Assembly (NCBI GenBank): GCA_038061755.1
Contig: JBBTYN010000002.1
Coordinates: forward strand, 79,312 to 143,311
Length of the DNA stretch: 64,000 bases
Reading direction: 5' to 3'
DNA from: Patescibacteria group bacterium
Lineage (GTDB): Bacteria; Patescibacteriota; Minisyncoccia; Phycocordibacterales; UBA9973
This document shows, one piece after another, positions 1 through 64,000 of this stretch; position 1 is the first letter of the stretch; each line of letters opens with the position of its first letter. Both the position numbers and the translations under genes were made by a program. The notes beneath the pieces are model-generated. The model ran no database searches. It saw only the letters and a list, made by a program, of their open reading frames with translations, and was not told where the DNA came from.

Positions 1-500
1 TTTTTTGTTCCCTGAAAACTCCCAACAACAATTTGACCTGAACCTGTATTATTCAATAGATTCGTTAAATCTTTTTGCCAAAATTCTGGCTCTAATGATG
101 GTACACCAAAAGAATTAGTAATAAGCTCTGGTATTCCTTCAATGTTTTCATTTACAATTACCCCTTCTTTCATTTTTTGCAAAGTCAAATCTCCATCTAT
201 CTTTATAGATAAAACATTTGGCCAAGGATGGCAAGGATATTTTTCACTGCGAACTGTTTTGTAAGTAACAATGTCAAAACCTTTATTCAAAGCCGCCTGC
301 ACAAATTTTCCATTAATAAGTGGCCCCGCAGGAATACCAAAAGGTAAATTTACTTTAAAGCCCAGAAAATCATACTGAGTCTCAGCAAGAACCCTCTTTG
401 CTGGATTTTCTACTTTACTATCTGCAAAAGCTCCAAAGGGTCCCTTTTCATAATTTTCTTCATAAGATTTTTTAGGATCATAAAATGGCTCAAAAAGCAT
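1..500 (-). CDS. Dihydroorotate-dehydrogenase-family (PyrD/DHOD-like) oxidoreductase, N-terminal part; the gene runs off the window start
   Basis: Hand translation of the minus strand from 500 downward gives [104 protein letters not shown]... with no stop before position 1. The block [10 protein letters not shown]...G(F)-x-KTVT, 'pr-pGNP-P'-like, resembles the DHOD/DHPD family N-terminus. It is absent from the ORF track because it is truncated. Confidence 0.4.
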
Positions 501-538
501 ATCTTGATTCTAATATAAAACAGGTGTATTATCAAAGA

Positions 539-1147
539 ATGTTAATACCAACAGTTATAGAAAAATCACAATTTGGAGAAAGAGCTTATGATATTTATTC
601 TCGCCTTTTACGTGAAAGAATTGTTTTTTTAGCAGGACCCATTGATGATAATGTAGCAAACATTGTGATTGCCCAGCTTCTTTTTCTTGAATCTGAAGAC
701 GCAAAAAAAGATATTTTTCTATACATAAATTCTCCAGGCGGATCTGTAACTTCCACTATGGCTATCGTAGATACGATGAATCACGTTCGTCCAGATATTT
801 CCACTTTTTGTGTAGGACTCGCAGCTTCAGGCGCAGCCATAGTGCTATCAGCAGGTAAAAAAGGCAAGCGTTTTATTTTACCAAATGCCGAAGTTATGAT
901 TCATCAACCAATGGGCGGAGTAGAAGGCCAAGCGACAGATATAGCCATTACTGCTAAACACATTTTGAAAACTAGAGATAATTTAAATAAATTACTAGCA
1001 AAAAATACCGGTAAGTCTCTTCCTGAAATAGAAAAAGACGTGGAAAGAGACTTTTTTATGGATGCTGAAGAAGCGAAAAAATACGGAATTATAGATGACA
1101 TAGTCACTAAATCAAAAATCCCTACCTCTAAGCAAAACAACGACTAG
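539..1147 (+). CDS. clpP: ATP-dependent Clp protease proteolytic subunit
   Basis: ORF 485..1147 contains IPTVIE...[12 protein letters not shown]...[11 protein letters not shown]...MIHQPMGG, a classic ClpP. The likely start is the internal Met at 539 (MLIPTVIE), which avoids overlap with the upstream minus-strand gene. Confidence 0.9.
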
Positions 1148-1348
1148 ACACAATTCTATTTATTTGTTATACTAACAATGTTGAATTTTAAAAATTTATT
1201 TTGTTTAATTTATAGTTGGTTCGCAGGAATATCCCATATATTATGAAGTTTTTAAAGAAAAATTTGTCTATCTTTAGTAAAGTTTTTTTCGGCAAGGAAA
1301 CAAAACTAAAAATATAGTGGTTTGTTCTTGTAAGCTCGCTCAAAGCTT

Positions 1349-2878
1349 ATGAGTATAACAATAATAATTCTACTTGGAGTCATAGCGCTTTTTTTTGGTA
1401 TTGGTATAGGGTATTATCTTCGTCTAATCATTGCCTTAGGAAAAAGAAAATCTATTGAAATAGATATCAAGCAGATGATGGTCGGCGCAAAAGAAGAAGC
1501 GCAGAAAATCAGCGAAGAAGCAAAAAAGAAGTCTGAGGAACAGTTAGTATATTTAAAAGAAGAAGAAAAAAAGAAAGAACTTGAATTCAAGGAAACAGAA
1601 AAAAGACTCATCAAAAAAGACGAGTTTTTGGATGCGCGACAAGTTGAAGTAAATAAAGAAGTGGAAGAAATAAAAGTTAAAGAGGAAGAAATAAAAAAAA
1701 TCCAAGAAAAAGTATCAAAACTAGAAGCAGAAAAAATAATAGAATTAGAAAGAGTAGCAAAATTAACTGAGATTGAAGCTAAAGATGAACTTTTAAAAGA
1801 TGTTGAGAAAAAATATGAAGAAGATATTTTAATTAGAATACAAAAGCTAGAAAATACTAATGAAGAAAAGCTAGACCGAAGAGCAAAAGATATTTTAGCA
1901 ATCTCTATTCAGCGTCTATCTTCTAGCACTGCGTCTGAATTAATGACTACAGTTGTCTCTATTCCAAACAACGAAATCAAAGGTAAAATAATTGGAAAAG
2001 AAGGGCGAAACATTCGAGCATTTGAGCGAGCCTCTGGAGTTGAGCTTATTGTAGATGATACACCAGGCTCAATAGTCATTTCTTCATTTGACCCTATTAG
2101 AAGACAAGTCGCACGGTTAGCATTGGAAAATCTAATATTAGATGGACGTATTCAACCAGCTAAAATCGAAGAGTTAATAGAAAAAGCAAAAGAAGAAATA
2201 AATAAAATTATAAAAGAAAAAGGAGAACAAGCGGTCTATGAATGTGGAATATTTAATTTTGATCCACGCATTATCGCAATCCTCGGACGATTATATTTTC
2301 GCACAAGTTACGGACAGAATGTTCTCCAACATTCTATTGAAATGGCGCACATCGCAGGCATGCTCGCAGAAGAATTGGGTGCAGATGTGGCAATAGCGAA
2401 AGCTGGAGCTTTGGTGCATGACATTGGTAAAGCATTAGATCATGAAGTGCAAGGCACGCATGTTGAAATAGGAATGCGAATATTGCAGAAATTTGGTGCT
2501 GATGAACGTATTATTACTGCAATGAAAAGTCACCACGAAGATTATCCTTATGAAACTATTGAATCAATCATTGTTCAAACAGCAGACTCAATTTCTGGTG
2601 GACGCCCTGGAGCACGCCGTGATTCAGTAGAAAATTATTTAAAAAGACTTCAAGAACTCGAAGCGCTAGTAAACGCTTTTCCAGCTGTTGAAAAATCATA
2701 TGCATTACAAGCCGGACGTGAAATCCGTATCTTTGTAACCCCAGAAAAAATATCTGATGCCGAAGCAAAGCTTATGGCTAGAGATATTGCTATTAAAATA
2801 GAACAAGAGCTCAAATATCCGGGAGAAATTAAAGTCACAATGATTCGTGAAACACGAATCATTGAATATGCAAGATAA
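1349..2878 (+). CDS. rny: Ribonuclease Y (N-terminal TM segment, coiled coil, KH and HD domains)
   Basis: N-terminal hydrophobic segment, long E/K-rich coiled coil, KH motif IGKEGRNIRAFERASGVELIVDD, and HD motif HSIEMAHIAGMLAEELGAD...LVHDIGKA. Confidence 0.9.
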   Translation: MSITIIILLGVIALFFGIGIGYYLRLIIALGKRKSIEIDIKQMMVGAKEEAQKISEEAKKKSEEQLVYLKEEEKKKELEFKETEKRLIKKDEFLDARQVEVNKEVEEIKVKEEEIKKIQEKVSKLEAEKIIELERVAKLTEIEAKDELLKDVEKKYEEDILIRIQKLENTNEEKLDRRAKDILAISIQRLSSSTASELMTTVVSIPNNEIKGKIIGKEGRNIRAFERASGVELIVDDTPGSIVISSFDPIRRQVARLALENLILDGRIQPAKIEELIEKAKEEINKIIKEKGEQAVYECGIFNFDPRIIAILGRLYFRTSYGQNVLQHSIEMAHIAGMLAEELGADVAIAKAGALVHDIGKALDHEVQGTHVEIGMRILQKFGADERIITAMKSHHEDYPYETIESIIVQTADSISGGRPGARRDSVENYLKRLQELEALVNAFPAVEKSYALQAGREIRIFVTPEKISDAEAKLMARDIAIKIEQELKYPGEIKVTMIRETRIIEYAR

Positions 2879-2883
2879 AAAAG

Positions 2884-2926
2884 GCGCCTTGCCCCCACAC
2901 CTTTTAAAAAAAGGTGTGGGGGTTGC
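2884..2926. repeat. GC-rich palindrome (CCCCCACACCTTTT / AAAAGGTGTGGGGG stem) downstream of rny; a member of a 3-copy family and probably a terminator hairpin
   Basis: The sequence gccttgCCCCCACACCTTTTaaaaaaaGGTGTGGGGGttgccc is a perfect 13-14 bp stem flanked by the direct pentamer TTGCC. Related copies lie at 21001-21055 and 49521-49575. Confidence 0.6.
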
Positions 2927-3034
2927 CCTTAAAAAACCCTTGATATATAATAGATGGGTAGTAAATATAAAGGTCAAATGGCCCTCCATAGGCGGGCAAG
3001 GTCGAAATATTACAAATATTATCTTTAAATAAAT

Positions 3035-3307
3035 ATGAATAAACAAGCATTAGCCGAATTAGTACATGGAAAGCTCGGTGGTACAAAGGTACAAGCTGAA
3101 GAAATCGTTGACTCTTTATTTGAGGCTATCATCTCAACTTTGAAAAAAGGTGGTGAGGTTTCAATCGCTGGATTCGGAATCTTTTCTGTAAAACAAAGAG
3201 CTGCAAGAATGGCTCGCAATCCAAAGACTGGAGAGCAAGTCAAAGTAGCAGCTAAGAGAGTTCCAAAATTCCGACCTGCAAAAGGTTTGAAAGATACGAT
3301 TGCATAA
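3035..3307 (+). CDS. hup: HU-family DNA-binding protein
   Basis: 90 aa with MNKQ...ELV...GFGIFSVKQRAARMARNPKTGEQVKVAAKRVPKFRPAKGLKD, the HU/IHF signature arm. Confidence 0.9.
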   Translation: MNKQALAELVHGKLGGTKVQAEEIVDSLFEAIISTLKKGGEVSIAGFGIFSVKQRAARMARNPKTGEQVKVAAKRVPKFRPAKGLKDTIA

Positions 3308-3310
3308 ATT

Positions 3311-3375
3311 TTACCTGTCTGCGCAGGCAGGTCTCAAGATAAAATTAAAAACCACCCAATTAGGTGGTTTTTAAT
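3311..3375. terminator. Bidirectional terminator region between hup (+) and lexA (-)
   Basis: A GC-rich near-palindrome cctgtctgcgcaggcagg is followed by the hairpin aaaaaccacccaattaggtggtttttaattttt with T/A runs on both sides. Confidence 0.5.
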
Positions 3376-3377
3376 TT

Positions 3378-3956
3378 TTAGTATTTTCTAATCACCGCCT
3401 TCAAAACTGCATTAATATTTAAACTGTGTTTTGGATATATTGATTTATAATTTTTATTCGCAGGTTCGAGCCAGACCTTAGTACCAGCTTTTTTAAAATA
3501 TTTCATTGTGAATTCTCCATCCACTTCAGCTATAACAATCTGCCCGTCTTTGGCTTGATTTGTTTTTTCTACTAGCACCATATCCCCTTTTTCTATGTGC
3601 GCATCAATCATAGAATCCCCGTCAACTTCTAACATATACGTCAAAGGTTTATTTTTAATAAGAAGGTCATCTAAATTTACAGTGTCAGTTAATTCTTCTT
3701 CCACAGTTGCAGGAAATCCAGCAGTGACAAAGCCGAGCATCGGCACACTGGTAATATTTTCTGTAAAAGTTTCAAATGGAATTAATCTGCCAATATGGTC
3801 TTTTGAAACTACACCCGCGTTAATCAACTTCTCCACCACTCGAAACACTGCATTCTTGGATTTAAAACCGAATAACTTCATCATTTCTGAATACGAAGGC
3901 ATTCTTTTATTCTCTTTAAAAAAAAATTCTATCTTTTCCTGATACAAATTACGCAT
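3378..3956 (-). CDS. lexA: LexA repressor (S24 peptidase)
   Basis: N-terminal wHTH, a C-terminal domain with VDGDSM (the Ser nucleophile) and a downstream KYFKK (Lys). The size, 192 aa, is typical. Confidence 0.85.
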   Translation of the reverse strand: MRNLYQEKIEFFFKENKRMPSYSEMMKLFGFKSKNAVFRVVEKLINAGVVSKDHIGRLIPFETFTENITSVPMLGFVTAGFPATVEEELTDTVNLDDLLIKNKPLTYMLEVDGDSMIDAHIEKGDMVLVEKTNQAKDGQIVIAEVDGEFTMKYFKKAGTKVWLEPANKNYKSIYPKHSLNINAVLKAVIRKY

Positions 3957-4155
3957 AGATGTTGGTTCTAAAAAATAGAATAACCAATTTATTCATCAAG
4001 CTTACCCTAGAATTATAACGAACTTTCTTCAAAAGTAATTTATGATCCCTCGCTTCTCTCTTATAGTCTTGTCCTTGGAGAATTTTAAAATCAATTTTTT
4101 TATTAATCTTCTGAATTTCTCTCTCTAACATTTTTAAATATTGTGTTTGACTCAT
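3949..4155 (-). CDS. Small hypothetical protein encoded immediately upstream of lexA, likely co-transcribed
   Basis: Read from the internal Met (MSQTQYLKMLEREIQKINKK..., 68 aa); the stop overlaps the lexA start by 8 nt. The SOS box lies upstream. No recognisable family. Confidence 0.4.
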   Translation of the reverse strand: MSQTQYLKMLEREIQKINKKIDFKILQGQDYKREARDHKLLLKKVRYNSRVSLMNKLVILFFRTNIYA

Positions 4156-4226
4156 ATATTTATTTATTATTTTTACTAATTTCGACTTGCTTCCGCCATA
4201 GGCAGACAGGCATGTAAATAGTATAA

Positions 4227-4242
4227 GTGAACGAGCGTTCAC
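4227..4242. promoter_or_regulatory. SOS (Cheo-type) box GAAC-N4-GTTC upstream of the small-ORF-lexA operon
   Basis: gtGAACgagcGTTCac is a perfect palindrome matching the Gram-positive LexA operator consensus CGAACRNRYGTTYC. It sits about 70-85 nt upstream of the ATG at 4155 on the coding side. Confidence 0.55.
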
Positions 4243-4267
4243 TTGTCAATAAGTCCCTTGTGGATAA

Positions 4268-5818
4268 CTAATTATTAACTTTTGGCCTATATTGTATCGC
4301 CTCCAAGATATGATTCTCTTCTACGTTTTCTGAATTTTCTAAATCCGCAATCGTACGGGCAATTTTGATAACTCGATGATACGCTCGAGCAGATAGCGCT
4401 AACCTTTCGGCGCTGTCATCAAGCATGTCTCGCACCTTACCGCTTAGGTTTACCATACTGGACAAATCTTTTACATTCATTTCGCTATTAGTTGTGATTT
4501 TTTTCCCAAATTTTTTAAACCTATTTTTTTGAATTTCGCGCGCTTTAATTACTCTCTCTTTTATCTTCTCGCTTTTCTCACCATTCCCCTCTCCACCCAA
4601 TTTTTTATAATCAACATTCCCAACTGAAACCCACAAATCAATTCGATCAATAATCGGTCCAGATAATTTTCTTTTATATCTGTCCAAATCAGATGGTTTA
4701 CAAATGCACGCTTTTTGTTTAGAGGTGGCATTTCCACAAGGACAAGGGTTCATGGCCGCCACTAAAATAAAATTGGATGGAAAAATTGCCGAGCCTTTGG
4801 CGCGTGAAATTGAAACAATGTTGTCTTCCAGTGGCTGACGCAAAGATTCTATCACCCTTTTTTCAAATTCCGGAAATTCATCTAGAAATAAAACTCCTCT
4901 GTGGGCTAATGTTACTTCTCCCGGCTTGGGATATGTTCCTCCACCAATAATAGAAACATAAGATGACGTATGATGTGGAGCACGAAATGGCGGAAAGCAA
5001 ACGAGTTCCCCATTTGTATTTCCTGCGACAGAATGAATGCCTGTAATTTCTAAAACTTCGTCAATATCTAAATCAGGTAATAGCTGAGAGAACGCCCGAG
5101 CGAGCATTGTCTTGCCAGTGCCTGGCGGACCATACATAGCAATATTGTGCCCACCTGCAGCTGCAATTTCCAAGCCCCGCTTGGCACCTTCTTGTCCTCG
5201 AATGTCCGAAAAATCAGTCCGTGATAATTCTTTTTTATAATTTACTTTAGTTTGGACTTGAATAGGAATTTTTTTTAATAATTTTTGAACAACTTTTTTT
5301 CTTTCATCAATGTGTTCCACCACTTCTGCAAGACTGCTGGCTCCAAAAATATTTATGCCTTCTACTAGAGCTGCTTCCGTTGCATTTTCTTTTGGTAAAT
5401 ATATTTCTTCAAAACCAAGCCTCCGTGCTTCTTGAGCAAGTGGCAATGCGCCACGAATCTTGCGCAGAGTTCCATCGAGCCCGAGCTCTCCTAAGAAAAT
5501 CTTTTTCTCTGAATTAAACTTCACATCCCCCGCAGCGAGCATATAAGAAATGGCAATTCCAAGATCAAAAAACGGCCCTTCTTTTTTTAAATCCGCTGGT
5601 GAAAGGGAAACTATTATTTTTTGATTTTTTGCTTTCGGAGATTTAAAACCAGAATTCTTTATCGCTCCACTTACTCTATCTTTGGATTCATCTACCGCTT
5701 TATCCGGAAGCCCAACCAAACTGAAAGAATGTAGACCTCGCGAGAGGTCCACTTCAATTGTCACGATAGAACCCTTCAGTAAATTAACTTGTGCAGAGTA
5801 GACTTTGGCGAAAGCCAT
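4268..5818 (-). CDS. comM: YifB/ComM-family Mg-chelatase-like AAA+ ATPase
   Basis: N-terminal Lon-like domain (MAFAKVYSAQVNLLKGSIVTIEVDLSRGL), Walker A GPPGTGKT, and the C-terminal ChlI/MCM-like region. Confidence 0.85.
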   Translation of the reverse strand: MAFAKVYSAQVNLLKGSIVTIEVDLSRGLHSFSLVGLPDKAVDESKDRVSGAIKNSGFKSPKAKNQKIIVSLSPADLKKEGPFFDLGIAISYMLAAGDVKFNSEKKIFLGELGLDGTLRKIRGALPLAQEARRLGFEEIYLPKENATEAALVEGINIFGASSLAEVVEHIDERKKVVQKLLKKIPIQVQTKVNYKKELSRTDFSDIRGQEGAKRGLEIAAAGGHNIAMYGPPGTGKTMLARAFSQLLPDLDIDEVLEITGIHSVAGNTNGELVCFPPFRAPHHTSSYVSIIGGGTYPKPGEVTLAHRGVLFLDEFPEFEKRVIESLRQPLEDNIVSISRAKGSAIFPSNFILVAAMNPCPCGNATSKQKACICKPSDLDRYKRKLSGPIIDRIDLWVSVGNVDYKKLGGEGNGEKSEKIKERVIKAREIQKNRFKKFGKKITTNSEMNVKDLSSMVNLSGKVRDMLDDSAERLALSARAYHRVIKIARTIADLENSENVEENHILEAIQYRPKVNN

Positions 5819-5844
5819 AATAGATTTGAATTTTTGTAATTATG

Positions 5845-6201
5845 TTAACTTTCTAAATGTTTTTTACAGGTTCGGGCAGCTGGATTTGCTTCCAAGCGGG
5901 TCATCTCAATATCTTTTTTACAAACTTCACACTTACCGAATGATTCTCTGTTTATTCCTTTCAAAGCTCTCAAAATATTATTAAGTCTTGGCTCTAATGT
6001 TCTCATTGTAGAAGTTCTCGCTTCGAAATCTTCAAACCTGTCAGCCTTATCATTTTCATCAGTTTCTGGAAACTCCAATTCTTCAGGGACCGTTTCCCAT
6101 TCTCCTGTTTCTGTGTTCATCTTCCCCATGCCTTTCATTTGCTCGATTAGAACATCCCTCTCTTTTTCTAATTTCTCTTTAATTTTTTTCTTATCTAACA
6201 T
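5845..6201 (-). CDS. DksA/TraR-family C4-type zinc-finger protein (YteA-like)
   Basis: Coiled-coil N-terminus and a C-terminal CEVCKKDIEMTRLEANPAARTCKKH zinc-finger motif. The start is taken at the internal Met (MLDKKKIKEK) to avoid overlap with the Nudix gene. Confidence 0.55.
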   Translation of the reverse strand: MLDKKKIKEKLEKERDVLIEQMKGMGKMNTETGEWETVPEELEFPETDENDKADRFEDFEARTSTMRTLEPRLNNILRALKGINRESFGKCEVCKKDIEMTRLEANPAARTCKKHLES

Positions 6202-6226
6202 AGACAAATAATAGCATGTTAATTTT

Positions 6227-6646
6227 TCATAGCAAGTCTTTAAAAATAAATCCTTCTTCATATGAATCAATCCCTAATTTTGTAGCCAAAAACAAGGGAG
6301 CGGGTAAATTATCCAAATCATACCAACCCCAGCCATCACATTTGTTCGGTTCCATTATTTCTGGTTCTCCGCTTTTCCAATCTGCAATTACAGCAACCTG
6401 TATAAAATGCTTTGGGGAATAATCTTTTAAATTTGCTAAATATTGAAATTTAATATTTTCTATTTCAATTCCAGCTTCTTCTTTTGTTTCTCTTTTGGCA
6501 CATTCTAAAAAGGATTCCATATACTCAAGATGCCCACCAGGGAAAGCGTATTCCCCCGCACCAAAACTACCATTACGTTTACCTAATAAAATTTTCCCAT
6601 CTTTTAAAATCATAACCCCTATTCCAACGAATGGTCTTTGTTCCAT
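6227..6646 (-). CDS. NUDIX hydrolase
   Basis: Nudix box GGHLEYMESFLECAKRETKEEAGI (GX5EX7REUXEEXGU). Confidence 0.8.
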   Translation of the reverse strand: MEQRPFVGIGVMILKDGKILLGKRNGSFGAGEYAFPGGHLEYMESFLECAKRETKEEAGIEIENIKFQYLANLKDYSPKHFIQVAVIADWKSGEPEIMEPNKCDGWGWYDLDNLPAPLFLATKLGIDSYEEGFIFKDLL

Positions 6647-6653
6647 AAACCAA

Positions 6654-7150
6654 TTATATCAGTTTAGCTAATAATTCCTCCGCCCTTCTTATAATCCGTT
6701 CTCCAATTTCTCCCCAATCAAAATATTGCTTGTAGTCCTTTGGATCTATCAACTTAATTTCTGTAACATGCTCTGCTGGATCTGAACTAAATTCTCCATA
6801 TGGCCTTGCTGTGCAAACATAACGAAGCTGATATACAAAACTATTATCTCTGGTATCAATAACTTTTTGATATCCAACAGGCAAGAATGAAAGGACTTCC
6901 ATATTTGATTCTTCTTGTATTTCTCTTTTTAAAGTTTCTTCGAAACTCTCTCCTTTTTCAATAGTTCCTCCGATAAGTCCCATGTTTTACTATGCCCATT
7001 AAGAACTATCACCATTTTCCCATTACAAAAACACACTGCATACGTTTGAGTGCATTTTGTTTTATCTAGATCATCGAAAGAATTCATATCAGAATATTCA
7101 AAAATATAATCCACCCCACTTTTTCCTTTGTATTTTTCTGTTATGTTCAT
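6654..7150 (-). pseudogene. Second NUDIX hydrolase gene interrupted by a -1 frameshift (two overlapping ORFs, 6929..7150 and 6654..6983)
   Basis: The upstream ORF ends ...VLNGHSKTWDL. The downstream ORF in another frame begins GLIGGTIEKGESFEETLKREIQEESN, which is the Nudix box. Restoring one G in the run 'tggg' near 6984 yields the continuous ...KTWGLIGGTIEKGES... Confidence 0.6.
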
Positions 7151-7158
7151 AAAATTAT

Positions 7159-7719
7159 TTATAAGTTAAATGTTTCTTTAATTTTTTGAGCAACAACTTC
7201 GGGAGATAAATTTGTATTATTTATCCTAATATAATTTTTTTCTTTTATTTCGCCTTCTTTTGAATTTAATCGGTGCTCCAATTCACTTTTTTTAAGATTA
7301 TTCTCAGACCATTCGATATTTCTTTTTGTTGGTTTGTGTTCCAGCCTATGTTCTGTTTTATTCCTCCTTATTCTTTCTTCGGTGTCTGCTTCAAGTTCCA
7401 CATAATATATTTCTGCTCCTTTGTCTTTAAATAAATTTACTAAATTTTCTAAATAATCCCAATCTTTTTTTTCATCAAAATACCATAAATATGTAAAAAC
7501 TAACCCTTCTAAATCACTAGATGCTACCTCTTTAAATATTTCTTCACGAATAAGTTTTACAAGTTTTTTACCTGTTTCAGTGCTATAACTAAAAAATGGA
7601 GAAACTAATTCAATTGGCATATGATTATGAAACAATTTTAAACTAGTTATTTTTTCAAGTTCATGCCCAATGGTCATTTTACCAACAGCTTGTGGTCCAA
7701 ATATAATAATCAATTTCAT
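7159..7719 (-). CDS. P-loop NTPase (AAA_33 / small-kinase-like), function unknown
   Basis: Walker A GPQAVGKMT at the N-terminus; 186 aa with a charged C-terminus. Confidence 0.5.
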   Translation of the reverse strand: MKLIIIFGPQAVGKMTIGHELEKITSLKLFHNHMPIELVSPFFSYSTETGKKLVKLIREEIFKEVASSDLEGLVFTYLWYFDEKKDWDYLENLVNLFKDKGAEIYYVELEADTEERIRRNKTEHRLEHKPTKRNIEWSENNLKKSELEHRLNSKEGEIKEKNYIRINNTNLSPEVVAQKIKETFNL

Positions 7720-7794
7720 AATCTAATTATATCATTTTCAACTACGTTCCCAATGCTGGGAAAAATCTCGATCTAATGGTAAACTCAATTTATT

Positions 7795-10161
7795 ATGTTT
7801 TACAAACACAACGATAACTACACAGTCGAGAGCGTCACTTCTGGCCATCCGGACAAAATCTGTGACCAGATATCAGATGCTATTTTAGATGCATATTTAA
7901 CTTTGGACCCAAAGAGTCGTGTCGCCGTGGAGACCTTTGGCGGTCATGGCAAGCTTGTAATTGGTGGAGAAGTCACCTCGACAGGAAAAGTGGACTACAT
8001 AAAAATCGCCCGTGATGTTTATCGCAAAATTGGTTACACAGATGAGCTCGAAATCTCTGCACACATCGTCACTCAATCCCCCGACATCGCTCAGGGAGTA
8101 GATACAGGCGGAGCTGGAGACCAAGGATGCCTCAAAAAAGGTACCCTTGTAAGAACTAAAAGAGGGTTAATCGCAATACAAGAAATTGTAAAGGGAGATT
8201 ATGTTGCTACCCCATACGGTTGGCGTAAAGTACTCAGAGCTATGATGACCGGTAGAAAAAAAATTGTAGAAGTAGTTTCCGCCGACGGAATGGCATTAGA
8301 ATGCACACCAGATCACAGAATATTGTGCTACGACCGCGAAGGAGCCACGTATTGGAAAGAAGCAGCTTCATTAGAAAAAGGTGATTTTATGTGTACGCTT
8401 AAACCGCAGGAAATTGATGCTGATTTTTTTGTGCAGTCACAAATCCCTCGTGAAAAATTTTTTAGCAAATACAACCATAAAATTTTCGGGCCAGAAGAAT
8501 TGATTTTTAATCATGACGTCGCCTACATTGCGGGAGAATTAATAGGAGATGGATATGTTGCGAGTCCTTATTTAATGGATTTAGCGTTTGGTAATAATCG
8601 TGAGCACGCCGTTATGGTACAAGATGTTTGTAATAAATTTATGCCAGAACAATGGAGGCTAATCGATAATGGTAGTAATGTATGTCTAAAAATTGATTCC
8701 GTTTTGGTTAGAAAACATTTCGAAAATTTTGGTATTACATATGCGAAAGCGCCCGAAAAAGAAACCCCACGAGCTGTCTTCGTTTCCCCGCCAGAAGTTA
8801 TAAAAGGTTATTTAAGAGGACTTTTTGATAGCGATGGAACTATTATTATAAATACGGGGAGAAAAAAAGAAAACATCAGGATTCGTCTTGGTTCTTCATC
8901 TCTTCGACTATTGCGCGAAACCCAATTATTGTTGCATGATTTTGGAATAAAATCTACAATCATTCTTAACACAGCCAAGGGAATGCCAGTTGGAAAAAAG
9001 GGGAAGTTTGGGAAAATATATTATTCACAGCACCAACACTACGTGCTTTCCTTGGTAGGTTTTGAAAGTTATCAAAAATTCTGCAAAGAAATCAGTTTTA
9101 GTGATAAGAAAAAACAGGAACGTGCCAAGATGTATTTAGAAAAATGTAAAACACAGCCAAAAAATTCACGTGGCGTATACTTAATACCTCACCCCAAAAA
9201 AGACGAACTTATAGAAGAATCAAGACTTGGCTGTGAATTCCCCTTTGCAGTTAGCGTGTTTAAAAACATAGTAGACAGAAAAGAAATTACAGAAGTTTAC
9301 GATCTTGAAATAGAAGGAATACATATGTTTTCAGCAAATGGAATTATAGTTCATAATTCCATGTACGGATTCGCTACGGATGAGACACCTGAATTTTTAC
9401 CCAAGGGCGTAGTCCTCGCACATAAACTCGCAAAACGTTTAGAAGAATTAAGGAACAATGGAGAAATCAAATGGTTACGCCCCGATGGCAAAACACAAGT
9501 CACTTATACGAATGGTGAACTGAATACCGTATTAGTAAGTACGCAACATACACCAGAAGTCACACCAGAAGAAATTAAAAAAGAAATTACTGAAAAAATT
9601 ATTCTGCCTTTACTCACCGACAAGGAAAAAAGTTTGGCCTGTCCCGTTAGAGATCGCGAGGGCTCGCAGCGTGTTCCCAGCTCTAATGGGATAAAGATTC
9701 TGGTAAACCCCACGGGAAAATTTATCCAAGGTGGTTTCGAAGCAGATACAGGATTAACTGGCCGCAAAATAATGGTAGATACTTATGGTGGACTCATCCC
9801 CCACGGCGGTGGATGTTTCTCAGGAAAAGATGCCACAAAGGTGGACCGCTCAGGCGCATATATGGCTCGCTACGTGGCGAAAAGCCTCGTTGCAGGTGGT
9901 TATGGTAAAGAAGTGCTCGTATCTGTAGCCTATGCTATCGGTATGGCTGAACCACTGATGATAGAAGCGATTAACGAAAAAGGGAAAGATTTATCAAAAA
10001 TCGTCCGCCAAAATTTTGATTTTAAACCGCTTGCAATAATAAAAAAACTGAAACTTCAAAAGCCAATCTACGAGCAAACTGCCACCTATGGTCATTTCGG
10101 CAAAAAAAATCTGCCGTGGGAAAAAATTGAAAAGATAAAAACTACTGCTTTTTTTGGCTAG
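7795..10161 (+). CDS. metK: S-adenosylmethionine synthetase interrupted by an intein
   Basis: Exteins have GHPDKICDQISDAILDA, GGAGDQG | SMYGFATDETPE, NPTGKFIQGG, GLTGRKIMVDTYGG and GAYMARYVAKS. A 410-aa insertion separates GDQG from MYGF. Confidence 0.9.
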   Translation: MFYKHNDNYTVESVTSGHPDKICDQISDAILDAYLTLDPKSRVAVETFGGHGKLVIGGEVTSTGKVDYIKIARDVYRKIGYTDELEISAHIVTQSPDIAQGVDTGGAGDQGCLKKGTLVRTKRGLIAIQEIVKGDYVATPYGWRKVLRAMMTGRKKIVEVVSADGMALECTPDHRILCYDREGATYWKEAASLEKGDFMCTLKPQEIDADFFVQSQIPREKFFSKYNHKIFGPEELIFNHDVAYIAGELIGDGYVASPYLMDLAFGNNREHAVMVQDVCNKFMPEQWRLIDNGSNVCLKIDSVLVRKHFENFGITYAKAPEKETPRAVFVSPPEVIKGYLRGLFDSDGTIIINTGRKKENIRIRLGSSSLRLLRETQLLLHDFGIKSTIILNTAKGMPVGKKGKFGKIYYSQHQHYVLSLVGFESYQKFCKEISFSDKKKQERAKMYLEKCKTQPKNSRGVYLIPHPKKDELIEESRLGCEFPFAVSVFKNIVDRKEITEVYDLEIEGIHMFSANGIIVHNSMYGFATDETPEFLPKGVVLAHKLAKRLEELRNNGEIKWLRPDGKTQVTYTNGELNTVLVSTQHTPEVTPEEIKKEITEKIILPLLTDKEKSLACPVRDREGSQRVPSSNGIKILVNPTGKFIQGGFEADTGLTGRKIMVDTYGGLIPHGGGCFSGKDATKVDRSGAYMARYVAKSLVAGGYGKEVLVSVAYAIGMAEPLMIEAINEKGKDLSKIVRQNFDFKPLAIIKKLKLQKPIYEQTATYGHFGKKNLPWEKIEKIKTTAFFG
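8128..9357 (+). mobile_element. Intein with LAGLIDADG homing-endonuclease domain, inserted in metK after the GAGDQG motif
   Basis: It begins with Cys (CLKKGTLV...) and ends ...GIIVHN, followed by Ser. The two LAGLIDADG motifs are YIAGELIGDGYV and LRGLFDSDGTII. Length is 1230 nt (410 aa), and the flanking extein sequence is contiguous MetK. Confidence 0.8.
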
Positions 10162-10996
10162 AAGAAAGGCGTAAGATAATTTCATGTGCAGCGTTTTGTG
10201 AATTGGTAATAACAATAGAATTATCATCTGCAAAGATATACATCATTACTATATTCCCATTTTTATCATAAAGAATACGAGCATTTTTGTTTTCAATAAA
10301 ACCATCTTGAAAATCTTTTGTTAAGAGAAAATTAGTATCAGCTGAAATATTTATTCCAAAAAATCCACTTAAGTCAGAAAACATTTTTCCTTCCCATACA
10401 GAAAGAGCACTAAAAATATCAGTAGCTGAACGCACCTTAAGCAAAATAAACAAGTTCTTAGATTCAGTGTTATTCACAAATCCAAGTAAAAAATTATCCT
10501 GAACAAAAAGTGTATTATCACCTGGAATAAAATTACTCTTAATTAAAGAAATAAATCGTCTAAGTCCTATAATTTGTTTATTTTCTATAAGATAAATTCC
10601 TTCTACGCCTCCCACTTTTACCTTAGTAGTATTAATTTCATTTAAAACAGTCTGTATTATTTCTTCTTTCTTTAGTCCAAAAATTTCTAAAAAGATGCTT
10701 TGATCGTTAAGAATTAACGGAATAAACTGATTTTCAACTAGCGTGATATTATTTTCTTTTTTAAGAAGGAAAAAAAATAAAATTATTGAGGCAAAAAATA
10801 TTAGTAAAAAACTGGCAAATATAAAAAGTTTATTTTTTTTTGAATCAAAGGACAAATTTTCCTTCTCCTCTTCATGTTTTTCTTCCCCATGAATTATTTT
10901 TTTAATTAAACCCGCTTTATCATTTTCAAGTACCTCAGCCATATCCCTAGCATAAGTTTCCACAATTTTATGTTCTATTTTTTTATCTTTTTCCAT
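10142..10996 (-). CDS. Hypothetical single-pass membrane protein
   Basis: TM segment LFIFASFLLIFFASIILFFFLL. The start is taken at the internal Met (MEKDKKIEHK) to abut the pnp stop. No family recognised. Confidence 0.5.
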   Translation of the reverse strand: MEKDKKIEHKIVETYARDMAEVLENDKAGLIKKIIHGEEKHEEEKENLSFDSKKNKLFIFASFLLIFFASIILFFFLLKKENNITLVENQFIPLILNDQSIFLEIFGLKKEEIIQTVLNEINTTKVKVGGVEGIYLIENKQIIGLRRFISLIKSNFIPGDNTLFVQDNFLLGFVNNTESKNLFILLKVRSATDIFSALSVWEGKMFSDLSGFFGINISADTNFLLTKDFQDGFIENKNARILYDKNGNIVMMYIFADDNSIVITNSQNAAHEIILRLSSSQKKQ

Positions 10997-13100
10997 TGAA
11001 AAAATCTTTATCTGCTTCTTTGATAGATAAACTAATTTTCCCTCTTTCTTTATCAACACTGATAACTTTGACTGGCACTATTGTGCCTTCCTTTATTATA
11101 TCTAATATTTTATCTACACGAAATGGCGCCATTTCGGAAATATGCACCATCCCATCAGTAAAAGGATTAAGAGCCACAAAAACTCCAAAATCAGCAATCT
11201 TTACAACCTCTCCTTTTAATATTTCTCCCACCTTGAATTCATGCGTCATTTCTTCGATAATCTCTTTAGCTTTTTTCGCTGACCCATCTTTTCCAGTCAG
11301 ATACACTGTCCCATCATCTTCAATGGTTATTTCTGCGCCAGATTTTTCCTTAATTTCTTTAATTGTTTTTCCTCCACCACCGATAACCATGCCAATTTTT
11401 TCAGGATTAATTTTAATAATTAAAATTTCTGGCGCATTTGGAGAAATATTTGCGCGAGGTTTTGAAATTTCTTTTTCAATTCTATCAATAATAGCTACTC
11501 GCGCATTTTTAGACTGCCTCATTGCTTCACCTAATATTTTTATCGGCACACCTTCTACTTTTACATCTAGCTGGATAGCTGTTACCCCCTCTCTTGTTCC
11601 TGCAATTTTAAAATCCATATCACCATAGTGATCTTCAGGCCCTTGAATATCTGTCAGAATTTTATACTTACTATCTGACTCATACATTAATCCCATAGCA
11701 ATGCCAGCGACTGGAGCCAAAATCGGCACTCCTCCATCCATCAATGCAAGAACTGAAGCGCAAATCGAAGCTTGAGAGGTTGAACCATTTGAGGCCATTG
11801 ATTCAGAAACTAAACGCATTGTATATGGAAATTCAGAAACTGGAGGCAATACCATTGCAAGCGCTTTTTCAGCGAGCGCTCCATGACCGATTTCTCGGCG
11901 ATTAGTAAAACCTGTTCTTCCTACCTCCCCTGAAGAGTATGGTGGAAAATTATAATGATGCATAAATCTTTTCTCTACTTTTAATTGTAAACCATCAACT
12001 AAATTTCTATCTTCTGGTCCTCCTAAAGTTAAAACAGAAAGTACATGTGTTCCCCCACGATAAAAAATTCCTGAACCATGAAGTTGTGATGAAATACCTC
12101 CCGCTTGCGCATATAAGTCACGAAGCTCATCCATCGCTCTTCCGTCTGCGCGCTTATTTTCTTCTATTGCTTTTTTATGTAAGATTTCATTTTCAGTATC
12201 ATCAAATAAATTATCTTCCAAACTAAAATCTTCTCGAAGTGGATTTTTTTCTCGTATTAAATTATTCCAAATAGTGTGCAATGCATCTATCTTTTCTTTT
12301 CCAGCTCCAGCAAATAGAGCATCTTCCATCTTAGGTAAAATATTTTCATTAAATAAAACTATTGACTCTTCTGCTATTTTTTCTTTTTCTATTATTCTCT
12401 TTTCTTTGCCAATTTCTTTAACAATATTTTTTTGAAAATTTTCCAATTTTGCTATATCAAAACTAGCTTTTTGTAAAGCAAGTTCTAATTCTTCTTCTTT
12501 ACTTTGACGCGCAGAAGCTTCAATCATATTTATATTTCCGTCTTTACCACAAACAGTTAAGTCAAATTTATATTGTGTGTCCTCATTTAGACGCAAATTT
12601 TGTGGCGGATTAATTTTAAGGTCATCGTTGTCATACTTACCAATACGTACACAACCGATAGGACCATTCCATGGAATATTTGAAACAGATAGAGCGAGCG
12701 AAGCCGCGTTCACCGCTAAAATTGTCGGATCATTATCATCTACTGAAAGCACAGTCACAATGACTTGCACTGCATGACGCATTGATTGATCAAAAAGGGG
12801 TCGAAGGGTGCGGTCTATAACTCGACAAGCCAATATCGCTTCTTCAGAGGGTTTCCCTTCTCGACGAACAAAACGAGAACCTAAGATTTTTCCAGCCGCA
12901 TAAAATTTTTCTACATAGTCAACAGTCAAATTAAAAAATCCCAAGCCTTGTTGTTTGTCATGGGACATACAAACAGTAGCGAGGACAATGGTCTCTCCAT
13001 ATTTTAATATTACTGAACCGTGCGCCTGTTCTGCTAAATCAGTAAAAATAGCAGTTAATATTTTTCCTCCAATCTCTACACTATATTCTTTTTTTTGCAT
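10983..13100 (-). CDS. pnp: Polynucleotide phosphorylase
   Basis: Two RNase PH domains and C-terminal KH and S1 domains; typical length and N-terminus (MQKKEYSVEIGGK...). Confidence 0.9.
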   Translation of the reverse strand: MQKKEYSVEIGGKILTAIFTDLAEQAHGSVILKYGETIVLATVCMSHDKQQGLGFFNLTVDYVEKFYAAGKILGSRFVRREGKPSEEAILACRVIDRTLRPLFDQSMRHAVQVIVTVLSVDDNDPTILAVNAASLALSVSNIPWNGPIGCVRIGKYDNDDLKINPPQNLRLNEDTQYKFDLTVCGKDGNINMIEASARQSKEEELELALQKASFDIAKLENFQKNIVKEIGKEKRIIEKEKIAEESIVLFNENILPKMEDALFAGAGKEKIDALHTIWNNLIREKNPLREDFSLEDNLFDDTENEILHKKAIEENKRADGRAMDELRDLYAQAGGISSQLHGSGIFYRGGTHVLSVLTLGGPEDRNLVDGLQLKVEKRFMHHYNFPPYSSGEVGRTGFTNRREIGHGALAEKALAMVLPPVSEFPYTMRLVSESMASNGSTSQASICASVLALMDGGVPILAPVAGIAMGLMYESDSKYKILTDIQGPEDHYGDMDFKIAGTREGVTAIQLDVKVEGVPIKILGEAMRQSKNARVAIIDRIEKEISKPRANISPNAPEILIIKINPEKIGMVIGGGGKTIKEIKEKSGAEITIEDDGTVYLTGKDGSAKKAKEIIEEMTHEFKVGEILKGEVVKIADFGVFVALNPFTDGMVHISEMAPFRVDKILDIIKEGTIVPVKVISVDKERGKISLSIKEADKDFFNGKR

Positions 13101-13137
13101 CTGTATAGATTAGCATTTTTATTCCAAAAAGCAAAAA

Positions 13138-13647
13138 TTATTTAGAACTCATTAAATATTTTCTTGGATTTTCAGACAAGTCCACAAAATCATCTACCAC
13201 TTCACGAAGTTTACTGGAAGTTGATTTACCAAATGAAACTACTTCCACTTGCACGCCAATAGTCTGTAGATATTCTACGAGCGGGATAAAATCTCCATCA
13301 CCAGAAATTATCACGACAGAATCAAGACGAGGTGACATTTTTATAGCATCAACAGCAAGCCCCACATCCCAATCTGCTTTCTTTGCTCCACCAGCAAATA
13401 CTTGTAAATCTTTTGTTTTGGTTTCAATGCCAAGTTTAGATAATGCTTCAAAAAAATTCTTTTCATCTCCTGCCTCTGTGGTGATAACATAAGCAACAGC
13501 CCGCACGAGCTTTCGCCCAGCTACTGCATCTTTTAAAACTGCGCCAAAATTAACTCGCGCTTGATATAAATTTCGAGCGCTATGATATAAATTTTGAGTA
13601 TCAATAAAAACCCCAACTCTCTGTTCTTTATGTTTTATAACTGTCAT
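13138..13647 (-). CDS. NYN-domain (LabA-like) protein, predicted RNase
   Basis: VGVFIDTQNLYHSAR...VVIISGDGDFIPLVEYLQTIGVQVEVVSF matches the NYN / PIN-like motifs. It sits between rpsO and pnp. Confidence 0.8.
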   Translation of the reverse strand: MTVIKHKEQRVGVFIDTQNLYHSARNLYQARVNFGAVLKDAVAGRKLVRAVAYVITTEAGDEKNFFEALSKLGIETKTKDLQVFAGGAKKADWDVGLAVDAIKMSPRLDSVVIISGDGDFIPLVEYLQTIGVQVEVVSFGKSTSSKLREVVDDFVDLSENPRKYLMSSK

Positions 13648-13674
13648 GTGTTAATTATAACAAAAATAAAAAGC

Positions 13675-13944
13675 TTACACGAGCTCCATCTTTTTCATCA
13701 AAGCAGTATAACGAGGCTTGCTTTTACGTTCCAAATATTTCAAATGAGTACGTCTGTCAGCAACCATCTTAATTAACCCTCGACGAGAATGATTGTCTTT
13801 TTTGTGCTTCTTTAAATGTTTTGCTAATTCAGAAATCTGAGTAGATAAAACAGCCACCTGCACCTCTGAAGAACCTGTATCTTTATCATGTACCTGATTT
13901 TTCTTTATAACTGCTTGCTTTTTCTTGGTAGTTAACATATTCAC
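13675..13944 (-). CDS. rpsO: 30S ribosomal protein S15
   Basis: 89 aa with [28 protein letters not shown]...RYTALMKKM, the S15 signature. Confidence 0.9.
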
Positions 13945-14019
13945 AATATTAACACAAAACTGCTATAATTGCAATATGTCATCTTTAAAACAGTTAAATA
14001 CTCAAATTTTAATACCGAA

Positions 14020-14790
14020 ATGAAAATAATTTCTTGGAATACAAATGGATTACGGGCAACGGCAAAACAAGGGTTCTTTACTCCCCTATTCCAAAAATAC
14101 AAGCCTGATATTTTATGCTTACAGGAAACAAAAGCTACCCCAGAACAGTTGCTTGAAGAAGTGCGAAATTTTTCTGGATATTACTCTTACTTTTCACATC
14201 CAAAAATCAAAAAAGGATATAGCGGTGTAGCTATTTATACTAAAGAAAAACCAAGAGAAGTTTTTTATGGTATGGGCATCAAAGCATTGGACGATGAAGG
14301 AAGATTGCTAGGCATAAAATTAAAAAATTTCACCATAATCACCGGCTACTTTCCAAATGGTGGTCAGGGACCACACCGATTAAAATACAAACTGGAATTT
14401 TACGAAGCTTTTCTGAAATTTATCCTAAAACTACGAAGAGATGACGAAAATGTAATTTTCTGCGGAGATATAAACACTGCTCACAATCCCATAGACCTCG
14501 CCAGACCAAAAGCAAATGAAGAAAATACTGGCTTCTTGCCCATAGAACGCGCCTGGATTGATAAAGTAATAAAAAATAAATTTATTGATGTGTTTAGAAA
14601 ATTCTATCCAGAAAAAACAGGTGCCTATACATATTGGGATATAAAAACTCGCGCTCGAGATCGCAATGTCGGTTGGCGCCTTGATTATTTTTTTGCCGAT
14701 GAAAAAATAGTGCCAAAAATAAAGACCACTGGAATGCTAAATGATTATCTGGGCTCAGACCATTGTCCGCTGTGGATTACTTTGAGCTAG
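14020..14790 (+). CDS. xth: Exodeoxyribonuclease III (AP endonuclease)
   Basis: MKIISWNTNGLRA...ILCLQETK...GDINTAHNPIDL...GWRLDYFF...SDHCPLWI. The likely start is the internal Met at 14020. Confidence 0.85.
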   Translation: MKIISWNTNGLRATAKQGFFTPLFQKYKPDILCLQETKATPEQLLEEVRNFSGYYSYFSHPKIKKGYSGVAIYTKEKPREVFYGMGIKALDDEGRLLGIKLKNFTIITGYFPNGGQGPHRLKYKLEFYEAFLKFILKLRRDDENVIFCGDINTAHNPIDLARPKANEENTGFLPIERAWIDKVIKNKFIDVFRKFYPEKTGAYTYWDIKTRARDRNVGWRLDYFFADEKIVPKIKTTGMLNDYLGSDHCPLWITLS

Positions 14791-14818
14791 AAATATAATT
14801 TCGTGCTATTATTTTTAT

Positions 14819-15481
14819 ATGAACCACAGTAGATTAGATCAGCTTTCCGATGGCATCTTTGCCATCGTTATGACAATTCTTGTTTTTGAAATTAAAATAC
14901 CAGCTCTCTGGGGGCCGATAGACAATTTGGGTCTTTGGCTTCAAATTGAAAAATTATTTCCATTACTCTTAAGTTATGTTTTAAGCTTTGCCCTGCTCTT
15001 TACCTATTGGCGAGCACACCATTTTTTTATTTCTATATATGCAAAAAACATAGACTCCATGCTTACCAACATTAATGCATTATTTTTTATGTTTATAAGC
15101 TTAATACCTTTCTCCGCTAGTATCCTTGGACAATATAATAAAAACGAATTAGCTGTTATTATTTTTAGTATTCACACAAGCCTAATCAGTCTCACACTAT
15201 ACTGGATGCGTAGATATGTTTTATTTTCTCCGCATATAAAAAATCCAGAAATTAGTAAAAGAGAAATTCGTGGTAGCACGATTCGCACCTTAGTGCCTGT
15301 ATTTTTTGCTCTTATTGCTATTCCGCTTTGCTTTTTCAGCATAAAGCTCGCTCTTACCCTGCTTACCCTAGTAGTTATTTTCAATCTATCTTCTTACAGT
15401 ACTGTTCTTTTTGAAAATATTCTAAAAAAACTCCATCAGCTTTTATTTGGCGCTGACACCAAGGGTCATTTTGCAGACTAA
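14819..15481 (+). CDS. DUF1211 / TMEM175-like potassium-channel-family membrane protein
   Basis: N-terminal RLDQLSDGIFAIVMTILVFEI motif and about 6 TM helices in 220 aa. Confidence 0.7.
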   Translation: MNHSRLDQLSDGIFAIVMTILVFEIKIPALWGPIDNLGLWLQIEKLFPLLLSYVLSFALLFTYWRAHHFFISIYAKNIDSMLTNINALFFMFISLIPFSASILGQYNKNELAVIIFSIHTSLISLTLYWMRRYVLFSPHIKNPEISKREIRGSTIRTLVPVFFALIAIPLCFFSIKLALTLLTLVVIFNLSSYSTVLFENILKKLHQLLFGADTKGHFAD

Positions 15482-15525
15482 AAAAGTTATGCAAAAACTT
15501 GCTACCAACAAGAAATATATTAATT

Positions 15526-16875
15526 TTATTTATGCGCATCTTGAATCTCTTCGTAAAGAGATTCATCTACCCACTTAAATTCGTGCCAACGTTGATATAC
15601 TGAATCAGCTATATATATGTATGTTCCATTTTTTTTTCTTTTTTTAACAATAGGCGCACCAGGTTTTTCTATTAAATCATATTTAATTTCCTTTAGACTT
15701 ATTCCTGATTTAACATGGGCATCACTAATAAATTTTTCAAATACACTTTCAGGACACCCGCCGTCTAGGCGCGTACGTGCAGTAATAAGTTTTACCACGT
15801 CATATTTATCATGATGCATCTCTCCTTCTTCATTTTTATTATCTAGATCCACAAGTTGAATTTCAAATTGCCCACCATGAGAAGAAGAATGTAATTTACC
15901 AATTATAAACAATGCTTCAAACTTTCCTCCAGATAAAGGATTCGGCTTTTCATTACTCAATAATGCTTTAAGGTTCTCAGAAAATTTTTTTATTTGTTGT
16001 GTTGAAAAAAAAGATTTATTTTCAATTTTTATATCCATCGCTTTCATTTTTTTAGTAAGCCATTCATATAAAATCGGTAACAATTTTATTGCTTGATTTT
16101 TATCAATAGTTATTCTAGATGCTATACCATCTTTCAAGGCAGTCTTCGCATCTGATTCTGGTCTAGAAAGAAAACGAAGTATTAATTTTTCAAAATCTTT
16201 TGGACGCGAATTAATAATACCTTCAAGGTTACTATCGTCTATAGCACGAAATCTCTTTCCCACTGCGTTATATTCACCAGAAAAAACAAAAGGGGTATCT
16301 GTTGAAGCACCATTTTCTGATGGAGAAGAAACAAGAGCCCCTTCAAAGTCTTCAGTAATTTTTTTTAGTAATTTACTATCATTCTTCAATGCTTCATAGG
16401 TTGCTATTGTTGTTTTAACTAAACGACAATATTTTATTGACTTACTCAAGCCACCCTTATCTGCAACCAACTTCACTCTTTTAAGAATATCAAAAATATC
16501 TTTTTTTGATGAGATAGATTGTACTTCTATAAACAATTCTGCTTCTGGATATTTTAATGTATCTCTCAAAAAATTCTTTGCTGCTTGATAAGCATAGTTT
16601 AAAAGATGATACTTTTTAGCTGATTCCTGTGAATTTCCGTTTTCTAAAATAATTTCAGGCTTAATTCCCATTTCTTTTTTAATCCATTGAAGAAAATCTT
16701 CCTCTGTTGAATCAGGACGAAGTCCTTGAAAATCAATAGATGTTGGCCTGTGTTCTGAGCTAACAATATCTAATTTCCCCTCCAATAAAGATTTCATCGC
16801 AGTAAATTTTTTTTCTGTAACATCTGGATCTTCGTATGGAGGGAATATTTTTTTTTCTGGAATACCTTCTTTCAT
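15526..16875 (-). CDS. Hypothetical protein (449 aa); the C-terminal third has a weak RelA/SpoT-synthetase-like nucleotidyltransferase resemblance
   Basis: No clear family. The segment GGKFEALFIIGKLHSSSHGGQFEIQLVDLD...EMHHDKYD loosely resembles the NGYQSLHT...EIQIRT...H..YK alarmone-synthetase motifs. The match is tentative. Confidence 0.45.
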   Translation of the reverse strand: MKEGIPEKKIFPPYEDPDVTEKKFTAMKSLLEGKLDIVSSEHRPTSIDFQGLRPDSTEEDFLQWIKKEMGIKPEIILENGNSQESAKKYHLLNYAYQAAKNFLRDTLKYPEAELFIEVQSISSKKDIFDILKRVKLVADKGGLSKSIKYCRLVKTTIATYEALKNDSKLLKKITEDFEGALVSSPSENGASTDTPFVFSGEYNAVGKRFRAIDDSNLEGIINSRPKDFEKLILRFLSRPESDAKTALKDGIASRITIDKNQAIKLLPILYEWLTKKMKAMDIKIENKSFFSTQQIKKFSENLKALLSNEKPNPLSGGKFEALFIIGKLHSSSHGGQFEIQLVDLDNKNEEGEMHHDKYDVVKLITARTRLDGGCPESVFEKFISDAHVKSGISLKEIKYDLIEKPGAPIVKKRKKNGTYIYIADSVYQRWHEFKWVDESLYEEIQDAHK

Positions 16876-16926
16876 ATATGTTTTATTATAATTTTAATCT
16901 TCCAAACTAACAAGTTTTTTCTTTAC

Positions 16927-18510
16927 TTACCCTACTTTATGTTTCGTGTGTAATTTTTTTACCTCTTCTTCCTCCAATTCTTCTTTTTTATCTTTCCCGC
17001 GCAAGCCAAGAATCTTAAGTTCTGCATCACCAAGCATATTTAACGATTTAATCAATTCCGATAAATGTTCCACAGTGTTTTTCTCAGGAGCATCCAGCAC
17101 TTCTTCAAGTAAAGCATGCAAAATCCATCCCATTCGTGGTCCTGGAGCAATTTTGAGTTCCTTCATCATAAATTCTCCGTTAATTTTTAGCTGTCCGACA
17201 GAAATTGGATCTCTTAAGGACTCTTCTATCATTACAAAATACTTTCGTAAACGATATGGGGCTTCTGTCTTTTTCATTCCTACTCTGTCACATTCTCTAA
17301 CTTTCATAAGATCCCAGATAGGATGATTTTCTTTCTTGCCCGCCAAAGCTTTAGCGTCGGCGGGGCCAACTTTTGCAACAATTCTTCGCACTGCTGAAAG
17401 TGTAATTAATTCTGTATCAGAAAAAAACATATGATTGCGTACAAGCTTGGATACTAATTCAATTTCTTTTTTTGGAAATTTTAATCTCTCCATTATTTTT
17501 TTTACCATTCGCGTACTGATAACTTCGTGGCCATAGAAAGTATATTTCTTTTTGGCTGAACTCTCGGTCTCTCTTCTTGCTCGTGGCTTTCCAATATCGT
17601 GAAAAAGCGCTGCAAGCCTTATTTCTAAAGACCAATTCTTGTTTGAAGCATGCATGAGCGCGTGAAGTAAGTGATTCCACACATCATAAATATGTTCCCC
17701 CGATTGCTCACAACCTATTCCCTCTTCTAACTCTGGAATTATATTTTTTAACAAATTAAATTTGTGCAACATTGCAATTCCACTCGCAGAATTTTCTGAC
17801 ATAATTATTTTTACAAACTCATCACGAATTCTTTCTTTGGATATTTTTTTTATTAAATCTGAATTTTTTAAAATACTTTCTGTTGTTTCATACGACACAA
17901 AAAAATTAAGTTGGCAAGAAAAACGTACCACGCGCAACATACGCAATGCATCTTCCTGAAATCTATTATCAGGATTACCGACAGCTTTTAAGGTCTTGTT
18001 TTTGATGTCCTTTATACCATCAAACAAATCAATTAGATGTCCTTTAGAATTTAAAGCCAGAGCATTGACTGTAAAATCACGTCTTTTAAGGTCATCTTCT
18101 ATCTTATCACTAAATTTTACCTCATCAGGATGCCTAAAATCGCTATATTTTGCTTCAGTTCTATAAGGTGTAACCTCAACGATATAATTAGGTTCTAGGT
18201 TAAAGGTTCTAGGCTCTAGTGTTTCTTGTGAAACATCAATTTTAGATGTTCCTCGTGAAACAACCACACCCACTGTTCCAAAAGTATTCTCATAAACCGT
18301 CTTTTCAAAAAGATTAATAATTTGCTCTGGTTTGGCATTTGTCGTAATATCCCAATCTTTTGGCTCTTTATCCATTAAAAGATCACGCACGCATCCTCCG
18401 ACTAGGTATGCCTCAAAACCAGCTTTTTCAAGTGTGCTAGTTACATGTGAAACTTCTTTTGGTATCTTTGATATTAAGTTTTTAGTATCTTGTTTCACAA
18501 CTTTGTGCAC
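16927..18510 (-). CDS. cca: CCA-adding tRNA nucleotidyltransferase with HD domain
   Basis: Pol-beta NT motif GGCVRDLLMDKEPKDWDITT, an RNA-binding region, and the HD motif LAALFHDIGKP. Confidence 0.8.
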   Translation of the reverse strand: MHKVVKQDTKNLISKIPKEVSHVTSTLEKAGFEAYLVGGCVRDLLMDKEPKDWDITTNAKPEQIINLFEKTVYENTFGTVGVVVSRGTSKIDVSQETLEPRTFNLEPNYIVEVTPYRTEAKYSDFRHPDEVKFSDKIEDDLKRRDFTVNALALNSKGHLIDLFDGIKDIKNKTLKAVGNPDNRFQEDALRMLRVVRFSCQLNFFVSYETTESILKNSDLIKKISKERIRDEFVKIIMSENSASGIAMLHKFNLLKNIIPELEEGIGCEQSGEHIYDVWNHLLHALMHASNKNWSLEIRLAALFHDIGKPRARRETESSAKKKYTFYGHEVISTRMVKKIMERLKFPKKEIELVSKLVRNHMFFSDTELITLSAVRRIVAKVGPADAKALAGKKENHPIWDLMKVRECDRVGMKKTEAPYRLRKYFVMIEESLRDPISVGQLKINGEFMMKELKIAPGPRMGWILHALLEEVLDAPEKNTVEHLSELIKSLNMLGDAELKILGLRGKDKKEELEEEEVKKLHTKHKVG

Positions 18511-18577
18511 TCGGGGGGATTCGAACCCTCAATAATAGTTCCGAAGACTATTGTGATATCCATTTCACTACGAGTGC
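18506..18577 (-). tRNA. tRNA-Arg (anticodon TCG), CCA not encoded
   Basis: The reverse complement folds as a cloverleaf: acceptor GCACTCG/CGAGTGC, D-stem GTGA/TCAC, anticodon stem ATAGT/ACTAT with loop CTTCGGA, and T-loop TTCGAAT. There is one A-C mismatch in the T-stem. The 3' end overlaps the cca start by about 5 nt. Confidence 0.6.
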
Positions 18578-18716
18578 AGAATTAATTTAATAATATTATA
18601 TATTTTACACTATTTAAAAAATATTGGCAAATAACGCTTGTTTTGCAGACTTATTTTCCAATTGCATTAGTTATAATAAAATACTATAATAAATTTGTTA
18701 TTTTAAAAAAGTAAAA

Positions 18717-18827
18717 GCGGTCATATTTGGTGGTCTTTAGACATAAATGATTAATGGTCATATTTGGTGGTTTTTAGACATAGATAATTTGCGGTCATAT
18801 TTGGTGGTCTTTGTACATACATAAAAA
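18717..18827 (+). repeat. Three degenerate tandem repeats of about 37 bp, each a partial copy of the 5' half of the downstream tRNA-Gly
   Basis: The units are gcggtcatatttggtggtctttagacataaatgattaat, ggtcatatttggtggtttttagacatagataattt and gcggtcatatttggtggtctttgtacatacataaaaa. Each begins with the tRNA 5' end GCGGTCAT and resembles its D-arm. Confidence 0.6.
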
Positions 18828-18898
18828 GCGGTCATGGTTTAGTGGTAGAACACGTCCTTGCCAAGGATGAGACGAGAGTTCGATTCTCTCTGGCCGCA
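18828..18898 (+). tRNA. tRNA-Gly (anticodon GCC)
   Basis: Cloverleaf with acceptor GCGGTCA/TGGCCGC (one G-U pair), D-loop AGTGGTA, anticodon loop TTGCCAA and T-loop TTCGATT. Confidence 0.8.
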
Positions 18899-19138
18899 CA
18901 AAAAAATGATGTCCATTAATTTTTGCTTATTTAATAAGGATTTTATTGTAACTGTGGATAACTATGTTAGTACTGTTCATAAAGGACATTATTAAAAACT
19001 GTCTTTTAATATCATTTTTAATTAAAATAGCTTGTAAAATAAGAATATATCAATAAAAGACATTAAAATTTAATAATAAGTTTCACGTGAAACATAAATA
19101 GACCATGTGCCATGTGAAACTATAAATTATATAGATAA

Positions 19139-19546
19139 ATGCCTAAAGTATTCACATCAAAAACACAGAAAACAGGAGAAATTGGAGAAAATATAGCTGT
19201 TAAGTTTCTCGTGAAACATAATTTTCTGGTATTAAATAGAAATTACACCAAAAAATGGGGTGAAATAGATATCATAGCTGAAAAAAATAATAAATTATAC
19301 TTTATTGAAGTAAAATCAGTTGCACGTGAAACACTTGAAAATGTTTTACATGAAACATCTGACTACAGACCTGAAGATAATATGCATCCGTGGAAATTAA
19401 AACGTTTATCACGAACAATTCAAACTTATCTTTTATCTAAAAAAATACCAGATGAAAAAGAATGGCAAATAGATTTATTAGTTGTGTTCCTTGATATGAA
19501 AAATAAAAAAGCAAAAATAAAAGTGGTCAATGATATTATTTTATGA
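19139..19546 (+). CDS. YraN-family (UPF0102) predicted endonuclease
   Basis: GEIGENIAVKFLVKHNFLVLNRNYTKKWGEIDIIAEKNNKLYFIEVKS matches the UPF0102 / restriction-endonuclease-like core. Confidence 0.7.
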   Translation: MPKVFTSKTQKTGEIGENIAVKFLVKHNFLVLNRNYTKKWGEIDIIAEKNNKLYFIEVKSVARETLENVLHETSDYRPEDNMHPWKLKRLSRTIQTYLLSKKIPDEKEWQIDLLVVFLDMKNKKAKIKVVNDIIL

Positions 19547-19603
19547 TATATTAAATTGACGTTTTGGTAAAAGCGGGCTTACCCGCCAAAGCCTTTGCAA
19601 AAC

Positions 19604-19674
19604 GGGCTGTAGTATACCGGTAGTACAAGTGCTTTGGGAGCATTTAGACTGGGTTCAATTCCCAGCAGCCCGAC
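19604..19674 (+). tRNA. tRNA-Pro (anticodon TGG)
   Basis: Acceptor CGGGCTG/CAGCCCG, anticodon stem AGTGC/GCATT with loop TTTGGGA, and T-arm CTGGGTTCAATTCCCAG. Confidence 0.8.
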
Positions 19675-19678
19675 ATTG

Positions 19679-19748
19679 CGGGATTAGTTTAGTGGTAGAA
19701 TAAGAGTTTTCCAAACTCTGGGCAGGCGTTCGATTCGCCTATCCCGCA
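19679..19748 (+). tRNA. tRNA-Gly (anticodon TCC)
   Basis: Acceptor GCGGGAT/ATCCCGC, anticodon stem AGAGT/ACTCT with loop TTTCCAA, and T-arm AGGCGTTCGATTCGCCT. Confidence 0.8.
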
Positions 19749-19770
19749 CATAATTTAAATAATTAAAGTT

Positions 19771-20757
19771 TTAGTTTACCCAAGATCCGTTTATTCCCGG
19801 ATTAAACGCGCCTTCAACTACGAAGTGAACATGCGGACCGGTGGAGCGTCCCGTAGAACCCACAAGACCAATGATGTCGTCTCGAGTGTCATCTTGAATA
19901 ACTAGGTCACCAGCACGAACAAAAATCTCAGACATATGACCATACATAGTTTTAACACCACCCGAGTGAACGATAATAACCAAACCACCAAAACCGCCAT
20001 TGTAGCCCATTCTGGCAAAAATAACTATTCCGGAAGCGGCGGCGTGTATCGGAGTGCCTTTTTTAATAGCAAAGTCCACCGCACATCCATCATGAAATTT
20101 TTGACTTAGGCGATAACCAGGAACAGGATTGACAAAATCAAATTTACGGAGACTGTAACAATATTCTGTGTTTTTGGTAGTCGTAGTGCTTTTAATAACC
20201 AGCTTAGCATTTTCTTCAACTCTCTTTCCACCAGAAATCGTAAACTCGTCACCTACTGCAAGTATAGTGTCCAATGTAATGTCATTACAAAAAATAATGT
20301 CACTTACGTTCACATTATAAAGTTTTGCTATCTTATGCAGTGTTTGTCCTTTAGTAACAGTGTGTTTAACGCCAGGAACAGAAGAAATAAAGAGTACATC
20401 ATTTTCTAAAAGATTCTTCTTCCCTTTATTTGCCACTAGAACACTGTCTTCAGAAACATCAAGCATTTTAGCTACCTTAGAAATAGAGACTCCTTTTTCA
20501 ACTACATAAACAATTGTCTCTCCACAAAAAGAATCTACGTCATCCCTTCCATTATTTTGGGGAAAAAACGCCTTTTCGTCAGGAGAGATATTATTTGTAT
20601 TCGCACTTGTATCATCAATATTATTTTTATCTTGCGAAGTAGGGGAAAAATTGGCCTGAAGGGCAAAAGCTCGATCGCCGAATATTGAAGAAAAGGAGTC
20701 TGCCCTAGCTACTTGTGTAGACACAAAAAAAGTCCCAAATAGCAAGGAAAAAATCAA
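19771..20757 (-). CDS. Secreted LysM-domain M23-family peptidoglycan endopeptidase
   Basis: Signal peptide, two LysM repeats (HTVTKGQTLHKIAKLYNV...), and an M23 domain with HxxxD...GSTGRSTGPHVHF. Confidence 0.85.
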   Translation of the reverse strand: MIFSLLFGTFFVSTQVARADSFSSIFGDRAFALQANFSPTSQDKNNIDDTSANTNNISPDEKAFFPQNNGRDDVDSFCGETIVYVVEKGVSISKVAKMLDVSEDSVLVANKGKKNLLENDVLFISSVPGVKHTVTKGQTLHKIAKLYNVNVSDIIFCNDITLDTILAVGDEFTISGGKRVEENAKLVIKSTTTTKNTEYCYSLRKFDFVNPVPGYRLSQKFHDGCAVDFAIKKGTPIHAAASGIVIFARMGYNGGFGGLVIIVHSGGVKTMYGHMSEIFVRAGDLVIQDDTRDDIIGLVGSTGRSTGPHVHFVVEGAFNPGINGSWVN

Positions 20758-21000
20758 AAAAGATCTTAATATTTTGAGTTTACGTTTTATAAAACAAACT
20801 AAATACCGCGAGATTTCCTTTTCTACCCAAAAAGACTAATAAATATAAGGGTAGAATCACAGCACGACCGAGTACTGCAAACAAAAGATTCTCACGATGA
20901 TTACTATCTTCTCTAGAATCCAGTCAACTTGTACTGTACCTCTCTTCAGAACAATATTTCTAGAATAGCTCAAAATAGATCAAAAGTCAATCTAATAAGA

Positions 21001-21055
21001 AACTGGTGTGGATAACCCCCACACCTTTCATTATAAAACAAAAGGTGTGGGGGAT
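21001..21055. repeat. GC-rich palindromic element (copy 2 of the CCCCCACACCTTT family) containing a perfect DnaA-box 9-mer
   Basis: The sequence tgtGGATAACccccacacctttcattataaaacaaaaggtgtggggGATAACt has a 13-bp stem and the direct repeat GATAAC on both flanks (TSD-like). TGTGGATAA is a perfect DnaA box. Confidence 0.6.
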
Positions 21056-21112
21056 AACTATTTCGACCTAAATTTGGTATAAAAAATTAAAAACTATATA
21101 ATACAGATACTT

Positions 21113-23248
21113 ATGGAAAAAAAAACCACACGGGTAAGAAAAATGAATCCGGGAGAAATAGACCATAATGATCCTAATATCATAGATGTTACTCCAGAAG
21201 AAGTTGAAATCGAGGAAGAAATAAAAAATCTTTCACCAGAAGAAAGGGAAAAAATTGGTTGGGGGTTGAACGTTATTGGTTTTAAGGCTGAAAAAGCAAA
21301 AAATGATATTTTTGCTTGGGTTTTTAATAAAGCACTGAAACTAAAAGATATTGACCCAAAGGGAACTACTGGAAAATTTTGCAAAGAAATGAAAGATGGT
21401 TTTGTGCGCGATGCAAAAATTGCTGTAAAAAAGGCTAAAGATACCACAAGTGGTAAAGAAAAACACAGACTTTCAAATGCCAGCCTACTATTTGGAAATG
21501 TTTTGAGATATGGAAGAATTGTTACTGATCTAACGGGAAAGTCGCTCGCTTCACCATTGCGTTATGTAATGATGGGAGGTATGGCGACTACTCGTATGGC
21601 TGAAGCAGGAAAAGAAGCTCGTTTAAAAAATGAAGAGGTGATTGAAAAAACTCGAATTCAAGATGCAAATCTTGCATACGAAGAAGCTATGAAGATATAT
21701 GAGAGAGCTAAAACAAAGGAAAAGATTGAAAATATTTCAGCTGAAACTCTTAAAAATGCTTACTTAATGGAAATACCAAAAGATTTACAAGAAAGAATAA
21801 CAAGAAATCCTTCAACAGCAAATACTCTTATTCAAAAAATAGTAAAAACAGACATTGAAGGCGCAATAACTAGATTAAATAAAAAAATAGAAAAATTAGA
21901 AAATAATAAAAAACTTACACCTGAACAAAAAAAAGCAGAAATAGAAAAACTTATAACAAAACAAAAGAAAAATTTGGAAGATTATGACCGTATCATTACG
22001 CAGTATGGCACTGTGGACGGGTTGGCTATGGCTGGTCGTTATGCACAAACAGCAGGTAAGGCTATTGTCGCAGTAGTAACAGCAGAAACATTAGTCTTGT
22101 CTGTGGAAAAATTATTTGAAACCTTGTCGCATGTATTTTCTAATTCTAATGTTTATGAAACATTACCCTCGCATGTCCCTGCACCAAAAATATCAGTAGC
22201 ACCAATTATTCCAGAAAATCCACCTGTAATTAATAATTTTACCAATGAAGGTATTAAATTTGAACATGGTAAAGGAGGAATACAGGGGATTTTAGATTTG
22301 AAAAAACAAATTGCAGAACAATATAATGGAGATTATTCTAAAGCACCAGAGAGTGTTCAGAATTTTATGAACACAGATGCGACAAAAGAAGCAATTAAAC
22401 TTGGGCTTTATGCTCCAAATAATCCTGATGAAAGCGCGTTGATTCGAGAAGGTTCAATTTTGAAATTTGACGAAAAGGGAAATATAATTTTTCATGACGC
22501 AAAAACAGGAGAAGATGTCACACACTATGCGGGAAAAATGTTTGATTCAGACAGAAGTGCTAAAATTTCAACAACAACAGAAGAATATGGAATTAAACTC
22601 CCTCAAGAGCCTATAACTGCTGAAACACACCCAATAGAAACAACTCCAAACACAGAACCTACTGCTACTGAAGCATTGCAAGAAAAAATAAAAGCGCAAA
22701 TAGATGTTGGAGCAGAAAAAACAAACATTACAAATACACAAATAAGAAGACCTGAATTGGGATATCAAACAGTGCGTGTTGGCAATACAATAGGGGTAGG
22801 TGGCGGAAATGGATCTGGATATCTAAATAATCAATTTCAAAATCTTTCATTTGAAGATAAACTTACAGTGGACAATCATCCAGGATTTTTTGCAAGCAAT
22901 CCTTATGGTTTAAATGAAGAAAAATTAATACAAGTTTATAAAATTAATAATGAAAATATAAATTATTTATTTAACAATAAAATATCTATGTCTGCATGGA
23001 ATACATCTGATTGGGACAAATTAGGCGATCTGAAAGCAGGAAAAATTTTAGAATACACTGACGGTGACCAGAAAATTAAACGTTTATCAGATTATTTAAA
23101 TTTGCTTAAAAATTTCACAAGACTTGAACCAAAATCAGGTTTTCTTGGAATGGGAGCTGAAAATAGTGAATATTATATAGCTCGTTGTTTACAAAAATTA
23201 GTAGCAGATGGAAAACTGGAACAATTTGAGGCAGATCTAAAAAAATAA
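21113..23248 (+). CDS. Large hypothetical protein (711 aa), coiled-coil rich with two hydrophobic segments
   Basis: Long ORF, no recognisable family, K/E-rich coiled coils. Confidence 0.5.
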   Translation: MEKKTTRVRKMNPGEIDHNDPNIIDVTPEEVEIEEEIKNLSPEEREKIGWGLNVIGFKAEKAKNDIFAWVFNKALKLKDIDPKGTTGKFCKEMKDGFVRDAKIAVKKAKDTTSGKEKHRLSNASLLFGNVLRYGRIVTDLTGKSLASPLRYVMMGGMATTRMAEAGKEARLKNEEVIEKTRIQDANLAYEEAMKIYERAKTKEKIENISAETLKNAYLMEIPKDLQERITRNPSTANTLIQKIVKTDIEGAITRLNKKIEKLENNKKLTPEQKKAEIEKLITKQKKNLEDYDRIITQYGTVDGLAMAGRYAQTAGKAIVAVVTAETLVLSVEKLFETLSHVFSNSNVYETLPSHVPAPKISVAPIIPENPPVINNFTNEGIKFEHGKGGIQGILDLKKQIAEQYNGDYSKAPESVQNFMNTDATKEAIKLGLYAPNNPDESALIREGSILKFDEKGNIIFHDAKTGEDVTHYAGKMFDSDRSAKISTTTEEYGIKLPQEPITAETHPIETTPNTEPTATEALQEKIKAQIDVGAEKTNITNTQIRRPELGYQTVRVGNTIGVGGGNGSGYLNNQFQNLSFEDKLTVDNHPGFFASNPYGLNEEKLIQVYKINNENINYLFNNKISMSAWNTSDWDKLGDLKAGKILEYTDGDQKIKRLSDYLNLLKNFTRLEPKSGFLGMGAENSEYYIARCLQKLVADGKLEQFEADLKK

Positions 23249-23281
23249 GTCTAAAAAAAAGATTCATGTTATATTGAATGC

Positions 23282-25465
23282 GTGGATACAAACGAACAGC
23301 ATCTAAAGGGTCTAAATAGTGAACAAAAAAGGGCGGCGCTTCATATGAAGGGACCACTTTTAATTATTGCCGGAGCAGGCGCTGGAAAAACAAAAACAAT
23401 TACGCATCGAATTGTAAATCTGATAAAACAGGGAGTGTCTCCTGATAAAATTTTGGCAGTAACATTCACCAATAAAGCTGCCAAAGAAATGCGAGAGAGA
23501 ATTATCGGTGCAATATCATTATATGATAGTAAAAATGCAGGACAAAAAATAAACAGAGAAGTGGATTTGCTTTCGCGGGGTGTCTCGCAGGCTGACGAGC
23601 CGAGAGGCAGCGCTCCATCAGCAGATGGAGACAGCGACCCCGTGAAAGTAGAATCCATTTCTCTGTCCGAAATACCTTTTGTGTCTACTTTTCACTCTCT
23701 TGGAGTTTATATAATAAAAGAAAATGCCAAACTATTAGGATTAACACGATATTTTACTATTTTAGACGAAGGAGATGCGACAACTCTTATTAAAAATATT
23801 TTAAAAGAGCTCAGCATAGATCCTAAACAATATGATCCAAAAAAAATAAAAAATATCATCTCGCGAGAAAAAGGAAAATTTATGCATTTGGCAGACTATG
23901 CAGAGAGGGAAGAAGGTGGCGCAAGTGCTATAGGGAAAATAGTAGCGCAAGTTTGGAATTTATATGAAAAACAAAAAATGAAAGAAAATTCGCTGGATTT
24001 TGATGATTTACTTTTAAAAGCAACAAAATTACTAAAAGAAAATGAGAAAATCAGAAAAATTTATCAAAACAAATGGGAATATATACACGTGGATGAATAT
24101 CAAGACACAAATGAAGTACAATATCTAATGTCAAAATTACTAACGAGTGCTGAAAGAAATATTTGCGTGGTTGGGGACGCTGACCAGAATATTTATTCTT
24201 GGCGTGGAGCCAATTTAAAAAACATTTTAAGTTTTGAAAAAGATTATCCAAATGCAAAAATAATCTTATTGGAACAAAATTACCGGTCTACAAAAAATAT
24301 TTTGGAGGCGGCAAATGAGGTAATTAAAAAGAATAAATATAGACCAGATAAAAATTTATTTACAAAAAATATAGAAGGTGAAAAAATAGGACTATATGAA
24401 TCCCTAGACGAAACTGACGAAGCTGAATTCGTCGCTACAAAAATTCTAGAAATCACGGACAATTTCGGAAAGGATGTTGTTTTGAAAAGCATTGCGCAGG
24501 CTGACGAGCCGAGCATAGCAAATTTTCAGCAGAAAATTATGTGCGGTTTTCAAAATAATATCCTTTCGGAAATTGCTATCCTTTACCGCGCGAATTTCCA
24601 ATCTCGCGCGCTTGAAGAAGCGATGCTCAGATACAATATCCCTTATCAAGTTTTAGGTATTAAATTTTTTGAAAGAAAAGAAATCAAAGACACTCTCGCA
24701 TATTTACGCGCAGCATTAAATCCTGATAGTTTGTCTGATATAAAAAGAATAATAAATTTCCCTGCCCGAGGTATCGGAAAAGTGACTTTGCTGAAAATTT
24801 TTGCTAATCAAAAAGAAACTTTACCAATAAAAATGCAAATAAAAATTAATAATTTTTATAAAACCTTAGAAGAAATAAAAGAAAAAATTACGAACACAAA
24901 AGTTTCGGAAGTAATAAAATTTGTAATAAAAAAATCTGGAATTGAAACAGAACTTTCTTCTGGCACCGAAGAAGACATAGAAAGATTAGAAAACATCAAA
25001 GAACTTGCCACCCTAGCGCTCAAATATGACAATCTAGAAAATGGAACAGGAGTAGAAAAACTTTTAGAAGACGCCTCTCTTGTCTCAGATCAAGATTCTT
25101 TAATGATAAATGTCTCGACCAAAGTCGGGACCCCGACAGGGGTCGGGGGGGTAAAATTAATGACTGTACATGCATCAAAAGGACTTGAGTTTGAATATGT
25201 TTTTATTACAGGATTAGAAGATGGACTTTTTCCACACCAAAGGCAAAATGAAAGCAAAACAAATGAAGATAGTGAGGAAGAACGAAGGCTTTTCTATGTA
25301 GCGCTTACTCGCGCTCGGAGAAAATTATTTTTATCCTTTGCAAATTTCCGCACCATTTTTGGCTCTCGTAACATAAATACACCATCAGAATTTATCAGCG
25401 ATATTCCTGCAGATTTATTAAAAAAAGAAGGTGAAATTAGCGGAATAAAGACAATTTACCTATAA
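23282..25465 (+). CDS. uvrD: ATP-dependent DNA helicase UvrD/PcrA (carrying three GC-rich in-frame insertions)
   Basis: Motifs GAGAGKTKTITHRI, TFTNKAAKEMRER, TFHS, VDEYQDTN, GDADQNIYSWRGA, QNYRST, LYRANFQSR, GIKFFERKEIKD and VHASKGLEF. Confidence 0.9.
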   Translation: MDTNEQHLKGLNSEQKRAALHMKGPLLIIAGAGAGKTKTITHRIVNLIKQGVSPDKILAVTFTNKAAKEMRERIIGAISLYDSKNAGQKINREVDLLSRGVSQADEPRGSAPSADGDSDPVKVESISLSEIPFVSTFHSLGVYIIKENAKLLGLTRYFTILDEGDATTLIKNILKELSIDPKQYDPKKIKNIISREKGKFMHLADYAEREEGGASAIGKIVAQVWNLYEKQKMKENSLDFDDLLLKATKLLKENEKIRKIYQNKWEYIHVDEYQDTNEVQYLMSKLLTSAERNICVVGDADQNIYSWRGANLKNILSFEKDYPNAKIILLEQNYRSTKNILEAANEVIKKNKYRPDKNLFTKNIEGEKIGLYESLDETDEAEFVATKILEITDNFGKDVVLKSIAQADEPSIANFQQKIMCGFQNNILSEIAILYRANFQSRALEEAMLRYNIPYQVLGIKFFERKEIKDTLAYLRAALNPDSLSDIKRIINFPARGIGKVTLLKIFANQKETLPIKMQIKINNFYKTLEEIKEKITNTKVSEVIKFVIKKSGIETELSSGTEEDIERLENIKELATLALKYDNLENGTGVEKLLEDASLVSDQDSLMINVSTKVGTPTGVGGVKLMTVHASKGLEFEYVFITGLEDGLFPHQRQNESKTNEDSEEERRLFYVALTRARRKLFLSFANFRTIFGSRNINTPSEFISDIPADLLKKEGEISGIKTIYL
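23574..23644. repeat. GC-rich palindromic insertion inside the uvrD CDS, sharing the 19-bp core CGCAGGCTGACGAGCCGAG with the 92-bp element
   Basis: cgcggggtgtctcGCAGGCTGACGAGCCGAGaggcagcgctccatcagcagatggagacagcgaccccgtg has terminal inverted repeats CGCGGGGTGTCTC / GAGACAGCGACCCCGTG. It encodes an extra ...SRGVSQADEPRGSAPSADGDSDPV... segment before the TFHS motif. Confidence 0.55.
24473..24564. repeat. 92-bp MITE-like palindromic element inserted in frame in uvrD (copy A); identical to copy B in ksgA
   Basis: gatgttgttttgaaaagcattgcgcaggctgacgagccgagcatagcaaattttcagcagaaaattatgtgcggttttcaaaataatatcct has TIRs AGGATGTTGTTTTGAAAAGC... / ...GGTTTTCAAAATAATATCCT and is flanked by the direct repeat TTCGGAAA. 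It encodes VVLKSIAQADEPSIANFQQKIMCGFQNNIL. Confidence 0.7.
25112..25150. repeat. GC-rich palindromic patch inside uvrD (ACCCCGAC...GTCGGGG)
   Basis: gtctcgaccaaagtcgggaccccgacaggggtcggggggg encodes STKVGTPTGVGG just before the conserved LMTVHASKGLEF motif. GC content is far above the local background. Confidence 0.4.
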
Positions 25466-25474
25466 TTAAGAAAA

Positions 25475-27016
25475 ATGAATATTTTTAACAAGCAAACATT
25501 ATATATATTAAGTTCATTCCTTGCTGGTTTTTCTGTAATGACCATAGAACTTATTTCAGGAAGAATAGTAGCTCCAATAATAGGGTCTTCGGTTTTTACT
25601 TGGACATCTGTAATAGGAATAACTTTATTAGGACTCTCCATCGGTAGTTATGTTGGTGGCCAAATTGCAGATAAAACTGAAGGAAATAAATCACTTCCTC
25701 TAGTGTTCCTTTTATCATCAATCTTAGTTTCATTAATTCCAGTATTGGCAGCAAATACAAATTTTATTACAGATTCTTCCGATTCAATCTTGAAATTAAA
25801 TTTATATCTATCAATTTATTTATTCTTACTTCCAACATTGGCAATAGGACTTATTCAACCAATAATTCTTAAAAAATTTGCTAATGATTTTTCAAAAATT
25901 GGCAGTGAATATGGCATATTATCGTTTGCCTGGTCATCTGGTGGCATATTCGGTGTATTTTTAACAGGATTTTTTTTCATATCAAATATTGGAAGCATGG
26001 AAACAATTTGGTTAATGTCTCTAATTCTATTCTTAGTAGGAGGAATTTTGGCAATAAAAGATAAAAAAATAATTTTACTTTTCATAATAACAATGCTTGT
26101 TGTGCCAAATTTTCTTTATTTTACACAACAAAAAATACTAAATCCAAAAATAATATTTCAAAAAGAAACTGATTACTATAATGCTAGAGTTATTGATGCA
26201 TATCTTCCCGGATATGGAGATTCCCGAATACTCAATTTAGATTTTGATTTTCATAGTATAGAAACCAAAAAAGTGGTTGAGTATTACCCAGAGATATATC
26301 CAATTTTTGCTAATTTAAAAACAAATATAAAAAATATTTTAGTAATAGGTGCTGGGGCATATACTCTACCAAAACATTTTAAAAATTATTATAAAGATGC
26401 AGATGTTTCTGTCGTTGAGCTAGATCCAGAAATAATTAATATAGGTAACGATTTTTTTGATCTTAAAAAATATAATATAAAAACAATAGTTGGAGACGCA
26501 AAAATTGTAATAAATAAAAATAAAGAAAAATATGATGTAATTTTTGGTGATGCTTATAATTCTTTTATATCTGTGCCTTGGTATCTCTTAACAGAAGAAT
26601 GGAACAACGAGATTAAAGAAAAATTAAATGAAAATGGAATTTATGCTATAAATTTTATAGGCTCGTTGTCTGGATCAAAATCAGAATTCACAAATAGTGT
26701 ATTGAGCACATTTAAAATAAGTTTCCCCAATTTTTATATTTTTGCATTTGGAAAAAATCCTGAATATACACAAAGCATAACATTGGTAGGTGTTAATGGA
26801 AGACTCCCAATAAGCGAAGGAGAGCTTTCCAAAAAATTATTGATAGGAGAAAATAGTTTTTTAGCAAATAAAATTATTCCTGTTATGTATTTTAAAGATT
26901 CAACTTCAATAATTTTAACAGATAATTTTTCACCAGTAGAAAAATTGATGGAATCAACAATAAAAAGTTATTTCCCAAAAAATTTATTCGAGTTTAAGAG
27001 TATTTTGTCAATATGA
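25475..27016 (+). CDS. Polytopic membrane protein fused to a spermidine-synthase-like (aminopropyltransferase-fold) domain
   Basis: About 7 N-terminal TM helices, then ILVIGAGAYTLPKHF...VSVVELDPEII...YDVIFGDAY (SAM-dependent spermidine-synthase-like motifs). Confidence 0.7.
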   Translation: MNIFNKQTLYILSSFLAGFSVMTIELISGRIVAPIIGSSVFTWTSVIGITLLGLSIGSYVGGQIADKTEGNKSLPLVFLLSSILVSLIPVLAANTNFITDSSDSILKLNLYLSIYLFLLPTLAIGLIQPIILKKFANDFSKIGSEYGILSFAWSSGGIFGVFLTGFFFISNIGSMETIWLMSLILFLVGGILAIKDKKIILLFIITMLVVPNFLYFTQQKILNPKIIFQKETDYYNARVIDAYLPGYGDSRILNLDFDFHSIETKKVVEYYPEIYPIFANLKTNIKNILVIGAGAYTLPKHFKNYYKDADVSVVELDPEIINIGNDFFDLKKYNIKTIVGDAKIVINKNKEKYDVIFGDAYNSFISVPWYLLTEEWNNEIKEKLNENGIYAINFIGSLSGSKSEFTNSVLSTFKISFPNFYIFAFGKNPEYTQSITLVGVNGRLPISEGELSKKLLIGENSFLANKIIPVMYFKDSTSIILTDNFSPVEKLMESTIKSYFPKNLFEFKSILSI

Positions 27017-27897
27017 AGGCAAAAAAATCTCTCGGACAAAATTTCTTAAAGTCAGAAATAGCTCTTCGTAAAATTATTGAAGCGGGAGAAATAAAATCTA
27101 CTGATGTAATTTTAGAAATAGGGCCAGGCAAGGGAGCGTTAACCTCTAAGCTTCTAGAAAAATCTGGAATAGTTATCGCTGTTGAAAAAGATCGTGAACT
27201 TTTTGAATTTTTAAAAATAAAATTTGCAGAAGCAATTACAGAAAAAAAATTAATTTTAATAAATGATGATATTCTAAAATTTATAGAGGATGTTGTTTTG
27301 AAAAGCATTGCGCAGGCTGACGAGCCGAGCATAGCAAATTTTCAGCAGAAAATTATGTGCGGTTTTCAAAATAATATCCTCAATAAATTTAACTACAAAA
27401 TCATTGCCAATATTCCTTACAACATTACCGGCGCAATTTTAAAAAAGTTTTTAACAGCAGAAAATCAACCCGAAAGTATGATATTAATGGTTCAGCATGA
27501 AGTAGCCAAAAGAATCATAGGAAGGGGAAGCAACCCTTCGACTCCGCTCAGGGTAAAGGAAAGTATTCTCTCTATTTCAGTCAAGGCTTACGGGGAGGCA
27601 AAGATGATAATGAAGGTTGATAAAAGATATTTCTCACCAAGTCCTAAAGTTGATTCGGCTATTATCGCCATAAAAAATATTTCTAGGAAGAATTTTGAAG
27701 GTGTCAAACACCCGATGTTTGACAATTTTGAAGAGAAATTCTGGGAAATAGTAAAAACTGGCTTTGCACATAAGAGAAAAAAGCTTTCTTCAAACTTAAA
27801 AGTTTTAAAATTAGAAAAAACCGACCTCCTAGAAAAGTTGGGAAACAAAAGAGCGGAAGATTTAACTCTTTCGGACTGGCTTGCATTAACTAAATAG
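27013..27897 (+). CDS. ksgA: 16S rRNA (adenine1518/1519-N6)-dimethyltransferase KsgA/RsmA (carrying an in-frame 92-bp element)
   Basis: LGQNFL, EIGPGKGALT, NIPYNITGAIL and F.P.PKVDSAII motifs. There is an extra 30-aa block between DILKFIE and NKFNYKIIANIPYN. Confidence 0.85.
   Translation: MKAKKSLGQNFLKSEIALRKIIEAGEIKSTDVILEIGPGKGALTSKLLEKSGIVIAVEKDRELFEFLKIKFAEAITEKKLILINDDILKFIEDVVLKSIAQADEPSIANFQQKIMCGFQNNILNKFNYKIIANIPYNITGAILKKFLTAENQPESMILMVQHEVAKRIIGRGSNPSTPLRVKESILSISVKAYGEAKMIMKVDKRYFSPSPKVDSAIIAIKNISRKNFEGVKHPMFDNFEEKFWEIVKTGFAHKRKKLSSNLKVLKLEKTDLLEKLGNKRAEDLTLSDWLALTK
27289..27380. repeat. 92-bp MITE-like palindromic element inserted in frame in ksgA (copy B)
   Basis: Identical over 92 bp to 24473-24564. 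The terminal inverted repeats extend to GAGGAT...ATCCTC. The reverse-frame ORFs 24280..24516 and 26994..27332 both start MLGSSACAMLFKTT because of this repeat. Confidence 0.7.
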
Positions 27898-27959
27898 TTT
27901 ATAATTAACCCATAATTAAAAATATTTGGAAAAAACACAAAAGGATAATTTTTATCGTC

Positions 27960-28874
27960 TTGGCGGTGCTTTTTTTGGTTGTACTTTTTCTTTTTAAAAA
28001 AACATCTATATTTCAAAATACGGAAACATTTAAACAAGAAACGGCTCCAAACAATGGACTAACTGTGGACAACACTGACTTAACCATAGAAGATTTAGTG
28101 GACAAAGACACTGATGGAGACGGAATACCAGATTGGCAAGAAAGTTTATATGGACTTGATCCTACAAAAAAAGAAACAACTCCTGGAACACCTGACAGCT
28201 CAGCCTTAAGCAAATTAAGAACTACACAAGAAAATACTGGAAAAACAACAATTCAAGGCGGAGGCAACGCCTCCGCCACAAATACAGAAACTTTAACCCA
28301 AACTGAGAAATTTTCCAGAGAACTTTTTGCTATTGTAGTTGCCTCCAGCCAAAATGGGGCTATGGATCAAGCTACCATAGATGCGCTAAGCGCTTCCTTA
28401 GCAGAAAAAATGCAAAATCCTAATCCTAGAAAAATATATACAATTTCTGATATTAAAATCATAAATGATGATAATTTTAAAGCTTTTATGAATTATATAA
28501 ATGCTTCAGATAGCATTCATAAAAAAAGTCCAACAATAAAATATACTGCATTTGATGTGCTACAAGAATTTTCAAAAGATGAAAACAATCCAGACACTAG
28601 CGTGCTAGTAAAACTTGACCCAATCATAACACAAACAAATGCCATAAAAGACGCAATGATAAAAACAAATGTGCCAAAATCTCTATCAACCCTGCATCTA
28701 AATGTTATAAATTCACTCGAAAGGTTATCAGAAAACTTAAATGATATCAAGCTCTTTGACACTGATCCTGTCGTATCTCTTGGTGGCATTAGTCAATATA
28801 GTCAAAACACAAATACATTGTTATCAGATATTGCCAATCTTCAAAATATAATTCAACAAAAATTGAACAACTAG
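27960..28874 (+). CDS. Hypothetical membrane-anchored/secreted protein with a DTDGDGIPDWQE calcium-binding-like motif
   Basis: N-terminal TM segment, a DxDxDG motif and a T/S/N-rich low-complexity region. Confidence 0.5.
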   Translation: MAVLFLVVLFLFKKTSIFQNTETFKQETAPNNGLTVDNTDLTIEDLVDKDTDGDGIPDWQESLYGLDPTKKETTPGTPDSSALSKLRTTQENTGKTTIQGGGNASATNTETLTQTEKFSRELFAIVVASSQNGAMDQATIDALSASLAEKMQNPNPRKIYTISDIKIINDDNFKAFMNYINASDSIHKKSPTIKYTAFDVLQEFSKDENNPDTSVLVKLDPIITQTNAIKDAMIKTNVPKSLSTLHLNVINSLERLSENLNDIKLFDTDPVVSLGGISQYSQNTNTLLSDIANLQNIIQQKLNN

Positions 28875-28903
28875 GTAAAAAATTATATAATATAAATAAT
28901 AAA

Positions 28904-31162
28904 ATGACTGGTAAAAATAAAATAATAAAATTCATCTCTGTTATTCTAATTATTTCAATAATAATGCCTGTTGTTTTATTTTCTAGTCCCCAAAAAGCGC
29001 GAGCAACTGTACCGACTGCAGAGGTAGGCGCATTCGGATGGATTTCTAAATATTTTCAAGAATCAACCGCAGCATCTTCTTGGACAACAGCTTTAACAAC
29101 TGTTAAAGATTGGGCGGCCAAGATAGCTAAAGAGGTAATGAAAGCAATCGCAAAAAAAATCTTAGCGAAAATGACTCAAGCTACCATAAATTGGATTAAT
29201 TCTGATTTTCATGGACAGCCGCTTTTTTTAACGCATCCTGACTCTTTCTTTAGAGACATAGCAAAATCAGGACTAAAAGATATGGTAAATATATTCGGCT
29301 ATAACAACCTCCTATATCCTTTTGGTAGGCAATTTGCTTTAAATGCAATAAATAGTTACAAAAGCAAACTCGCTCAAAATGCCGAATATAGTTTAGGTAA
29401 AGTCTTGGATGGAGCGCAACTTAGGCTGTATCTAGGTAATTTTAATTATGGTGGATGGAATGGATTTTTAAATAATACGCAATACCCTCAAAATAATTAT
29501 CTAGGATTTAATATGATAGCAACCGAAGAGCTTGCCAGAAGAATTAAGGGTACAGTTCAATCTGCTGCTGATAAAGTACAATCCACTCTCCAGCAAGGAA
29601 TGGGTTTCCTCTCTCCAGAAAAATGTACAACTAACCCTAAATACAATAATGGAACAAATGAATTCCAAAAACCAAGTCTTGATACGGCTAAATGGGAGGC
29701 TGATTACAAAAACAGCCATCCTATTCCTTCTGGTCCTTCTGGTTCCAGTATGGATGCTATGGACAAATGGGATACAGATTTTAAAGCTGCTGAAGAAAAG
29801 GCTATAGATGATTTCTATACTAATAATACTTGCCCAAAAAAAGCAGACGGAACAAGTGGTTTTGAAAAAACTACTCCAGGCTTTGTGGCAGCTACCCAAG
29901 TAACAAATGCGCTTAATATGCCAGGCTTGACGACCGCGCTTGATGGAGCATTAGGCAATAGCTTAGCTGCTATTTTTGACGCCCTTTTAAATCACTTTTT
30001 AGACAAAGGCTTAAATGCGATGGCAAATAAAATTAACCCCGCACCCTCAATAGACAACTGGAGTTATAGTGGCAATACATTAACTGGAGGCACTGCTACA
30101 ACAACTGCTACAACAGTTGAAACTTTAAATATCCCACAAAACGTTTCAGTTACTGTCGGACAAACAACCAGCACCACAATCTCAGGCGGTTCAGGGACTT
30201 ATAGTATTCAACCTCAATCAAACGCGTCGCTGACAATAGCGATTGCCACGGTTGATATTTCTGGCTCTCTTCCAAAACTCAAAGTTACTGGTGTCGCGAA
30301 GGGTACAACCTCAGTCATAGCGCAAGATTCGTCTAGCCCAATACAAACTATAACGGTTACCATCACCGTAAGTAATATGGGGGATATAGTGGTTACTCCA
30401 GCAAATATTTCAACCGATGTTGGCGCGCAAGTCACCGCCACTATGTCTGGTGGCACAGAACCTTATTCTATTCAGACGAGCCCCAATGAAACAAATGCGA
30501 TAGCAACGTTTTCTGGCAATAACTTAATCGTATTTGGTATGGCAAATGGTACTACTTTTGTTGATATAAAAGATTCTTCAGCGCCAGCAAAAACTGTTCG
30601 CGTCAAGATATTAGTTGGTCCTAATATTTTAATCGTCGATCCATCAAGTGTTTCAGTTTATACTGGTGAAGTAGTTAGTGTGCCAATCTCAAATGGCACA
30701 GCACCGTATTTCGTCACAAATCAACAAAATATTAATGTGGCAACTGGTGAAATTTTATCCGCTACTCCTAATATCCTCACTGTTACCGGTCGCGCAGAAG
30801 GGACAAGCGTGGTGACAATCACAGATTCATCAACTCCAGCAAAAACAACTATCGTCAAAATTACGGTTTCTCTTAACTTAACCATTACACCGTCAAATGT
30901 TACACTTTATCTTAATAGTTGTTTTCTTGGTAGGTGTAGTAATACAGCCAACCTTACCATCTCAAATGGCACAGCGCCGTATTTCGTCACAAATCAACAA
31001 GACCCCACAGTGGCAACTGCTCAGGTTCTGTCAGCTTCTTATGGTGATTCAATTCTCACTGTTACTGGCCTCAAGGCAGGAACAAGCGTAGTTACTGTAG
31101 AAGATTCATCAGCTGAAGCAATCAAGCATGCCACCGTAAATATTACAGTAGTTAATAATTAG
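28904..31162 (+). CDS. Large cell-surface protein with four or five tandem Ig-like (Big-like) repeats
   Basis: N-terminal TM/signal segment. The C-terminal half has repeating roughly 90-aa units (ISGGSGTYSIQP..., MSGGTEPYSIQT..., ISNGTAPYFVTNQQ... twice) ending ...TVTG.AEGTSVVT..DSS.PAKT..V.I.V. Confidence 0.6.
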   Translation: MTGKNKIIKFISVILIISIIMPVVLFSSPQKARATVPTAEVGAFGWISKYFQESTAASSWTTALTTVKDWAAKIAKEVMKAIAKKILAKMTQATINWINSDFHGQPLFLTHPDSFFRDIAKSGLKDMVNIFGYNNLLYPFGRQFALNAINSYKSKLAQNAEYSLGKVLDGAQLRLYLGNFNYGGWNGFLNNTQYPQNNYLGFNMIATEELARRIKGTVQSAADKVQSTLQQGMGFLSPEKCTTNPKYNNGTNEFQKPSLDTAKWEADYKNSHPIPSGPSGSSMDAMDKWDTDFKAAEEKAIDDFYTNNTCPKKADGTSGFEKTTPGFVAATQVTNALNMPGLTTALDGALGNSLAAIFDALLNHFLDKGLNAMANKINPAPSIDNWSYSGNTLTGGTATTTATTVETLNIPQNVSVTVGQTTSTTISGGSGTYSIQPQSNASLTIAIATVDISGSLPKLKVTGVAKGTTSVIAQDSSSPIQTITVTITVSNMGDIVVTPANISTDVGAQVTATMSGGTEPYSIQTSPNETNAIATFSGNNLIVFGMANGTTFVDIKDSSAPAKTVRVKILVGPNILIVDPSSVSVYTGEVVSVPISNGTAPYFVTNQQNINVATGEILSATPNILTVTGRAEGTSVVTITDSSTPAKTTIVKITVSLNLTITPSNVTLYLNSCFLGRCSNTANLTISNGTAPYFVTNQQDPTVATAQVLSASYGDSILTVTGLKAGTSVVTVEDSSAEAIKHATVNITVVNN

Positions 31163-31198
31163 GTCATTCCGTAAGAAATATGCCATTTGAAATAATAA

Positions 31199-33238
31199 AT
31201 GTCAAAAGATTTAACAAAAAAAAAATCTGCTATTGAAAAAAATAAGTTCATTCTAGCGAGGACTGTCCTAGCTAGTGTGTTTGTTTTGTTCGTCTTGATA
31301 GGAATTTTTAGTCCGCTGACGAAAGTAAATGCTGCTGCTGACCCAAAACAATTAAATTTTCAAACCGCAATAGATGAACAAATATGTCTTTCTTGGGATG
31401 GTGGTCTTTCTCCTGGTGCATGTCTAGTGCAATTTTCATATTACCTGCTATATGTAATTCCGGCTTTTTTGCTGACAATGGCTGCTATATTTTTCAATAT
31501 CCTAATATCTATTACTTTAGGCAGTACGCTTCTTAAGTCAACCTTTATTTCTGACGCATGGGCAGTAGTTCGCGACCTTTCTAATATGTTCTTCATACTT
31601 ATTTTACTTTATATAGCCATTAAAGTTATTTTGGGAATGAGCGGATCTGAAGTTAAAAAAATGATAGGAAATGTCGTGATAATGGCGCTTCTTATAAATT
31701 TTTCTATGTTTTTTACTCAAGTGATTATTGATTCTTCAAATATATTGGCTTTAATTTTTTACAATAAGTTAAGCCCAACGTCTCAATACACCACAATAAC
31801 TGGAGAAAAAGATATTGCGGGTGGCTTAGTTCAAGCCTTTAACCCCACAGCCTCTTTGAGTCCAAATTTTTTTATAGCAGCTAAGGCAACACAAATACCA
31901 GACCCAGACGATCCTACCAAAACCATAACAAAAAAAGAAGACAAAGTGCCACTCGGAATGATGGTAGGAATTATTCTTGTTACTGGATTAGTTTTACTTT
32001 TTGCCACATATGCATTATTTGTGTCAGGACTATACTTCGTGGGCAGATTAATTGAGCTTTTTGTCTTAATTGTTTTCTCTCCTTTTGCTTTTATGTCTTG
32101 GACAATACCAAAATTCGCAGGTATAGACTACATAGGATGGGACGCTTGGCTTAAACGCCTTATCACGGCATCATTTATGGCGCCGATTTTTATGTTCTTT
32201 TTATATTTTATATTTATGGTAGTGAAAGCAAATATATTCAGTGATTCTGTATTAACAGGTCAAGGTATAATAATAATGTTATTACGTATGGCAATCCCAG
32301 CATTGGTAATTTTGGTTTTGCTTCTTCAAGCAGTCAAATTTGCCAAGAAAGGCTCCGGAATGTTTGGGGAAATGGTAATGAAAGGCGCAAAGATGGTAGG
32401 CGGGGTGGCCTTGGGGGCAACAGTAGGTGGGTTAGCAGTCGCTGGACGAGCAAGTGTTGGTAGAGCAGGGGCAGCTATGGCAAATTCAGAATGGACAAGG
32501 AAACGAGAAGCTGCAGGAAAATTTGGTTCTGGGGTATTTAGAGATGTAACAAAAAAAATGGGTACAGGTAGCTTTGATATTAGGGGAGCAAAAATTGGTG
32601 GTCAAACCTTAGCTTCTGCTACGGGTATGAAAGTTGGTGAAGCGCAAAAAGGTGGTTTTGCAGAGAAAAGAGAAAAGGATGTAAAGAAGAGAGTGGAAAG
32701 AGCTAAAGAAATTGAAGTTGGAGAGGATGAACATTTGAAACAAGCATTAAATACAACAGAAGCAAATCTACAGGGACTTCTAAGTGCAAATGCAAAAGAA
32801 ATTGAGACACTTGATAAAACAATTGAAAAGAAAAGACAAGAAGCAATTGACGCAGAAAGAGACTTTAAGGCTGGAACAATCACACAAACAGATTTACAAA
32901 CAAAAACAAATGAACTGAAGAATGCAAAAGATAATAAAAAGGATTTTGTAAAGGGAAATGAATATATGACCACAGATAGTGCTGGTATAGCCTCAATCAA
33001 AAAAGGAACTGGGGTAAATATTGATGCCTTAGAAAAACTTAAAAAAGATCAAGTTCAAGATATAAAAACAGAAAATGTAATAAGAAGACAGGCTTATGCT
33101 ACTAAATTAGAAGGTGGTGGAAATAGAGCTTTAAATTTTGTATTCAGTGGAGGTCAGTATGCCTTAAAGCGTGGTGCTAATGAGGCTGCACATAAAATAA
33201 GAACTGAAGTTAAATTAGACAGTGGAACAAAGGCATAA
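31199..33238 (+). CDS. Polytopic membrane protein, VirB6/TrbL-like candidate of a T4SS-like cluster, with a C-terminal charged coiled-coil tail
   Basis: At least 8 predicted TM helices over about 400 aa, then a K/E-rich tail. It lies in a cluster with VirB4 and PrgI-like genes; the assignment is by architecture and context only. Confidence 0.45.
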   Translation: MSKDLTKKKSAIEKNKFILARTVLASVFVLFVLIGIFSPLTKVNAAADPKQLNFQTAIDEQICLSWDGGLSPGACLVQFSYYLLYVIPAFLLTMAAIFFNILISITLGSTLLKSTFISDAWAVVRDLSNMFFILILLYIAIKVILGMSGSEVKKMIGNVVIMALLINFSMFFTQVIIDSSNILALIFYNKLSPTSQYTTITGEKDIAGGLVQAFNPTASLSPNFFIAAKATQIPDPDDPTKTITKKEDKVPLGMMVGIILVTGLVLLFATYALFVSGLYFVGRLIELFVLIVFSPFAFMSWTIPKFAGIDYIGWDAWLKRLITASFMAPIFMFFLYFIFMVVKANIFSDSVLTGQGIIIMLLRMAIPALVILVLLLQAVKFAKKGSGMFGEMVMKGAKMVGGVALGATVGGLAVAGRASVGRAGAAMANSEWTRKREAAGKFGSGVFRDVTKKMGTGSFDIRGAKIGGQTLASATGMKVGEAQKGGFAEKREKDVKKRVERAKEIEVGEDEHLKQALNTTEANLQGLLSANAKEIETLDKTIEKKRQEAIDAERDFKAGTITQTDLQTKTNELKNAKDNKKDFVKGNEYMTTDSAGIASIKKGTGVNIDALEKLKKDQVQDIKTENVIRRQAYATKLEGGGNRALNFVFSGGQYALKRGANEAAHKIRTEVKLDSGTKA

Positions 33239-33242
33239 AAAT

Positions 33243-33716
33243 ATGACGGACAAATTAAAACAAACAATTAAAGACGAAGTGGAAAAATTACCAAAAGAAA
33301 ATCAAGAAGTGATTAATAATTTTGGTTGGGAAAAAATTACGGAAGAAGTTGGAAAGAAGTTTTTACTTTCGGATAATGAAATAAATGATTTTCAAGTAGA
33401 AACTTTAATTATTTTAGTTGGATTAGAAGATATTGATTTTTACGCGAGTAATATAGAAAACAATGTCGGCACCAGCAAGGATGAAGCGAAAAAAATTACT
33501 GATGAAGTAATTCAAAAAATATTTACCCCAATTAATGACATCCTAGTAGAAAACATTAAAAAAAGCGACAAGCTAAAAAATACAAACGTAGAACAAAATC
33601 TTAATTTTATTCTTTCCGGTGGAGATTATACGGCCTTTTTGGATGTCCCACGCCTTATTGATGAGGGAGCAGGAGAAAATGAAACAGTTTTACCGGTCTT
33701 TTTTATTAAAAAATAA
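33243..33716 (+). CDS. Hypothetical acidic protein (paralog of the next gene)
   Basis: Shares with 33731..34306 an N-terminal LPxExQxxIN motif and a similar layout. The start is taken at the internal Met (MTDKLKQ). Confidence 0.45.
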   Translation: MTDKLKQTIKDEVEKLPKENQEVINNFGWEKITEEVGKKFLLSDNEINDFQVETLIILVGLEDIDFYASNIENNVGTSKDEAKKITDEVIQKIFTPINDILVENIKKSDKLKNTNVEQNLNFILSGGDYTAFLDVPRLIDEGAGENETVLPVFFIKK

Positions 33717-33730
33717 TATATAATAACAAC

Positions 33731-34306
33731 ATGGAAGACACAACAGATTTATTACAAATAAAAATTGAGAAGGCAAAAATGCAATTGCCAGAAGAAACCC
33801 AAAACGCAATCAATGCTGTTGATTATAAAGCGGTTATTTTAGAAATGAGAAAAAAAAAAGGATATAGTTTTGAACAATTAGGAGACCTAGAAACTGAAAC
33901 AGAATTATTGCTTTGCGGGCTTCTTAGTCCAGAAAATTATCCAAAAGAATTAGGAAACAGGATGCATCTTTCAGGTAATGAAGTTAATGAATTAGTAAAA
34001 GAAATGAATAATCGTGTTTTTGCAAAAATAAAAGAAAACTTGGTAAAAAGGACAGAAGAAAAAAAAGAAGAAAATGATGATATGCAAATATTACATTCTG
34101 CTGGAATTGAGATTATTCCTGAAAAAAAAGAATTAACAACACCCACGCCTCCAATCTTGGCACAAAAATTATCCGGTTATGTTAAAAATGAAGTAGTGGA
34201 AACAGAACATTCTCTAGAAAATATCACAAAAATAAGTATGCCAACTCCACCAATTACTAAAACAAGCAAAATAACTATAGATCCATATAGAGAAATTCCT
34301 GAATAA
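33731..34306 (+). CDS. Hypothetical acidic protein (paralog of the previous gene)
   Basis: MEDTTDLLQIKIEKAKMQLPEETQNAINAV... No recognisable family. Confidence 0.45.
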   Translation: MEDTTDLLQIKIEKAKMQLPEETQNAINAVDYKAVILEMRKKKGYSFEQLGDLETETELLLCGLLSPENYPKELGNRMHLSGNEVNELVKEMNNRVFAKIKENLVKRTEEKKEENDDMQILHSAGIEIIPEKKELTTPTPPILAQKLSGYVKNEVVETEHSLENITKISMPTPPITKTSKITIDPYREIPE

Positions 34307-34312
34307 CAAAGC

Positions 34313-34391
34313 AATTACGAATTATCAATTACGAATTACGAATTAAAAAAACAAAAAAATTAAAAATCAGTAATTACGAATTACGAATTTG
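34313..34391 (+). repeat. Array of AATTACG heptamer repeats (direct orientation) upstream of the four-helix-bundle gene
   Basis: The array reads aattacgaattatcaattacgaattacgaattaaaaaa...agtaattacgaattacgaattt. Confidence 0.7.
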
Positions 34392-34751
34392 AAAGAAAAT
34401 ATTATACAACAAAAAAGTTATGTATTTGCAATAAAAATTATTGAATTATATAAATACTTAATTGGAACAAAAAAAGAATTTATTTTATCAAAACAACTTT
34501 TGAGAAGTGGAACGTCAATAGGAGCAAACATAGAAGAAGCATTAGGTGGTCAATCAAGAAAAGATTTTATCTCAAAATTATCTATAGCCTATAAAGAAGC
34601 TCGAGAAACAAAATACTGGCTCTCTTTATTAAGGGAAGCAAAATATATGACTCAAGAAGAATTGAATCCTGTTTTTGATAATTGTGAGGAAATATTAAAA
34701 ATAATAGGTAAAATTCAAAAAACATCAAAAGAAAATGGGGTTAATTCGTAA
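34389..34751 (+). CDS. Four-helix-bundle protein (TIGR02436 / 23S rRNA IVS protein / DGR Avd-like family)
   Basis: 120 aa with ...SKQLLRSGTSIGANIEEALGGQSRKDFISKLSIAYKEARETKYWLSLL..., matching the sQl.RsatSI.aNIaEG...s.kdF...l.iA..e..Et..wl.l motif. TTG start. The gene lies inside heptamer-repeat arms. Confidence 0.75.
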   Translation: MKENIIQQKSYVFAIKIIELYKYLIGTKKEFILSKQLLRSGTSIGANIEEALGGQSRKDFISKLSIAYKEARETKYWLSLLREAKYMTQEELNPVFDNCEEILKIIGKIQKTSKENGVNS

Positions 34752-34790
34752 TTGATTATATAATGTTCTATAATGTAGTAGTGGGTTGCT

Positions 34791-34826
34791 AATTCGTAAT
34801 TCGTAATTCGTAATTTATAATTGATT
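34791..34826 (+). repeat. Inverted-orientation heptamer array (AATTCGT x3) plus conserved leader aatttataattgattcatATG
   Basis: Reverse complement of the upstream AATTACG array. Together the arrays form the arms of a hairpin whose loop is the 4HB gene. A second partial copy (aattcgtaattgat) overlaps the 4HB stop codon at 34743-34756. Confidence 0.7.
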
Positions 34827-34829
34827 CAT

Positions 34830-35273
34830 ATGCAGTTTAAAGTTCCACAATTTTTAGACATAGAAGACAAAATATTCGGCCCTTTCACTTTTAGGGAATT
34901 TGTTTATTTGGCTGGTGGAGCAGGCTTGTGTTTTATTCTTTATAAATTGCTAGGTCTTATTTTAGGAGCCATACCAATTTTAATTGTGGCAGGATTTTCG
35001 CTCGCTCTTACTTTTTATAAACCAAACAATAAACCATTCCTTAACATAATTGAATCTAGTTTTAAATACTTTACCAAAAACAAACTTTATATTTGGAAAA
35101 AAGGCAAAAGCCACGCTTCAATGGACGGTGTGCGACATGATTTCACTAAATCAGATATAAACAAAGTTCAAATAATACATTCTAGTAATTTACAATTAAA
35201 TGGAAGCAAGTTACGGGACTTAGCTTGGAGTTTGGATGTATTAGATTTAAGTAAACAACAGGGAAAAAATTAA
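34830..35273 (+). CDS. PrgI/VirB3-like small membrane protein
   Basis: MQFKVPQFLDIEDKIFGPFTFREFVYLAGGAGLCFILYKLL..., a two-TM hairpin architecture typical of the PrgI family, immediately upstream of the VirB4 genes. The ATG start is at 34830. Confidence 0.5.
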   Translation: MQFKVPQFLDIEDKIFGPFTFREFVYLAGGAGLCFILYKLLGLILGAIPILIVAGFSLALTFYKPNNKPFLNIIESSFKYFTKNKLYIWKKGKSHASMDGVRHDFTKSDINKVQIIHSSNLQLNGSKLRDLAWSLDVLDLSKQQGKN

Positions 35274-35282
35274 GAATTAGCA

Positions 35283-35378
35283 ATTACGAATTACGAATGA
35301 AAAATACAGATTACAAATTAAAAGATTATGAGTTGCGAATTAAATTCGTAATTCGCAATTCGTAATTTAAAATTGATT
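35283..35378 (+). repeat. Intergenic hairpin made of heptamer repeats (direct AATTACG arm, 43-nt loop, inverted AATTCGT arm) plus the conserved leader before the next ATG
   Basis: aattacgaattacgaatg...(loop)...aattcgtaattcgcaattcgtaatttaaaattgattcaaATG. This is the same architecture as the arms flanking the 4HB gene, but with an empty loop. Confidence 0.7.
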
Positions 35379-35381
35379 CAA

Positions 35382-36020
35382 ATGGCCTTAAAAGCAAAAG
35401 CAACTCAAGAATTTGTGCCAATCAAGGAAGTTCGCGATGGAATAGTCGTGCTAAAAAACGACGAATTACGGGCTATCGTGCTGGCTAATTCTGTAAATCT
35501 ATCTCTAAAATCTTCTGATGAACAACAAGCAACAATAATGCAATTTCAAAATTTTCTTAATACCTTAGATTTTTCTGTGCAAATATCAATCCAATCAAGA
35601 AGGCTAAACATTAGGCCTTATCTTTTGCTTTTGGAAGACAGAATAAAGGTTCAAAATGAACCCCTTTTAAAATTACAAACTAGAGAATATATAGAATTTA
35701 TTAAAAATTTTACTGATTCAGTGGCAATAATGACAAAAAACTTTTTTGTAGTAGTTCCATACACCCATACTACTTTAAAATCAGACTCTGGAATACTGGA
35801 TAAAATATTTTCAAGAAAAAATAAAGAGGAGATAAAAGTTGCAAAACAAATAGATTTTGAAGAAAAAAGGTCTCAATTGGAAGAAAGAGTAGCTGTTATT
35901 CAGCAAGGACTCTCCCGTTGTGGTATAAATTCAGCTCAACTTGGTACTGAAGAAGTAGTGGAAGTATTTTATAAAGTTTTCAACCCGGGGGAAATAGAAG
36001 GAAAAATTAAATTAGAATAA
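35382..36020 (+). CDS. VirB4/TrbE N-terminal-domain protein (split from the ATPase)
   Basis: EFVPIKEVRDGIVVLKNDELRAIVLANSVNLSLKSSDEQQATIMQFQNFLNTLDFSVQI resembles the VirB4 N-domain. The ORF ends 28 nt before the ATPase ORF. Confidence 0.5.
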   Translation: MALKAKATQEFVPIKEVRDGIVVLKNDELRAIVLANSVNLSLKSSDEQQATIMQFQNFLNTLDFSVQISIQSRRLNIRPYLLLLEDRIKVQNEPLLKLQTREYIEFIKNFTDSVAIMTKNFFVVVPYTHTTLKSDSGILDKIFSRKNKEEIKVAKQIDFEEKRSQLEERVAVIQQGLSRCGINSAQLGTEEVVEVFYKVFNPGEIEGKIKLE

Positions 36021-36048
36021 TCTACGAGCTTAACGCCACAAAAATTAT

Positions 36049-37899
36049 ATGGATTTTTTTAAAAAATTATTTGGAAAAGAAAAAAAGACTGAAAGTGAAG
36101 AAATACGAACTTCTGTTTTGGCTGTCTTGCCAGAAAAAATTTACGAATCTGCAAATTTGGAACTTCAAGATATCATTGCCCCATCAGCCTTAAAAATCGA
36201 CCCGAAATCTATAAACCTAGGTAGCAAAATAGCCCGCACTTTTTTTATAATATCTTATCCAAGGTTTTTAACAGATAATTGGTTTTCTCCAATAATTAAT
36301 TTAGATAAAATTTTTGATATTTCAATATTCGTTCACCCCATAGACACTTCTCTTGTTCTGCGACAATTTCAAAAAAAAGTTGCCGAAGTCCAAAGTCAAA
36401 TAAGTGTTCGAGAATCAAAAGGAATGGTGCGTGACCCAATGTTGGACACTGCCTATGAAGACTTAGAAGGGCTTCGTAATAATTTAATTCAAGCACAAGA
36501 AAAAATGTTTGATGTCGGTATTTATATCACAATTTATGCAGATAATGAATTGGAATTATATAAAATAGAAAATGAAATAAAATCAATGCTTGAATCAAAG
36601 CTAATATATATCAAACCGGCTCTTTTTCAGCAAGAAGAAGGTTTTAAAAGTGTCATTCCAATAGAAACAGACCTATTAAACATCCACCAAAAATTAAATT
36701 CTGAGCCCCTTTCTAGCGTTTTTCCATTTATTTCTTCTGATCTTACTTCAGACAAAGGAATACTTTATGGCATTAATAGACATAACTCGTCCCTCGTTAT
36801 CTTCGATAGATTCAGCTTGGAAAATTATAACTCAGTAACATTTGCTAAATCAGGTTCTGGAAAATCTTATGCGACAAAATTAGAAATTCTAAGATCCTTA
36901 ATGTTTGATACTGATGTTATCGTAATAGATCCAGAAAGAGAATATGAATTCTTGGCTGAAGCTGTCGGTGGACGATATTTTAACATTTCGCTCTCTTCCG
37001 ATCATCACTTGAATCCTTTTGACTTGCCGATACCTCGCGAAGACGAAACAGCTGAAGATGTTTTACGTTCAAATATCATTAATTTAGTAGGGCTTTTTAG
37101 ACTAATGCTAGGTGGGCTCACTCCAGAAGAAGATTCGATGGTAGACCGAGCTATTTCAGAAACTTATGCAATGAAAGATATAACGCCAGAATCAGATTTT
37201 TCAAATATTGAACCACCTCTTCTTTCAGATTTTGAAATGGTGCTCGGAGGAATGGAAGGAAGTGATTCAGTCATTGCTAGATTAGCAAAATACACCAGAG
37301 GTTCTTGGGCAACTTTTTTAAACAGACCGTCTAACGTGGATATTAATAAAAAATTCGTGGTATTTTCTGTTCGTGATATGGAAGACGAATTAAAACCAGT
37401 AGCAATGTATATTATTATGCATTATATTTGGAATGCAATAAGAAAGAATCTTAAAAAAAGACTTCTAGTGGTGGATGAAGCTTGGTGGATGATGAAATCA
37501 GAAGATACAGCCTCGTTCTTATACTCTATTGCAAAAAGAGGCAGAAAATATTACTTAGGTCTTTCCACTATCACTCAAGATGCGGCAGACTTTATGAAAT
37601 CTCCCTATGGAGTGCCAATAATTACCAATTCCTCCATTCAACTTCTTTTAAAACAATCACCTACCACAATTGATATTTTGCAAAAAACTTTTAATCTTAC
37701 TGATGAAGAAAAGTATTTACTTTTGGAGTCTGGATTAGGAGAGGGTATATTTTTCGCCGGATTAAAACATGTTGCTATAAAAATAGTTTCTTCTTATACG
37801 GAAGACCAAATCATTACCTCTGATCCTTCACAACTATTATTAAACAAAAAGGCCAAAGAGGAACAAGAAGCAAAAGCGACAGCGACAGCAGGGAAGTAG
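36049..37899 (+). CDS. VirB4/TraC/TrbE-family type IV secretion ATPase (ATPase domain)
   Basis: Walker A AKSGSGKSYATK, Walker B LLVVDEAWWMM and GRKYYLGLSTITQ. The size and motifs match the VirB4 C-terminal two thirds. Confidence 0.8.
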   Translation: MDFFKKLFGKEKKTESEEIRTSVLAVLPEKIYESANLELQDIIAPSALKIDPKSINLGSKIARTFFIISYPRFLTDNWFSPIINLDKIFDISIFVHPIDTSLVLRQFQKKVAEVQSQISVRESKGMVRDPMLDTAYEDLEGLRNNLIQAQEKMFDVGIYITIYADNELELYKIENEIKSMLESKLIYIKPALFQQEEGFKSVIPIETDLLNIHQKLNSEPLSSVFPFISSDLTSDKGILYGINRHNSSLVIFDRFSLENYNSVTFAKSGSGKSYATKLEILRSLMFDTDVIVIDPEREYEFLAEAVGGRYFNISLSSDHHLNPFDLPIPREDETAEDVLRSNIINLVGLFRLMLGGLTPEEDSMVDRAISETYAMKDITPESDFSNIEPPLLSDFEMVLGGMEGSDSVIARLAKYTRGSWATFLNRPSNVDINKKFVVFSVRDMEDELKPVAMYIIMHYIWNAIRKNLKKRLLVVDEAWWMMKSEDTASFLYSIAKRGRKYYLGLSTITQDAADFMKSPYGVPIITNSSIQLLLKQSPTTIDILQKTFNLTDEEKYLLLESGLGEGIFFAGLKHVAIKIVSSYTEDQIITSDPSQLLLNKKAKEEQEAKATATAGK

Positions 37900-37917
37900 G
37901 TATGATATAATTAGGTC

Positions 37918-38898
37918 ATGAAATTAAGATTTTTATTATTAAGTTTTATTACACTAATAATATTAGGAACTTTTTTGCCACTAAAAGTAAGGGCTACCTC
38001 TATTGATATCTTTGTTAATATAACTCCAGAAAACCCAGATCCTGGTGAAAACGTAAATATTACTTTGAAAAGCTATGTTAACAACTTAGATATTGTTTTA
38101 ATCTCTTGGTCTGTGAATGGTAAAAAAGTTTCTTCTGGAATTGGTCAGAAATCTTTTTCTATTACTGCTCCAAGGGCTGGAGAGGAGACAAATGTTATAG
38201 CCACCACCTCTCTGCCAGATGGAACAGTAGATACAAAAATAATAATAAGACCTTTAGTAATGATATTGCTCTACCAAGCAATGGATTCTTATGTTCCTCC
38301 TTTTTACAAAGGTAAAGCATTGCCATCCCCTGATAGTAAAGTAAAAATTGTAGCTCTACCAGAAATAAAGTCGGGCTCTAATTTGGTAGATCCTAAAAAT
38401 TTAACTTACACGTGGACAAAAGATTATAACAATAATCAAGATGATTCAGGTTATGGAAAAAATTCTCTTACTTATATAAACGACTATCTTGATAATTCAA
38501 ACAATATTGGGGTAACAGCTGGAACAACGGATCAAAAATATTCATCAACAGGAAGTATCAATGTAGGAATGACAGAACCAAAAATTATATTTTATAAAAA
38601 TGATGCAAAACTAGGAACAATTTGGGAACAGGCGCTTTCTGATGGGTATAAAATAATAGGTGATGAAATTATAGAAGCGGCACCATATTTTATATCACCA
38701 AGCGATATAAGAATTCCAACGCTTACTTGGGATTGGTTTATAAATGACGAAACAGTCAATGCGCCAATTTATAGAAAAAACACTCTGCCACTCAAAGCAC
38801 AAGCTGGAACCTCAGGAACATCTAAAATAAGATTGGAAATTAATAATAAATACAAAATTTTTCAAAATACAGTTAAAGAAATTAATGTGGACTTTTAG
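37918..38898 (+). CDS. Secreted hypothetical protein of the T4SS-like cluster
   Basis: Signal peptide MKLRFLLLSFITLIILGTFLPLKVRA. No family recognised. Confidence 0.5.
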   Translation: MKLRFLLLSFITLIILGTFLPLKVRATSIDIFVNITPENPDPGENVNITLKSYVNNLDIVLISWSVNGKKVSSGIGQKSFSITAPRAGEETNVIATTSLPDGTVDTKIIIRPLVMILLYQAMDSYVPPFYKGKALPSPDSKVKIVALPEIKSGSNLVDPKNLTYTWTKDYNNNQDDSGYGKNSLTYINDYLDNSNNIGVTAGTTDQKYSSTGSINVGMTEPKIIFYKNDAKLGTIWEQALSDGYKIIGDEIIEAAPYFISPSDIRIPTLTWDWFINDETVNAPIYRKNTLPLKAQAGTSGTSKIRLEINNKYKIFQNTVKEINVDF

Positions 38899-38899
38899 T

Positions 38900-39355
38900 A
38901 TGAAAAAATATTTATCTTACATTTTAATACTAATCGTTCTAATTGGTTTTATGACTCCTATTTATTTTAGTTTGGCTGAAAACTATAATCTTTTAGCTCC
39001 TTTGCCTAAAACTGATGGAACAACAATGAGTAGTTATCCTACGCAGGATGGAAACTTGAGCGTTTATTTAAACTTAATGATAAAACTCTTCATCGGCATC
39101 TGCGCTGTTTTAGCTGTGATAATGATTGTAATGGGTGGAATTGAATATATGACAAGCGAATTACCTGGAATGAAAAGCGAAGGCAAGGAAAGAATTAGAA
39201 ATGCGATTTTTGGGCTTCTTTTAGCTCTTGGTGCTTGGACGCTTCTTAATACAATCAATCCAAACCTACTCAAGACTAATATTGTGCCACCTGTAAAAAC
39301 TATTGTATGTACCCCTCCAGCAGTTTTAAAGAATGGTCAATGTGTTAATCCATAA
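38900..39355 (+). CDS. VirB2/TrbC-like pilin candidate
   Basis: Signal peptide, then two hydrophobic helices (LFIGICAVLAVIMIVMGGIEYM and AIFGLLLALGAWTLLNTI), which is the VirB2-type pilin architecture. The start is taken at MKKYLSYIL. Confidence 0.4.
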   Translation: MKKYLSYILILIVLIGFMTPIYFSLAENYNLLAPLPKTDGTTMSSYPTQDGNLSVYLNLMIKLFIGICAVLAVIMIVMGGIEYMTSELPGMKSEGKERIRNAIFGLLLALGAWTLLNTINPNLLKTNIVPPVKTIVCTPPAVLKNGQCVNP

Positions 39356-39365
39356 TAAATAATAT

Positions 39366-40712
39366 ATGTCAAAAAGAAACTTTATACTTTTAATAATAAT
39401 CATAGTTATCGCATTAATTGCAATTTTTGGATATTTTTATTTTAACCAAGGAACAAATACACCAGGAGGAGATGACACAGGTACAAACTTTATTTCACAA
39501 TTTTATCCATTTAGAAATAACAACAATGCAACAAAACCTACCACCACAACGCCTCCCATTGATGTCTCAGACTACCAGCCACCAATGGATGTAGTAACTG
39601 TAAAATTAAAAAAAGTTTCAAGCATGCCTATTGCAGGCTTTACTGTATTTTCTAAAGAAAGGTTAAAAGATGTGCCCATAGTAACACCGGTCTTAGAAAC
39701 CGATGCCACTACCGAAAATCCTGCTCCTAAGATAACCAAGCCGACTCCACCACTAACCGAATTTATGCCAGCCTTGAGGTATGTGGAAAGAACTACGGGA
39801 AATATTTACCAGACTTTTGCAGATAAAATAGAAGAAAGAAAATTTTCCACGACTATTATTCCTATGGTTTATGAAGCATTTTTTGGAAACAAGGGAAATT
39901 CTGTAGTTATGAGATATTTAAAGGGAGATGCTAAAACTATTATAACTTTTGTTGGGACTCTACCAAAAGAATTTCTTGGCGCAGACACCACTGACAATAA
40001 TGAAATAAAAGGAACGTTCCTTCCAGAAGACACAGAAGATGTAAGCCTATCAAGCGATAATCTTACTCTATTTTATCTTTTCAACTCTGGAGACAATATA
40101 ATTGGCACAACTTTAAATTTAGTAAATAATAAAAAAGTTCAAGTTTTTGATTCACCATTTACTGAGTGGTTATCATTATTCCCAAATAATAAAATGATTA
40201 CTTTTACCACCAAACCTTCGTTTCTAATACCTGGATATATGTATGCGCTAAATCCTACTAATAAAAATTACAATTTCCATGAAATCTTAGGCAATATAAA
40301 CGGGCTTACCACTCTCACCAGCTCTGATGGAAAATTAGTTCTTTATAGTAATGATAATTTATCACTCAACATTTATCACATAAATACAAAAGTTTCTGAT
40401 GCCCTAGTTGTAAAAACATTAGCAGAAAAATGTGTTTGGAATAAAAATAGTGATGCTATTTATTGCGGAGTACCAAAATCTATATCTGGCACTCAATATC
40501 CAGATAGTTGGTATCAAGGAGAAGTTTCTTTTTCAGACCAAATTTGGAAAATAGATATTAAAACTAAAAATGCAACAATGATTGCAGATCCAGCCACTAT
40601 GGTTGGCGGGGAAGATATCGATAGCATAAAACTTGCGCTAGATGATGGAGAAAACTATTTATTTTTTGTAAATAAAAAAGATTCTTTCCTTTGGGAACTT
40701 GAGCTTAAATAA
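39366..40712 (+). CDS. Hypothetical membrane-anchored secreted protein (448 aa)
   Basis: N-terminal TM LLIIIIVIALIAIFGYFYF followed by a T/P-rich linker. It is the last gene of the cluster. Confidence 0.5.
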   Translation: MSKRNFILLIIIIVIALIAIFGYFYFNQGTNTPGGDDTGTNFISQFYPFRNNNNATKPTTTTPPIDVSDYQPPMDVVTVKLKKVSSMPIAGFTVFSKERLKDVPIVTPVLETDATTENPAPKITKPTPPLTEFMPALRYVERTTGNIYQTFADKIEERKFSTTIIPMVYEAFFGNKGNSVVMRYLKGDAKTIITFVGTLPKEFLGADTTDNNEIKGTFLPEDTEDVSLSSDNLTLFYLFNSGDNIIGTTLNLVNNKKVQVFDSPFTEWLSLFPNNKMITFTTKPSFLIPGYMYALNPTNKNYNFHEILGNINGLTTLTSSDGKLVLYSNDNLSLNIYHINTKVSDALVVKTLAEKCVWNKNSDAIYCGVPKSISGTQYPDSWYQGEVSFSDQIWKIDIKTKNATMIADPATMVGGEDIDSIKLALDDGENYLFFVNKKDSFLWELELK

Positions 40713-41199
40713 CTCCCACGTATTTAATAACAACTCGACGATCACGCCCGATGCCTACAGATTCAGTCTTTAGGTCACTTGATTCAGACAAAAATTCATG
40801 AATAATTCTTCGCTCAAAAGAGGACATTGGATCAACTTCTATATTAGACTTAAAATACCTAGCTCTTTCTGACATCATATGAGCTACTGCGCGAATATTT
40901 TCAACATGTTTTTTTTGAAAACCATTTATATCAATAATAATTGCTGTCCCAAAGCAAGGCTTAGGGGATTCCCCTAAGCCTTGCTTTGGGGTTGTTTTTG
41001 ATTCTATAATCCTATGAGCAAGGTAGTTTAATGCGTGCAAGCCATCACCATCGTGTCCAATAAAAAAATGCGGCTCACTAACTTCCACAGAAACCCATAT
41101 ATTTTTAGGTTCATCATCAATAATTGAAATTTTATTTAATTTTACTGTAGTTTTTTCAATTAATTCTTTTATTAAATTTTGAATTTCTTCTTTTTCCAT
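40705..41199 (-). CDS. jag: Jag/KhpB (KH + R3H domain RNA-binding protein), with an in-frame palindromic insertion in the linker
   Basis: Jag_N-like start, KH segment (FFIGHDGDGLHALNYLAHRI) and an R3H C-terminus (SSFERRIIHEFL...GIGRDRRVVI). Confidence 0.8.
   Translation of the reverse strand: MEKEEIQNLIKELIEKTTVKLNKISIIDDEPKNIWVSVEVSEPHFFIGHDGDGLHALNYLAHRIIESKTTPKQGLGESPKPCFGTAIIIDINGFQKKHVENIRAVAHMMSERARYFKSNIEVDPMSSFERRIIHEFLSESSDLKTESVGIGRDRRVVIKYVGVI
40948..40990. repeat. Perfect 20-bp-stem, 3-nt-loop GC-rich hairpin inside the jag CDS
   Basis: CCCAAAGCAAGGCTTAGGGG-att-CCCCTAAGCCTTGCTTTGGG encodes ...TPKQGLGESPKPCFGT... on the minus strand, in frame. Confidence 0.65.
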
Positions 41200-41200
41200 A

Positions 41201-41929
41201 TTATTTAATTACAATCTTGAAATTTTTTTCTCTTTTAACATAAATCTGTTGCACAACCATAAAAAGATTACTGGTAATCCAGTAAAGTGCTACTGCTCCA
41301 GAAATACTATAAGCGATAAAAGCAATAACAAATGGAAAAACATATTTCATTTGCGTACTCATACTTTTAGTAAAAGATTCTTGAAAAGAGCCCTTGTTAC
41401 TTGAAGTAGAAATGGACGGTTGTGGCATATAATAAGCCTGCAAATATTGGGAAACGCCAGCTAAGACCGCTAAAAGCCAACTTTTTTGTGTTATATCAAG
41501 AACTCCCAAGAAAATCATATTTATCTTCTCAGGAATATTAACAAAAGAATATAACAACCCGCTTTCAAAATTTAAACCTTTAAAAAATACATAATATAAA
41601 GCAAAAATAACCGGAATCTGAATTAAAACCAAAAGACATCCTGAAAAAGGATTAGTGTTATGTTTTTTATATAATTCAAATGTTTGTTTGGCTTGTTCTT
41701 CTTTCGAAGCTCCACTTGCTTTTATTTTGTTAATCTCAGGATTTAAAATATTCATCTCTACCTGACTTTCAATTGATTTTTGAGACAAAGGAAAAAGAAT
41801 AATTTTAACAAGAATAGTAAGAATAATAACTGCAACACCAACATCTCCACCAGGGACAATTGACACCAAAAAAGCTAGCGCGTTTAATAATGGCTGATAT
41901 AAAATAGTATTCCATATATTTGTAAGCAT
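41201..41929 (-). CDS. yidC: Membrane protein insertase YidC (short form)
   Basis: About 5 TM helices and the conserved FPLSQKSIESQVEMN motif, in the rnpA-yidD-yidC-jag order. Confidence 0.85.
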   Translation of the reverse strand: MLTNIWNTILYQPLLNALAFLVSIVPGGDVGVAVIILTILVKIILFPLSQKSIESQVEMNILNPEINKIKASGASKEEQAKQTFELYKKHNTNPFSGCLLVLIQIPVIFALYYVFFKGLNFESGLLYSFVNIPEKINMIFLGVLDITQKSWLLAVLAGVSQYLQAYYMPQPSISTSSNKGSFQESFTKSMSTQMKYVFPFVIAFIAYSISGAVALYWITSNLFMVVQQIYVKREKNFKIVIK

Positions 41930-41959
41930 TCTCTCATTCTATACGAAAATACTTAAAAA

Positions 41960-42181
41960 TCAAATAACTGGATCAATATGATTCTTTTGCCAAGGATGGC
42001 AACGTAAAATACGAAAAAAACCTAGGTAAATTCCTTTTAATACTCCGTACTTTTCTATGGCTTGTTTTGTGTATTCTGAACAAGTAGGATAAAAAACGCA
42101 ACTAGGTTTTGTAAAAATAGAAATATATTTTTGATAAAAATTAATTAATTTTTGAAAGTATATTTTTAATTTCATTTTCAA
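41960..42181 (-). CDS. yidD: Membrane protein insertion efficiency factor YidD
   Basis: FYPTCSEYTKQAIEKYGVLKGIYLGFFRILRCHPW. Confidence 0.85.
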   Translation of the reverse strand: MKMKLKIYFQKLINFYQKYISIFTKPSCVFYPTCSEYTKQAIEKYGVLKGIYLGFFRILRCHPWQKNHIDPVI

Positions 42182-42464
42182 TTATTGAAATATCTTCCTG
42201 ATATTTTTTAAAAACAAAAACACCTACAAGTCCAGAAGGGAATTGCTCTATATATTTCTTCAAAGCAGAATACCCACGTCTTCTGAGTAAATTTCTCTTT
42301 ACTACAAGCTTAACTACACCCTTAGGAGCTATAAAAGAAATTTTTACTATTTTAGTGTGATTTTTAAAATATTTAAAAGTAAAATTAGAAGAAATAATAA
42401 CTTTCCCTTGTTTAAAGATCAAATCTACTTCTTTTTTACTAGCTCTATTCTTTTTAGGTAGCAT
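42141..42464 (-). CDS. rnpA: RNase P protein component
   Basis: 107 aa and basic, with LPKKNRASKKEVDLIFKQGK...KRNLLRRRGYSALK, following rpmH. Confidence 0.8.
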   Translation of the reverse strand: MLPKKNRASKKEVDLIFKQGKVIISSNFTFKYFKNHTKIVKISFIAPKGVVKLVVKRNLLRRRGYSALKKYIEQFPSGLVGVFVFKKYQEDISIIENEIKNILSKIN

Positions 42465-42469
42465 GATAG

Positions 42470-42604
42470 CTATACAGACAATTTTTTTCTGCCTTTTTGA
42501 CGCCTTCTTTTTAGAACTTCCTTTCCAGTTTTTATTCTAGATCTAACTAAAAATCCATGGGCTCTTGCTCTTTTTCTCTTTTTGGGTTGATATGTAACTG
42601 ACAT
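42470..42604 (-). CDS. rpmH: 50S ribosomal protein L34
   Basis: Hand translation gives [44 protein letters not shown] (44 aa). It is below the ORF-track size cutoff. Confidence 0.85.
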
Positions 42605-42724
42605 AATTAGAGTTTACAATATTATTAAGAATAAATCAAATTTAATTTTTATCCACAGCTTATCAACAGAGTTAATAAGCTTTTTAAAGTATCTTCTAAT
42701 TTATAAATAGTATAATATGAGATC
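42605..42724. promoter_or_regulatory. dnaA upstream region with DnaA boxes (part of oriC / dnaA promoter)
   Basis: A perfect TTATCCACA at 42650-42658 is immediately followed by the variant TTATCAACA. The region lies between rpmH and dnaA, the canonical oriC location. Confidence 0.5.
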
Positions 42725-44068
42725 ATGGATATAAATACAAAACAGTTGTGGAAAAATTGTTTGCTAAAAATTGAATCTGGTATGTCTAAGGCAAATTTTA
42801 GCACATGGTTTAGAAACACGTCTATTGCAAAAGAAGAAAATGGGGTTATTTATATAGGGGTGCCAAATGAATTTGTCCGTGATTGGCTTATAAATAAATA
42901 TCATAAACTTATAACTAAAACCATAGCAGAAAATTATGAAAATATGCGCGCTGTAGAATATATAATTATAAAAATAGAAAACCCTAAACAAGAAATAATA
43001 ATAAACGAAACCATAGAAAAAGAGCTACCCTTAAGAGATTTATACATAAACCCGGAAAACAATTTGAACCCACGTTACCATTTTAATTCTTTTATTGTTG
43101 GAACTTTTAATGAACTCGCATACGCAGCATCACAGGCAATAATAGAATCACCAGGAACAAAATATAATCCATTTTTTATTTATGGAGGTACCGGTCTTGG
43201 AAAGACTCATCTAATTCAAGCTGTAGGAAATTCAATAAAAGATAAGTATCCTGATAAAAAAGTGCATTATATGACTTTAGAAAAGTTCGCAACAGATTTT
43301 ATAAACTCTCTTCAAGGGAATAAAGCAAATTCTTTTAAAGAAAAATATCGCAAATATGATCTTTTAATTATAGATGATATTCAATTTATTGGTAAAATGG
43401 AAAAAATTCAAGAAGAACTTTTTCATACATTTAATACTTTTTATGAAAATAATAAACAAATTATTTTTTCTTCCGACAAACACCCTAATTATATTCCAGA
43501 ATTAGCAGATCGTTTAAAATCCCGCTTTGCCGCAGGAATGATTGTGGATGTTACTGAACCAGAATATGAATCTCGTCTCGCAATTATAAAAGTAAGGCTT
43601 CGTGAACTTAATATTGTTTTAGAAGAGGATTTAATTGAATATGTTGCAACATCTATACAAGGAAATATTCGTGAACTTGAAGGAAGTTTAAATCTTATTA
43701 TTTGCCAATATCGCCTTAAAAACAAAGCCCCAACACTCACAGAAGTTAAAAACCTACTAAAAAACAGTATGAAACCAAAAAAGAATATGGCAATAAAAGA
43801 TGTTGTAAAAATTGTGGCCGAATATTATAAATTAGAAGAAATGTCTATTTATGAAAAAACTAGAAAAAAAGAAATAGTTAAAACTAGACAAATTATAATG
43901 TATCTGCTTCGTGAAGATTTTAGTGTCTCTTATCCATTAATAGGACAAAAATTAGGTGGAAAAGACCATACAACAGTGATGCATTCATGTGTAAAAATTA
44001 AAGAAGATTTAAAAAATGACCCACAATTAATACAGGAATTAGAACAAATAAGAATTATGTTTAAATAA
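42725..44068 (+). CDS. dnaA: Chromosomal replication initiator DnaA
   Basis: N-terminal LWKNCL..., AAA+ motifs NPFFIYGGTGLGKTHL and LLIIDDIQF, and a C-terminal DNA-binding domain (KTRKKEIVKTRQIIMYL...LIGQKLGGKDHTTVMHS). Confidence 0.95.
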   Translation: MDINTKQLWKNCLLKIESGMSKANFSTWFRNTSIAKEENGVIYIGVPNEFVRDWLINKYHKLITKTIAENYENMRAVEYIIIKIENPKQEIIINETIEKELPLRDLYINPENNLNPRYHFNSFIVGTFNELAYAASQAIIESPGTKYNPFFIYGGTGLGKTHLIQAVGNSIKDKYPDKKVHYMTLEKFATDFINSLQGNKANSFKEKYRKYDLLIIDDIQFIGKMEKIQEELFHTFNTFYENNKQIIFSSDKHPNYIPELADRLKSRFAAGMIVDVTEPEYESRLAIIKVRLRELNIVLEEDLIEYVATSIQGNIRELEGSLNLIICQYRLKNKAPTLTEVKNLLKNSMKPKKNMAIKDVVKIVAEYYKLEEMSIYEKTRKKEIVKTRQIIMYLLREDFSVSYPLIGQKLGGKDHTTVMHSCVKIKEDLKNDPQLIQELEQIRIMFK

Positions 44069-44213
44069 TTACAAATAATTATTAGATAGTTGTTAGACTT
44101 AAATTAAAAAATAAATTTAATAAAATACTAATATAAAACAACATAAAATGTATTTATACACTTATTAACACAACTAATATTATTAATAAATTAAATATAT
44201 AATATATAAACAT
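44069..44213. other. Extremely AT-rich dnaA-dnaN spacer, candidate DNA-unwinding element of oriC
   Basis: 145 bp of well over 85% A+T with box-like 9-mers (ttatacact). Its position between dnaA and dnaN is typical for a bipartite origin. Confidence 0.4.
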
Positions 44214-45311
44214 ATGAAACTAGAATGCTCTGTGGAAAAAATTAAAAACGCTGTTTCTCAAGTGGAAAGAATTACTGGTAAAAATTTAACTTTGCCAATA
44301 TTGAATTCAATTTTATTAATTGCTTCTGGTAATTCATTAAAACTTCGATCTACAAATTTAAATCTTGGTATTGAAATTGAAATTCCAGTAAAAATGGAAA
44401 AAGAAGGAACTCTTGCTATTTCTGGTTCTATATTAAATGCTGTTTTTTTAAATATTTCTCAAAATGAGAATGTATTTTTTGAAAATATAGATGAGAATTT
44501 ATTAATTAAGACAAAAAAAAGTAAAATAAAACTAAAAAGCCAACCTTATGAAGATTTTCCAACAATACCAAAAGTTATTGGAAAAAGTTTTGAAATAGAA
44601 TCAACTAAATTAATTGATGGTATAAAAGCGGTTTATTATAGTTCTTCTGTTTCAGACATAAAACCTGAAATTTCAAGTGTTTTTATGTATACCAATGAGG
44701 ATAATCTAATTTTTGTTTCTACGGACTCTTTTAGATTGGCTGAAAAAAAGGTTAAAGTAAAGGGATTGGAGGAAATTTCAGGAATTCTTTTACCATATAA
44801 AAATATAGGAGAAATATTAAAAGTTTTTGGGGAGTTTAAGGGTATTATAAAAGTGTGTTTTAATAAAAATCAAATTTCCTTTTCTTCTGATAATGTTTAT
44901 TTAACTTCACGAATTATTGATGGAATTTTTCCAGATTATAGGCAAATTATTCCAAAAGATTTTTTGACTGATGTGGTGGTACTTAAGCAAGATTTATTAA
45001 ATGCATTAAAATTATCAAATGTTTTTTCAGATAAATTTAATCAAGTTAATTTAAAAATTTCACCAAAAGAAAAAGTCTTTGAACTTTCTTCTTCAAACAA
45101 TGATATTGGAGAAAATAAAACATATCTAGATGCTGTCCTTAAAGGAGAAATTATTGAATTAAGTTTTAATTATAAATATTTTTTAGATTGTTTTCAATCA
45201 ATCAACACTGACAGTGTTTCTATAAAACTGTCTGGAGTTTCTCGTCCAATAGTTATTTCTGCTGTTTCTGATTCATCTTTTACTTATCTTATAATGCCGA
45301 TGAATAGGTAG
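44214..45311 (+). CDS. dnaN: DNA polymerase III beta sliding clamp
   Basis: 365 aa with a three-domain clamp pattern (MKLECSVEKIKNAVSQVERI...), immediately after dnaA. Confidence 0.9.
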   Translation: MKLECSVEKIKNAVSQVERITGKNLTLPILNSILLIASGNSLKLRSTNLNLGIEIEIPVKMEKEGTLAISGSILNAVFLNISQNENVFFENIDENLLIKTKKSKIKLKSQPYEDFPTIPKVIGKSFEIESTKLIDGIKAVYYSSSVSDIKPEISSVFMYTNEDNLIFVSTDSFRLAEKKVKVKGLEEISGILLPYKNIGEILKVFGEFKGIIKVCFNKNQISFSSDNVYLTSRIIDGIFPDYRQIIPKDFLTDVVVLKQDLLNALKLSNVFSDKFNQVNLKISPKEKVFELSSSNNDIGENKTYLDAVLKGEIIELSFNYKYFLDCFQSINTDSVSIKLSGVSRPIVISAVSDSSFTYLIMPMNR

Positions 45312-45313
45312 TT

Positions 45314-45571
45314 ATGATTGAGATTAAAGATTTACTAGCTAGATTTAACAATATTCTTCTTTCTGAAGAAGGGAAAAAAGAAGTTATTAGAAAAACTATT
45401 TCCGAGATTATTAAAACAGAGATAAAATCTCAAGATTTTCAAATAAAAAATAATATAATTTATTTAAATATTAAACCAATTTATAAAAACGAAATTTTTA
45501 TAAAACAAGGTCAGATTCTTTTAAAGCTTGAGGAATCTTTTGGCAAAAGAACTCCTACTAGTTTATTTTAA
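45314..45571 (+). CDS. Small hypothetical protein downstream of dnaN
   Basis: 85 aa, start 3 nt after the dnaN stop. No family recognised. Confidence 0.4.
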   Translation: MIEIKDLLARFNNILLSEEGKKEVIRKTISEIIKTEIKSQDFQIKNNIIYLNIKPIYKNEIFIKQGQILLKLEESFGKRTPTSLF

Positions 45572-48086
45572 AAATTAAATCAGTTTCACTACTATTATAA
45601 ACTGTGTCGTAGGAAATTAATTTTAGCTCATTTTCGTTTTGTATGGTTTCTAATTCTTTTGGTATAAAAGAAAAACTAAAAGGAGATTTTATTGTTTCTA
45701 AATATATCCCATTTATAAAAATATCTATTTTTTGCAAAGGAAAAACACCAGAACTTAAAATTTTTAAGTTTATTTTTTGGTCAGGCAAATAAGTTGTTGT
45801 ATTATTTGGTTCAATAATAGAAACCCTTGGTTGGTTTAAGGAAGTGTGTACATCATCTAAGGCAGTTGGTTTTTCACTCAATGTTGTTGTGGAATATTTG
45901 TTTTTATTTTGTGCCCACCAGTTTTGCACTGGGATCTCCCAGTGATTAAATTGAGTACTATTATCTCCTTCTCCCAAAGGAGCTGGTCCTAAAATATTAT
46001 TCCGATCTACCCAATATAAAATTGAGTGCACATTTGTGATAACTTTTTCTTGCAAGGCTTCCTTGGGTGTATTAGGAGTGGATAATTTAAGAGAGATTTT
46101 ATCTATAAAAAAGTTTTCATTTCCTTGCCAAAATCCACGAAGAGCCGGTTTTATTTTAGTCGGATCAGTTTCTAAATCTGGTTTTTCGAAACTTTCAGAA
46201 GGGATTGTTTTTAATGCTTCAGTTATAAATTTATTCCAAATCGGTCCCGCTACCGCCGCCCCTCCTTTTTTCATTGGTTTATTGTCATTATTGCCAGCCC
46301 AGACACCTACGACGAGAGAGGGAGAATACCCAATAGTCCAAGCATCCTTATTATTATTTGTGGTTCCTGTCTTTACTGCGACATCTTTATTTGGGATATA
46401 AAGAACTGAATGCGATCCAAAAGTTGGCACCCGAGCTTTTTCGTCGGAGAGAATGTCTGAAATAGTTAAGGCTGTATTTTTAGGTAAAACTTTCTGCGAA
46501 TTAGGTTGATATTGTTCTAAAATTTTTCCAGTTAAATCTTGCACTTCTAAAATTCCAGTATATGAATTTTTTATGCCATTGTTTGCAAAAACTCCATAAG
46601 CTGACGTTATATCTAAAAGTGAAACTTCTCCACCTCCAATAACAAGAGTAAGCCCATAACGAGCAATATCTTTTAAGGTGCTAATTCCAACATCCTCGGC
46701 TGTTTTTAATGAGTCGGGAAGTCCCGCTAGGTAAAAAAGTTTTACCGCTATAATGTTGATTGATTGGGCTAAAGCATCCCGAAGACTTATTGGTCCACGA
46801 AATTTTCCATCATAATTGTCCGGCATATAACAATCTTCTTGATTATGTCCAGAGAGAGCCTTTCCGTAAGGGTCGCAGGTTGTCTGGAATTCTGTAGGTA
46901 GGTCAAAGAGCACAGTGTCTGGAGTAAAGCCCTTATTGAAGGCTGTAGCGTAAATAAAAGGCTTAAAAGATGACCCTGGTTGCCGAGTGGCCGTCGTTAT
47001 ATTGAAATTACCGTCAATTGTTTTATCAAAATAATCCCTTGATCCTACCATTGTTAAAATTTGTCCTGTTTTTGGATCTATGGCTACCAATCCTGCATTG
47101 CTTCCATCCCAATCTTTTTCATTTTTAAGTGCACCATCTTTTACAATTTGTTCTGCTTTATCTTGCAGGTCTGTATCTAAGGTAGTGGTAACTTTTAACC
47201 CACCAATTTTTACCATTTCATTTCCATATTTTTGTTCCAGATAATCTTTAATCCAAAAAACAAAATGTGGCGCCCTAATCCCGAGGATTGCTTGTGGGAC
47301 AAAAACAACTACTTCACTTTTAGCTTTATCATATTCTTCTTTAGTAATAAATTTAAGTTGGAGCATTCTTGAAAGCACTAAATTTTTTCTAGCCTCCAAC
47401 TTATCTTTGTTTTTACCATAAGGCGAAAGAGTCGTTGGAGATTGTGGAATAGATGCCAAGTATGCGGCCTCCGCTAATGTTAAATCAATCGCATCTTTAT
47501 TAAAATAAGTTTTACTTGCAGTTTCTATGCCGTAAACATTCCCCCCATAGGGAATTTCATTTAAATAAGCTTCCAGAATCTTATCTTTTGGCATAGAATT
47601 GTCTATCTTAATTGCCAAAACCCACTCTTTTATTTTTCTAATATAACTTCTATTTGTCGTTAAGAGAGTATTTTTAACCAATTGCTGAGTTATAGTTGAT
47701 CCGCCACCCCCTATTCCAATGTGAAATATATTAGAGAAAAGAGCCCGAATTGTGGAAGTTACCTTAACTCCACTATGAGTGTAAAATTCAGCGTCTTCAA
47801 TAGCAACTGTCGCATTTTTTATGTTTGAACTCATCTGTTCAAATGATACATTGGTTCTTTTTATATCTTGATGGATATCATAAAGTAAAATTTTCCCTGT
47901 GCGGTCATATATCTGAGTAGAGTTCGAAACTTTTCTATCTTCAAATGAATGAAAATCCGGAATTTTTAAAGAAGATAGTAGAATAACAAGGATACTGGTC
48001 GCAAAAATAAAAAGACTAGCACTAAGTAGCAAAATATTTTTAAATAATTTATTTTTTGTGTTGGATTTTTTCATTACTTTAATCAT
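45558..48086 (-). CDS. Bifunctional class A penicillin-binding protein (glycosyltransferase + transpeptidase)
   Basis: GT51 motifs EDAEFYTHSGV and GGSTITQQLVKN, and transpeptidase motifs SGSSFKPF...KTG. The start is taken at the internal MIKVMKK just before the TM anchor; the ORF-track N-terminal extension is unlikely to be real. Confidence 0.85.
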   Translation of the reverse strand: MIKVMKKSNTKNKLFKNILLLSASLFIFATSILVILLSSLKIPDFHSFEDRKVSNSTQIYDRTGKILLYDIHQDIKRTNVSFEQMSSNIKNATVAIEDAEFYTHSGVKVTSTIRALFSNIFHIGIGGGGSTITQQLVKNTLLTTNRSYIRKIKEWVLAIKIDNSMPKDKILEAYLNEIPYGGNVYGIETASKTYFNKDAIDLTLAEAAYLASIPQSPTTLSPYGKNKDKLEARKNLVLSRMLQLKFITKEEYDKAKSEVVVFVPQAILGIRAPHFVFWIKDYLEQKYGNEMVKIGGLKVTTTLDTDLQDKAEQIVKDGALKNEKDWDGSNAGLVAIDPKTGQILTMVGSRDYFDKTIDGNFNITTATRQPGSSFKPFIYATAFNKGFTPDTVLFDLPTEFQTTCDPYGKALSGHNQEDCYMPDNYDGKFRGPISLRDALAQSINIIAVKLFYLAGLPDSLKTAEDVGISTLKDIARYGLTLVIGGGEVSLLDITSAYGVFANNGIKNSYTGILEVQDLTGKILEQYQPNSQKVLPKNTALTISDILSDEKARVPTFGSHSVLYIPNKDVAVKTGTTNNNKDAWTIGYSPSLVVGVWAGNNDNKPMKKGGAAVAGPIWNKFITEALKTIPSESFEKPDLETDPTKIKPALRGFWQGNENFFIDKISLKLSTPNTPKEALQEKVITNVHSILYWVDRNNILGPAPLGEGDNSTQFNHWEIPVQNWWAQNKNKYSTTTLSEKPTALDDVHTSLNQPRVSIIEPNNTTTYLPDQKINLKILSSGVFPLQKIDIFINGIYLETIKSPFSFSFIPKELETIQNENELKLISYDTVYNSSETDLIFKIN

Positions 48087-48114
48087 AGCAGAAAATGTGG
48101 TAGAATCCAGAAAT

Positions 48115-49287
48115 ATGAAGATTATTACCGATGAGAAGAAAATAGACGATATCTTAAACATCGGAACAGAAGATGTTTTTGTAAAAGAAAATTTAAAAAA
48201 GAAATTACTCTCTGGCAAAGTTCTTCGTGTTAAGTTTGGTATTGATCCTACTGGTCCTAAAATACACTTAGGAAGAGCGATACCGCTTCGAAAATTGCGC
48301 CAATTCCAAGACTTAGGGCATAAGGTTGTTTTAATTGTTGGTGATTTTACTGCAACTATTGGTGATCCATCAGACAAACTAGAAAAACGCCCGATGCTTA
48401 CAACTAAAGATATAAAGAAAAATATGAAAGATTACAAGAACCAAATTAGTAAGTTAATTGATTTAAAAAAAGCAGAATTTGTTTATAATAGTAAATGGCT
48501 GGAAAAATTGAATGCCAGAAAAATTTCTGAATTAGCTGAGAGTTTTTCTGTTCAACAAATGTCTAATAGGAGAAATTTTAAAGATAGAATAGAAAAAGAA
48601 GAAGAAGTGTCTCTGCGAGAGTTTCTATATCCTCTTTTTCAGGGATATGATAGCGTGGCAGTAAAAGCAGATGTTGAGATAGGAGGTTTCGACCAATTAT
48701 TTAACTTAAAAGCAGGTAGAATCATTCAGAAACATTATAAAATGCCTGAGCAGGAAGTTTTAACAGTGCAGATGCTTGAGGGAACAGATGGTAGAAAAAT
48801 GTCTACTTCTTGGGGAAATGTGATTACTATTGTAGATGAGCCTAATGATATGTTTGGTAAGATTATGTCTATTAAAGATGAATTAATTACAAAATATTTT
48901 TTACTTTGTACTAATGTTAAAGAAGAAATTTTTAAAGCAGAAAATCCAAAGGACGCTAAAATGCGTCTAGCGCATGAAATTGTGAGAATTTATCATGGTG
49001 ATAAAAAAGCCAAAGAAGCTGAGGAGAATTTCATAAATACTTTTTCAAAAAAAGAAATTCCAGAAGAGATGACAGAAATAAAAGGGAATTTAGGAGAATT
49101 ATTAAGTGAGGTTTTAGTGAAAAATAAAATTTTAACTTCAAAGGGAGAATGGAGACGACTTGTAGAGGGAAACGCAATCCACGATTTAGATAAACATAAG
49201 AACATAATAGATCAAAATATAAAAATCTTAGAAAACTTAACACTTAAAATTGGGAAGAAAAGATTTGTTAAAATAATCATAAAATAA
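48115..49287 (+). CDS. tyrS: Tyrosyl-tRNA synthetase (class I, short form)
   Basis: HLGR (HIGH-like) motif in GPKIHLGRAIP, GGFDQ, KMSTS (KMSKS) and a C-terminal S4-like region. The start is taken at MKIITDEKK, which places it divergent from the PBP gene. Confidence 0.75.
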   Translation: MKIITDEKKIDDILNIGTEDVFVKENLKKKLLSGKVLRVKFGIDPTGPKIHLGRAIPLRKLRQFQDLGHKVVLIVGDFTATIGDPSDKLEKRPMLTTKDIKKNMKDYKNQISKLIDLKKAEFVYNSKWLEKLNARKISELAESFSVQQMSNRRNFKDRIEKEEEVSLREFLYPLFQGYDSVAVKADVEIGGFDQLFNLKAGRIIQKHYKMPEQEVLTVQMLEGTDGRKMSTSWGNVITIVDEPNDMFGKIMSIKDELITKYFLLCTNVKEEIFKAENPKDAKMRLAHEIVRIYHGDKKAKEAEENFINTFSKKEIPEEMTEIKGNLGELLSEVLVKNKILTSKGEWRRLVEGNAIHDLDKHKNIIDQNIKILENLTLKIGKKRFVKIIIK

Positions 49288-49320
49288 AAACACACAGGGT
49301 TCCCTTGTGTGTTTTTATTT
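49288..49320 (+). terminator. Rho-independent terminator after tyrS
   Basis: aaacacacagggttcccttgtgtgtttttatttt. Confidence 0.6.
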
Positions 49321-49520
49321 TAGCTGTCCCTGTCTGGGTCTTCTTCGTCTAAATTAAAGTCATTTATCTCATCTAGCATATCTAACGGTTCATCTTCATC
49401 AACTCCCATTTTAAAACTATCTTTTGTTTCTTCATCTTCATCGTACATAAAAATTTATTTTTTTATTAAATAAACTACTAATGCCTACTTTGTATCAAAA
49501 TATAAAAAACTTGGCAATAG

Positions 49521-49575
49521 CAAGTGTGGATAACCCCCACACCTTTCGACAATACAAAGAAAGGTGTGGGAAATA
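49521..49575. repeat. GC-rich palindromic element (copy 3 of the CCCCCACACCTTT family) with a perfect DnaA-box 9-mer
   Basis: gtgtggataacccccacacctttcgacaatacaaagaaaggtgtgggaaataag shares a 23-bp 5' arm with copy 2. Confidence 0.6.
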
Positions 49576-49578
49576 AGT

Positions 49579-50076
49579 CTAAAATCTCATATGCGCAAAG
49601 GCTGTCAGGGCTATAGCGATAGCGTCTAATTCATCATCGGATTTTTTAGAATTATCTATATCCACTAAAATTTTCACCATTTTTATAATTTGTTCTTTGT
49701 TAGCTTTTCCATAGCCAGTGGTGGCTATTTTAATTTGAGGAGGAGAAGCTTCAAATATCTTCAGTTCTGCGCATGAGGCTTCATAGATCACTACTCCGCG
49801 CACTTCAGCCACATTCATTACTGTTTTGTGATTAGTATTTAAAAATAAAGTTTCAATAGCTAAAATTTCTGGCTTATATTTTTTTATTATTTTTTTAACC
49901 TTTTCACCAATTAATTTTAATCTTTCACTAAATTCTAATTTAGTAGAAGTTTTAAAACATTCAGAAAAAATTACTTTTTCCTTCCTCGACACACCATAGC
50001 CTTTAGTGAAGGCGGTTCTCTCCAATATTGCAATTCCTAACCGCTCATATCCCGGATCTATTCCTAAAATTCGCAT
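49579..50076 (-). CDS. ruvC: Holliday junction resolvase RuvC
   Basis: MRILGIDPGYERLGIAIL...ILAIETLFLNTNHKTVMNVAEVRGVV...DELDAIAIAL. Confidence 0.9.
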   Translation of the reverse strand: MRILGIDPGYERLGIAILERTAFTKGYGVSRKEKVIFSECFKTSTKLEFSERLKLIGEKVKKIIKKYKPEILAIETLFLNTNHKTVMNVAEVRGVVIYEASCAELKIFEASPPQIKIATTGYGKANKEQIIKMVKILVDIDNSKKSDDELDAIAIALTAFAHMRF

Positions 50077-50104
50077 GATTAAAGTTTAGCATAATAAAAA
50101 TTTT

Positions 50105-50641
50105 TTATTCGGTGTTTGTGTAGACATCTTGAACGTCATCATTTTCCTCAAGTTCTTCCACCAGTTTATCCAACAATTCCAAATCTGTATCTGAAACAGG
50201 TACAAGCATATTTGGTTTCCAAATTATTCCCTCTGGAGTTTTTTCTTTTTGAAATCCCCACGTTACTGAGCCGATGCCACCCAACGCAAAACCATTTTTA
50301 GTAAGAATGTGTTTTATATCTTGCGCCGTTCTGTTTTTACTATCTGTAAGAGTTTCAATAATAATACCTATTCCTCCTGGACCATGTGTTTCGTAAGTGA
50401 TTGCATCCATGTGTGAAGACGGTTCGCTTCCTTTTTTTACAGCTCTTTCTATGACATCTCTTGGCATATTTACTTTTTTTGCTTTTTCAATAGCTGCACG
50501 AAGCCCAGGAGATTCTTTTCCTCCCGAGAGTTTTGCTTCTACGGAAATAAAACGTGCTAGTTTTGAAAAGATTTTGCTTTTCTTAGCATCAGAGATATCC
50601 TTTTTATGTTTAATTTGTGACCACTTATTGTGTCCTGACAT
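50105..50641 (-). CDS. yebC: YebC/PmpR-family transcriptional regulator (shortened, 178 aa)
   Basis: MSGHNKWSQIKHKK...FSKLARFISVEAKLSGG...LRAAIEKAK..NMPRD...YETHGPGGIGIIIE...DDVQDVYTN. About 70 residues of the middle domain are missing relative to canonical YebC. Confidence 0.8.
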   Translation of the reverse strand: MSGHNKWSQIKHKKDISDAKKSKIFSKLARFISVEAKLSGGKESPGLRAAIEKAKKVNMPRDVIERAVKKGSEPSSHMDAITYETHGPGGIGIIIETLTDSKNRTAQDIKHILTKNGFALGGIGSVTWGFQKEKTPEGIIWKPNMLVPVSDTDLELLDKLVEELEENDDVQDVYTNTE

Positions 50642-50649
50642 AAATTTAT

Positions 50650-51660
50650 TTATATTAATTTATCTTGTTTGCCTTTATAGTTAAAATCCAAATGCTCATA
50701 GGCTTTTTTTGTAGCTATTCTTCCACGAGCGGTTCGTTCTAGCAAGCCTAATTGAATTAAATATGGTTCTATCACTTCTTCTATGGTCGCTTCTTCTTCA
50801 GACATTGCCGCGCCGATAGTTTTTAAACCAACTGGTCCACCATTAAATTTTTCAATTAATATTTCTAAAAATTTTCTATCAGAAGAATTTAAGCCTATGT
50901 CATCAATGGCGAGCATATTGAGTGCCTCCTTGATTGTTTTTTGATCTAAATCTTTTTTATTTACCTGAGCAAAATCTCTACAGCGTTTCAAGAAATAATT
51001 TGCTGTACGGGGAGTGAACCTACTTCTCTTGGCGATTTCTTTTAAAGCATCTTCAGCTAAAGTTATTTTTAAAAGATTACTGGATCTTTTTACTATTTCT
51101 CCTATTTCTTCATTTGAATAAAATTCTAAGCGAAAAACTCCACCAGAGAAACGAGAACGAAGTGGAGAGGAGACCATGGCGACTCGAGTAGTAGCAGCAA
51201 TTAAAGTAAAAGGTGGTAGGTCCAGTTGAATAGTACGCGCTGAAGGACCTTTTCCGATGATAATATCTAAAACTCCAGATTCCATAGCGGGGTAGAGTAT
51301 TTCTTCAACCATTTTATTAAGCCGATGAATTTCATCTATAAAAAGAATATCGCCGGCCGCTAAATTTGTCAGAACAGAAGCTAGATCACCAACTTTTTCA
51401 ATTGCTGGTCCGGAAGTTATTTTTATTTGCCTGCTTGTTTCTTTAGCAATCAAATGCGCTAATGTGGTTTTTCCCAACCCGGGTGGTCCATAAAAAAGAA
51501 TGTGTTCAGGTATGTGCCCGCGTTCTTTGGCTGCCTGTAATAATATTTTAATGTTGTCTTTTATATGTTTTTGGCCAATATATTCTTTCCACTTGGTAGG
51601 ACGGAGAGTTTGGTCTAAAAAAGAGTCATCAGCTATTTCTTTTTTTTTGTCTTTATTCAT
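50650..51660 (-). CDS. ruvB: Holliday junction branch-migration helicase RuvB
   Basis: LRPTKWKEYIGQ..., Walker A GPPGLGKTTLA, Walker B ILFIDEIHRL and sensor/arginine-finger regions. Confidence 0.9.
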   Translation of the reverse strand: MNKDKKKEIADDSFLDQTLRPTKWKEYIGQKHIKDNIKILLQAAKERGHIPEHILFYGPPGLGKTTLAHLIAKETSRQIKITSGPAIEKVGDLASVLTNLAAGDILFIDEIHRLNKMVEEILYPAMESGVLDIIIGKGPSARTIQLDLPPFTLIAATTRVAMVSSPLRSRFSGGVFRLEFYSNEEIGEIVKRSSNLLKITLAEDALKEIAKRSRFTPRTANYFLKRCRDFAQVNKKDLDQKTIKEALNMLAIDDIGLNSSDRKFLEILIEKFNGGPVGLKTIGAAMSEEEATIEEVIEPYLIQLGLLERTARGRIATKKAYEHLDFNYKGKQDKLI

Positions 51661-51757
51661 ATGGGTTTTTTGCGCCTAGCCCATAGTAAGATTTTCTAAA
51701 TCTCTACTACTGGGTTGACATTGATTTTATTATATGCTATATTGTAAGTGTAGTACA

Positions 51758-51850
51758 TTTATCAACAGGGTATCAACATAGCTATCAACATTATAGCATT
51801 TGCTTGCTTAAGCATGTAGTATAATGTTGTTTAGAAGTTTTTTGTTGATA
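51758..51850. promoter_or_regulatory. Phased DnaA-box-like iterons (TATCAACA x3 direct at about 11-12 bp spacing, plus one inverted copy)
   Basis: tttATCAACAgggTATCAACAtagcTATCAACAtta and the inverted tTGTTGATAt at 51843-51850. The same variant abuts the perfect DnaA box upstream of dnaA. Confidence 0.4.
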
Positions 51851-51860
51851 TTTAAATAAG

Positions 51861-52009
51861 GCATTAATCTCTAAGCAATCAGCCACCGGTTATATGAATT
51901 TGCATAGGACGTTTTGGTACTTTTATTAGTTTCTGGAACCATCCTATAATATTTTATTACTTTCGGAGCTCAGCCCTGAAAGGATTGTTTAGAGATTAAT
52001 GCTTTTTTT
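51861..52009 (+). ncRNA. Candidate structured RNA or MITE: a 20-bp closing helix around a 102-nt core, followed by a U-run
   Basis: gcattaatctctaagcaatc ...102 nt... gattgtttagagattaatgc ttttttt has one G-U in a 20-bp helix. It lies in a 580-bp non-coding spacer upstream of ruvB. Confidence 0.3.
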
Positions 52010-52110
52010 ATTTCTGGAAAAGTTGACGTTATTAAACAAAAAAAGTATTCTTTAAATGAATAGACTAGTTCTATATTTTTTACAAAAAAAAGAAAGGAGG
52101 TGTTTTTCAC

Positions 52111-52182
52111 ATGTGTAATGAGAAAACACCAAAGAAAAAAGAAAAAGAAAAAGGAGAAACAAAAAAAGCTAAGAGTTCGTAG
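52111..52182 (+). CDS. Candidate 23-aa lysine-rich small ORF with a strong SD, followed by a terminator
   Basis: SD aaaGGAGGTg, 9-nt spacer, then ATG: MCNEKTPKKKEKEKGETKKAKSS. The stop is embedded in the small hairpin agagttcGTAgaactct. The longer GTG-initiated track ORF 52100..52354 lacks a proper spacer. Confidence 0.25.
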   Translation: MCNEKTPKKKEKEKGETKKAKSS

Positions 52183-52200
52183 AACTCTTAGCAATCTAAA

Positions 52201-52248
52201 GCCAGCGAACACCGAAAGGAAAAATGTTCGCTGGCTTTTTTATTTTTG
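52201..52248. terminator. Rho-independent terminator (gccagcgaaca...tgttcgctggc + T-run), also at the 3' end of the minus-strand gene 52240..53040
   Basis: 11-bp GC-rich stem followed by tttttt atttttg. Confidence 0.5.
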
Positions 52249-53040
52249 TGGCAGATTTACTATCATCTTTTCCAATGCATCCCTATCATTAACTGCTACA
52301 CGAAGGAAAACTGGCAAATCATTTTTGTCTGCAAAACTTAGTTTCCGCAGATAATTCCAATCTTTAAATCCTTTTTTATTGATAGAAGTATGAGCAAGCA
52401 TAATATCAATTGCTTCATCATAAATTACAACCCACTCGATACCAACATTATTAATAGGAATTGGCGTCTTGTCTTTAGGAGAAAGTTTTTCATTAACACT
52501 GGCTATCTTAGTTACTAGGTTATCAAAAAAAGTAGACATCCACTTATGAGTTTTTCCAGCAGCTACTTTTGCTTCAGTGCTTTGCAAAACAATTAGCGAT
52601 TCAGAAGGCGCTGATAATGCAAATGCATTAATAAGCTTGCTATATTCTTTTTTAATTTCAGCTTTCATTTCTTTAGTTATTTGCAACTGCCTATCCGCAG
52701 AAGGAGCATAATTTATTGCCTTTCCCTCATTATCAATTATTCTTCCTTTAATCAGATCTTTCCACTTTGGAGCTGACTCTTTTTTAACTCCTTCTTCCTC
52801 TTTCTGTTGTTTTAAAAGCTTAGCCTTATATTCTTCGTAAGCTTCTTTATCTTTAAAATCATGTATAGTTTTAAACAAACTATCTTCATCTACAACTGGC
52901 GCTAAATGCTCTGCGGATGGTTTTTCATCAACAGCTTCTCTATGACCAAAAGGATCAATTGACATCTTTTCATGGATATCTGTATGATCATCTGCCATAG
53001 CTTTCAATATTTTTTTTTCTACTGGCGGTTCTTCTTTCAT
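52240..53040 (-). CDS. Hypothetical protein (266 aa) upstream of pilB
   Basis: Long ORF, charged N-terminal half, no recognisable family. Confidence 0.5.
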   Translation of the reverse strand: MKEEPPVEKKILKAMADDHTDIHEKMSIDPFGHREAVDEKPSAEHLAPVVDEDSLFKTIHDFKDKEAYEEYKAKLLKQQKEEEGVKKESAPKWKDLIKGRIIDNEGKAINYAPSADRQLQITKEMKAEIKKEYSKLINAFALSAPSESLIVLQSTEAKVAAGKTHKWMSTFFDNLVTKIASVNEKLSPKDKTPIPINNVGIEWVVIYDEAIDIMLAHTSINKKGFKDWNYLRKLSFADKNDLPVFLRVAVNDRDALEKMIVNLPQK

Positions 53041-53060
53041 AAGTTATATTATAGCATATT

Positions 53061-54758
53061 TTATTCTTCTTTCAAGTCTACCACGCTTTGTACTTCCTCA
53101 AACGAAGTAACACCATTTAACATTTTTACAATTCCATCTTGGCGCATAGAGAGTATCCCTTGCGCGCTAGCGACTTTTTTAATTTCACGTTCACTTGGGT
53201 TTTCGGGCATTATTTTTTCAATAGTTTCATCAGTTTTTATTGCCTCGAAAATACCTATTCGCCCTTTGTAGCCAGTCATATTGCATTTTTCACAACCTAT
53301 TATTGAAAATAATTTTATTGGCGCATCGGGATTTATATTATAGTTTGTAAGATTTTTTCCTTCATTTTTTATACTATCCATGACTAATTTTATAATTTTT
53401 AATTCTTCTTCGGTGGGAGTTTTTTCTTTTTTACAAAAAGTGCACAATTTGCGAACTAAGCGTTGAGCGATAGAAAGAGAAAGTGCTGAAACTAATATTT
53501 TTGGATTTACTCCGAGGTCAATTAGGCGAGGGATAACGCCCGCCGCGTTATTAGTGTGCAAAGTAGAGAAAACTATATGACCAGTGAGCGCTGATTGGAC
53601 TGCAGTCTCAGCGGTTTCTTTATCGCGAATTTCTCCGACCATCACGACGTCTGGATCTTGACGAAGAGCGGAACGTAAGCCTTCTGCAAAAGTATAACCT
53701 TTTTCATCATTAGTTTGGGTCTGTGTTATGCCAGTTAAATGATATTCTACTGGGTCCTCAATGGTTATTATTTTTATTTCTGGAGAATAAATTTTTCGAA
53801 GAAATGCATAAAGAGTGGTGGTTTTTCCAGAACCGGTTGGACCGGTAACTAAAATAAGGCCATTTGGTTTTGCAATTTCTTCTTGGATTATAGAAAAAAG
53901 AAAAGGTTCTATGCCTATTTCTTCAAGTTTTACTTGGATAGATTTTGGGTCTAAAATACGCATCACAATTGATTCACCATAAGCGCCAGGAATAAGAGAG
54001 GCGCGAATACTTATTTCATCTTTTCCTTCAACAATGCTAAAACGTCCATCTTGGGCTATTTTAGAAGTTAATTTCATGCCAGACAATAATTTAATACGAG
54101 AATTTAAGAGACGATACACATCTAAATCAAAGAAGTTTGTATCTTGCAATACTCCATCAAGGCGTAGTCGCAGTCTACTTCTATCTTGTTCTGGTTCAAT
54201 GTGAATATCAGAAGCCTTAATGGCGATTGCGCCAGCCAAAATTATTTCAAGTAGGTGAGAAATTTTATGAATTTTTTTCCCCTCTAACGCTTTGGTAACC
54301 ATTTTTTGAATATCTTGTATTTTTTCTATTTTTTTTGATATTTCTCTTAAAACTTCTCCAGAAATATCTATTCCTCCAACTATAGAATTTTCTGCCATTG
54401 AAAGTTCCTTATATCTTTCCCAGACTTTATTTATACTGGCCGTAGATGCCATATAAAAAGTTGGCACTAAGTTTTTTCTTTCTAAGTCGTCTTTTAATCT
54501 TTTTATAAGATCGTCAGTGGGGGAATGCAATACCACAAAAATATTTTTTCCGAAAAGTTTAAAAGGCGCTATATTTAATTCTCTGGAATCTTTTTCAGAG
54601 ATAATCCGAAGGGCTTCATTGTCTATACCTAAACGAGAAAGATCAATATAAGGAAGACCGTACTTTGATTCCGCTAAAGTGGCCACCAACTGTTCCTCTT
54701 CTTTTTTATGCAATTCATCTAATTGTTTATTTTGTTTTTCTTCATCAAATAAAGCCAT
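53061..54758 (-). CDS. pilB: Type IV pilus assembly ATPase PilB (GspE family)
   Basis: T2SSE_N-like N-terminus, Walker A LVTGPTGSGKTTTLYA, Asp/His boxes (VGEIRDKETAETAVQSALTGHIVFSTLHTNNA) and a tetracysteine Zn motif CTFC...CEKC. Confidence 0.85.
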   Translation of the reverse strand: MALFDEEKQNKQLDELHKKEEEQLVATLAESKYGLPYIDLSRLGIDNEALRIISEKDSRELNIAPFKLFGKNIFVVLHSPTDDLIKRLKDDLERKNLVPTFYMASTASINKVWERYKELSMAENSIVGGIDISGEVLREISKKIEKIQDIQKMVTKALEGKKIHKISHLLEIILAGAIAIKASDIHIEPEQDRSRLRLRLDGVLQDTNFFDLDVYRLLNSRIKLLSGMKLTSKIAQDGRFSIVEGKDEISIRASLIPGAYGESIVMRILDPKSIQVKLEEIGIEPFLFSIIQEEIAKPNGLILVTGPTGSGKTTTLYAFLRKIYSPEIKIITIEDPVEYHLTGITQTQTNDEKGYTFAEGLRSALRQDPDVVMVGEIRDKETAETAVQSALTGHIVFSTLHTNNAAGVIPRLIDLGVNPKILVSALSLSIAQRLVRKLCTFCKKEKTPTEEELKIIKLVMDSIKNEGKNLTNYNINPDAPIKLFSIIGCEKCNMTGYKGRIGIFEAIKTDETIEKIMPENPSEREIKKVASAQGILSMRQDGIVKMLNGVTSFEEVQSVVDLKEE

Positions 54759-54795
54759 TATATTAAAGTATATCCTAAGTGGTATAATTTATACA

Positions 54796-57279
54796 ATGCT
54801 AAAAGTTAAAATAAACAACAGTAAAACTCTAGTATTGCTAGATGCTCACGCCATAATACATCGTGCTTACCATGCTTTGCCAGAATTTTTGTCTTCAAAG
54901 GGTGAGCCTACAGGAGCACTATATGGACTTGCGAGCATGTTAATGAAGATAATTGCTGAGTTAAAGCCAGATTATATTGTGGCTTGTTATGATTTACCAC
55001 AAAAAACTTTTAGACATGAAGTTTATGATGGATACAAAGCAGGACGAGCGAAAACTGAGGATGCTCTAATAATACAATTAAAAAATTCCCGCCAGATTTT
55101 TGATGCTTTTGATATACCTATTTATGATGCGTCTGGCTTCGAGGCTGATGATGTTTTAGGAACAATTGTTGAGAAATATAAAAAAGATAAAAGTATAAAT
55201 ATAATTATTGCCTCTGGGGATATGGATACGATGCAATTAGTGGATGATAAAAAAGTACAAGTTTATACTTTAAAAAAAGGTATTAACGATACTATTTTGT
55301 ATGACGAAGATGCAGTTGTAAATAGATTTCATTTTAAACCTAAATTTTTGCCGGACTATAAAGGTCTGCGTGGAGACCCATCAGATAATATTATTGGCAT
55401 TAAGGGAATTGGTGAAAAAACAGCTGAAATTTTAATTTCAAAATTTGGAACAATTGAAGAAATTTACAAAAAAATTAAACAAGACGACAAGAAAGGCGAA
55501 GAAGCTTTCATAAAAGCAGGCATTAGTCCTAGAATGTTTGAGTTGCTAAAAAATAACGAGGAAGAAGCTATTTTTTCAAAAATTTTAGCGACGATAAGAA
55601 TTGATACACCAATAGATTTTGTTTTACCCGAAAAGACTTTCTGGGAAAATGTAGATTTAAAAAAAATTGAACAGGTTTTTTCAATTTTTGAATTTAGAAG
55701 TTTATTAACACGTTTAAGAAACTTTTTTGAGAATAATAGGAATAAGCAAGAGCCCCCTGATGATTATACTCGCCGTCATTCGCATTCCGTCTTGGAAGGG
55801 CAAGTTCTATCTGGTCGTAGCGAAGATTCCTCTGAGTATAATCATCAAGGAGCTCAGTTTATAGATCCACAAAAACTTCAGGAAGCCAGTATTGCTCTTT
55901 GGCTTATTAATTCTGATATACCAAATCCAAACCTGGAAGATATTTTATTTTTTACTCATGCCAATTCTTTTGAGAAAGCATATGAGCAGATTTTCAAAAC
56001 TCTTAAAGAAAAAAAATTGGAAAAAGTTTATGAAGAAATAGAAAAACCAATTATTCCTGTGGTGAAAGAGATGGAAAATTATGGAATTTTAATAGATAAA
56101 AAATATTTTGAAAAATTATCAGTTGAATATCATGCAGAATTAGATATTTTAACTAAAAAAATATATGCACAGGCTGGTGTAGAATTTAATATTAATTCAC
56201 CCAAGCAATTAGGAGAAGTGCTTTTTGGTAAAATGGGGATAAAATTATCAGGAAAAAATAAAATAAAGAAAAACGTGAGTGGTAGTTTTTCTACTAAAGT
56301 TTCAGTACTCGAAGAATTGGAAGAAGAAAATCCAATTATAAAAGAAATATTATTTTATCGAGAATTGCAAAAATTGCTTTCTACTTATATTGACGTTATC
56401 CCTAAAATGGTTGATATGAGTGGTCGTTTATATGCTAAATTTTTACAAAATGGCACAACAACAGGAAGATTTTCTTCTCAAGATCCTAATTTACAAAATT
56501 TACCAATTAAAACAGAACTTGGCAGGAGAATTCGAGGTGGTTTTGTGGCGCAAAAAGGTTACAAACTTGTTGCCTTTGATTATAGTCAGATTGAATTAAG
56601 AGTGGCGGCAATGCTTTCAGGAGATAAAAAAATGACACAAGTATTCCGTGCTCGAAAAGATATTCATGCTGGTGTTGCCTCGTTTGTTTTTGGTGTGCCA
56701 ATAGAAAAAGTAGATAGTGAAATGCGTAGAAAGGCTAAAGTAATAAATTTTGGTATTATTTATGGTATGGGAGTTTCTGCTTTACGAAAAAATCTTGGTG
56801 GGACACGTATTGAGGCGCAAAAGTTTTATGATAATTATTTTAATCAATTTTCTGGTGTGCGGGATTATTTAGAAGAAGTAAAAAAGTTCGTGTTAAAAAA
56901 TTCTTATACTGAAACTTTATTTGGCAGACGTAGAAATTTTCCAAATATAAACTCTAGAATTCCATTTTTAAAAAACATGGCTGAGCGTACTGCGACCAAT
57001 GCTCCACTTCAAGGAACAGCGGCTGATATTATTAAATTGGCAATAAGGTATGTGGAAGAAAATTTAAAAAAAGCTGATTTATTAGATAAAGTACATCTAA
57101 TACTTCAAATTCATGATGAATTAGTTTATGAAGTGGAAGAAAAGGTATTATTAAAAGCTGAGAAAATAATAAAGCAGACTATGGAAGGAGTACTGCAAAT
57201 GTCATATTTACATTATAAAACTGATATTCCACTTGAGGTGCATTCTGGTTTTGGAGATAACCTTAGGGAAGTAAAGTAA
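54796..57279 (+). CDS. polA: DNA polymerase I (5'-3' exonuclease + polymerase domains)
   Basis: 5'-nuclease motifs (LVLLDAHAIIHRAYHAL..., GIKGIGEKTA) and polymerase motifs A/B/C (DYSQIELRV, RRKAKVINFGIIYG, QIHDELVYEV). The start is taken at MLKVKINNS after the pilB start. Confidence 0.9.
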   Translation: MLKVKINNSKTLVLLDAHAIIHRAYHALPEFLSSKGEPTGALYGLASMLMKIIAELKPDYIVACYDLPQKTFRHEVYDGYKAGRAKTEDALIIQLKNSRQIFDAFDIPIYDASGFEADDVLGTIVEKYKKDKSINIIIASGDMDTMQLVDDKKVQVYTLKKGINDTILYDEDAVVNRFHFKPKFLPDYKGLRGDPSDNIIGIKGIGEKTAEILISKFGTIEEIYKKIKQDDKKGEEAFIKAGISPRMFELLKNNEEEAIFSKILATIRIDTPIDFVLPEKTFWENVDLKKIEQVFSIFEFRSLLTRLRNFFENNRNKQEPPDDYTRRHSHSVLEGQVLSGRSEDSSEYNHQGAQFIDPQKLQEASIALWLINSDIPNPNLEDILFFTHANSFEKAYEQIFKTLKEKKLEKVYEEIEKPIIPVVKEMENYGILIDKKYFEKLSVEYHAELDILTKKIYAQAGVEFNINSPKQLGEVLFGKMGIKLSGKNKIKKNVSGSFSTKVSVLEELEEENPIIKEILFYRELQKLLSTYIDVIPKMVDMSGRLYAKFLQNGTTTGRFSSQDPNLQNLPIKTELGRRIRGGFVAQKGYKLVAFDYSQIELRVAAMLSGDKKMTQVFRARKDIHAGVASFVFGVPIEKVDSEMRRKAKVINFGIIYGMGVSALRKNLGGTRIEAQKFYDNYFNQFSGVRDYLEEVKKFVLKNSYTETLFGRRRNFPNINSRIPFLKNMAERTATNAPLQGTAADIIKLAIRYVEENLKKADLLDKVHLILQIHDELVYEVEEKVLLKAEKIIKQTMEGVLQMSYLHYKTDIPLEVHSGFGDNLREVK

Positions 57280-57353
57280 CATATTTATGGCCCTAAAGGA
57301 CTGCAATTTTAACAGCTTTTGCTAAGCTAAAAAATCGGGAGTATAATAGAAAT

Positions 57354-57830
57354 ATGGAAATGGAAAGTAATAATAAAAATTATATCAAAAAATGGAACGT
57401 GCATACAATTTTAGCGCACTCGCACACTATGCAATTTATATTGTTTTTGTTTGGTGTTTTTCTTGATATGATCTTTAGGGTTAAAATTTTTACAAATTCT
57501 GCTTTAGCTGGAGTGGGTGTTATTCTTTTAATATTTGGTAGTGTTTTGATATTTTGGGCACAATATACTTCTCATCACTTAAGTAAAGAAAATCTAACTA
57601 AAGAATCTTTTTCTCATGGACCTTATCGTTATATTAAAAACCCTACCAATTACGGAATATTTTTTATGATATTAGGATTTGGAATTATAGCTAATTCTTT
57701 TTTTGTTATTTTATTTGCCTTTATTTCTTCTCTAATTGCGAAGTTTGTTTTTTTAAATAAAGAAAAGAAAATTTTAATTGCAAAATACGGCGCTCCTTAT
57801 TTAGAGTACAGAAAATCCGTCAAGTTTTAA
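57354..57830 (+). CDS. ICMT/PEMT-family membrane methyltransferase-like protein
   Basis: 4 TM helices and the C-terminal GPYRYIKNPTNYGIFFMILGF...E...L...FG..Y..Y motif. Confidence 0.6.
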   Translation: MEMESNNKNYIKKWNVHTILAHSHTMQFILFLFGVFLDMIFRVKIFTNSALAGVGVILLIFGSVLIFWAQYTSHHLSKENLTKESFSHGPYRYIKNPTNYGIFFMILGFGIIANSFFVILFAFISSLIAKFVFLNKEKKILIAKYGAPYLEYRKSVKF

Positions 57831-57850
57831 TTATTTTTTATTGAACATTT

Positions 57851-58522
57851 ATGTTGTACCTTTTTTCTGGAAATGATTTTAAAAATAAAATTTTAAATTA
57901 TGAAAAATTCATAAAATCTTTGTCTGCGCAAGCAGATATACCTTTCTTGGAGATTTTTTTTATAAATAGGAATGATTTTAATCCTATCCAAATTGAAAGT
58001 TTTTATTCTGGATCTAGTCTTTTTTCAGCTTTATCAGCGATAGTTTTTCAAAATATTTTTGAATATGAGGAAACTAGAGATTTTGTTTTGGACAAATTAA
58101 AACAAATGGGAGAGTCGAACAACCTTTTTATATTTTTAGAGGGAAAGCTAAATAAACCAATACTCGATGCTTTTAAAAAAGTTGAGGCAAAAAGAATGCA
58201 GATTAATATTTTTGAATTACCAAAAGAAAAGTTGGAGAAATTTGATAATTTTTTAGTGGCCAATACTTTCGCCAATAAGGATAAATTAAATACTTGGATT
58301 TATTTCAGACAGGCGATGGATGTAGGGGTAAATATTGAGGAGATTGTTGGAGTTCTCTTTTGGAAAATAAAAGATATGCTTTTGAAAAAGAATTTTAGTA
58401 AATTTTCTCCCGAGCAACTTAAAACTTTTGCTTCTCGTATTTCTTATATTTTGCCTAAAGCTCGCAAAAAAGGATGTGATGCTGAGTCTGCCTTTGAACA
58501 GTTTTTACTTGAAGCTTTTTAA
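57851..58522 (+). CDS. holA: Probable DNA polymerase III delta subunit (short form)
   Basis: N-terminal MLYLFSGNDF..., a pattern of hydrophobic blocks resembling delta domain I-II, and adjacency to polA. The assignment is tentative. Confidence 0.4.
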   Translation: MLYLFSGNDFKNKILNYEKFIKSLSAQADIPFLEIFFINRNDFNPIQIESFYSGSSLFSALSAIVFQNIFEYEETRDFVLDKLKQMGESNNLFIFLEGKLNKPILDAFKKVEAKRMQINIFELPKEKLEKFDNFLVANTFANKDKLNTWIYFRQAMDVGVNIEEIVGVLFWKIKDMLLKKNFSKFSPEQLKTFASRISYILPKARKKGCDAESAFEQFLLEAF

Positions 58523-58566
58523 TTGTCTTGATTTTTAGCCTTATTTCATATATATTTCTTTTATAT

Positions 58567-58639
58567 GCGCCCGTAGCTCAGCTGGTAGAGCAGATCCCTT
58601 TTAAGGATAAGGTCGTTGGTTCGATCCCAACCGGGCGCA
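58567..58639 (+). tRNA. tRNA-Lys (anticodon TTT)
   Basis: GCGCCCG acceptor, D-arm GCTCAGCTGGTAGAGC, anticodon loop CTTTTAA and T-arm GTTGGTTCGATCCCAAC. Confidence 0.85.
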
Positions 58640-58658
58640 CAAACAAAATAAAGAATTT

Positions 58659-59135
58659 ATGCCAGAAAATATTTTAATCCTACACAACATTAGAAGCGTG
58701 GAAAATGTCGGGGCGATGTTTCGTACGGCTGATGCGGTTGGGATAAATAAAATTTATTTGACGGGTTATACACCGACACCACTGGACAGATTTGGCAGAA
58801 AGAGGGGAGATTTGGCTAAGTCTGCCTTGGGAGCGGAGGAATTTGTTCTTTGGGAGCAAAAGAAAAATATTTTTCCACTTTTAACAAAACTTAAGGTAGA
58901 AAAATATTTAATTATTGGGATAGAGCAGGATAAAAATTCTATTGATTATAAAACTCTTCAACTTCGCTCAGGACGGGGAAATGCTTTTATTGTTGGATCA
59001 GAAGTTACAGGTATACCTAAAAATATATTAAAAAAGTGTGATCTAATTGCTGAAATTCCAATGCGAGGCAAAAAAGAGTCCCTCAATGTTTCTGTGGCTC
59101 TGGGGATAGTTTTATTTAGGATTTTTAATATATAA
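58659..59135 (+). CDS. SpoU-family RNA 2'-O-methyltransferase (TrmH/TrmL-like)
   Basis: SPOUT motifs NVGAMFRTADAVG, IVGSEVTGI and ESLNVSVALGIVLF. Confidence 0.8.
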   Translation: MPENILILHNIRSVENVGAMFRTADAVGINKIYLTGYTPTPLDRFGRKRGDLAKSALGAEEFVLWEQKKNIFPLLTKLKVEKYLIIGIEQDKNSIDYKTLQLRSGRGNAFIVGSEVTGIPKNILKKCDLIAEIPMRGKKESLNVSVALGIVLFRIFNI

Positions 59136-59138
59136 AAT

Positions 59139-59711
59139 TTATTTTCCACCTAAAATTTTCAAAGCTTCACGAATTTTAGTGTTGGTGTTTCCGTCGGGAG
59201 AAACTTTTTTTAATGCCTCACGTGCTTCGTTTTGAGAATAACCAAGAGATTTAAGCGCTTCCAAGGCATCTAATTCTCCCTGAAGAGATTTTTCCCCTAG
59301 TTCTGTTCCCATTTTATCGCGTAACTCAATTACAATTCTCTCTGCGGTTTTTTTACCAATTCCAGATATCTTTGTAAGGTAACTTGTATCGGAAGTTGCA
59401 ATAGCTTTGCGTAGTGTTTCAATTGAAGCGATTCCCAAGATGGTCAAAGCTGACCTAGGTCCAATGCCAGATATGCTTATTAACATTTCAAAAAATTCTA
59501 ATTCTGATCGTTCTAAAAATCCATACAAGTCTAAAGCATCTTCCCGCACATGGGTATGAATCCAAAAAAAGTTTATTCCCAAGGACTCATTTCGGGAAAT
59601 TTTAGACAATACATCTGACGAGACATTTATTTTATAGCCAACTCCGCTCGTTTCAACGATTAAAAATTTATCCATTTTAAATTTAATTTTTCCTTTAATA
59701 CTTCCAATCAT
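59139..59711 (-). CDS. ruvA: Holliday junction DNA helicase RuvA
   Basis: MIGSIKGKI..., an OB fold, and two HhH motifs (ISGIGPRSALTIL, ISGIGKKTAERIV). Confidence 0.9.
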   Translation of the reverse strand: MIGSIKGKIKFKMDKFLIVETSGVGYKINVSSDVLSKISRNESLGINFFWIHTHVREDALDLYGFLERSELEFFEMLISISGIGPRSALTILGIASIETLRKAIATSDTSYLTKISGIGKKTAERIVIELRDKMGTELGEKSLQGELDALEALKSLGYSQNEAREALKKVSPDGNTNTKIREALKILGGK

Positions 59712-59764
59712 AAATTAATGATAGCATAATTGCATTTTTTTGGTTTTTTTGTTATATTATATGC

Positions 59765-60016
59765 ATGCCAATAACACAATCAGCCAAAAAAGCAATTCGT
59801 GGTTCTCTTCGAAAGAAGGCTTTTAATGACCAACGCAAGAAGGTAATGAAAGAAATAATAAAGAAAATAGAGAAAGTTGTAAAAACAAACAAAACAGAAG
59901 CTGCAAAAATGCTTTCTGGTGCTTTTCAAGCTATAGACAAGGCTGCACAAAAAGGAGTGATTAAAAAAAACAATGCTGCTCGTAAGAAATCTCGCTTATC
60001 AAAATTAGTGAAATAA
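59765..60016 (+). CDS. rpsT: 30S ribosomal protein S20
   Basis: MPITQSAKKAIRGSLRKKAFNDQRK...AAQKGVIKKNNAARKKSRL. Confidence 0.9.
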   Translation: MPITQSAKKAIRGSLRKKAFNDQRKKVMKEIIKKIEKVVKTNKTEAAKMLSGAFQAIDKAAQKGVIKKNNAARKKSRLSKLVK

Positions 60017-60020
60017 AAAT

Positions 60021-60299
60021 ATGAACCATTTGCTTGAATTTTATGGAACAGAGTGTCCACATTGTGTTAGTATGCATGAACTTGTGGAGCGTTTAGAAAA
60101 AGAAGAGAGGATAAAAGTTGAAAGTTTAGAAGTTTGGCACAATAAAGAAAATGAAAAGCGTTTGCTTGAGATCGACAATGGAGAATTATGCGGTGGAGTT
60201 CCTTTTTTCTACAATACTCAAACAAAGAAATTTATTTGTGGAGATGAAAGTTATGATACATTAAAAAAATGGGCTAAAGGAGAAGAGTTTATACAATAA
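60021..60299 (+). CDS. Thioredoxin/glutaredoxin-like small redox protein
   Basis: CPHC active-site motif near the N-terminus; 92 aa. Confidence 0.6.
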   Translation: MNHLLEFYGTECPHCVSMHELVERLEKEERIKVESLEVWHNKENEKRLLEIDNGELCGGVPFFYNTQTKKFICGDESYDTLKKWAKGEEFIQ

Positions 60300-60309
60300 A
60301 ATACAAATA

Positions 60310-60346
60310 AAAAAATCACTCCGACATAAGTCGGAGTGATTTTTTT
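60310..60346. terminator. Bidirectional rho-independent terminator between the thioredoxin-like gene (+) and csp (-)
   Basis: aaaaatcactccgac ataa gtcggagtgattttttt. Confidence 0.6.
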
Positions 60347-60355
60347 AAGAGAATA

Positions 60356-60556
60356 TTACGCGCGTTGTACGTTTGTAGCATTCAATCCTTTTGGTGATTC
60401 CTCTGTTTCAAAAGAAACTGAATCACCTTCTTTAAGTTCATCAAAAGTAACGCCAACAAGAGAATTACTGTGGAAGAATAAATCCTTCTGTAGTCCTTCT
60501 GCTGTTATAAAGCCGAAACCTTTTTCACTTACCATCTTTTTTATTGTACCGGTCAT
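60356..60556 (-). CDS. Cold-shock protein (CspA family)
   Basis: MTGTIKKMVSEKGFGFI...DLFFHSNSL...EGDSVSFE..ESPKGLNATNV. The start is taken at the internal Met (66 aa). Confidence 0.85.
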   Translation of the reverse strand: MTGTIKKMVSEKGFGFITAEGLQKDLFFHSNSLVGVTFDELKEGDSVSFETEESPKGLNATNVQRA

Positions 60557-60715
60557 TGATTTTTTAGTTAAAGTTATTAAATACAAATAGATATATACTT
60601 AAGAAATCGACTCTTTAAAACTCTTTTCTCACCTACTTTGTCCATATAATATATCATAAAACAACCTAATTTGTCAAGCTTTCTCGCTATTTTGTATAAA
60701 ATAGGCTAATCTACG

Positions 60716-62215
60716 TTGATGTCTAAAGAATCGAAGGATAACCAAAAAACTCAAGAAACAATAGTTAGATTTGATAAAGTTTCATTTGAGTGGGGAGTAA
60801 ATAAGCCTATTTTAGAGGAGGTGTCTTTTACTTTGCGACGTGGATCAAAATTCGCATTGATGGGGCAAAATGGTGCTGGTAAGAGCACTATTTTTCGGCT
60901 TATTTTTGGAAAAAATATTCCAGAATTTGGAATTATTAATGTTGTGAATGGAGTTACTATTGCTTTATCCAGGCAAGTTATTCCAAAAGAAGAGTTGGAT
61001 TTGACTGTGAGAGAATTTTTTGAGAAATGTTTTAAAATTAAGGTGTATGATATTGATCCTAAGATTGACGACGTGTTGGAGGTAGTAAATTTAAAAGGAC
61101 ATACAAAAGTTCACAATAAAATAATAAAAACATTTTCTGGTGGACAACAGGCTCGTTTACTTTTAGCTTCTGCGCTTATTAAAAATCCTGATTTGCTTCT
61201 TTTAGACGAACCGACGAATAATTTAGATAAAGCTGGGATAGTACATTTAACAAAATTTTTAGTTAATTATAAAAAAACAGTTCTAGTTATTTCCCATGAC
61301 GCAGATTTTTTAAATGCTTTTACGCAAGGGGTGCTTTATTTAGATATTTACACAAAAAAGATTGAGCAATATGTCGGCAATTATTTTAACGTAGTAAAAG
61401 ACATTACTGCTCGGGTAGAAAAAGAAAATATGAAAAATGCTCAGTTGCAAAAAGAAATTCAGGCTAAAAAAGATCAAGCAAATGTGTTTGCTTATAAAGG
61501 AGGAAGATTACGATTGGTGGCCAAGCGAATGCGTGAAAAAGCTGAAGAATTAGAAGAAGAGATGGTGGATGTGCGAAAAGAAGATAAAGCTATAAGGCCT
61601 TTTATTATCCCTTCTCAGTCTGATTTAATTGGTGAAATTTTAAATATTTCTTCTTTTACAACGATGAAAAATGGAAAAATTGTAAAACATAAAACTAAAA
61701 TATCTTTAAATAAAAATAATCACTTGCTTTTACAGGGACCGAATGGCATAGGAAAGACGACTCTTTTAGAAAGATTGGCTAGCGGGCATGCAGACGGCGA
61801 AAAGGTAAAAGAAGGAATACGGATCGGTTATTACAGACAAGATTTTTTTACTCTTAATTTTGAAGATACAGTTTATCAATCTTTAGCAGATGCCATAAGA
61901 GAAGGTGGAGAAAGATTGGATGAAGAACGCATGCGTTCTGTGGCAGCTGGGTTTTTAATTACTGGAGAATTTATTCGTACAAAAATAGGGGATCTTTCAG
62001 AAGGGCAGAAAGGGCTCGTCGCTTTTGCTAGGTTGGTTCTCCAAAAACCTGGACTTTTAATCTTGGACGAACCAACAAACCATATAAATTTTCGTCATTT
62101 GCCAATTATTGCCAAAGCACTAGACGAATATAAAGGCGCAATGATTCTCGTTTCTCATGTGCCTGAATTTGTAAAACAAATTAGGATTGACGAAGTACTT
62201 GATTTAGAAAAATAG
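60716..62215 (+). CDS. ABC-F family ATPase (tandem ABC domains, no TMD)
   Basis: GQNGAGKST / LSGGQQARLLLA / LLLLDEPTN, then GPNGIGKTT / LSEGQKGLVAFA / LLILDEPTN, with a charged inter-domain linker. Confidence 0.85.
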   Translation: MMSKESKDNQKTQETIVRFDKVSFEWGVNKPILEEVSFTLRRGSKFALMGQNGAGKSTIFRLIFGKNIPEFGIINVVNGVTIALSRQVIPKEELDLTVREFFEKCFKIKVYDIDPKIDDVLEVVNLKGHTKVHNKIIKTFSGGQQARLLLASALIKNPDLLLLDEPTNNLDKAGIVHLTKFLVNYKKTVLVISHDADFLNAFTQGVLYLDIYTKKIEQYVGNYFNVVKDITARVEKENMKNAQLQKEIQAKKDQANVFAYKGGRLRLVAKRMREKAEELEEEMVDVRKEDKAIRPFIIPSQSDLIGEILNISSFTTMKNGKIVKHKTKISLNKNNHLLLQGPNGIGKTTLLERLASGHADGEKVKEGIRIGYYRQDFFTLNFEDTVYQSLADAIREGGERLDEERMRSVAAGFLITGEFIRTKIGDLSEGQKGLVAFARLVLQKPGLLILDEPTNHINFRHLPIIAKALDEYKGAMILVSHVPEFVKQIRIDEVLDLEK

Positions 62216-62831
62216 CTAACTCTTCGCTTTTTATTTCTTTTAAAGTGTTTGGTTTTAGATTTCCTAACTTTATGTTCATTATTCTTTCACGCTTCAAATC
62301 AGCGACTTCTTGGAAGAGGTTTGCGCACATTCTGCGGATTTGATGTTTTTTTCCTTCGGTTAAAATTACCTTAAAAGTGTTTTCACTCATGATTTTTATT
62401 TTACATGGTTTGGTAACATATCCTTCAATATTTACTCCTGCTTCCATTTTTTGTTTAAAATTTGAGCGGAGTTTTTCTTTCGTACGGACAACGTATTCTT
62501 TTTCATGAGAATATTTTGGGTTTAGAAGTTGGTCAGTGATACGTCCATCGTTGGTTAATATCATTAGTCCATGACTAGCCTTATCTAGTCTCCCCAAAGG
62601 AAACAAACATTCTTGTGGGGAATTGGTTTCAATACCGATTGGTTTATTGTAAGTAAAATATTTGTATGCTGTGGGTTTTGCGTCTTTTACTTCTACAACA
62701 TCAGTTTCATTTACTTGACTGCCGAGGACTGCTAATTTTTTATTAATAAATACTTTTTTATCTTGTATTAAAAGATCAGCTCCTCGTCTGGTAGAGATTT
62801 TTTTTAAAGCAAGATATTTATTTATTCGCAT
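62181..62831 (-). CDS. Pseudouridine synthase (RsuA/RluB family) with N-terminal S4 domain
   Basis: S4 motif MRINKYLALKKISTRRGADLLI and catalytic PLGRLDKASHGLMILTNDG. Confidence 0.8.
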   Translation of the reverse strand: MRINKYLALKKISTRRGADLLIQDKKVFINKKLAVLGSQVNETDVVEVKDAKPTAYKYFTYNKPIGIETNSPQECLFPLGRLDKASHGLMILTNDGRITDQLLNPKYSHEKEYVVRTKEKLRSNFKQKMEAGVNIEGYVTKPCKIKIMSENTFKVILTEGKKHQIRRMCANLFQEVADLKRERIMNIKLGNLKPNTLKEIKSEELAIFLNQVLRQS

Positions 62832-62850
62832 TGGGTATTCTTTTGTTGTT

Positions 62851-64000
62851 TTATTGTAATGTAGTAGTTGTGGTCTTTTTACCAGATGGTTGATCAGTAA
62901 TAACTGTAGTTTTTTTACTGAAAGATTGGTTAAAAAGGTATTTGGCTAGAAATACTAGGACGAGTATAAGGATAAGTAGAAAGAGCCAGCCAAATAGATT
63001 TGTTGGAAGAAAACCAGTTCCGAAGACATTTGCTCCGAGTGGTATGGTAATTACATTTGATGTTTCACTCAAAACTTGTGCGGAAACATTTGCATTTACT
63101 GATTGGTTTTGACCTCCTGGATCAGTGTAACTTAAGGTTGCAGGGAAATTTAAGTTTGTCCCAGCTGGAATATTATCTCGTACTCGAGTTCTTATAGTTA
63201 CTATTCCTTGTCCATTTGCTTTAAGTGTTCCTAGGTTGAAAATTAAAGTATTACCAGAAATATTTGGATTGCTTGGATTAGAGGATAGATAATCTACTTC
63301 AAAAGGAAGATTTATTTGCAAATTAAGATTAGTAATTGATCCTGTGCCAATATTTTGATAACTTACAGTGTAATTAATTTCATCTCCTGGACGTGGTTTA
63401 GTGTTGTCTATTGTAGGAACGATTGGTTGGTTGCGATCAACAGAAGAGGTGATAAGCACGAGGGAAGTCGGAGCGGGTTTTGGACTAACAACTGTGGCAA
63501 CTGCCTGAACCCGAACAGTTATTGTTTCTGAATTACTAGCAGATCCAAAATTATTACTACAAGTAAGCGTATATGTGTTGGTGTTTGTTAATGATCCGGT
63601 ATAGAAGCTTCCAGGGCCAATACTTTTTACTCCTGCCCAGCCGACAGACCCTCCACTTGCATAACAAGAAGAAGCATTAGTTGTAATCCAGCGAACGGTA
63701 GCAGTTCCATTGTAAGGAACGTTTACTTGGTCCGAGTAAACTGTTACCGTTGGTTGACTATTGACTTGCATATAATAAGTACAAGGTAATACTCCTCTAT
63801 AATTATTAGCATTTATATCTTGGCATGTTTGTATTGTGTAATTATTGTACATACAAGGATACATTGCTCCATAATTATTAGCAGTTGTATCTCGGCAAGT
63901 TGACTGAGTTTGATTTACATAAATTTGATTTACATACACAGTAGTAGAATCACTTACTTGCTGTCCGTTTGTGCCATAGCAGGTGATTGTGTAAGTAGTC
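62851..64000 (-). CDS. Cell-surface protein with a DUF11-like repeat domain and C-terminal TM anchor; the 5' end runs off the window
   Basis: The reading frame stays open upstream of the GTG at 63939 to position 64000. It has a C-terminal hydrophobic anchor LFGWLFLLILILVLVFLAKYLF, T/N/S-rich regions and a DUF11-type 'conserved repeat domain' (DNTKPRPGDEINYTVSYQNIGTG...). Confidence 0.6.
   Translation of the reverse strand, partial: TTYTITCYGTNGQQVSDSTTVYVNQIYVNQTQSTCRDTTANNYGAMYPCMYNNYTIQTCQDINANNYRGVLPCTYYMQVNSQPTVTVYSDQVNVPYNGTATVRWITTNASSCYASGGSVGWAGVKSIGPGSFYTGSLTNTNTYTLTCSNNFGSASNSETITVRVQAVATVVSPKPAPTSLVLITSSVDRNQPIVPTIDNTKPRPGDEINYTVSYQNIGTGSITNLNLQINLPFEVDYLSSNPSNPNISGNTLIFNLGTLKANGQGIVTIRTRVRDNIPAGTNLNFPATLSYTDPGGQNQSVNANVSAQVLSETSNVITIPLGANVFGTGFLPTNLFGWLFLLILILVLVFLAKYLFNQSFSKKTTVITDQPSGKKTTTTTLQ

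Follow-up and report, generated by a model that had tools for sequence, protein, structure and literature searches.

A perfect 43-nt palindrome read in frame within jag of a Patescibacteria genome, a probable member of a REP/REPIN-like hairpin family

The closest described counterparts of the element considered here are the REP sequences and REPINs of Proteobacteria, together with their RAYT transposases, in the arrangement described by Bertels and Rainey (PMC3337134, PMC3116915). In these systems the basic unit is a short imperfect palindrome of about 20-40 nt, two inverted units form one long hairpin, and long perfect palindromes have been interpreted as by-products of REPIN activity (PMC3337134). 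A hairpin family of Patescibacteria, one member of which is a perfect 43-nt palindrome in the jag (khpB) gene of a 64-kb stretch of DNA from a Patescibacteria group bacterium (the whole of this stretch is referred to below as the window), resembles that arrangement in several respects. The 21-nt arms of the palindrome are likewise short imperfect palindromes, and the two of them, in inverted orientation, form one long hairpin. In related contigs, an apparently single-copy Y1/HUH gene stands in conserved synteny and is flanked by hairpins, and in some genomes the family is multi-copy in the spacers of operons. The family also differs from the known systems. The Patescibacteria doublet has no spacer between its units, amounts to 41-51 nt in total and has perfectly complementary arms; its copy number is low in the Nomurabacteria DNA sampled, with one copy in the window; many of its copies are intragenic and, to judge from their reading frames, translated, even inside a transposase gene; and its hosts are Patescibacteria rather than Proteobacteria, with a transposase that scores below the NCBIfam cutoff for RAYT.

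The Rickettsia palindromic elements (RPE) provide a second parallel, in that they too are palindromic repeats lying in frame in unrelated and often essential genes of an AT-rich, reduced genome, and are translated (PMC10969869). Such in-frame, apparently translated insertion is also seen in the Patescibacteria family, the frame being kept in its copies in jag, rnpA and the transposase gene. However, RPE are about 100-150 bp long and specify a conserved peptide of 30-50 aa; they are confined to Rickettsia, and no transposase is known to partner them. The palindrome in the window, by contrast, measures 43 nt (41-51 nt across the family), adds 4-14 aa and is hosted by Patescibacteria. The palindrome may be called functionally analogous to an RPE, the likeness drawn here being one of description.

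The GC clusters of yeast mitochondria (GC42) are also comparable, as GC-rich palindromes of about 42 nt that occur sporadically in a very AT-rich genome (PMC4478555). Their stems are more conserved than synonymous sites, and their units merge and shuffle into new palindromes (PMC4478555). They differ in being organellar, in having an AG target-site duplication, imperfect stems with loops and hundreds of copies, and in having no Y1 transposase. Finally, template-switch (quasipalindrome) mutations create perfect repeats in one step and give the appearance of simultaneous compensation without G·U intermediates (PMC8794818). These represent a mutational mechanism and not an element family, and by themselves they leave homologous copies at unrelated loci unexplained.

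Full-text literature searches, a minority of which named bacteria of the candidate phyla radiation, yielded no earlier account of REP/REPIN-RAYT-like systems in them. Their genomes are generally seen as streamlined and as having few repeats. On the evidence set out below, we put at about 60% the probability that the palindrome in jag is a REP/REPIN-like dispersed element, belonging to a RAYT-associated hairpin family of Patescibacteria and translated in frame as part of its host gene. The hosts of this family are Paceibacteria/Nomurabacteria together with other lineages of the candidate phyla radiation.

The palindrome and the gene that contains it

An inverted-repeat search resolved the sequence at 40948-40990 of the window as CCCAAAGCAAGGCTTAGGGGA-T-TCCCCTAAGCCTTGCTTTGGG, that is, two arms of 21 nt that are 100% complementary and lie 1 nt apart. 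Folded as an RNA or DNA hairpin, it has a 20-bp stem and a 3-nt loop. RNA folding of the palindrome in a 103-nt context gave -43.3 kcal/mol (z = -6.9), and DNA folding gave z = -7.3. The GC content is 60% in the 20-nt arms and 56% in the palindrome as a whole, compared with 33% across the window. A previous sequence-only reading of this DNA had reported a perfect hairpin with a 20-bp stem and about 60% GC, lying in frame in jag/khpB and very unlikely to have arisen by chance; all of this was borne out, the GC figure being that of the 20-nt arms. The same reading had likened the palindrome to other in-frame GC-rich insertions in the window, but those stretches proved not to belong to the same repeat family.

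Since amplification can, as a general fact, create inverted chimeras, a long perfect inverted repeat might be suspected of being a chimeric inverted junction or another artefact of assembly or amplification, if not a chance match. The number of perfect stems of at least 21 bp expected by chance in 64 kb is about 1e-6 (analytic estimate), and a search for the arm matched nothing in 100 shuffles. Moreover, jag and its palindrome are 100% identical across six independent ENA/Logan assemblies of Hainich groundwater, made from different samples and with different pipelines, and homologous palindromes are present in dozens of MAGs from unrelated studies. Thus, the feature is real and no assembly artefact, and the likelihood of a chance or artefactual origin is negligible.

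Each arm is itself an imperfect palindrome, so that the 43-mer consists of two abutting units in inverted orientation (a doublet), each of about 20 nt and with the form CCCnAnG-core-CnTnGGGG. A covariance model (R1) was built from 21 family copies, 15 of them in jag and 6 elsewhere, and the window palindrome scores 68 bits against it. Over these 21 copies, 99.1% of 441 stem cells hold standard pairs, with only 4 G·U pairs and 4 mismatches in all, and 11 of the 21 pairs have changed on both sides (82 cells); shuffle and slid controls gave nothing near this degree of pairing. Pairing inside the arms reaches 81.5%, against 20-52% in slid controls, and involves pairs 4-22, 5-21, 8-18, 10-16 and 11-15 with their mirror images; covariation is seen at 11/15, and A8-T18 and G10-C16 are invariant. 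The sequence of arm 1 is reproduced in arm 2 without a difference, down to the internal A·A mismatch of arm 1. Such fidelity is the mark of copying, whether by fold-back/template-switch synthesis or by the arrival of a second inverted unit. Within the 64-kb window, the arm has no second match at up to 3 mismatches (0/100 shuffles matched), and neither a palindrome scan nor R1 with its filters off detected a further copy of the palindrome.

The host gene closes the series rpmH-rnpA-yidD-yidC-jag, which adjoins dnaA. Its 164-aa product has a Pfam match to R3H and a weak match to the KhpA/B KH domain. The hairpin begins at nt 210 of the jag coding sequence and encodes P71-G84 (PKQGLGESPKPCFG); the peptide T70 to G84 given by the sequence-only reading was confirmed (Table 1). 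An AlphaFold2 model of Jag based on 36 homologues has a mean pLDDT of 78.5, with values below 50 only at residues 72-83, between helix 52-69 and strand 86-91. In the homologue alignment the palindrome loop is hypervariable in both sequence and length and is flanked by invariant blocks. Judged from the open frames, the palindrome would be translated together with the rest of Jag/KhpB, and the residues that it encodes are predicted to form a disordered loop. Its earlier placement in the KH-R3H linker is approximately right, although according to the AlphaFold model the segment is, strictly, a variable loop inside the KH-like fold.

The jag reading frame is the only one of the palindrome that is free of stop codons. 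At the apex, stops interrupt two of the three frames, and the open frame is kept in all coding copies found, whether in jag, in rnpA or in the transposase gene. Neither splicing of the insert nor translational bypass (compare T4 gene 60 and the mitochondrial byps) need be invoked, since all coding copies found are stop-free and keep the downstream frame. A tryptic peptide from the palindrome-encoded segment of Jag would span QGLGESPK or PCFGTAIIIDINGFQK.

Table 1. Coordinates of the palindrome, its arms and the surrounding features in the window
Feature	Position	Strand	Basis or detail
jag/khpB, 164 aa, KH-like N-terminal part and R3H; last gene of the rnpA-yidD-yidC-jag operon	40705..41199	-	ORF and Pfam
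Palindrome-encoded peptide (codons 70-84), T P K Q G L G E S P K P C F G	40948..40992	-	frame analysis, AlphaFold pLDDT
Palindrome, 43 nt, perfect; abutting inverted doublet (REPIN-like) of a GC-rich unit of about 20 nt	40948..40990	.	inverted-repeat search, covariance model, folding
Arm 1 (one unit), CCCAAAGCAAGGCTTAGGGGA	40948..40968	.	imperfect palindrome CCCAAAG/CTTAGGG, one mismatch, core CAAGG
Arm 2, exact reverse complement of arm 1, including the internal mismatch of arm 1	40970..40990	.	
T-rich tail GTTGTTTTTG after the palindrome, antisense to jag; together a terminator pattern for the convergent gene 39366-40712	40991..41000	+	pattern match

Distribution in orthologous jag genes and at other loci

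The comparison with orthologues was made on 80 jag loci from Nomurabacteria/Paceibacteria MAGs. A palindrome of the same family is found at the same loop in 13 of the 80 (35-74 bits with R1). The family copies in jag have a common apex, YTAGGGGAWTCCCCTAR, and their lower stems differ, each difference in one arm being mirrored in the other. Other orthologues have different hairpins at the same place, for example CCCCTCTCCTTAnTAAGGAGAGGGG and CCCCTCCCTGCgAAGGGAGGGG, and further ones have a shorter palindrome of 19-25 nt in the loop, such as TTCCCCTATCCCAGGGATAGGGGAA; about 60% of the orthologues have no hairpin there. The jag loop, which by a rough estimate represents about 0.6% of the 1.36 Mb scanned, contains 18 of the 47 GC-rich hairpins scoring at least 12 (17 in fetched loci, plus the window copy). 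When the loop is left out of the Jag tree, the genes with the palindrome lie scattered over it.

Close relatives carry a single unit (monomer) at the same position in jag (CCCCGAAACCAGGTTTAGGGG in L002 and TTCCCCTATCCCAGGGATAGGGGAA in L006), and monomers, sometimes decayed, also occupy it in L005, L010, L013 and L077. The doublet therefore probably arose from a monomer already resident in the loop. Set against its orthologues, the jag copy is no simple insertion of 43 nt, loop lengths differing by only 4-14 aa. Insertion boundaries and a target-site duplication in jag were not recoverable from the ortholog alignments, the loop being too variable, and no target-site duplication or cleavage motif was identified for the element.

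A purely local template switch, in which fold-back turned a quasi-palindromic stretch of the loop into a perfect repeat with neither a mobile family nor a function behind it, has several of these observations in its favour. Relatives without the palindrome keep a stretch resembling the left arm (ACC CCG AAA CCA GGT TTA GGG GAA in L002; also present in L005, L013, L077 and L022), the second arm repeats an imperfect unit exactly as its reverse complement, the net change in length is small, and template switches that make or mend a perfect hairpin in a single step are documented (PMC8794818; PMC5453318). However, the same family, with apex and lower-stem motifs in common, occurs at unrelated loci in many genomes, where it includes a clean insertion in rnpA and several copies per contig; it is associated with RAYT-like genes, and it is conserved far above the synonymous rate, which is unexpected for a neutral by-product. 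As a complete explanation, the local event is quite improbable. Template switching may nevertheless be the step that makes or maintains the doublet, and to that extent the local account is contained in the REP/REPIN-like reading.

Outside jag, rnpA of L019 contains a perfect family palindrome of 50 nt in frame. L019 is alone among 32 RnpA orthologues in having 14 extra amino acids, and this copy is therefore a clean insertion. L040 and L007 have degenerate family copies in the spacer between yidD and yidC. The Nomurabacteria DNA around jag (1.3 Mb) has 16 copies, all within the rnpA-yidD-yidC-jag operon and mostly intragenic. A single copy in the window, and Nomurabacteria copies gathered in one operon, are unlike the classic high-copy, extragenic REP and speak against a REP reading.

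A metagenome scan with the 19-nt apex returned only 24 loci, a further point against that reading. Where the contig was AT-rich, a perfect palindrome of 41-51 nt was nearly always centred on the apex; L084, L096 and L104 have an apex of 9-10 bp only. The sites are jag, spacers between ribosomal-protein genes, one spacer between convergent genes and the interior of a 223-aa ORF. A phage origin was also considered and rejected, the apex pattern having 0 matches in viral contigs. With R1, five copies were found in 8 kb of L081, all in spacers between ribosomal-protein genes, and three in 11.7 kb of L089, again all in spacers. Two copies each were found in L085, L099 and L114, the second copy of L099 standing directly after the jag stop codon. 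The L081 copy at 6854-6902 (CCCAAAGCCTTGCTTAGGGGAACCCCCTAAGCAAGGCTTTGGG) is identical to the window copy at 35 of 43 positions by manual count, the differences comprising the apex and an inverted core (CAAGG vs CCTTG) in each arm. The palindrome family is thus dispersed over unrelated sites and is multi-copy in some genomes.

The sequence-only reading had proposed a comparison of Jag orthologues and a search for copies elsewhere as checks on a mobile palindromic element. The first yielded the same palindrome in the 13 orthologues, with both arms changing together, and the second yielded the copies in L019 rnpA, in ribosomal-protein spacers and at RAYT-like genes. Orthologues encoding the same residues without symmetry, combined with an absence of other copies, had been named as the outcome that would count against the proposal, and neither part of it was found. 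A dispersed family at unrelated sites supports the suggestion of a mobile element in large part. The support is partial in that movement itself is suggested by the distribution, the window is single-copy, the Nomurabacteria copies share one operon, the jag copy is no simple insertion, and the strong conservation would also suit the regulatory RNA hairpin that the sequence-only reading had named as the alternative.

The non-coding copies also bear on the possibility that selection on the protein produced the symmetry incidentally, with LGESPK and similar peptides conserved for their own sake. The signature K-x-x-L-G-[DE]-S-P-K is found in 12 of the 120 closest Jag protein clusters and recurs in Jag, RnpA and the transposase. 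The same DNA, however, lies in non-coding spacers, which disfavours selection of a protein-level motif. In addition, the invariant positions C5, A8, G10, C16, T18, G23 and A24 ignore codon logic, A-n-G being read as K, M, R or T, and the loop is otherwise hypervariable and predicted to be disordered. We therefore consider such an origin of the symmetry very improbable.

Association with RAYT-like transposase genes

No RAYT-like gene is present within the 64-kb window. In L098, the 223-aa ORF that contains a family doublet encodes a Y1/IS200-like transposase (Pfam PF01797, Y1_Tnp; E = 2.8e-10), which scores 55 bits against the NCBIfam model of the REP-associated tyrosine transposase, below the cutoff of 80. 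Its homologues number 1485 and are mostly from Patescibacteria; some of them have been named RayT by JGI. In related contigs the RAYT-like genes are apparently single-copy, with monomer hairpins on both sides and with doublets adjoining or inside them. In L114 and L115 the transposase gene lies in conserved synteny with genes for HSP20, a solute-binding protein and pilins, and dnaA-rnpA-yidC is a few kb away; such a setting would be expected of a domesticated RAYT and not of an insertion sequence.

The core AGGTTSAACCT occurs 12 times in the 1.6 Mb examined, in every case at a RAYT-like locus. It stands on both sides of the RAYT-like gene in L029 and L114, upstream of, inside and downstream of it in L115, and upstream of it in L113. 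A related monomer follows the transposase stop codon of L098 by 13 nt. In L113, a monomer (TCCCTATGTTCAACCTAGGGGA) comes after the RAYT-like stop codon and a 49-nt doublet (TTTCCCTATGTTCAACTTAGGGGATTCCCCTAAGTTGAACATAGGGAAA) starts 29 nt after it; the apex of this doublet is identical to that of the window palindrome (CTTAGGGGATTCCCCTAAG), and its score with R1 is 66 bits. Long perfect palindromes in frame are found at the same transposase loop, just before the HUH motif, in L098, L113, L114 and L111. The unit cores differ, being GGTTSAACC in the RAYT-flanking monomers and GCAAGGC in the window unit. The argument for linking the window family with RAYT is that architecture and apex are shared and that L098 and L113 contain bridging copies.

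Under the REP/REPIN-like reading, the RAYT-like transposase would act on the units in the form of single-stranded DNA hairpins, copying or moving them. At jag, the monomer resident in the loop would have been duplicated in inverted orientation, through fold-back/template-switch synthesis or through insertion of a second unit, and by either route arm 2 would copy arm 1 exactly, including its internal mismatch. The copy presumably persists in jag because one of its three frames is stop-free and gives a flexible peptide, rich in Gly, Ser, Pro and Lys, in a loop tolerant of length changes. The strong conservation of the element would then reflect constraint at the level of the nucleic acid, for which recognition by the transposase and an RNA hairpin acting in the processing or stability of the operon transcript are candidates.

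Conservation of the hairpin and its possible functions

In species pairs with the same subfamily, the palindrome is 90-96% identical, compared with 68-88% for jag and 46-70% for synonymous third positions; in the pair L046 and L054 the corresponding values are 93%, 68% and 46%. The conserved block ends sharply at the borders of the palindrome in the alignments. Transfer of alleles by homologous recombination, with co-conversion of the flanks, was rejected on account of these sharp ends. Compensated double changes are seen between orthologous copies, one in L046/L054, two in L034/L049 (with one G·T in addition) and one in L051/L099. Judged by these alignments, the element is either under constraint on its own sequence and symmetry or repeatedly renewed, and is not decaying junk; the GC42 clusters of yeast mitochondria show the same behaviour (PMC4478555). 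Conservation above the neutral rate would fit a host function as well as a constraint at the level of the element.

One such host function would be that of a cis-acting RNA hairpin, selected by the host in the jag (rnpA-yidD-yidC-jag) transcript, with the presence of the family at other loci being secondary. The roles proposed are that it could be a site of processing by RNase III or another enzyme, a translational pause, a binding site for Jag/KhpB or a terminator for the convergent 448-aa gene. The position of the hairpin is fixed in at least 13 species, and the compensatory changes between orthologous pairs, the sharp borders and the conservation far above that of synonymous sites all agree with selection on an RNA. 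The family also occurs in ribosomal-protein operon spacers of other genomes, and the rpsH-rplF spacer holds a family copy in one genome and an unrelated perfect palindrome in a related genome, which suggests that it is the hairpin itself that is wanted. On the other hand, the hairpin is absent from about 60% of the orthologues, including the nearest relatives L001 and L003, and unrelated hairpins occupy the loop in others. G·U pairs account for only 0.9% of cells, which fits copying at the DNA level better than selection for RNA folding alone. An Rfam scan of 40600-41300 gave only generic long-hairpin matches, far below the gathering threshold, so that no Rfam family was matched.

The terminator role has been considered separately, as the palindrome and the T-rich tail match an intrinsic-terminator pattern on the + strand. 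The convergent gene has its stop codon 236 nt before this pattern, which sits inside jag. An overlap of jag with the convergent gene, or a spacer of no more than 20 nt between them, occurs at 5 of 13 family-A palindrome loci and at 24 of 45 loci without a loop hairpin. The idea of an embedded terminator that makes up for the 8 nt by which jag and the convergent gene overlap was set aside, there being no correlation across 75 loci between a hairpin in the loop and a missing spacer or terminator between the two genes. The terminator match is possibly a side effect, and it is unsupported as the reason for the presence of the element. Taking both sides together, we regard a host-selected RNA hairpin as the primary explanation of the palindrome as unlikely.

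The REP/REPIN-like reading might be carried one step further. The palindromes that became fixed and are apparently translated in the KH loop of Jag, in RnpA and in the transposase may be held there by purifying selection on the hairpin, and would then be exapted cis-elements in frame rather than tolerated junk. We offer this as a tentative proposal, somewhat doubtful at present. Such an element might signal the processing or govern the stability of transcripts from the rnpA-yidC-jag and ribosomal-protein operons, or else serve as an autoregulatory site for the transposase or for the RNA-binding Jag.

If the REP/REPIN-like reading is correct, the family would represent a compact variant of the REP/REPIN theme, a perfect doublet of about 43 nt without a spacer that is found repeatedly in frame in essential genes. 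It would also provide a second, independent example of the phenomenon known from RPE. Its conservation, well in excess of the synonymous rate, makes it a candidate for a functional hairpin in near-origin and ribosomal-protein operons. Palindrome inserts of this kind would inflate the apparent variability of loops in marker proteins, and they may be usable as strain or lineage markers. Lastly, the combination of perfect complementarity between arms with drift between copies makes the family a natural test case for the maintenance of hairpins by template switching or fold-back synthesis, and one in which the element is easy to model.

jag and its convergent neighbour

In the window and the orthologous jag loci of Nomurabacteria and Paceibacteria (L001-L080), 75 loci were examined for the gene adjoining jag, the gene that carries the in-frame palindrome. 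A convergent gene of about 450 aa was found in all 73 loci in which a downstream ORF could be called, and no Pfam domain was detected in it. The stop codons of the two genes lie in an 8-nt overlap in the window and in 16 fetched loci, and the genes overlap or are at most 20 nt apart in 35 loci. Where they overlap, at least one transcript must therefore terminate within the other gene. The region downstream of jag holds a cluster in which precomputed Pfam matches identify T4SS-pilin-like, TraG/VirD4-like, TraC-like and PrgI-like genes, together with a gene for a 23S rRNA intervening-sequence protein.

Other structured repeats of the window

A second hairpin family, CCCCCACACCTTT-loop-AAAGGTGTGGGGG, unrelated to the jag palindrome, is present in three copies, all of them at places in the window where no ORF of at least 60 aa exists. 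Its half-sites number 6 against 0.12 expected, and the copies resemble repeats of a REP-like or terminator-like type in this genome. Long ORFs of the window, which is AT-rich like the genome, contain other in-frame stretches that are GC-rich and strongly structured, including one of 92 nt (75% GC, -47.6 kcal/mol) and another of 106 nt (-39.8 kcal/mol); the covariance model of the jag palindrome matched none of the stretches of this kind tabulated for the window.

Two adjoining GC-rich mini-hairpins are also found in frame in a 736-aa ORF, read from its sequence as a putative UvrD-like helicase. In L052, another genome, the jag loop has a hairpin with exactly the sequence of the first of the two, TCTCGACCAAAGTCGGGA, and both genes translate it in one and the same frame (STKVG). 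It is a further hairpin common, in frame, to two unrelated genes of different genomes.

Feature coordinates (L052, orthologous jag locus; L081 and above, further contigs)
Feature	Sequence	Positions
jag/convergent gene overlap	window	40705-40712
Cluster downstream of jag	window	~30700-40700
Same cluster	L105	10488-20495
CCCCCACACCTTT-loop-AAAGGTGTGGGGG copies	window	2892-2922, 21017-21052, 49535-49571
GC-rich in-frame stretches	window	23558-23649, 9630-9694, 27520-27559, 55750-55855
736-aa ORF	window	23255-25465
Mini-hairpins in this ORF	window	25107-25166
jag-loop hairpin TCTCGACCAAAGTCGGGA	L052	10209-10226
rpsH-rplF spacer site	L095	1240-1288
rpsH-rplF spacer site	L085	5927-5981
GTT/TCT-flanked spacer copies	L081	568-615 (3' TCTA), 2966-3013, 6854-6902, 7187-7234
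GTT/TCT-flanked spacer copy	L085	7690-7738
RAYT-like gene palindromes	L098	906-954
	L113	1468-1514
	L114	9551-9594
	L111	1820-1866

Palindromes of ribosomal-protein operons and RAYT-like genes

When the rpsH-rplF spacers of two related genomes were compared, one was found to contain the family-A 43-mer (a member of the jag palindrome family), and the other, at the same spot, a different perfect palindrome, ACATCCGATGTCCA-AG-TGGACATCGGATGT. Here the sequence turns over and the hairpin site persists. Copies in ribosomal-protein operon spacers share identical immediate flanks, GTT on the 5' side and TCT on the 3' side, which may represent a target site or a portion of the element.

RAYT-like transposase genes (REP-associated tyrosine transposase-like) of Patescibacteria contain an in-frame perfect palindrome of 44-49 nt, located in a single loop that closely precedes the HUH motif. 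Its arms vary among homologues, and the changes are always compensated. This palindrome could serve as an autoregulatory or self-targeting site of the transposase gene, as a candidate role.
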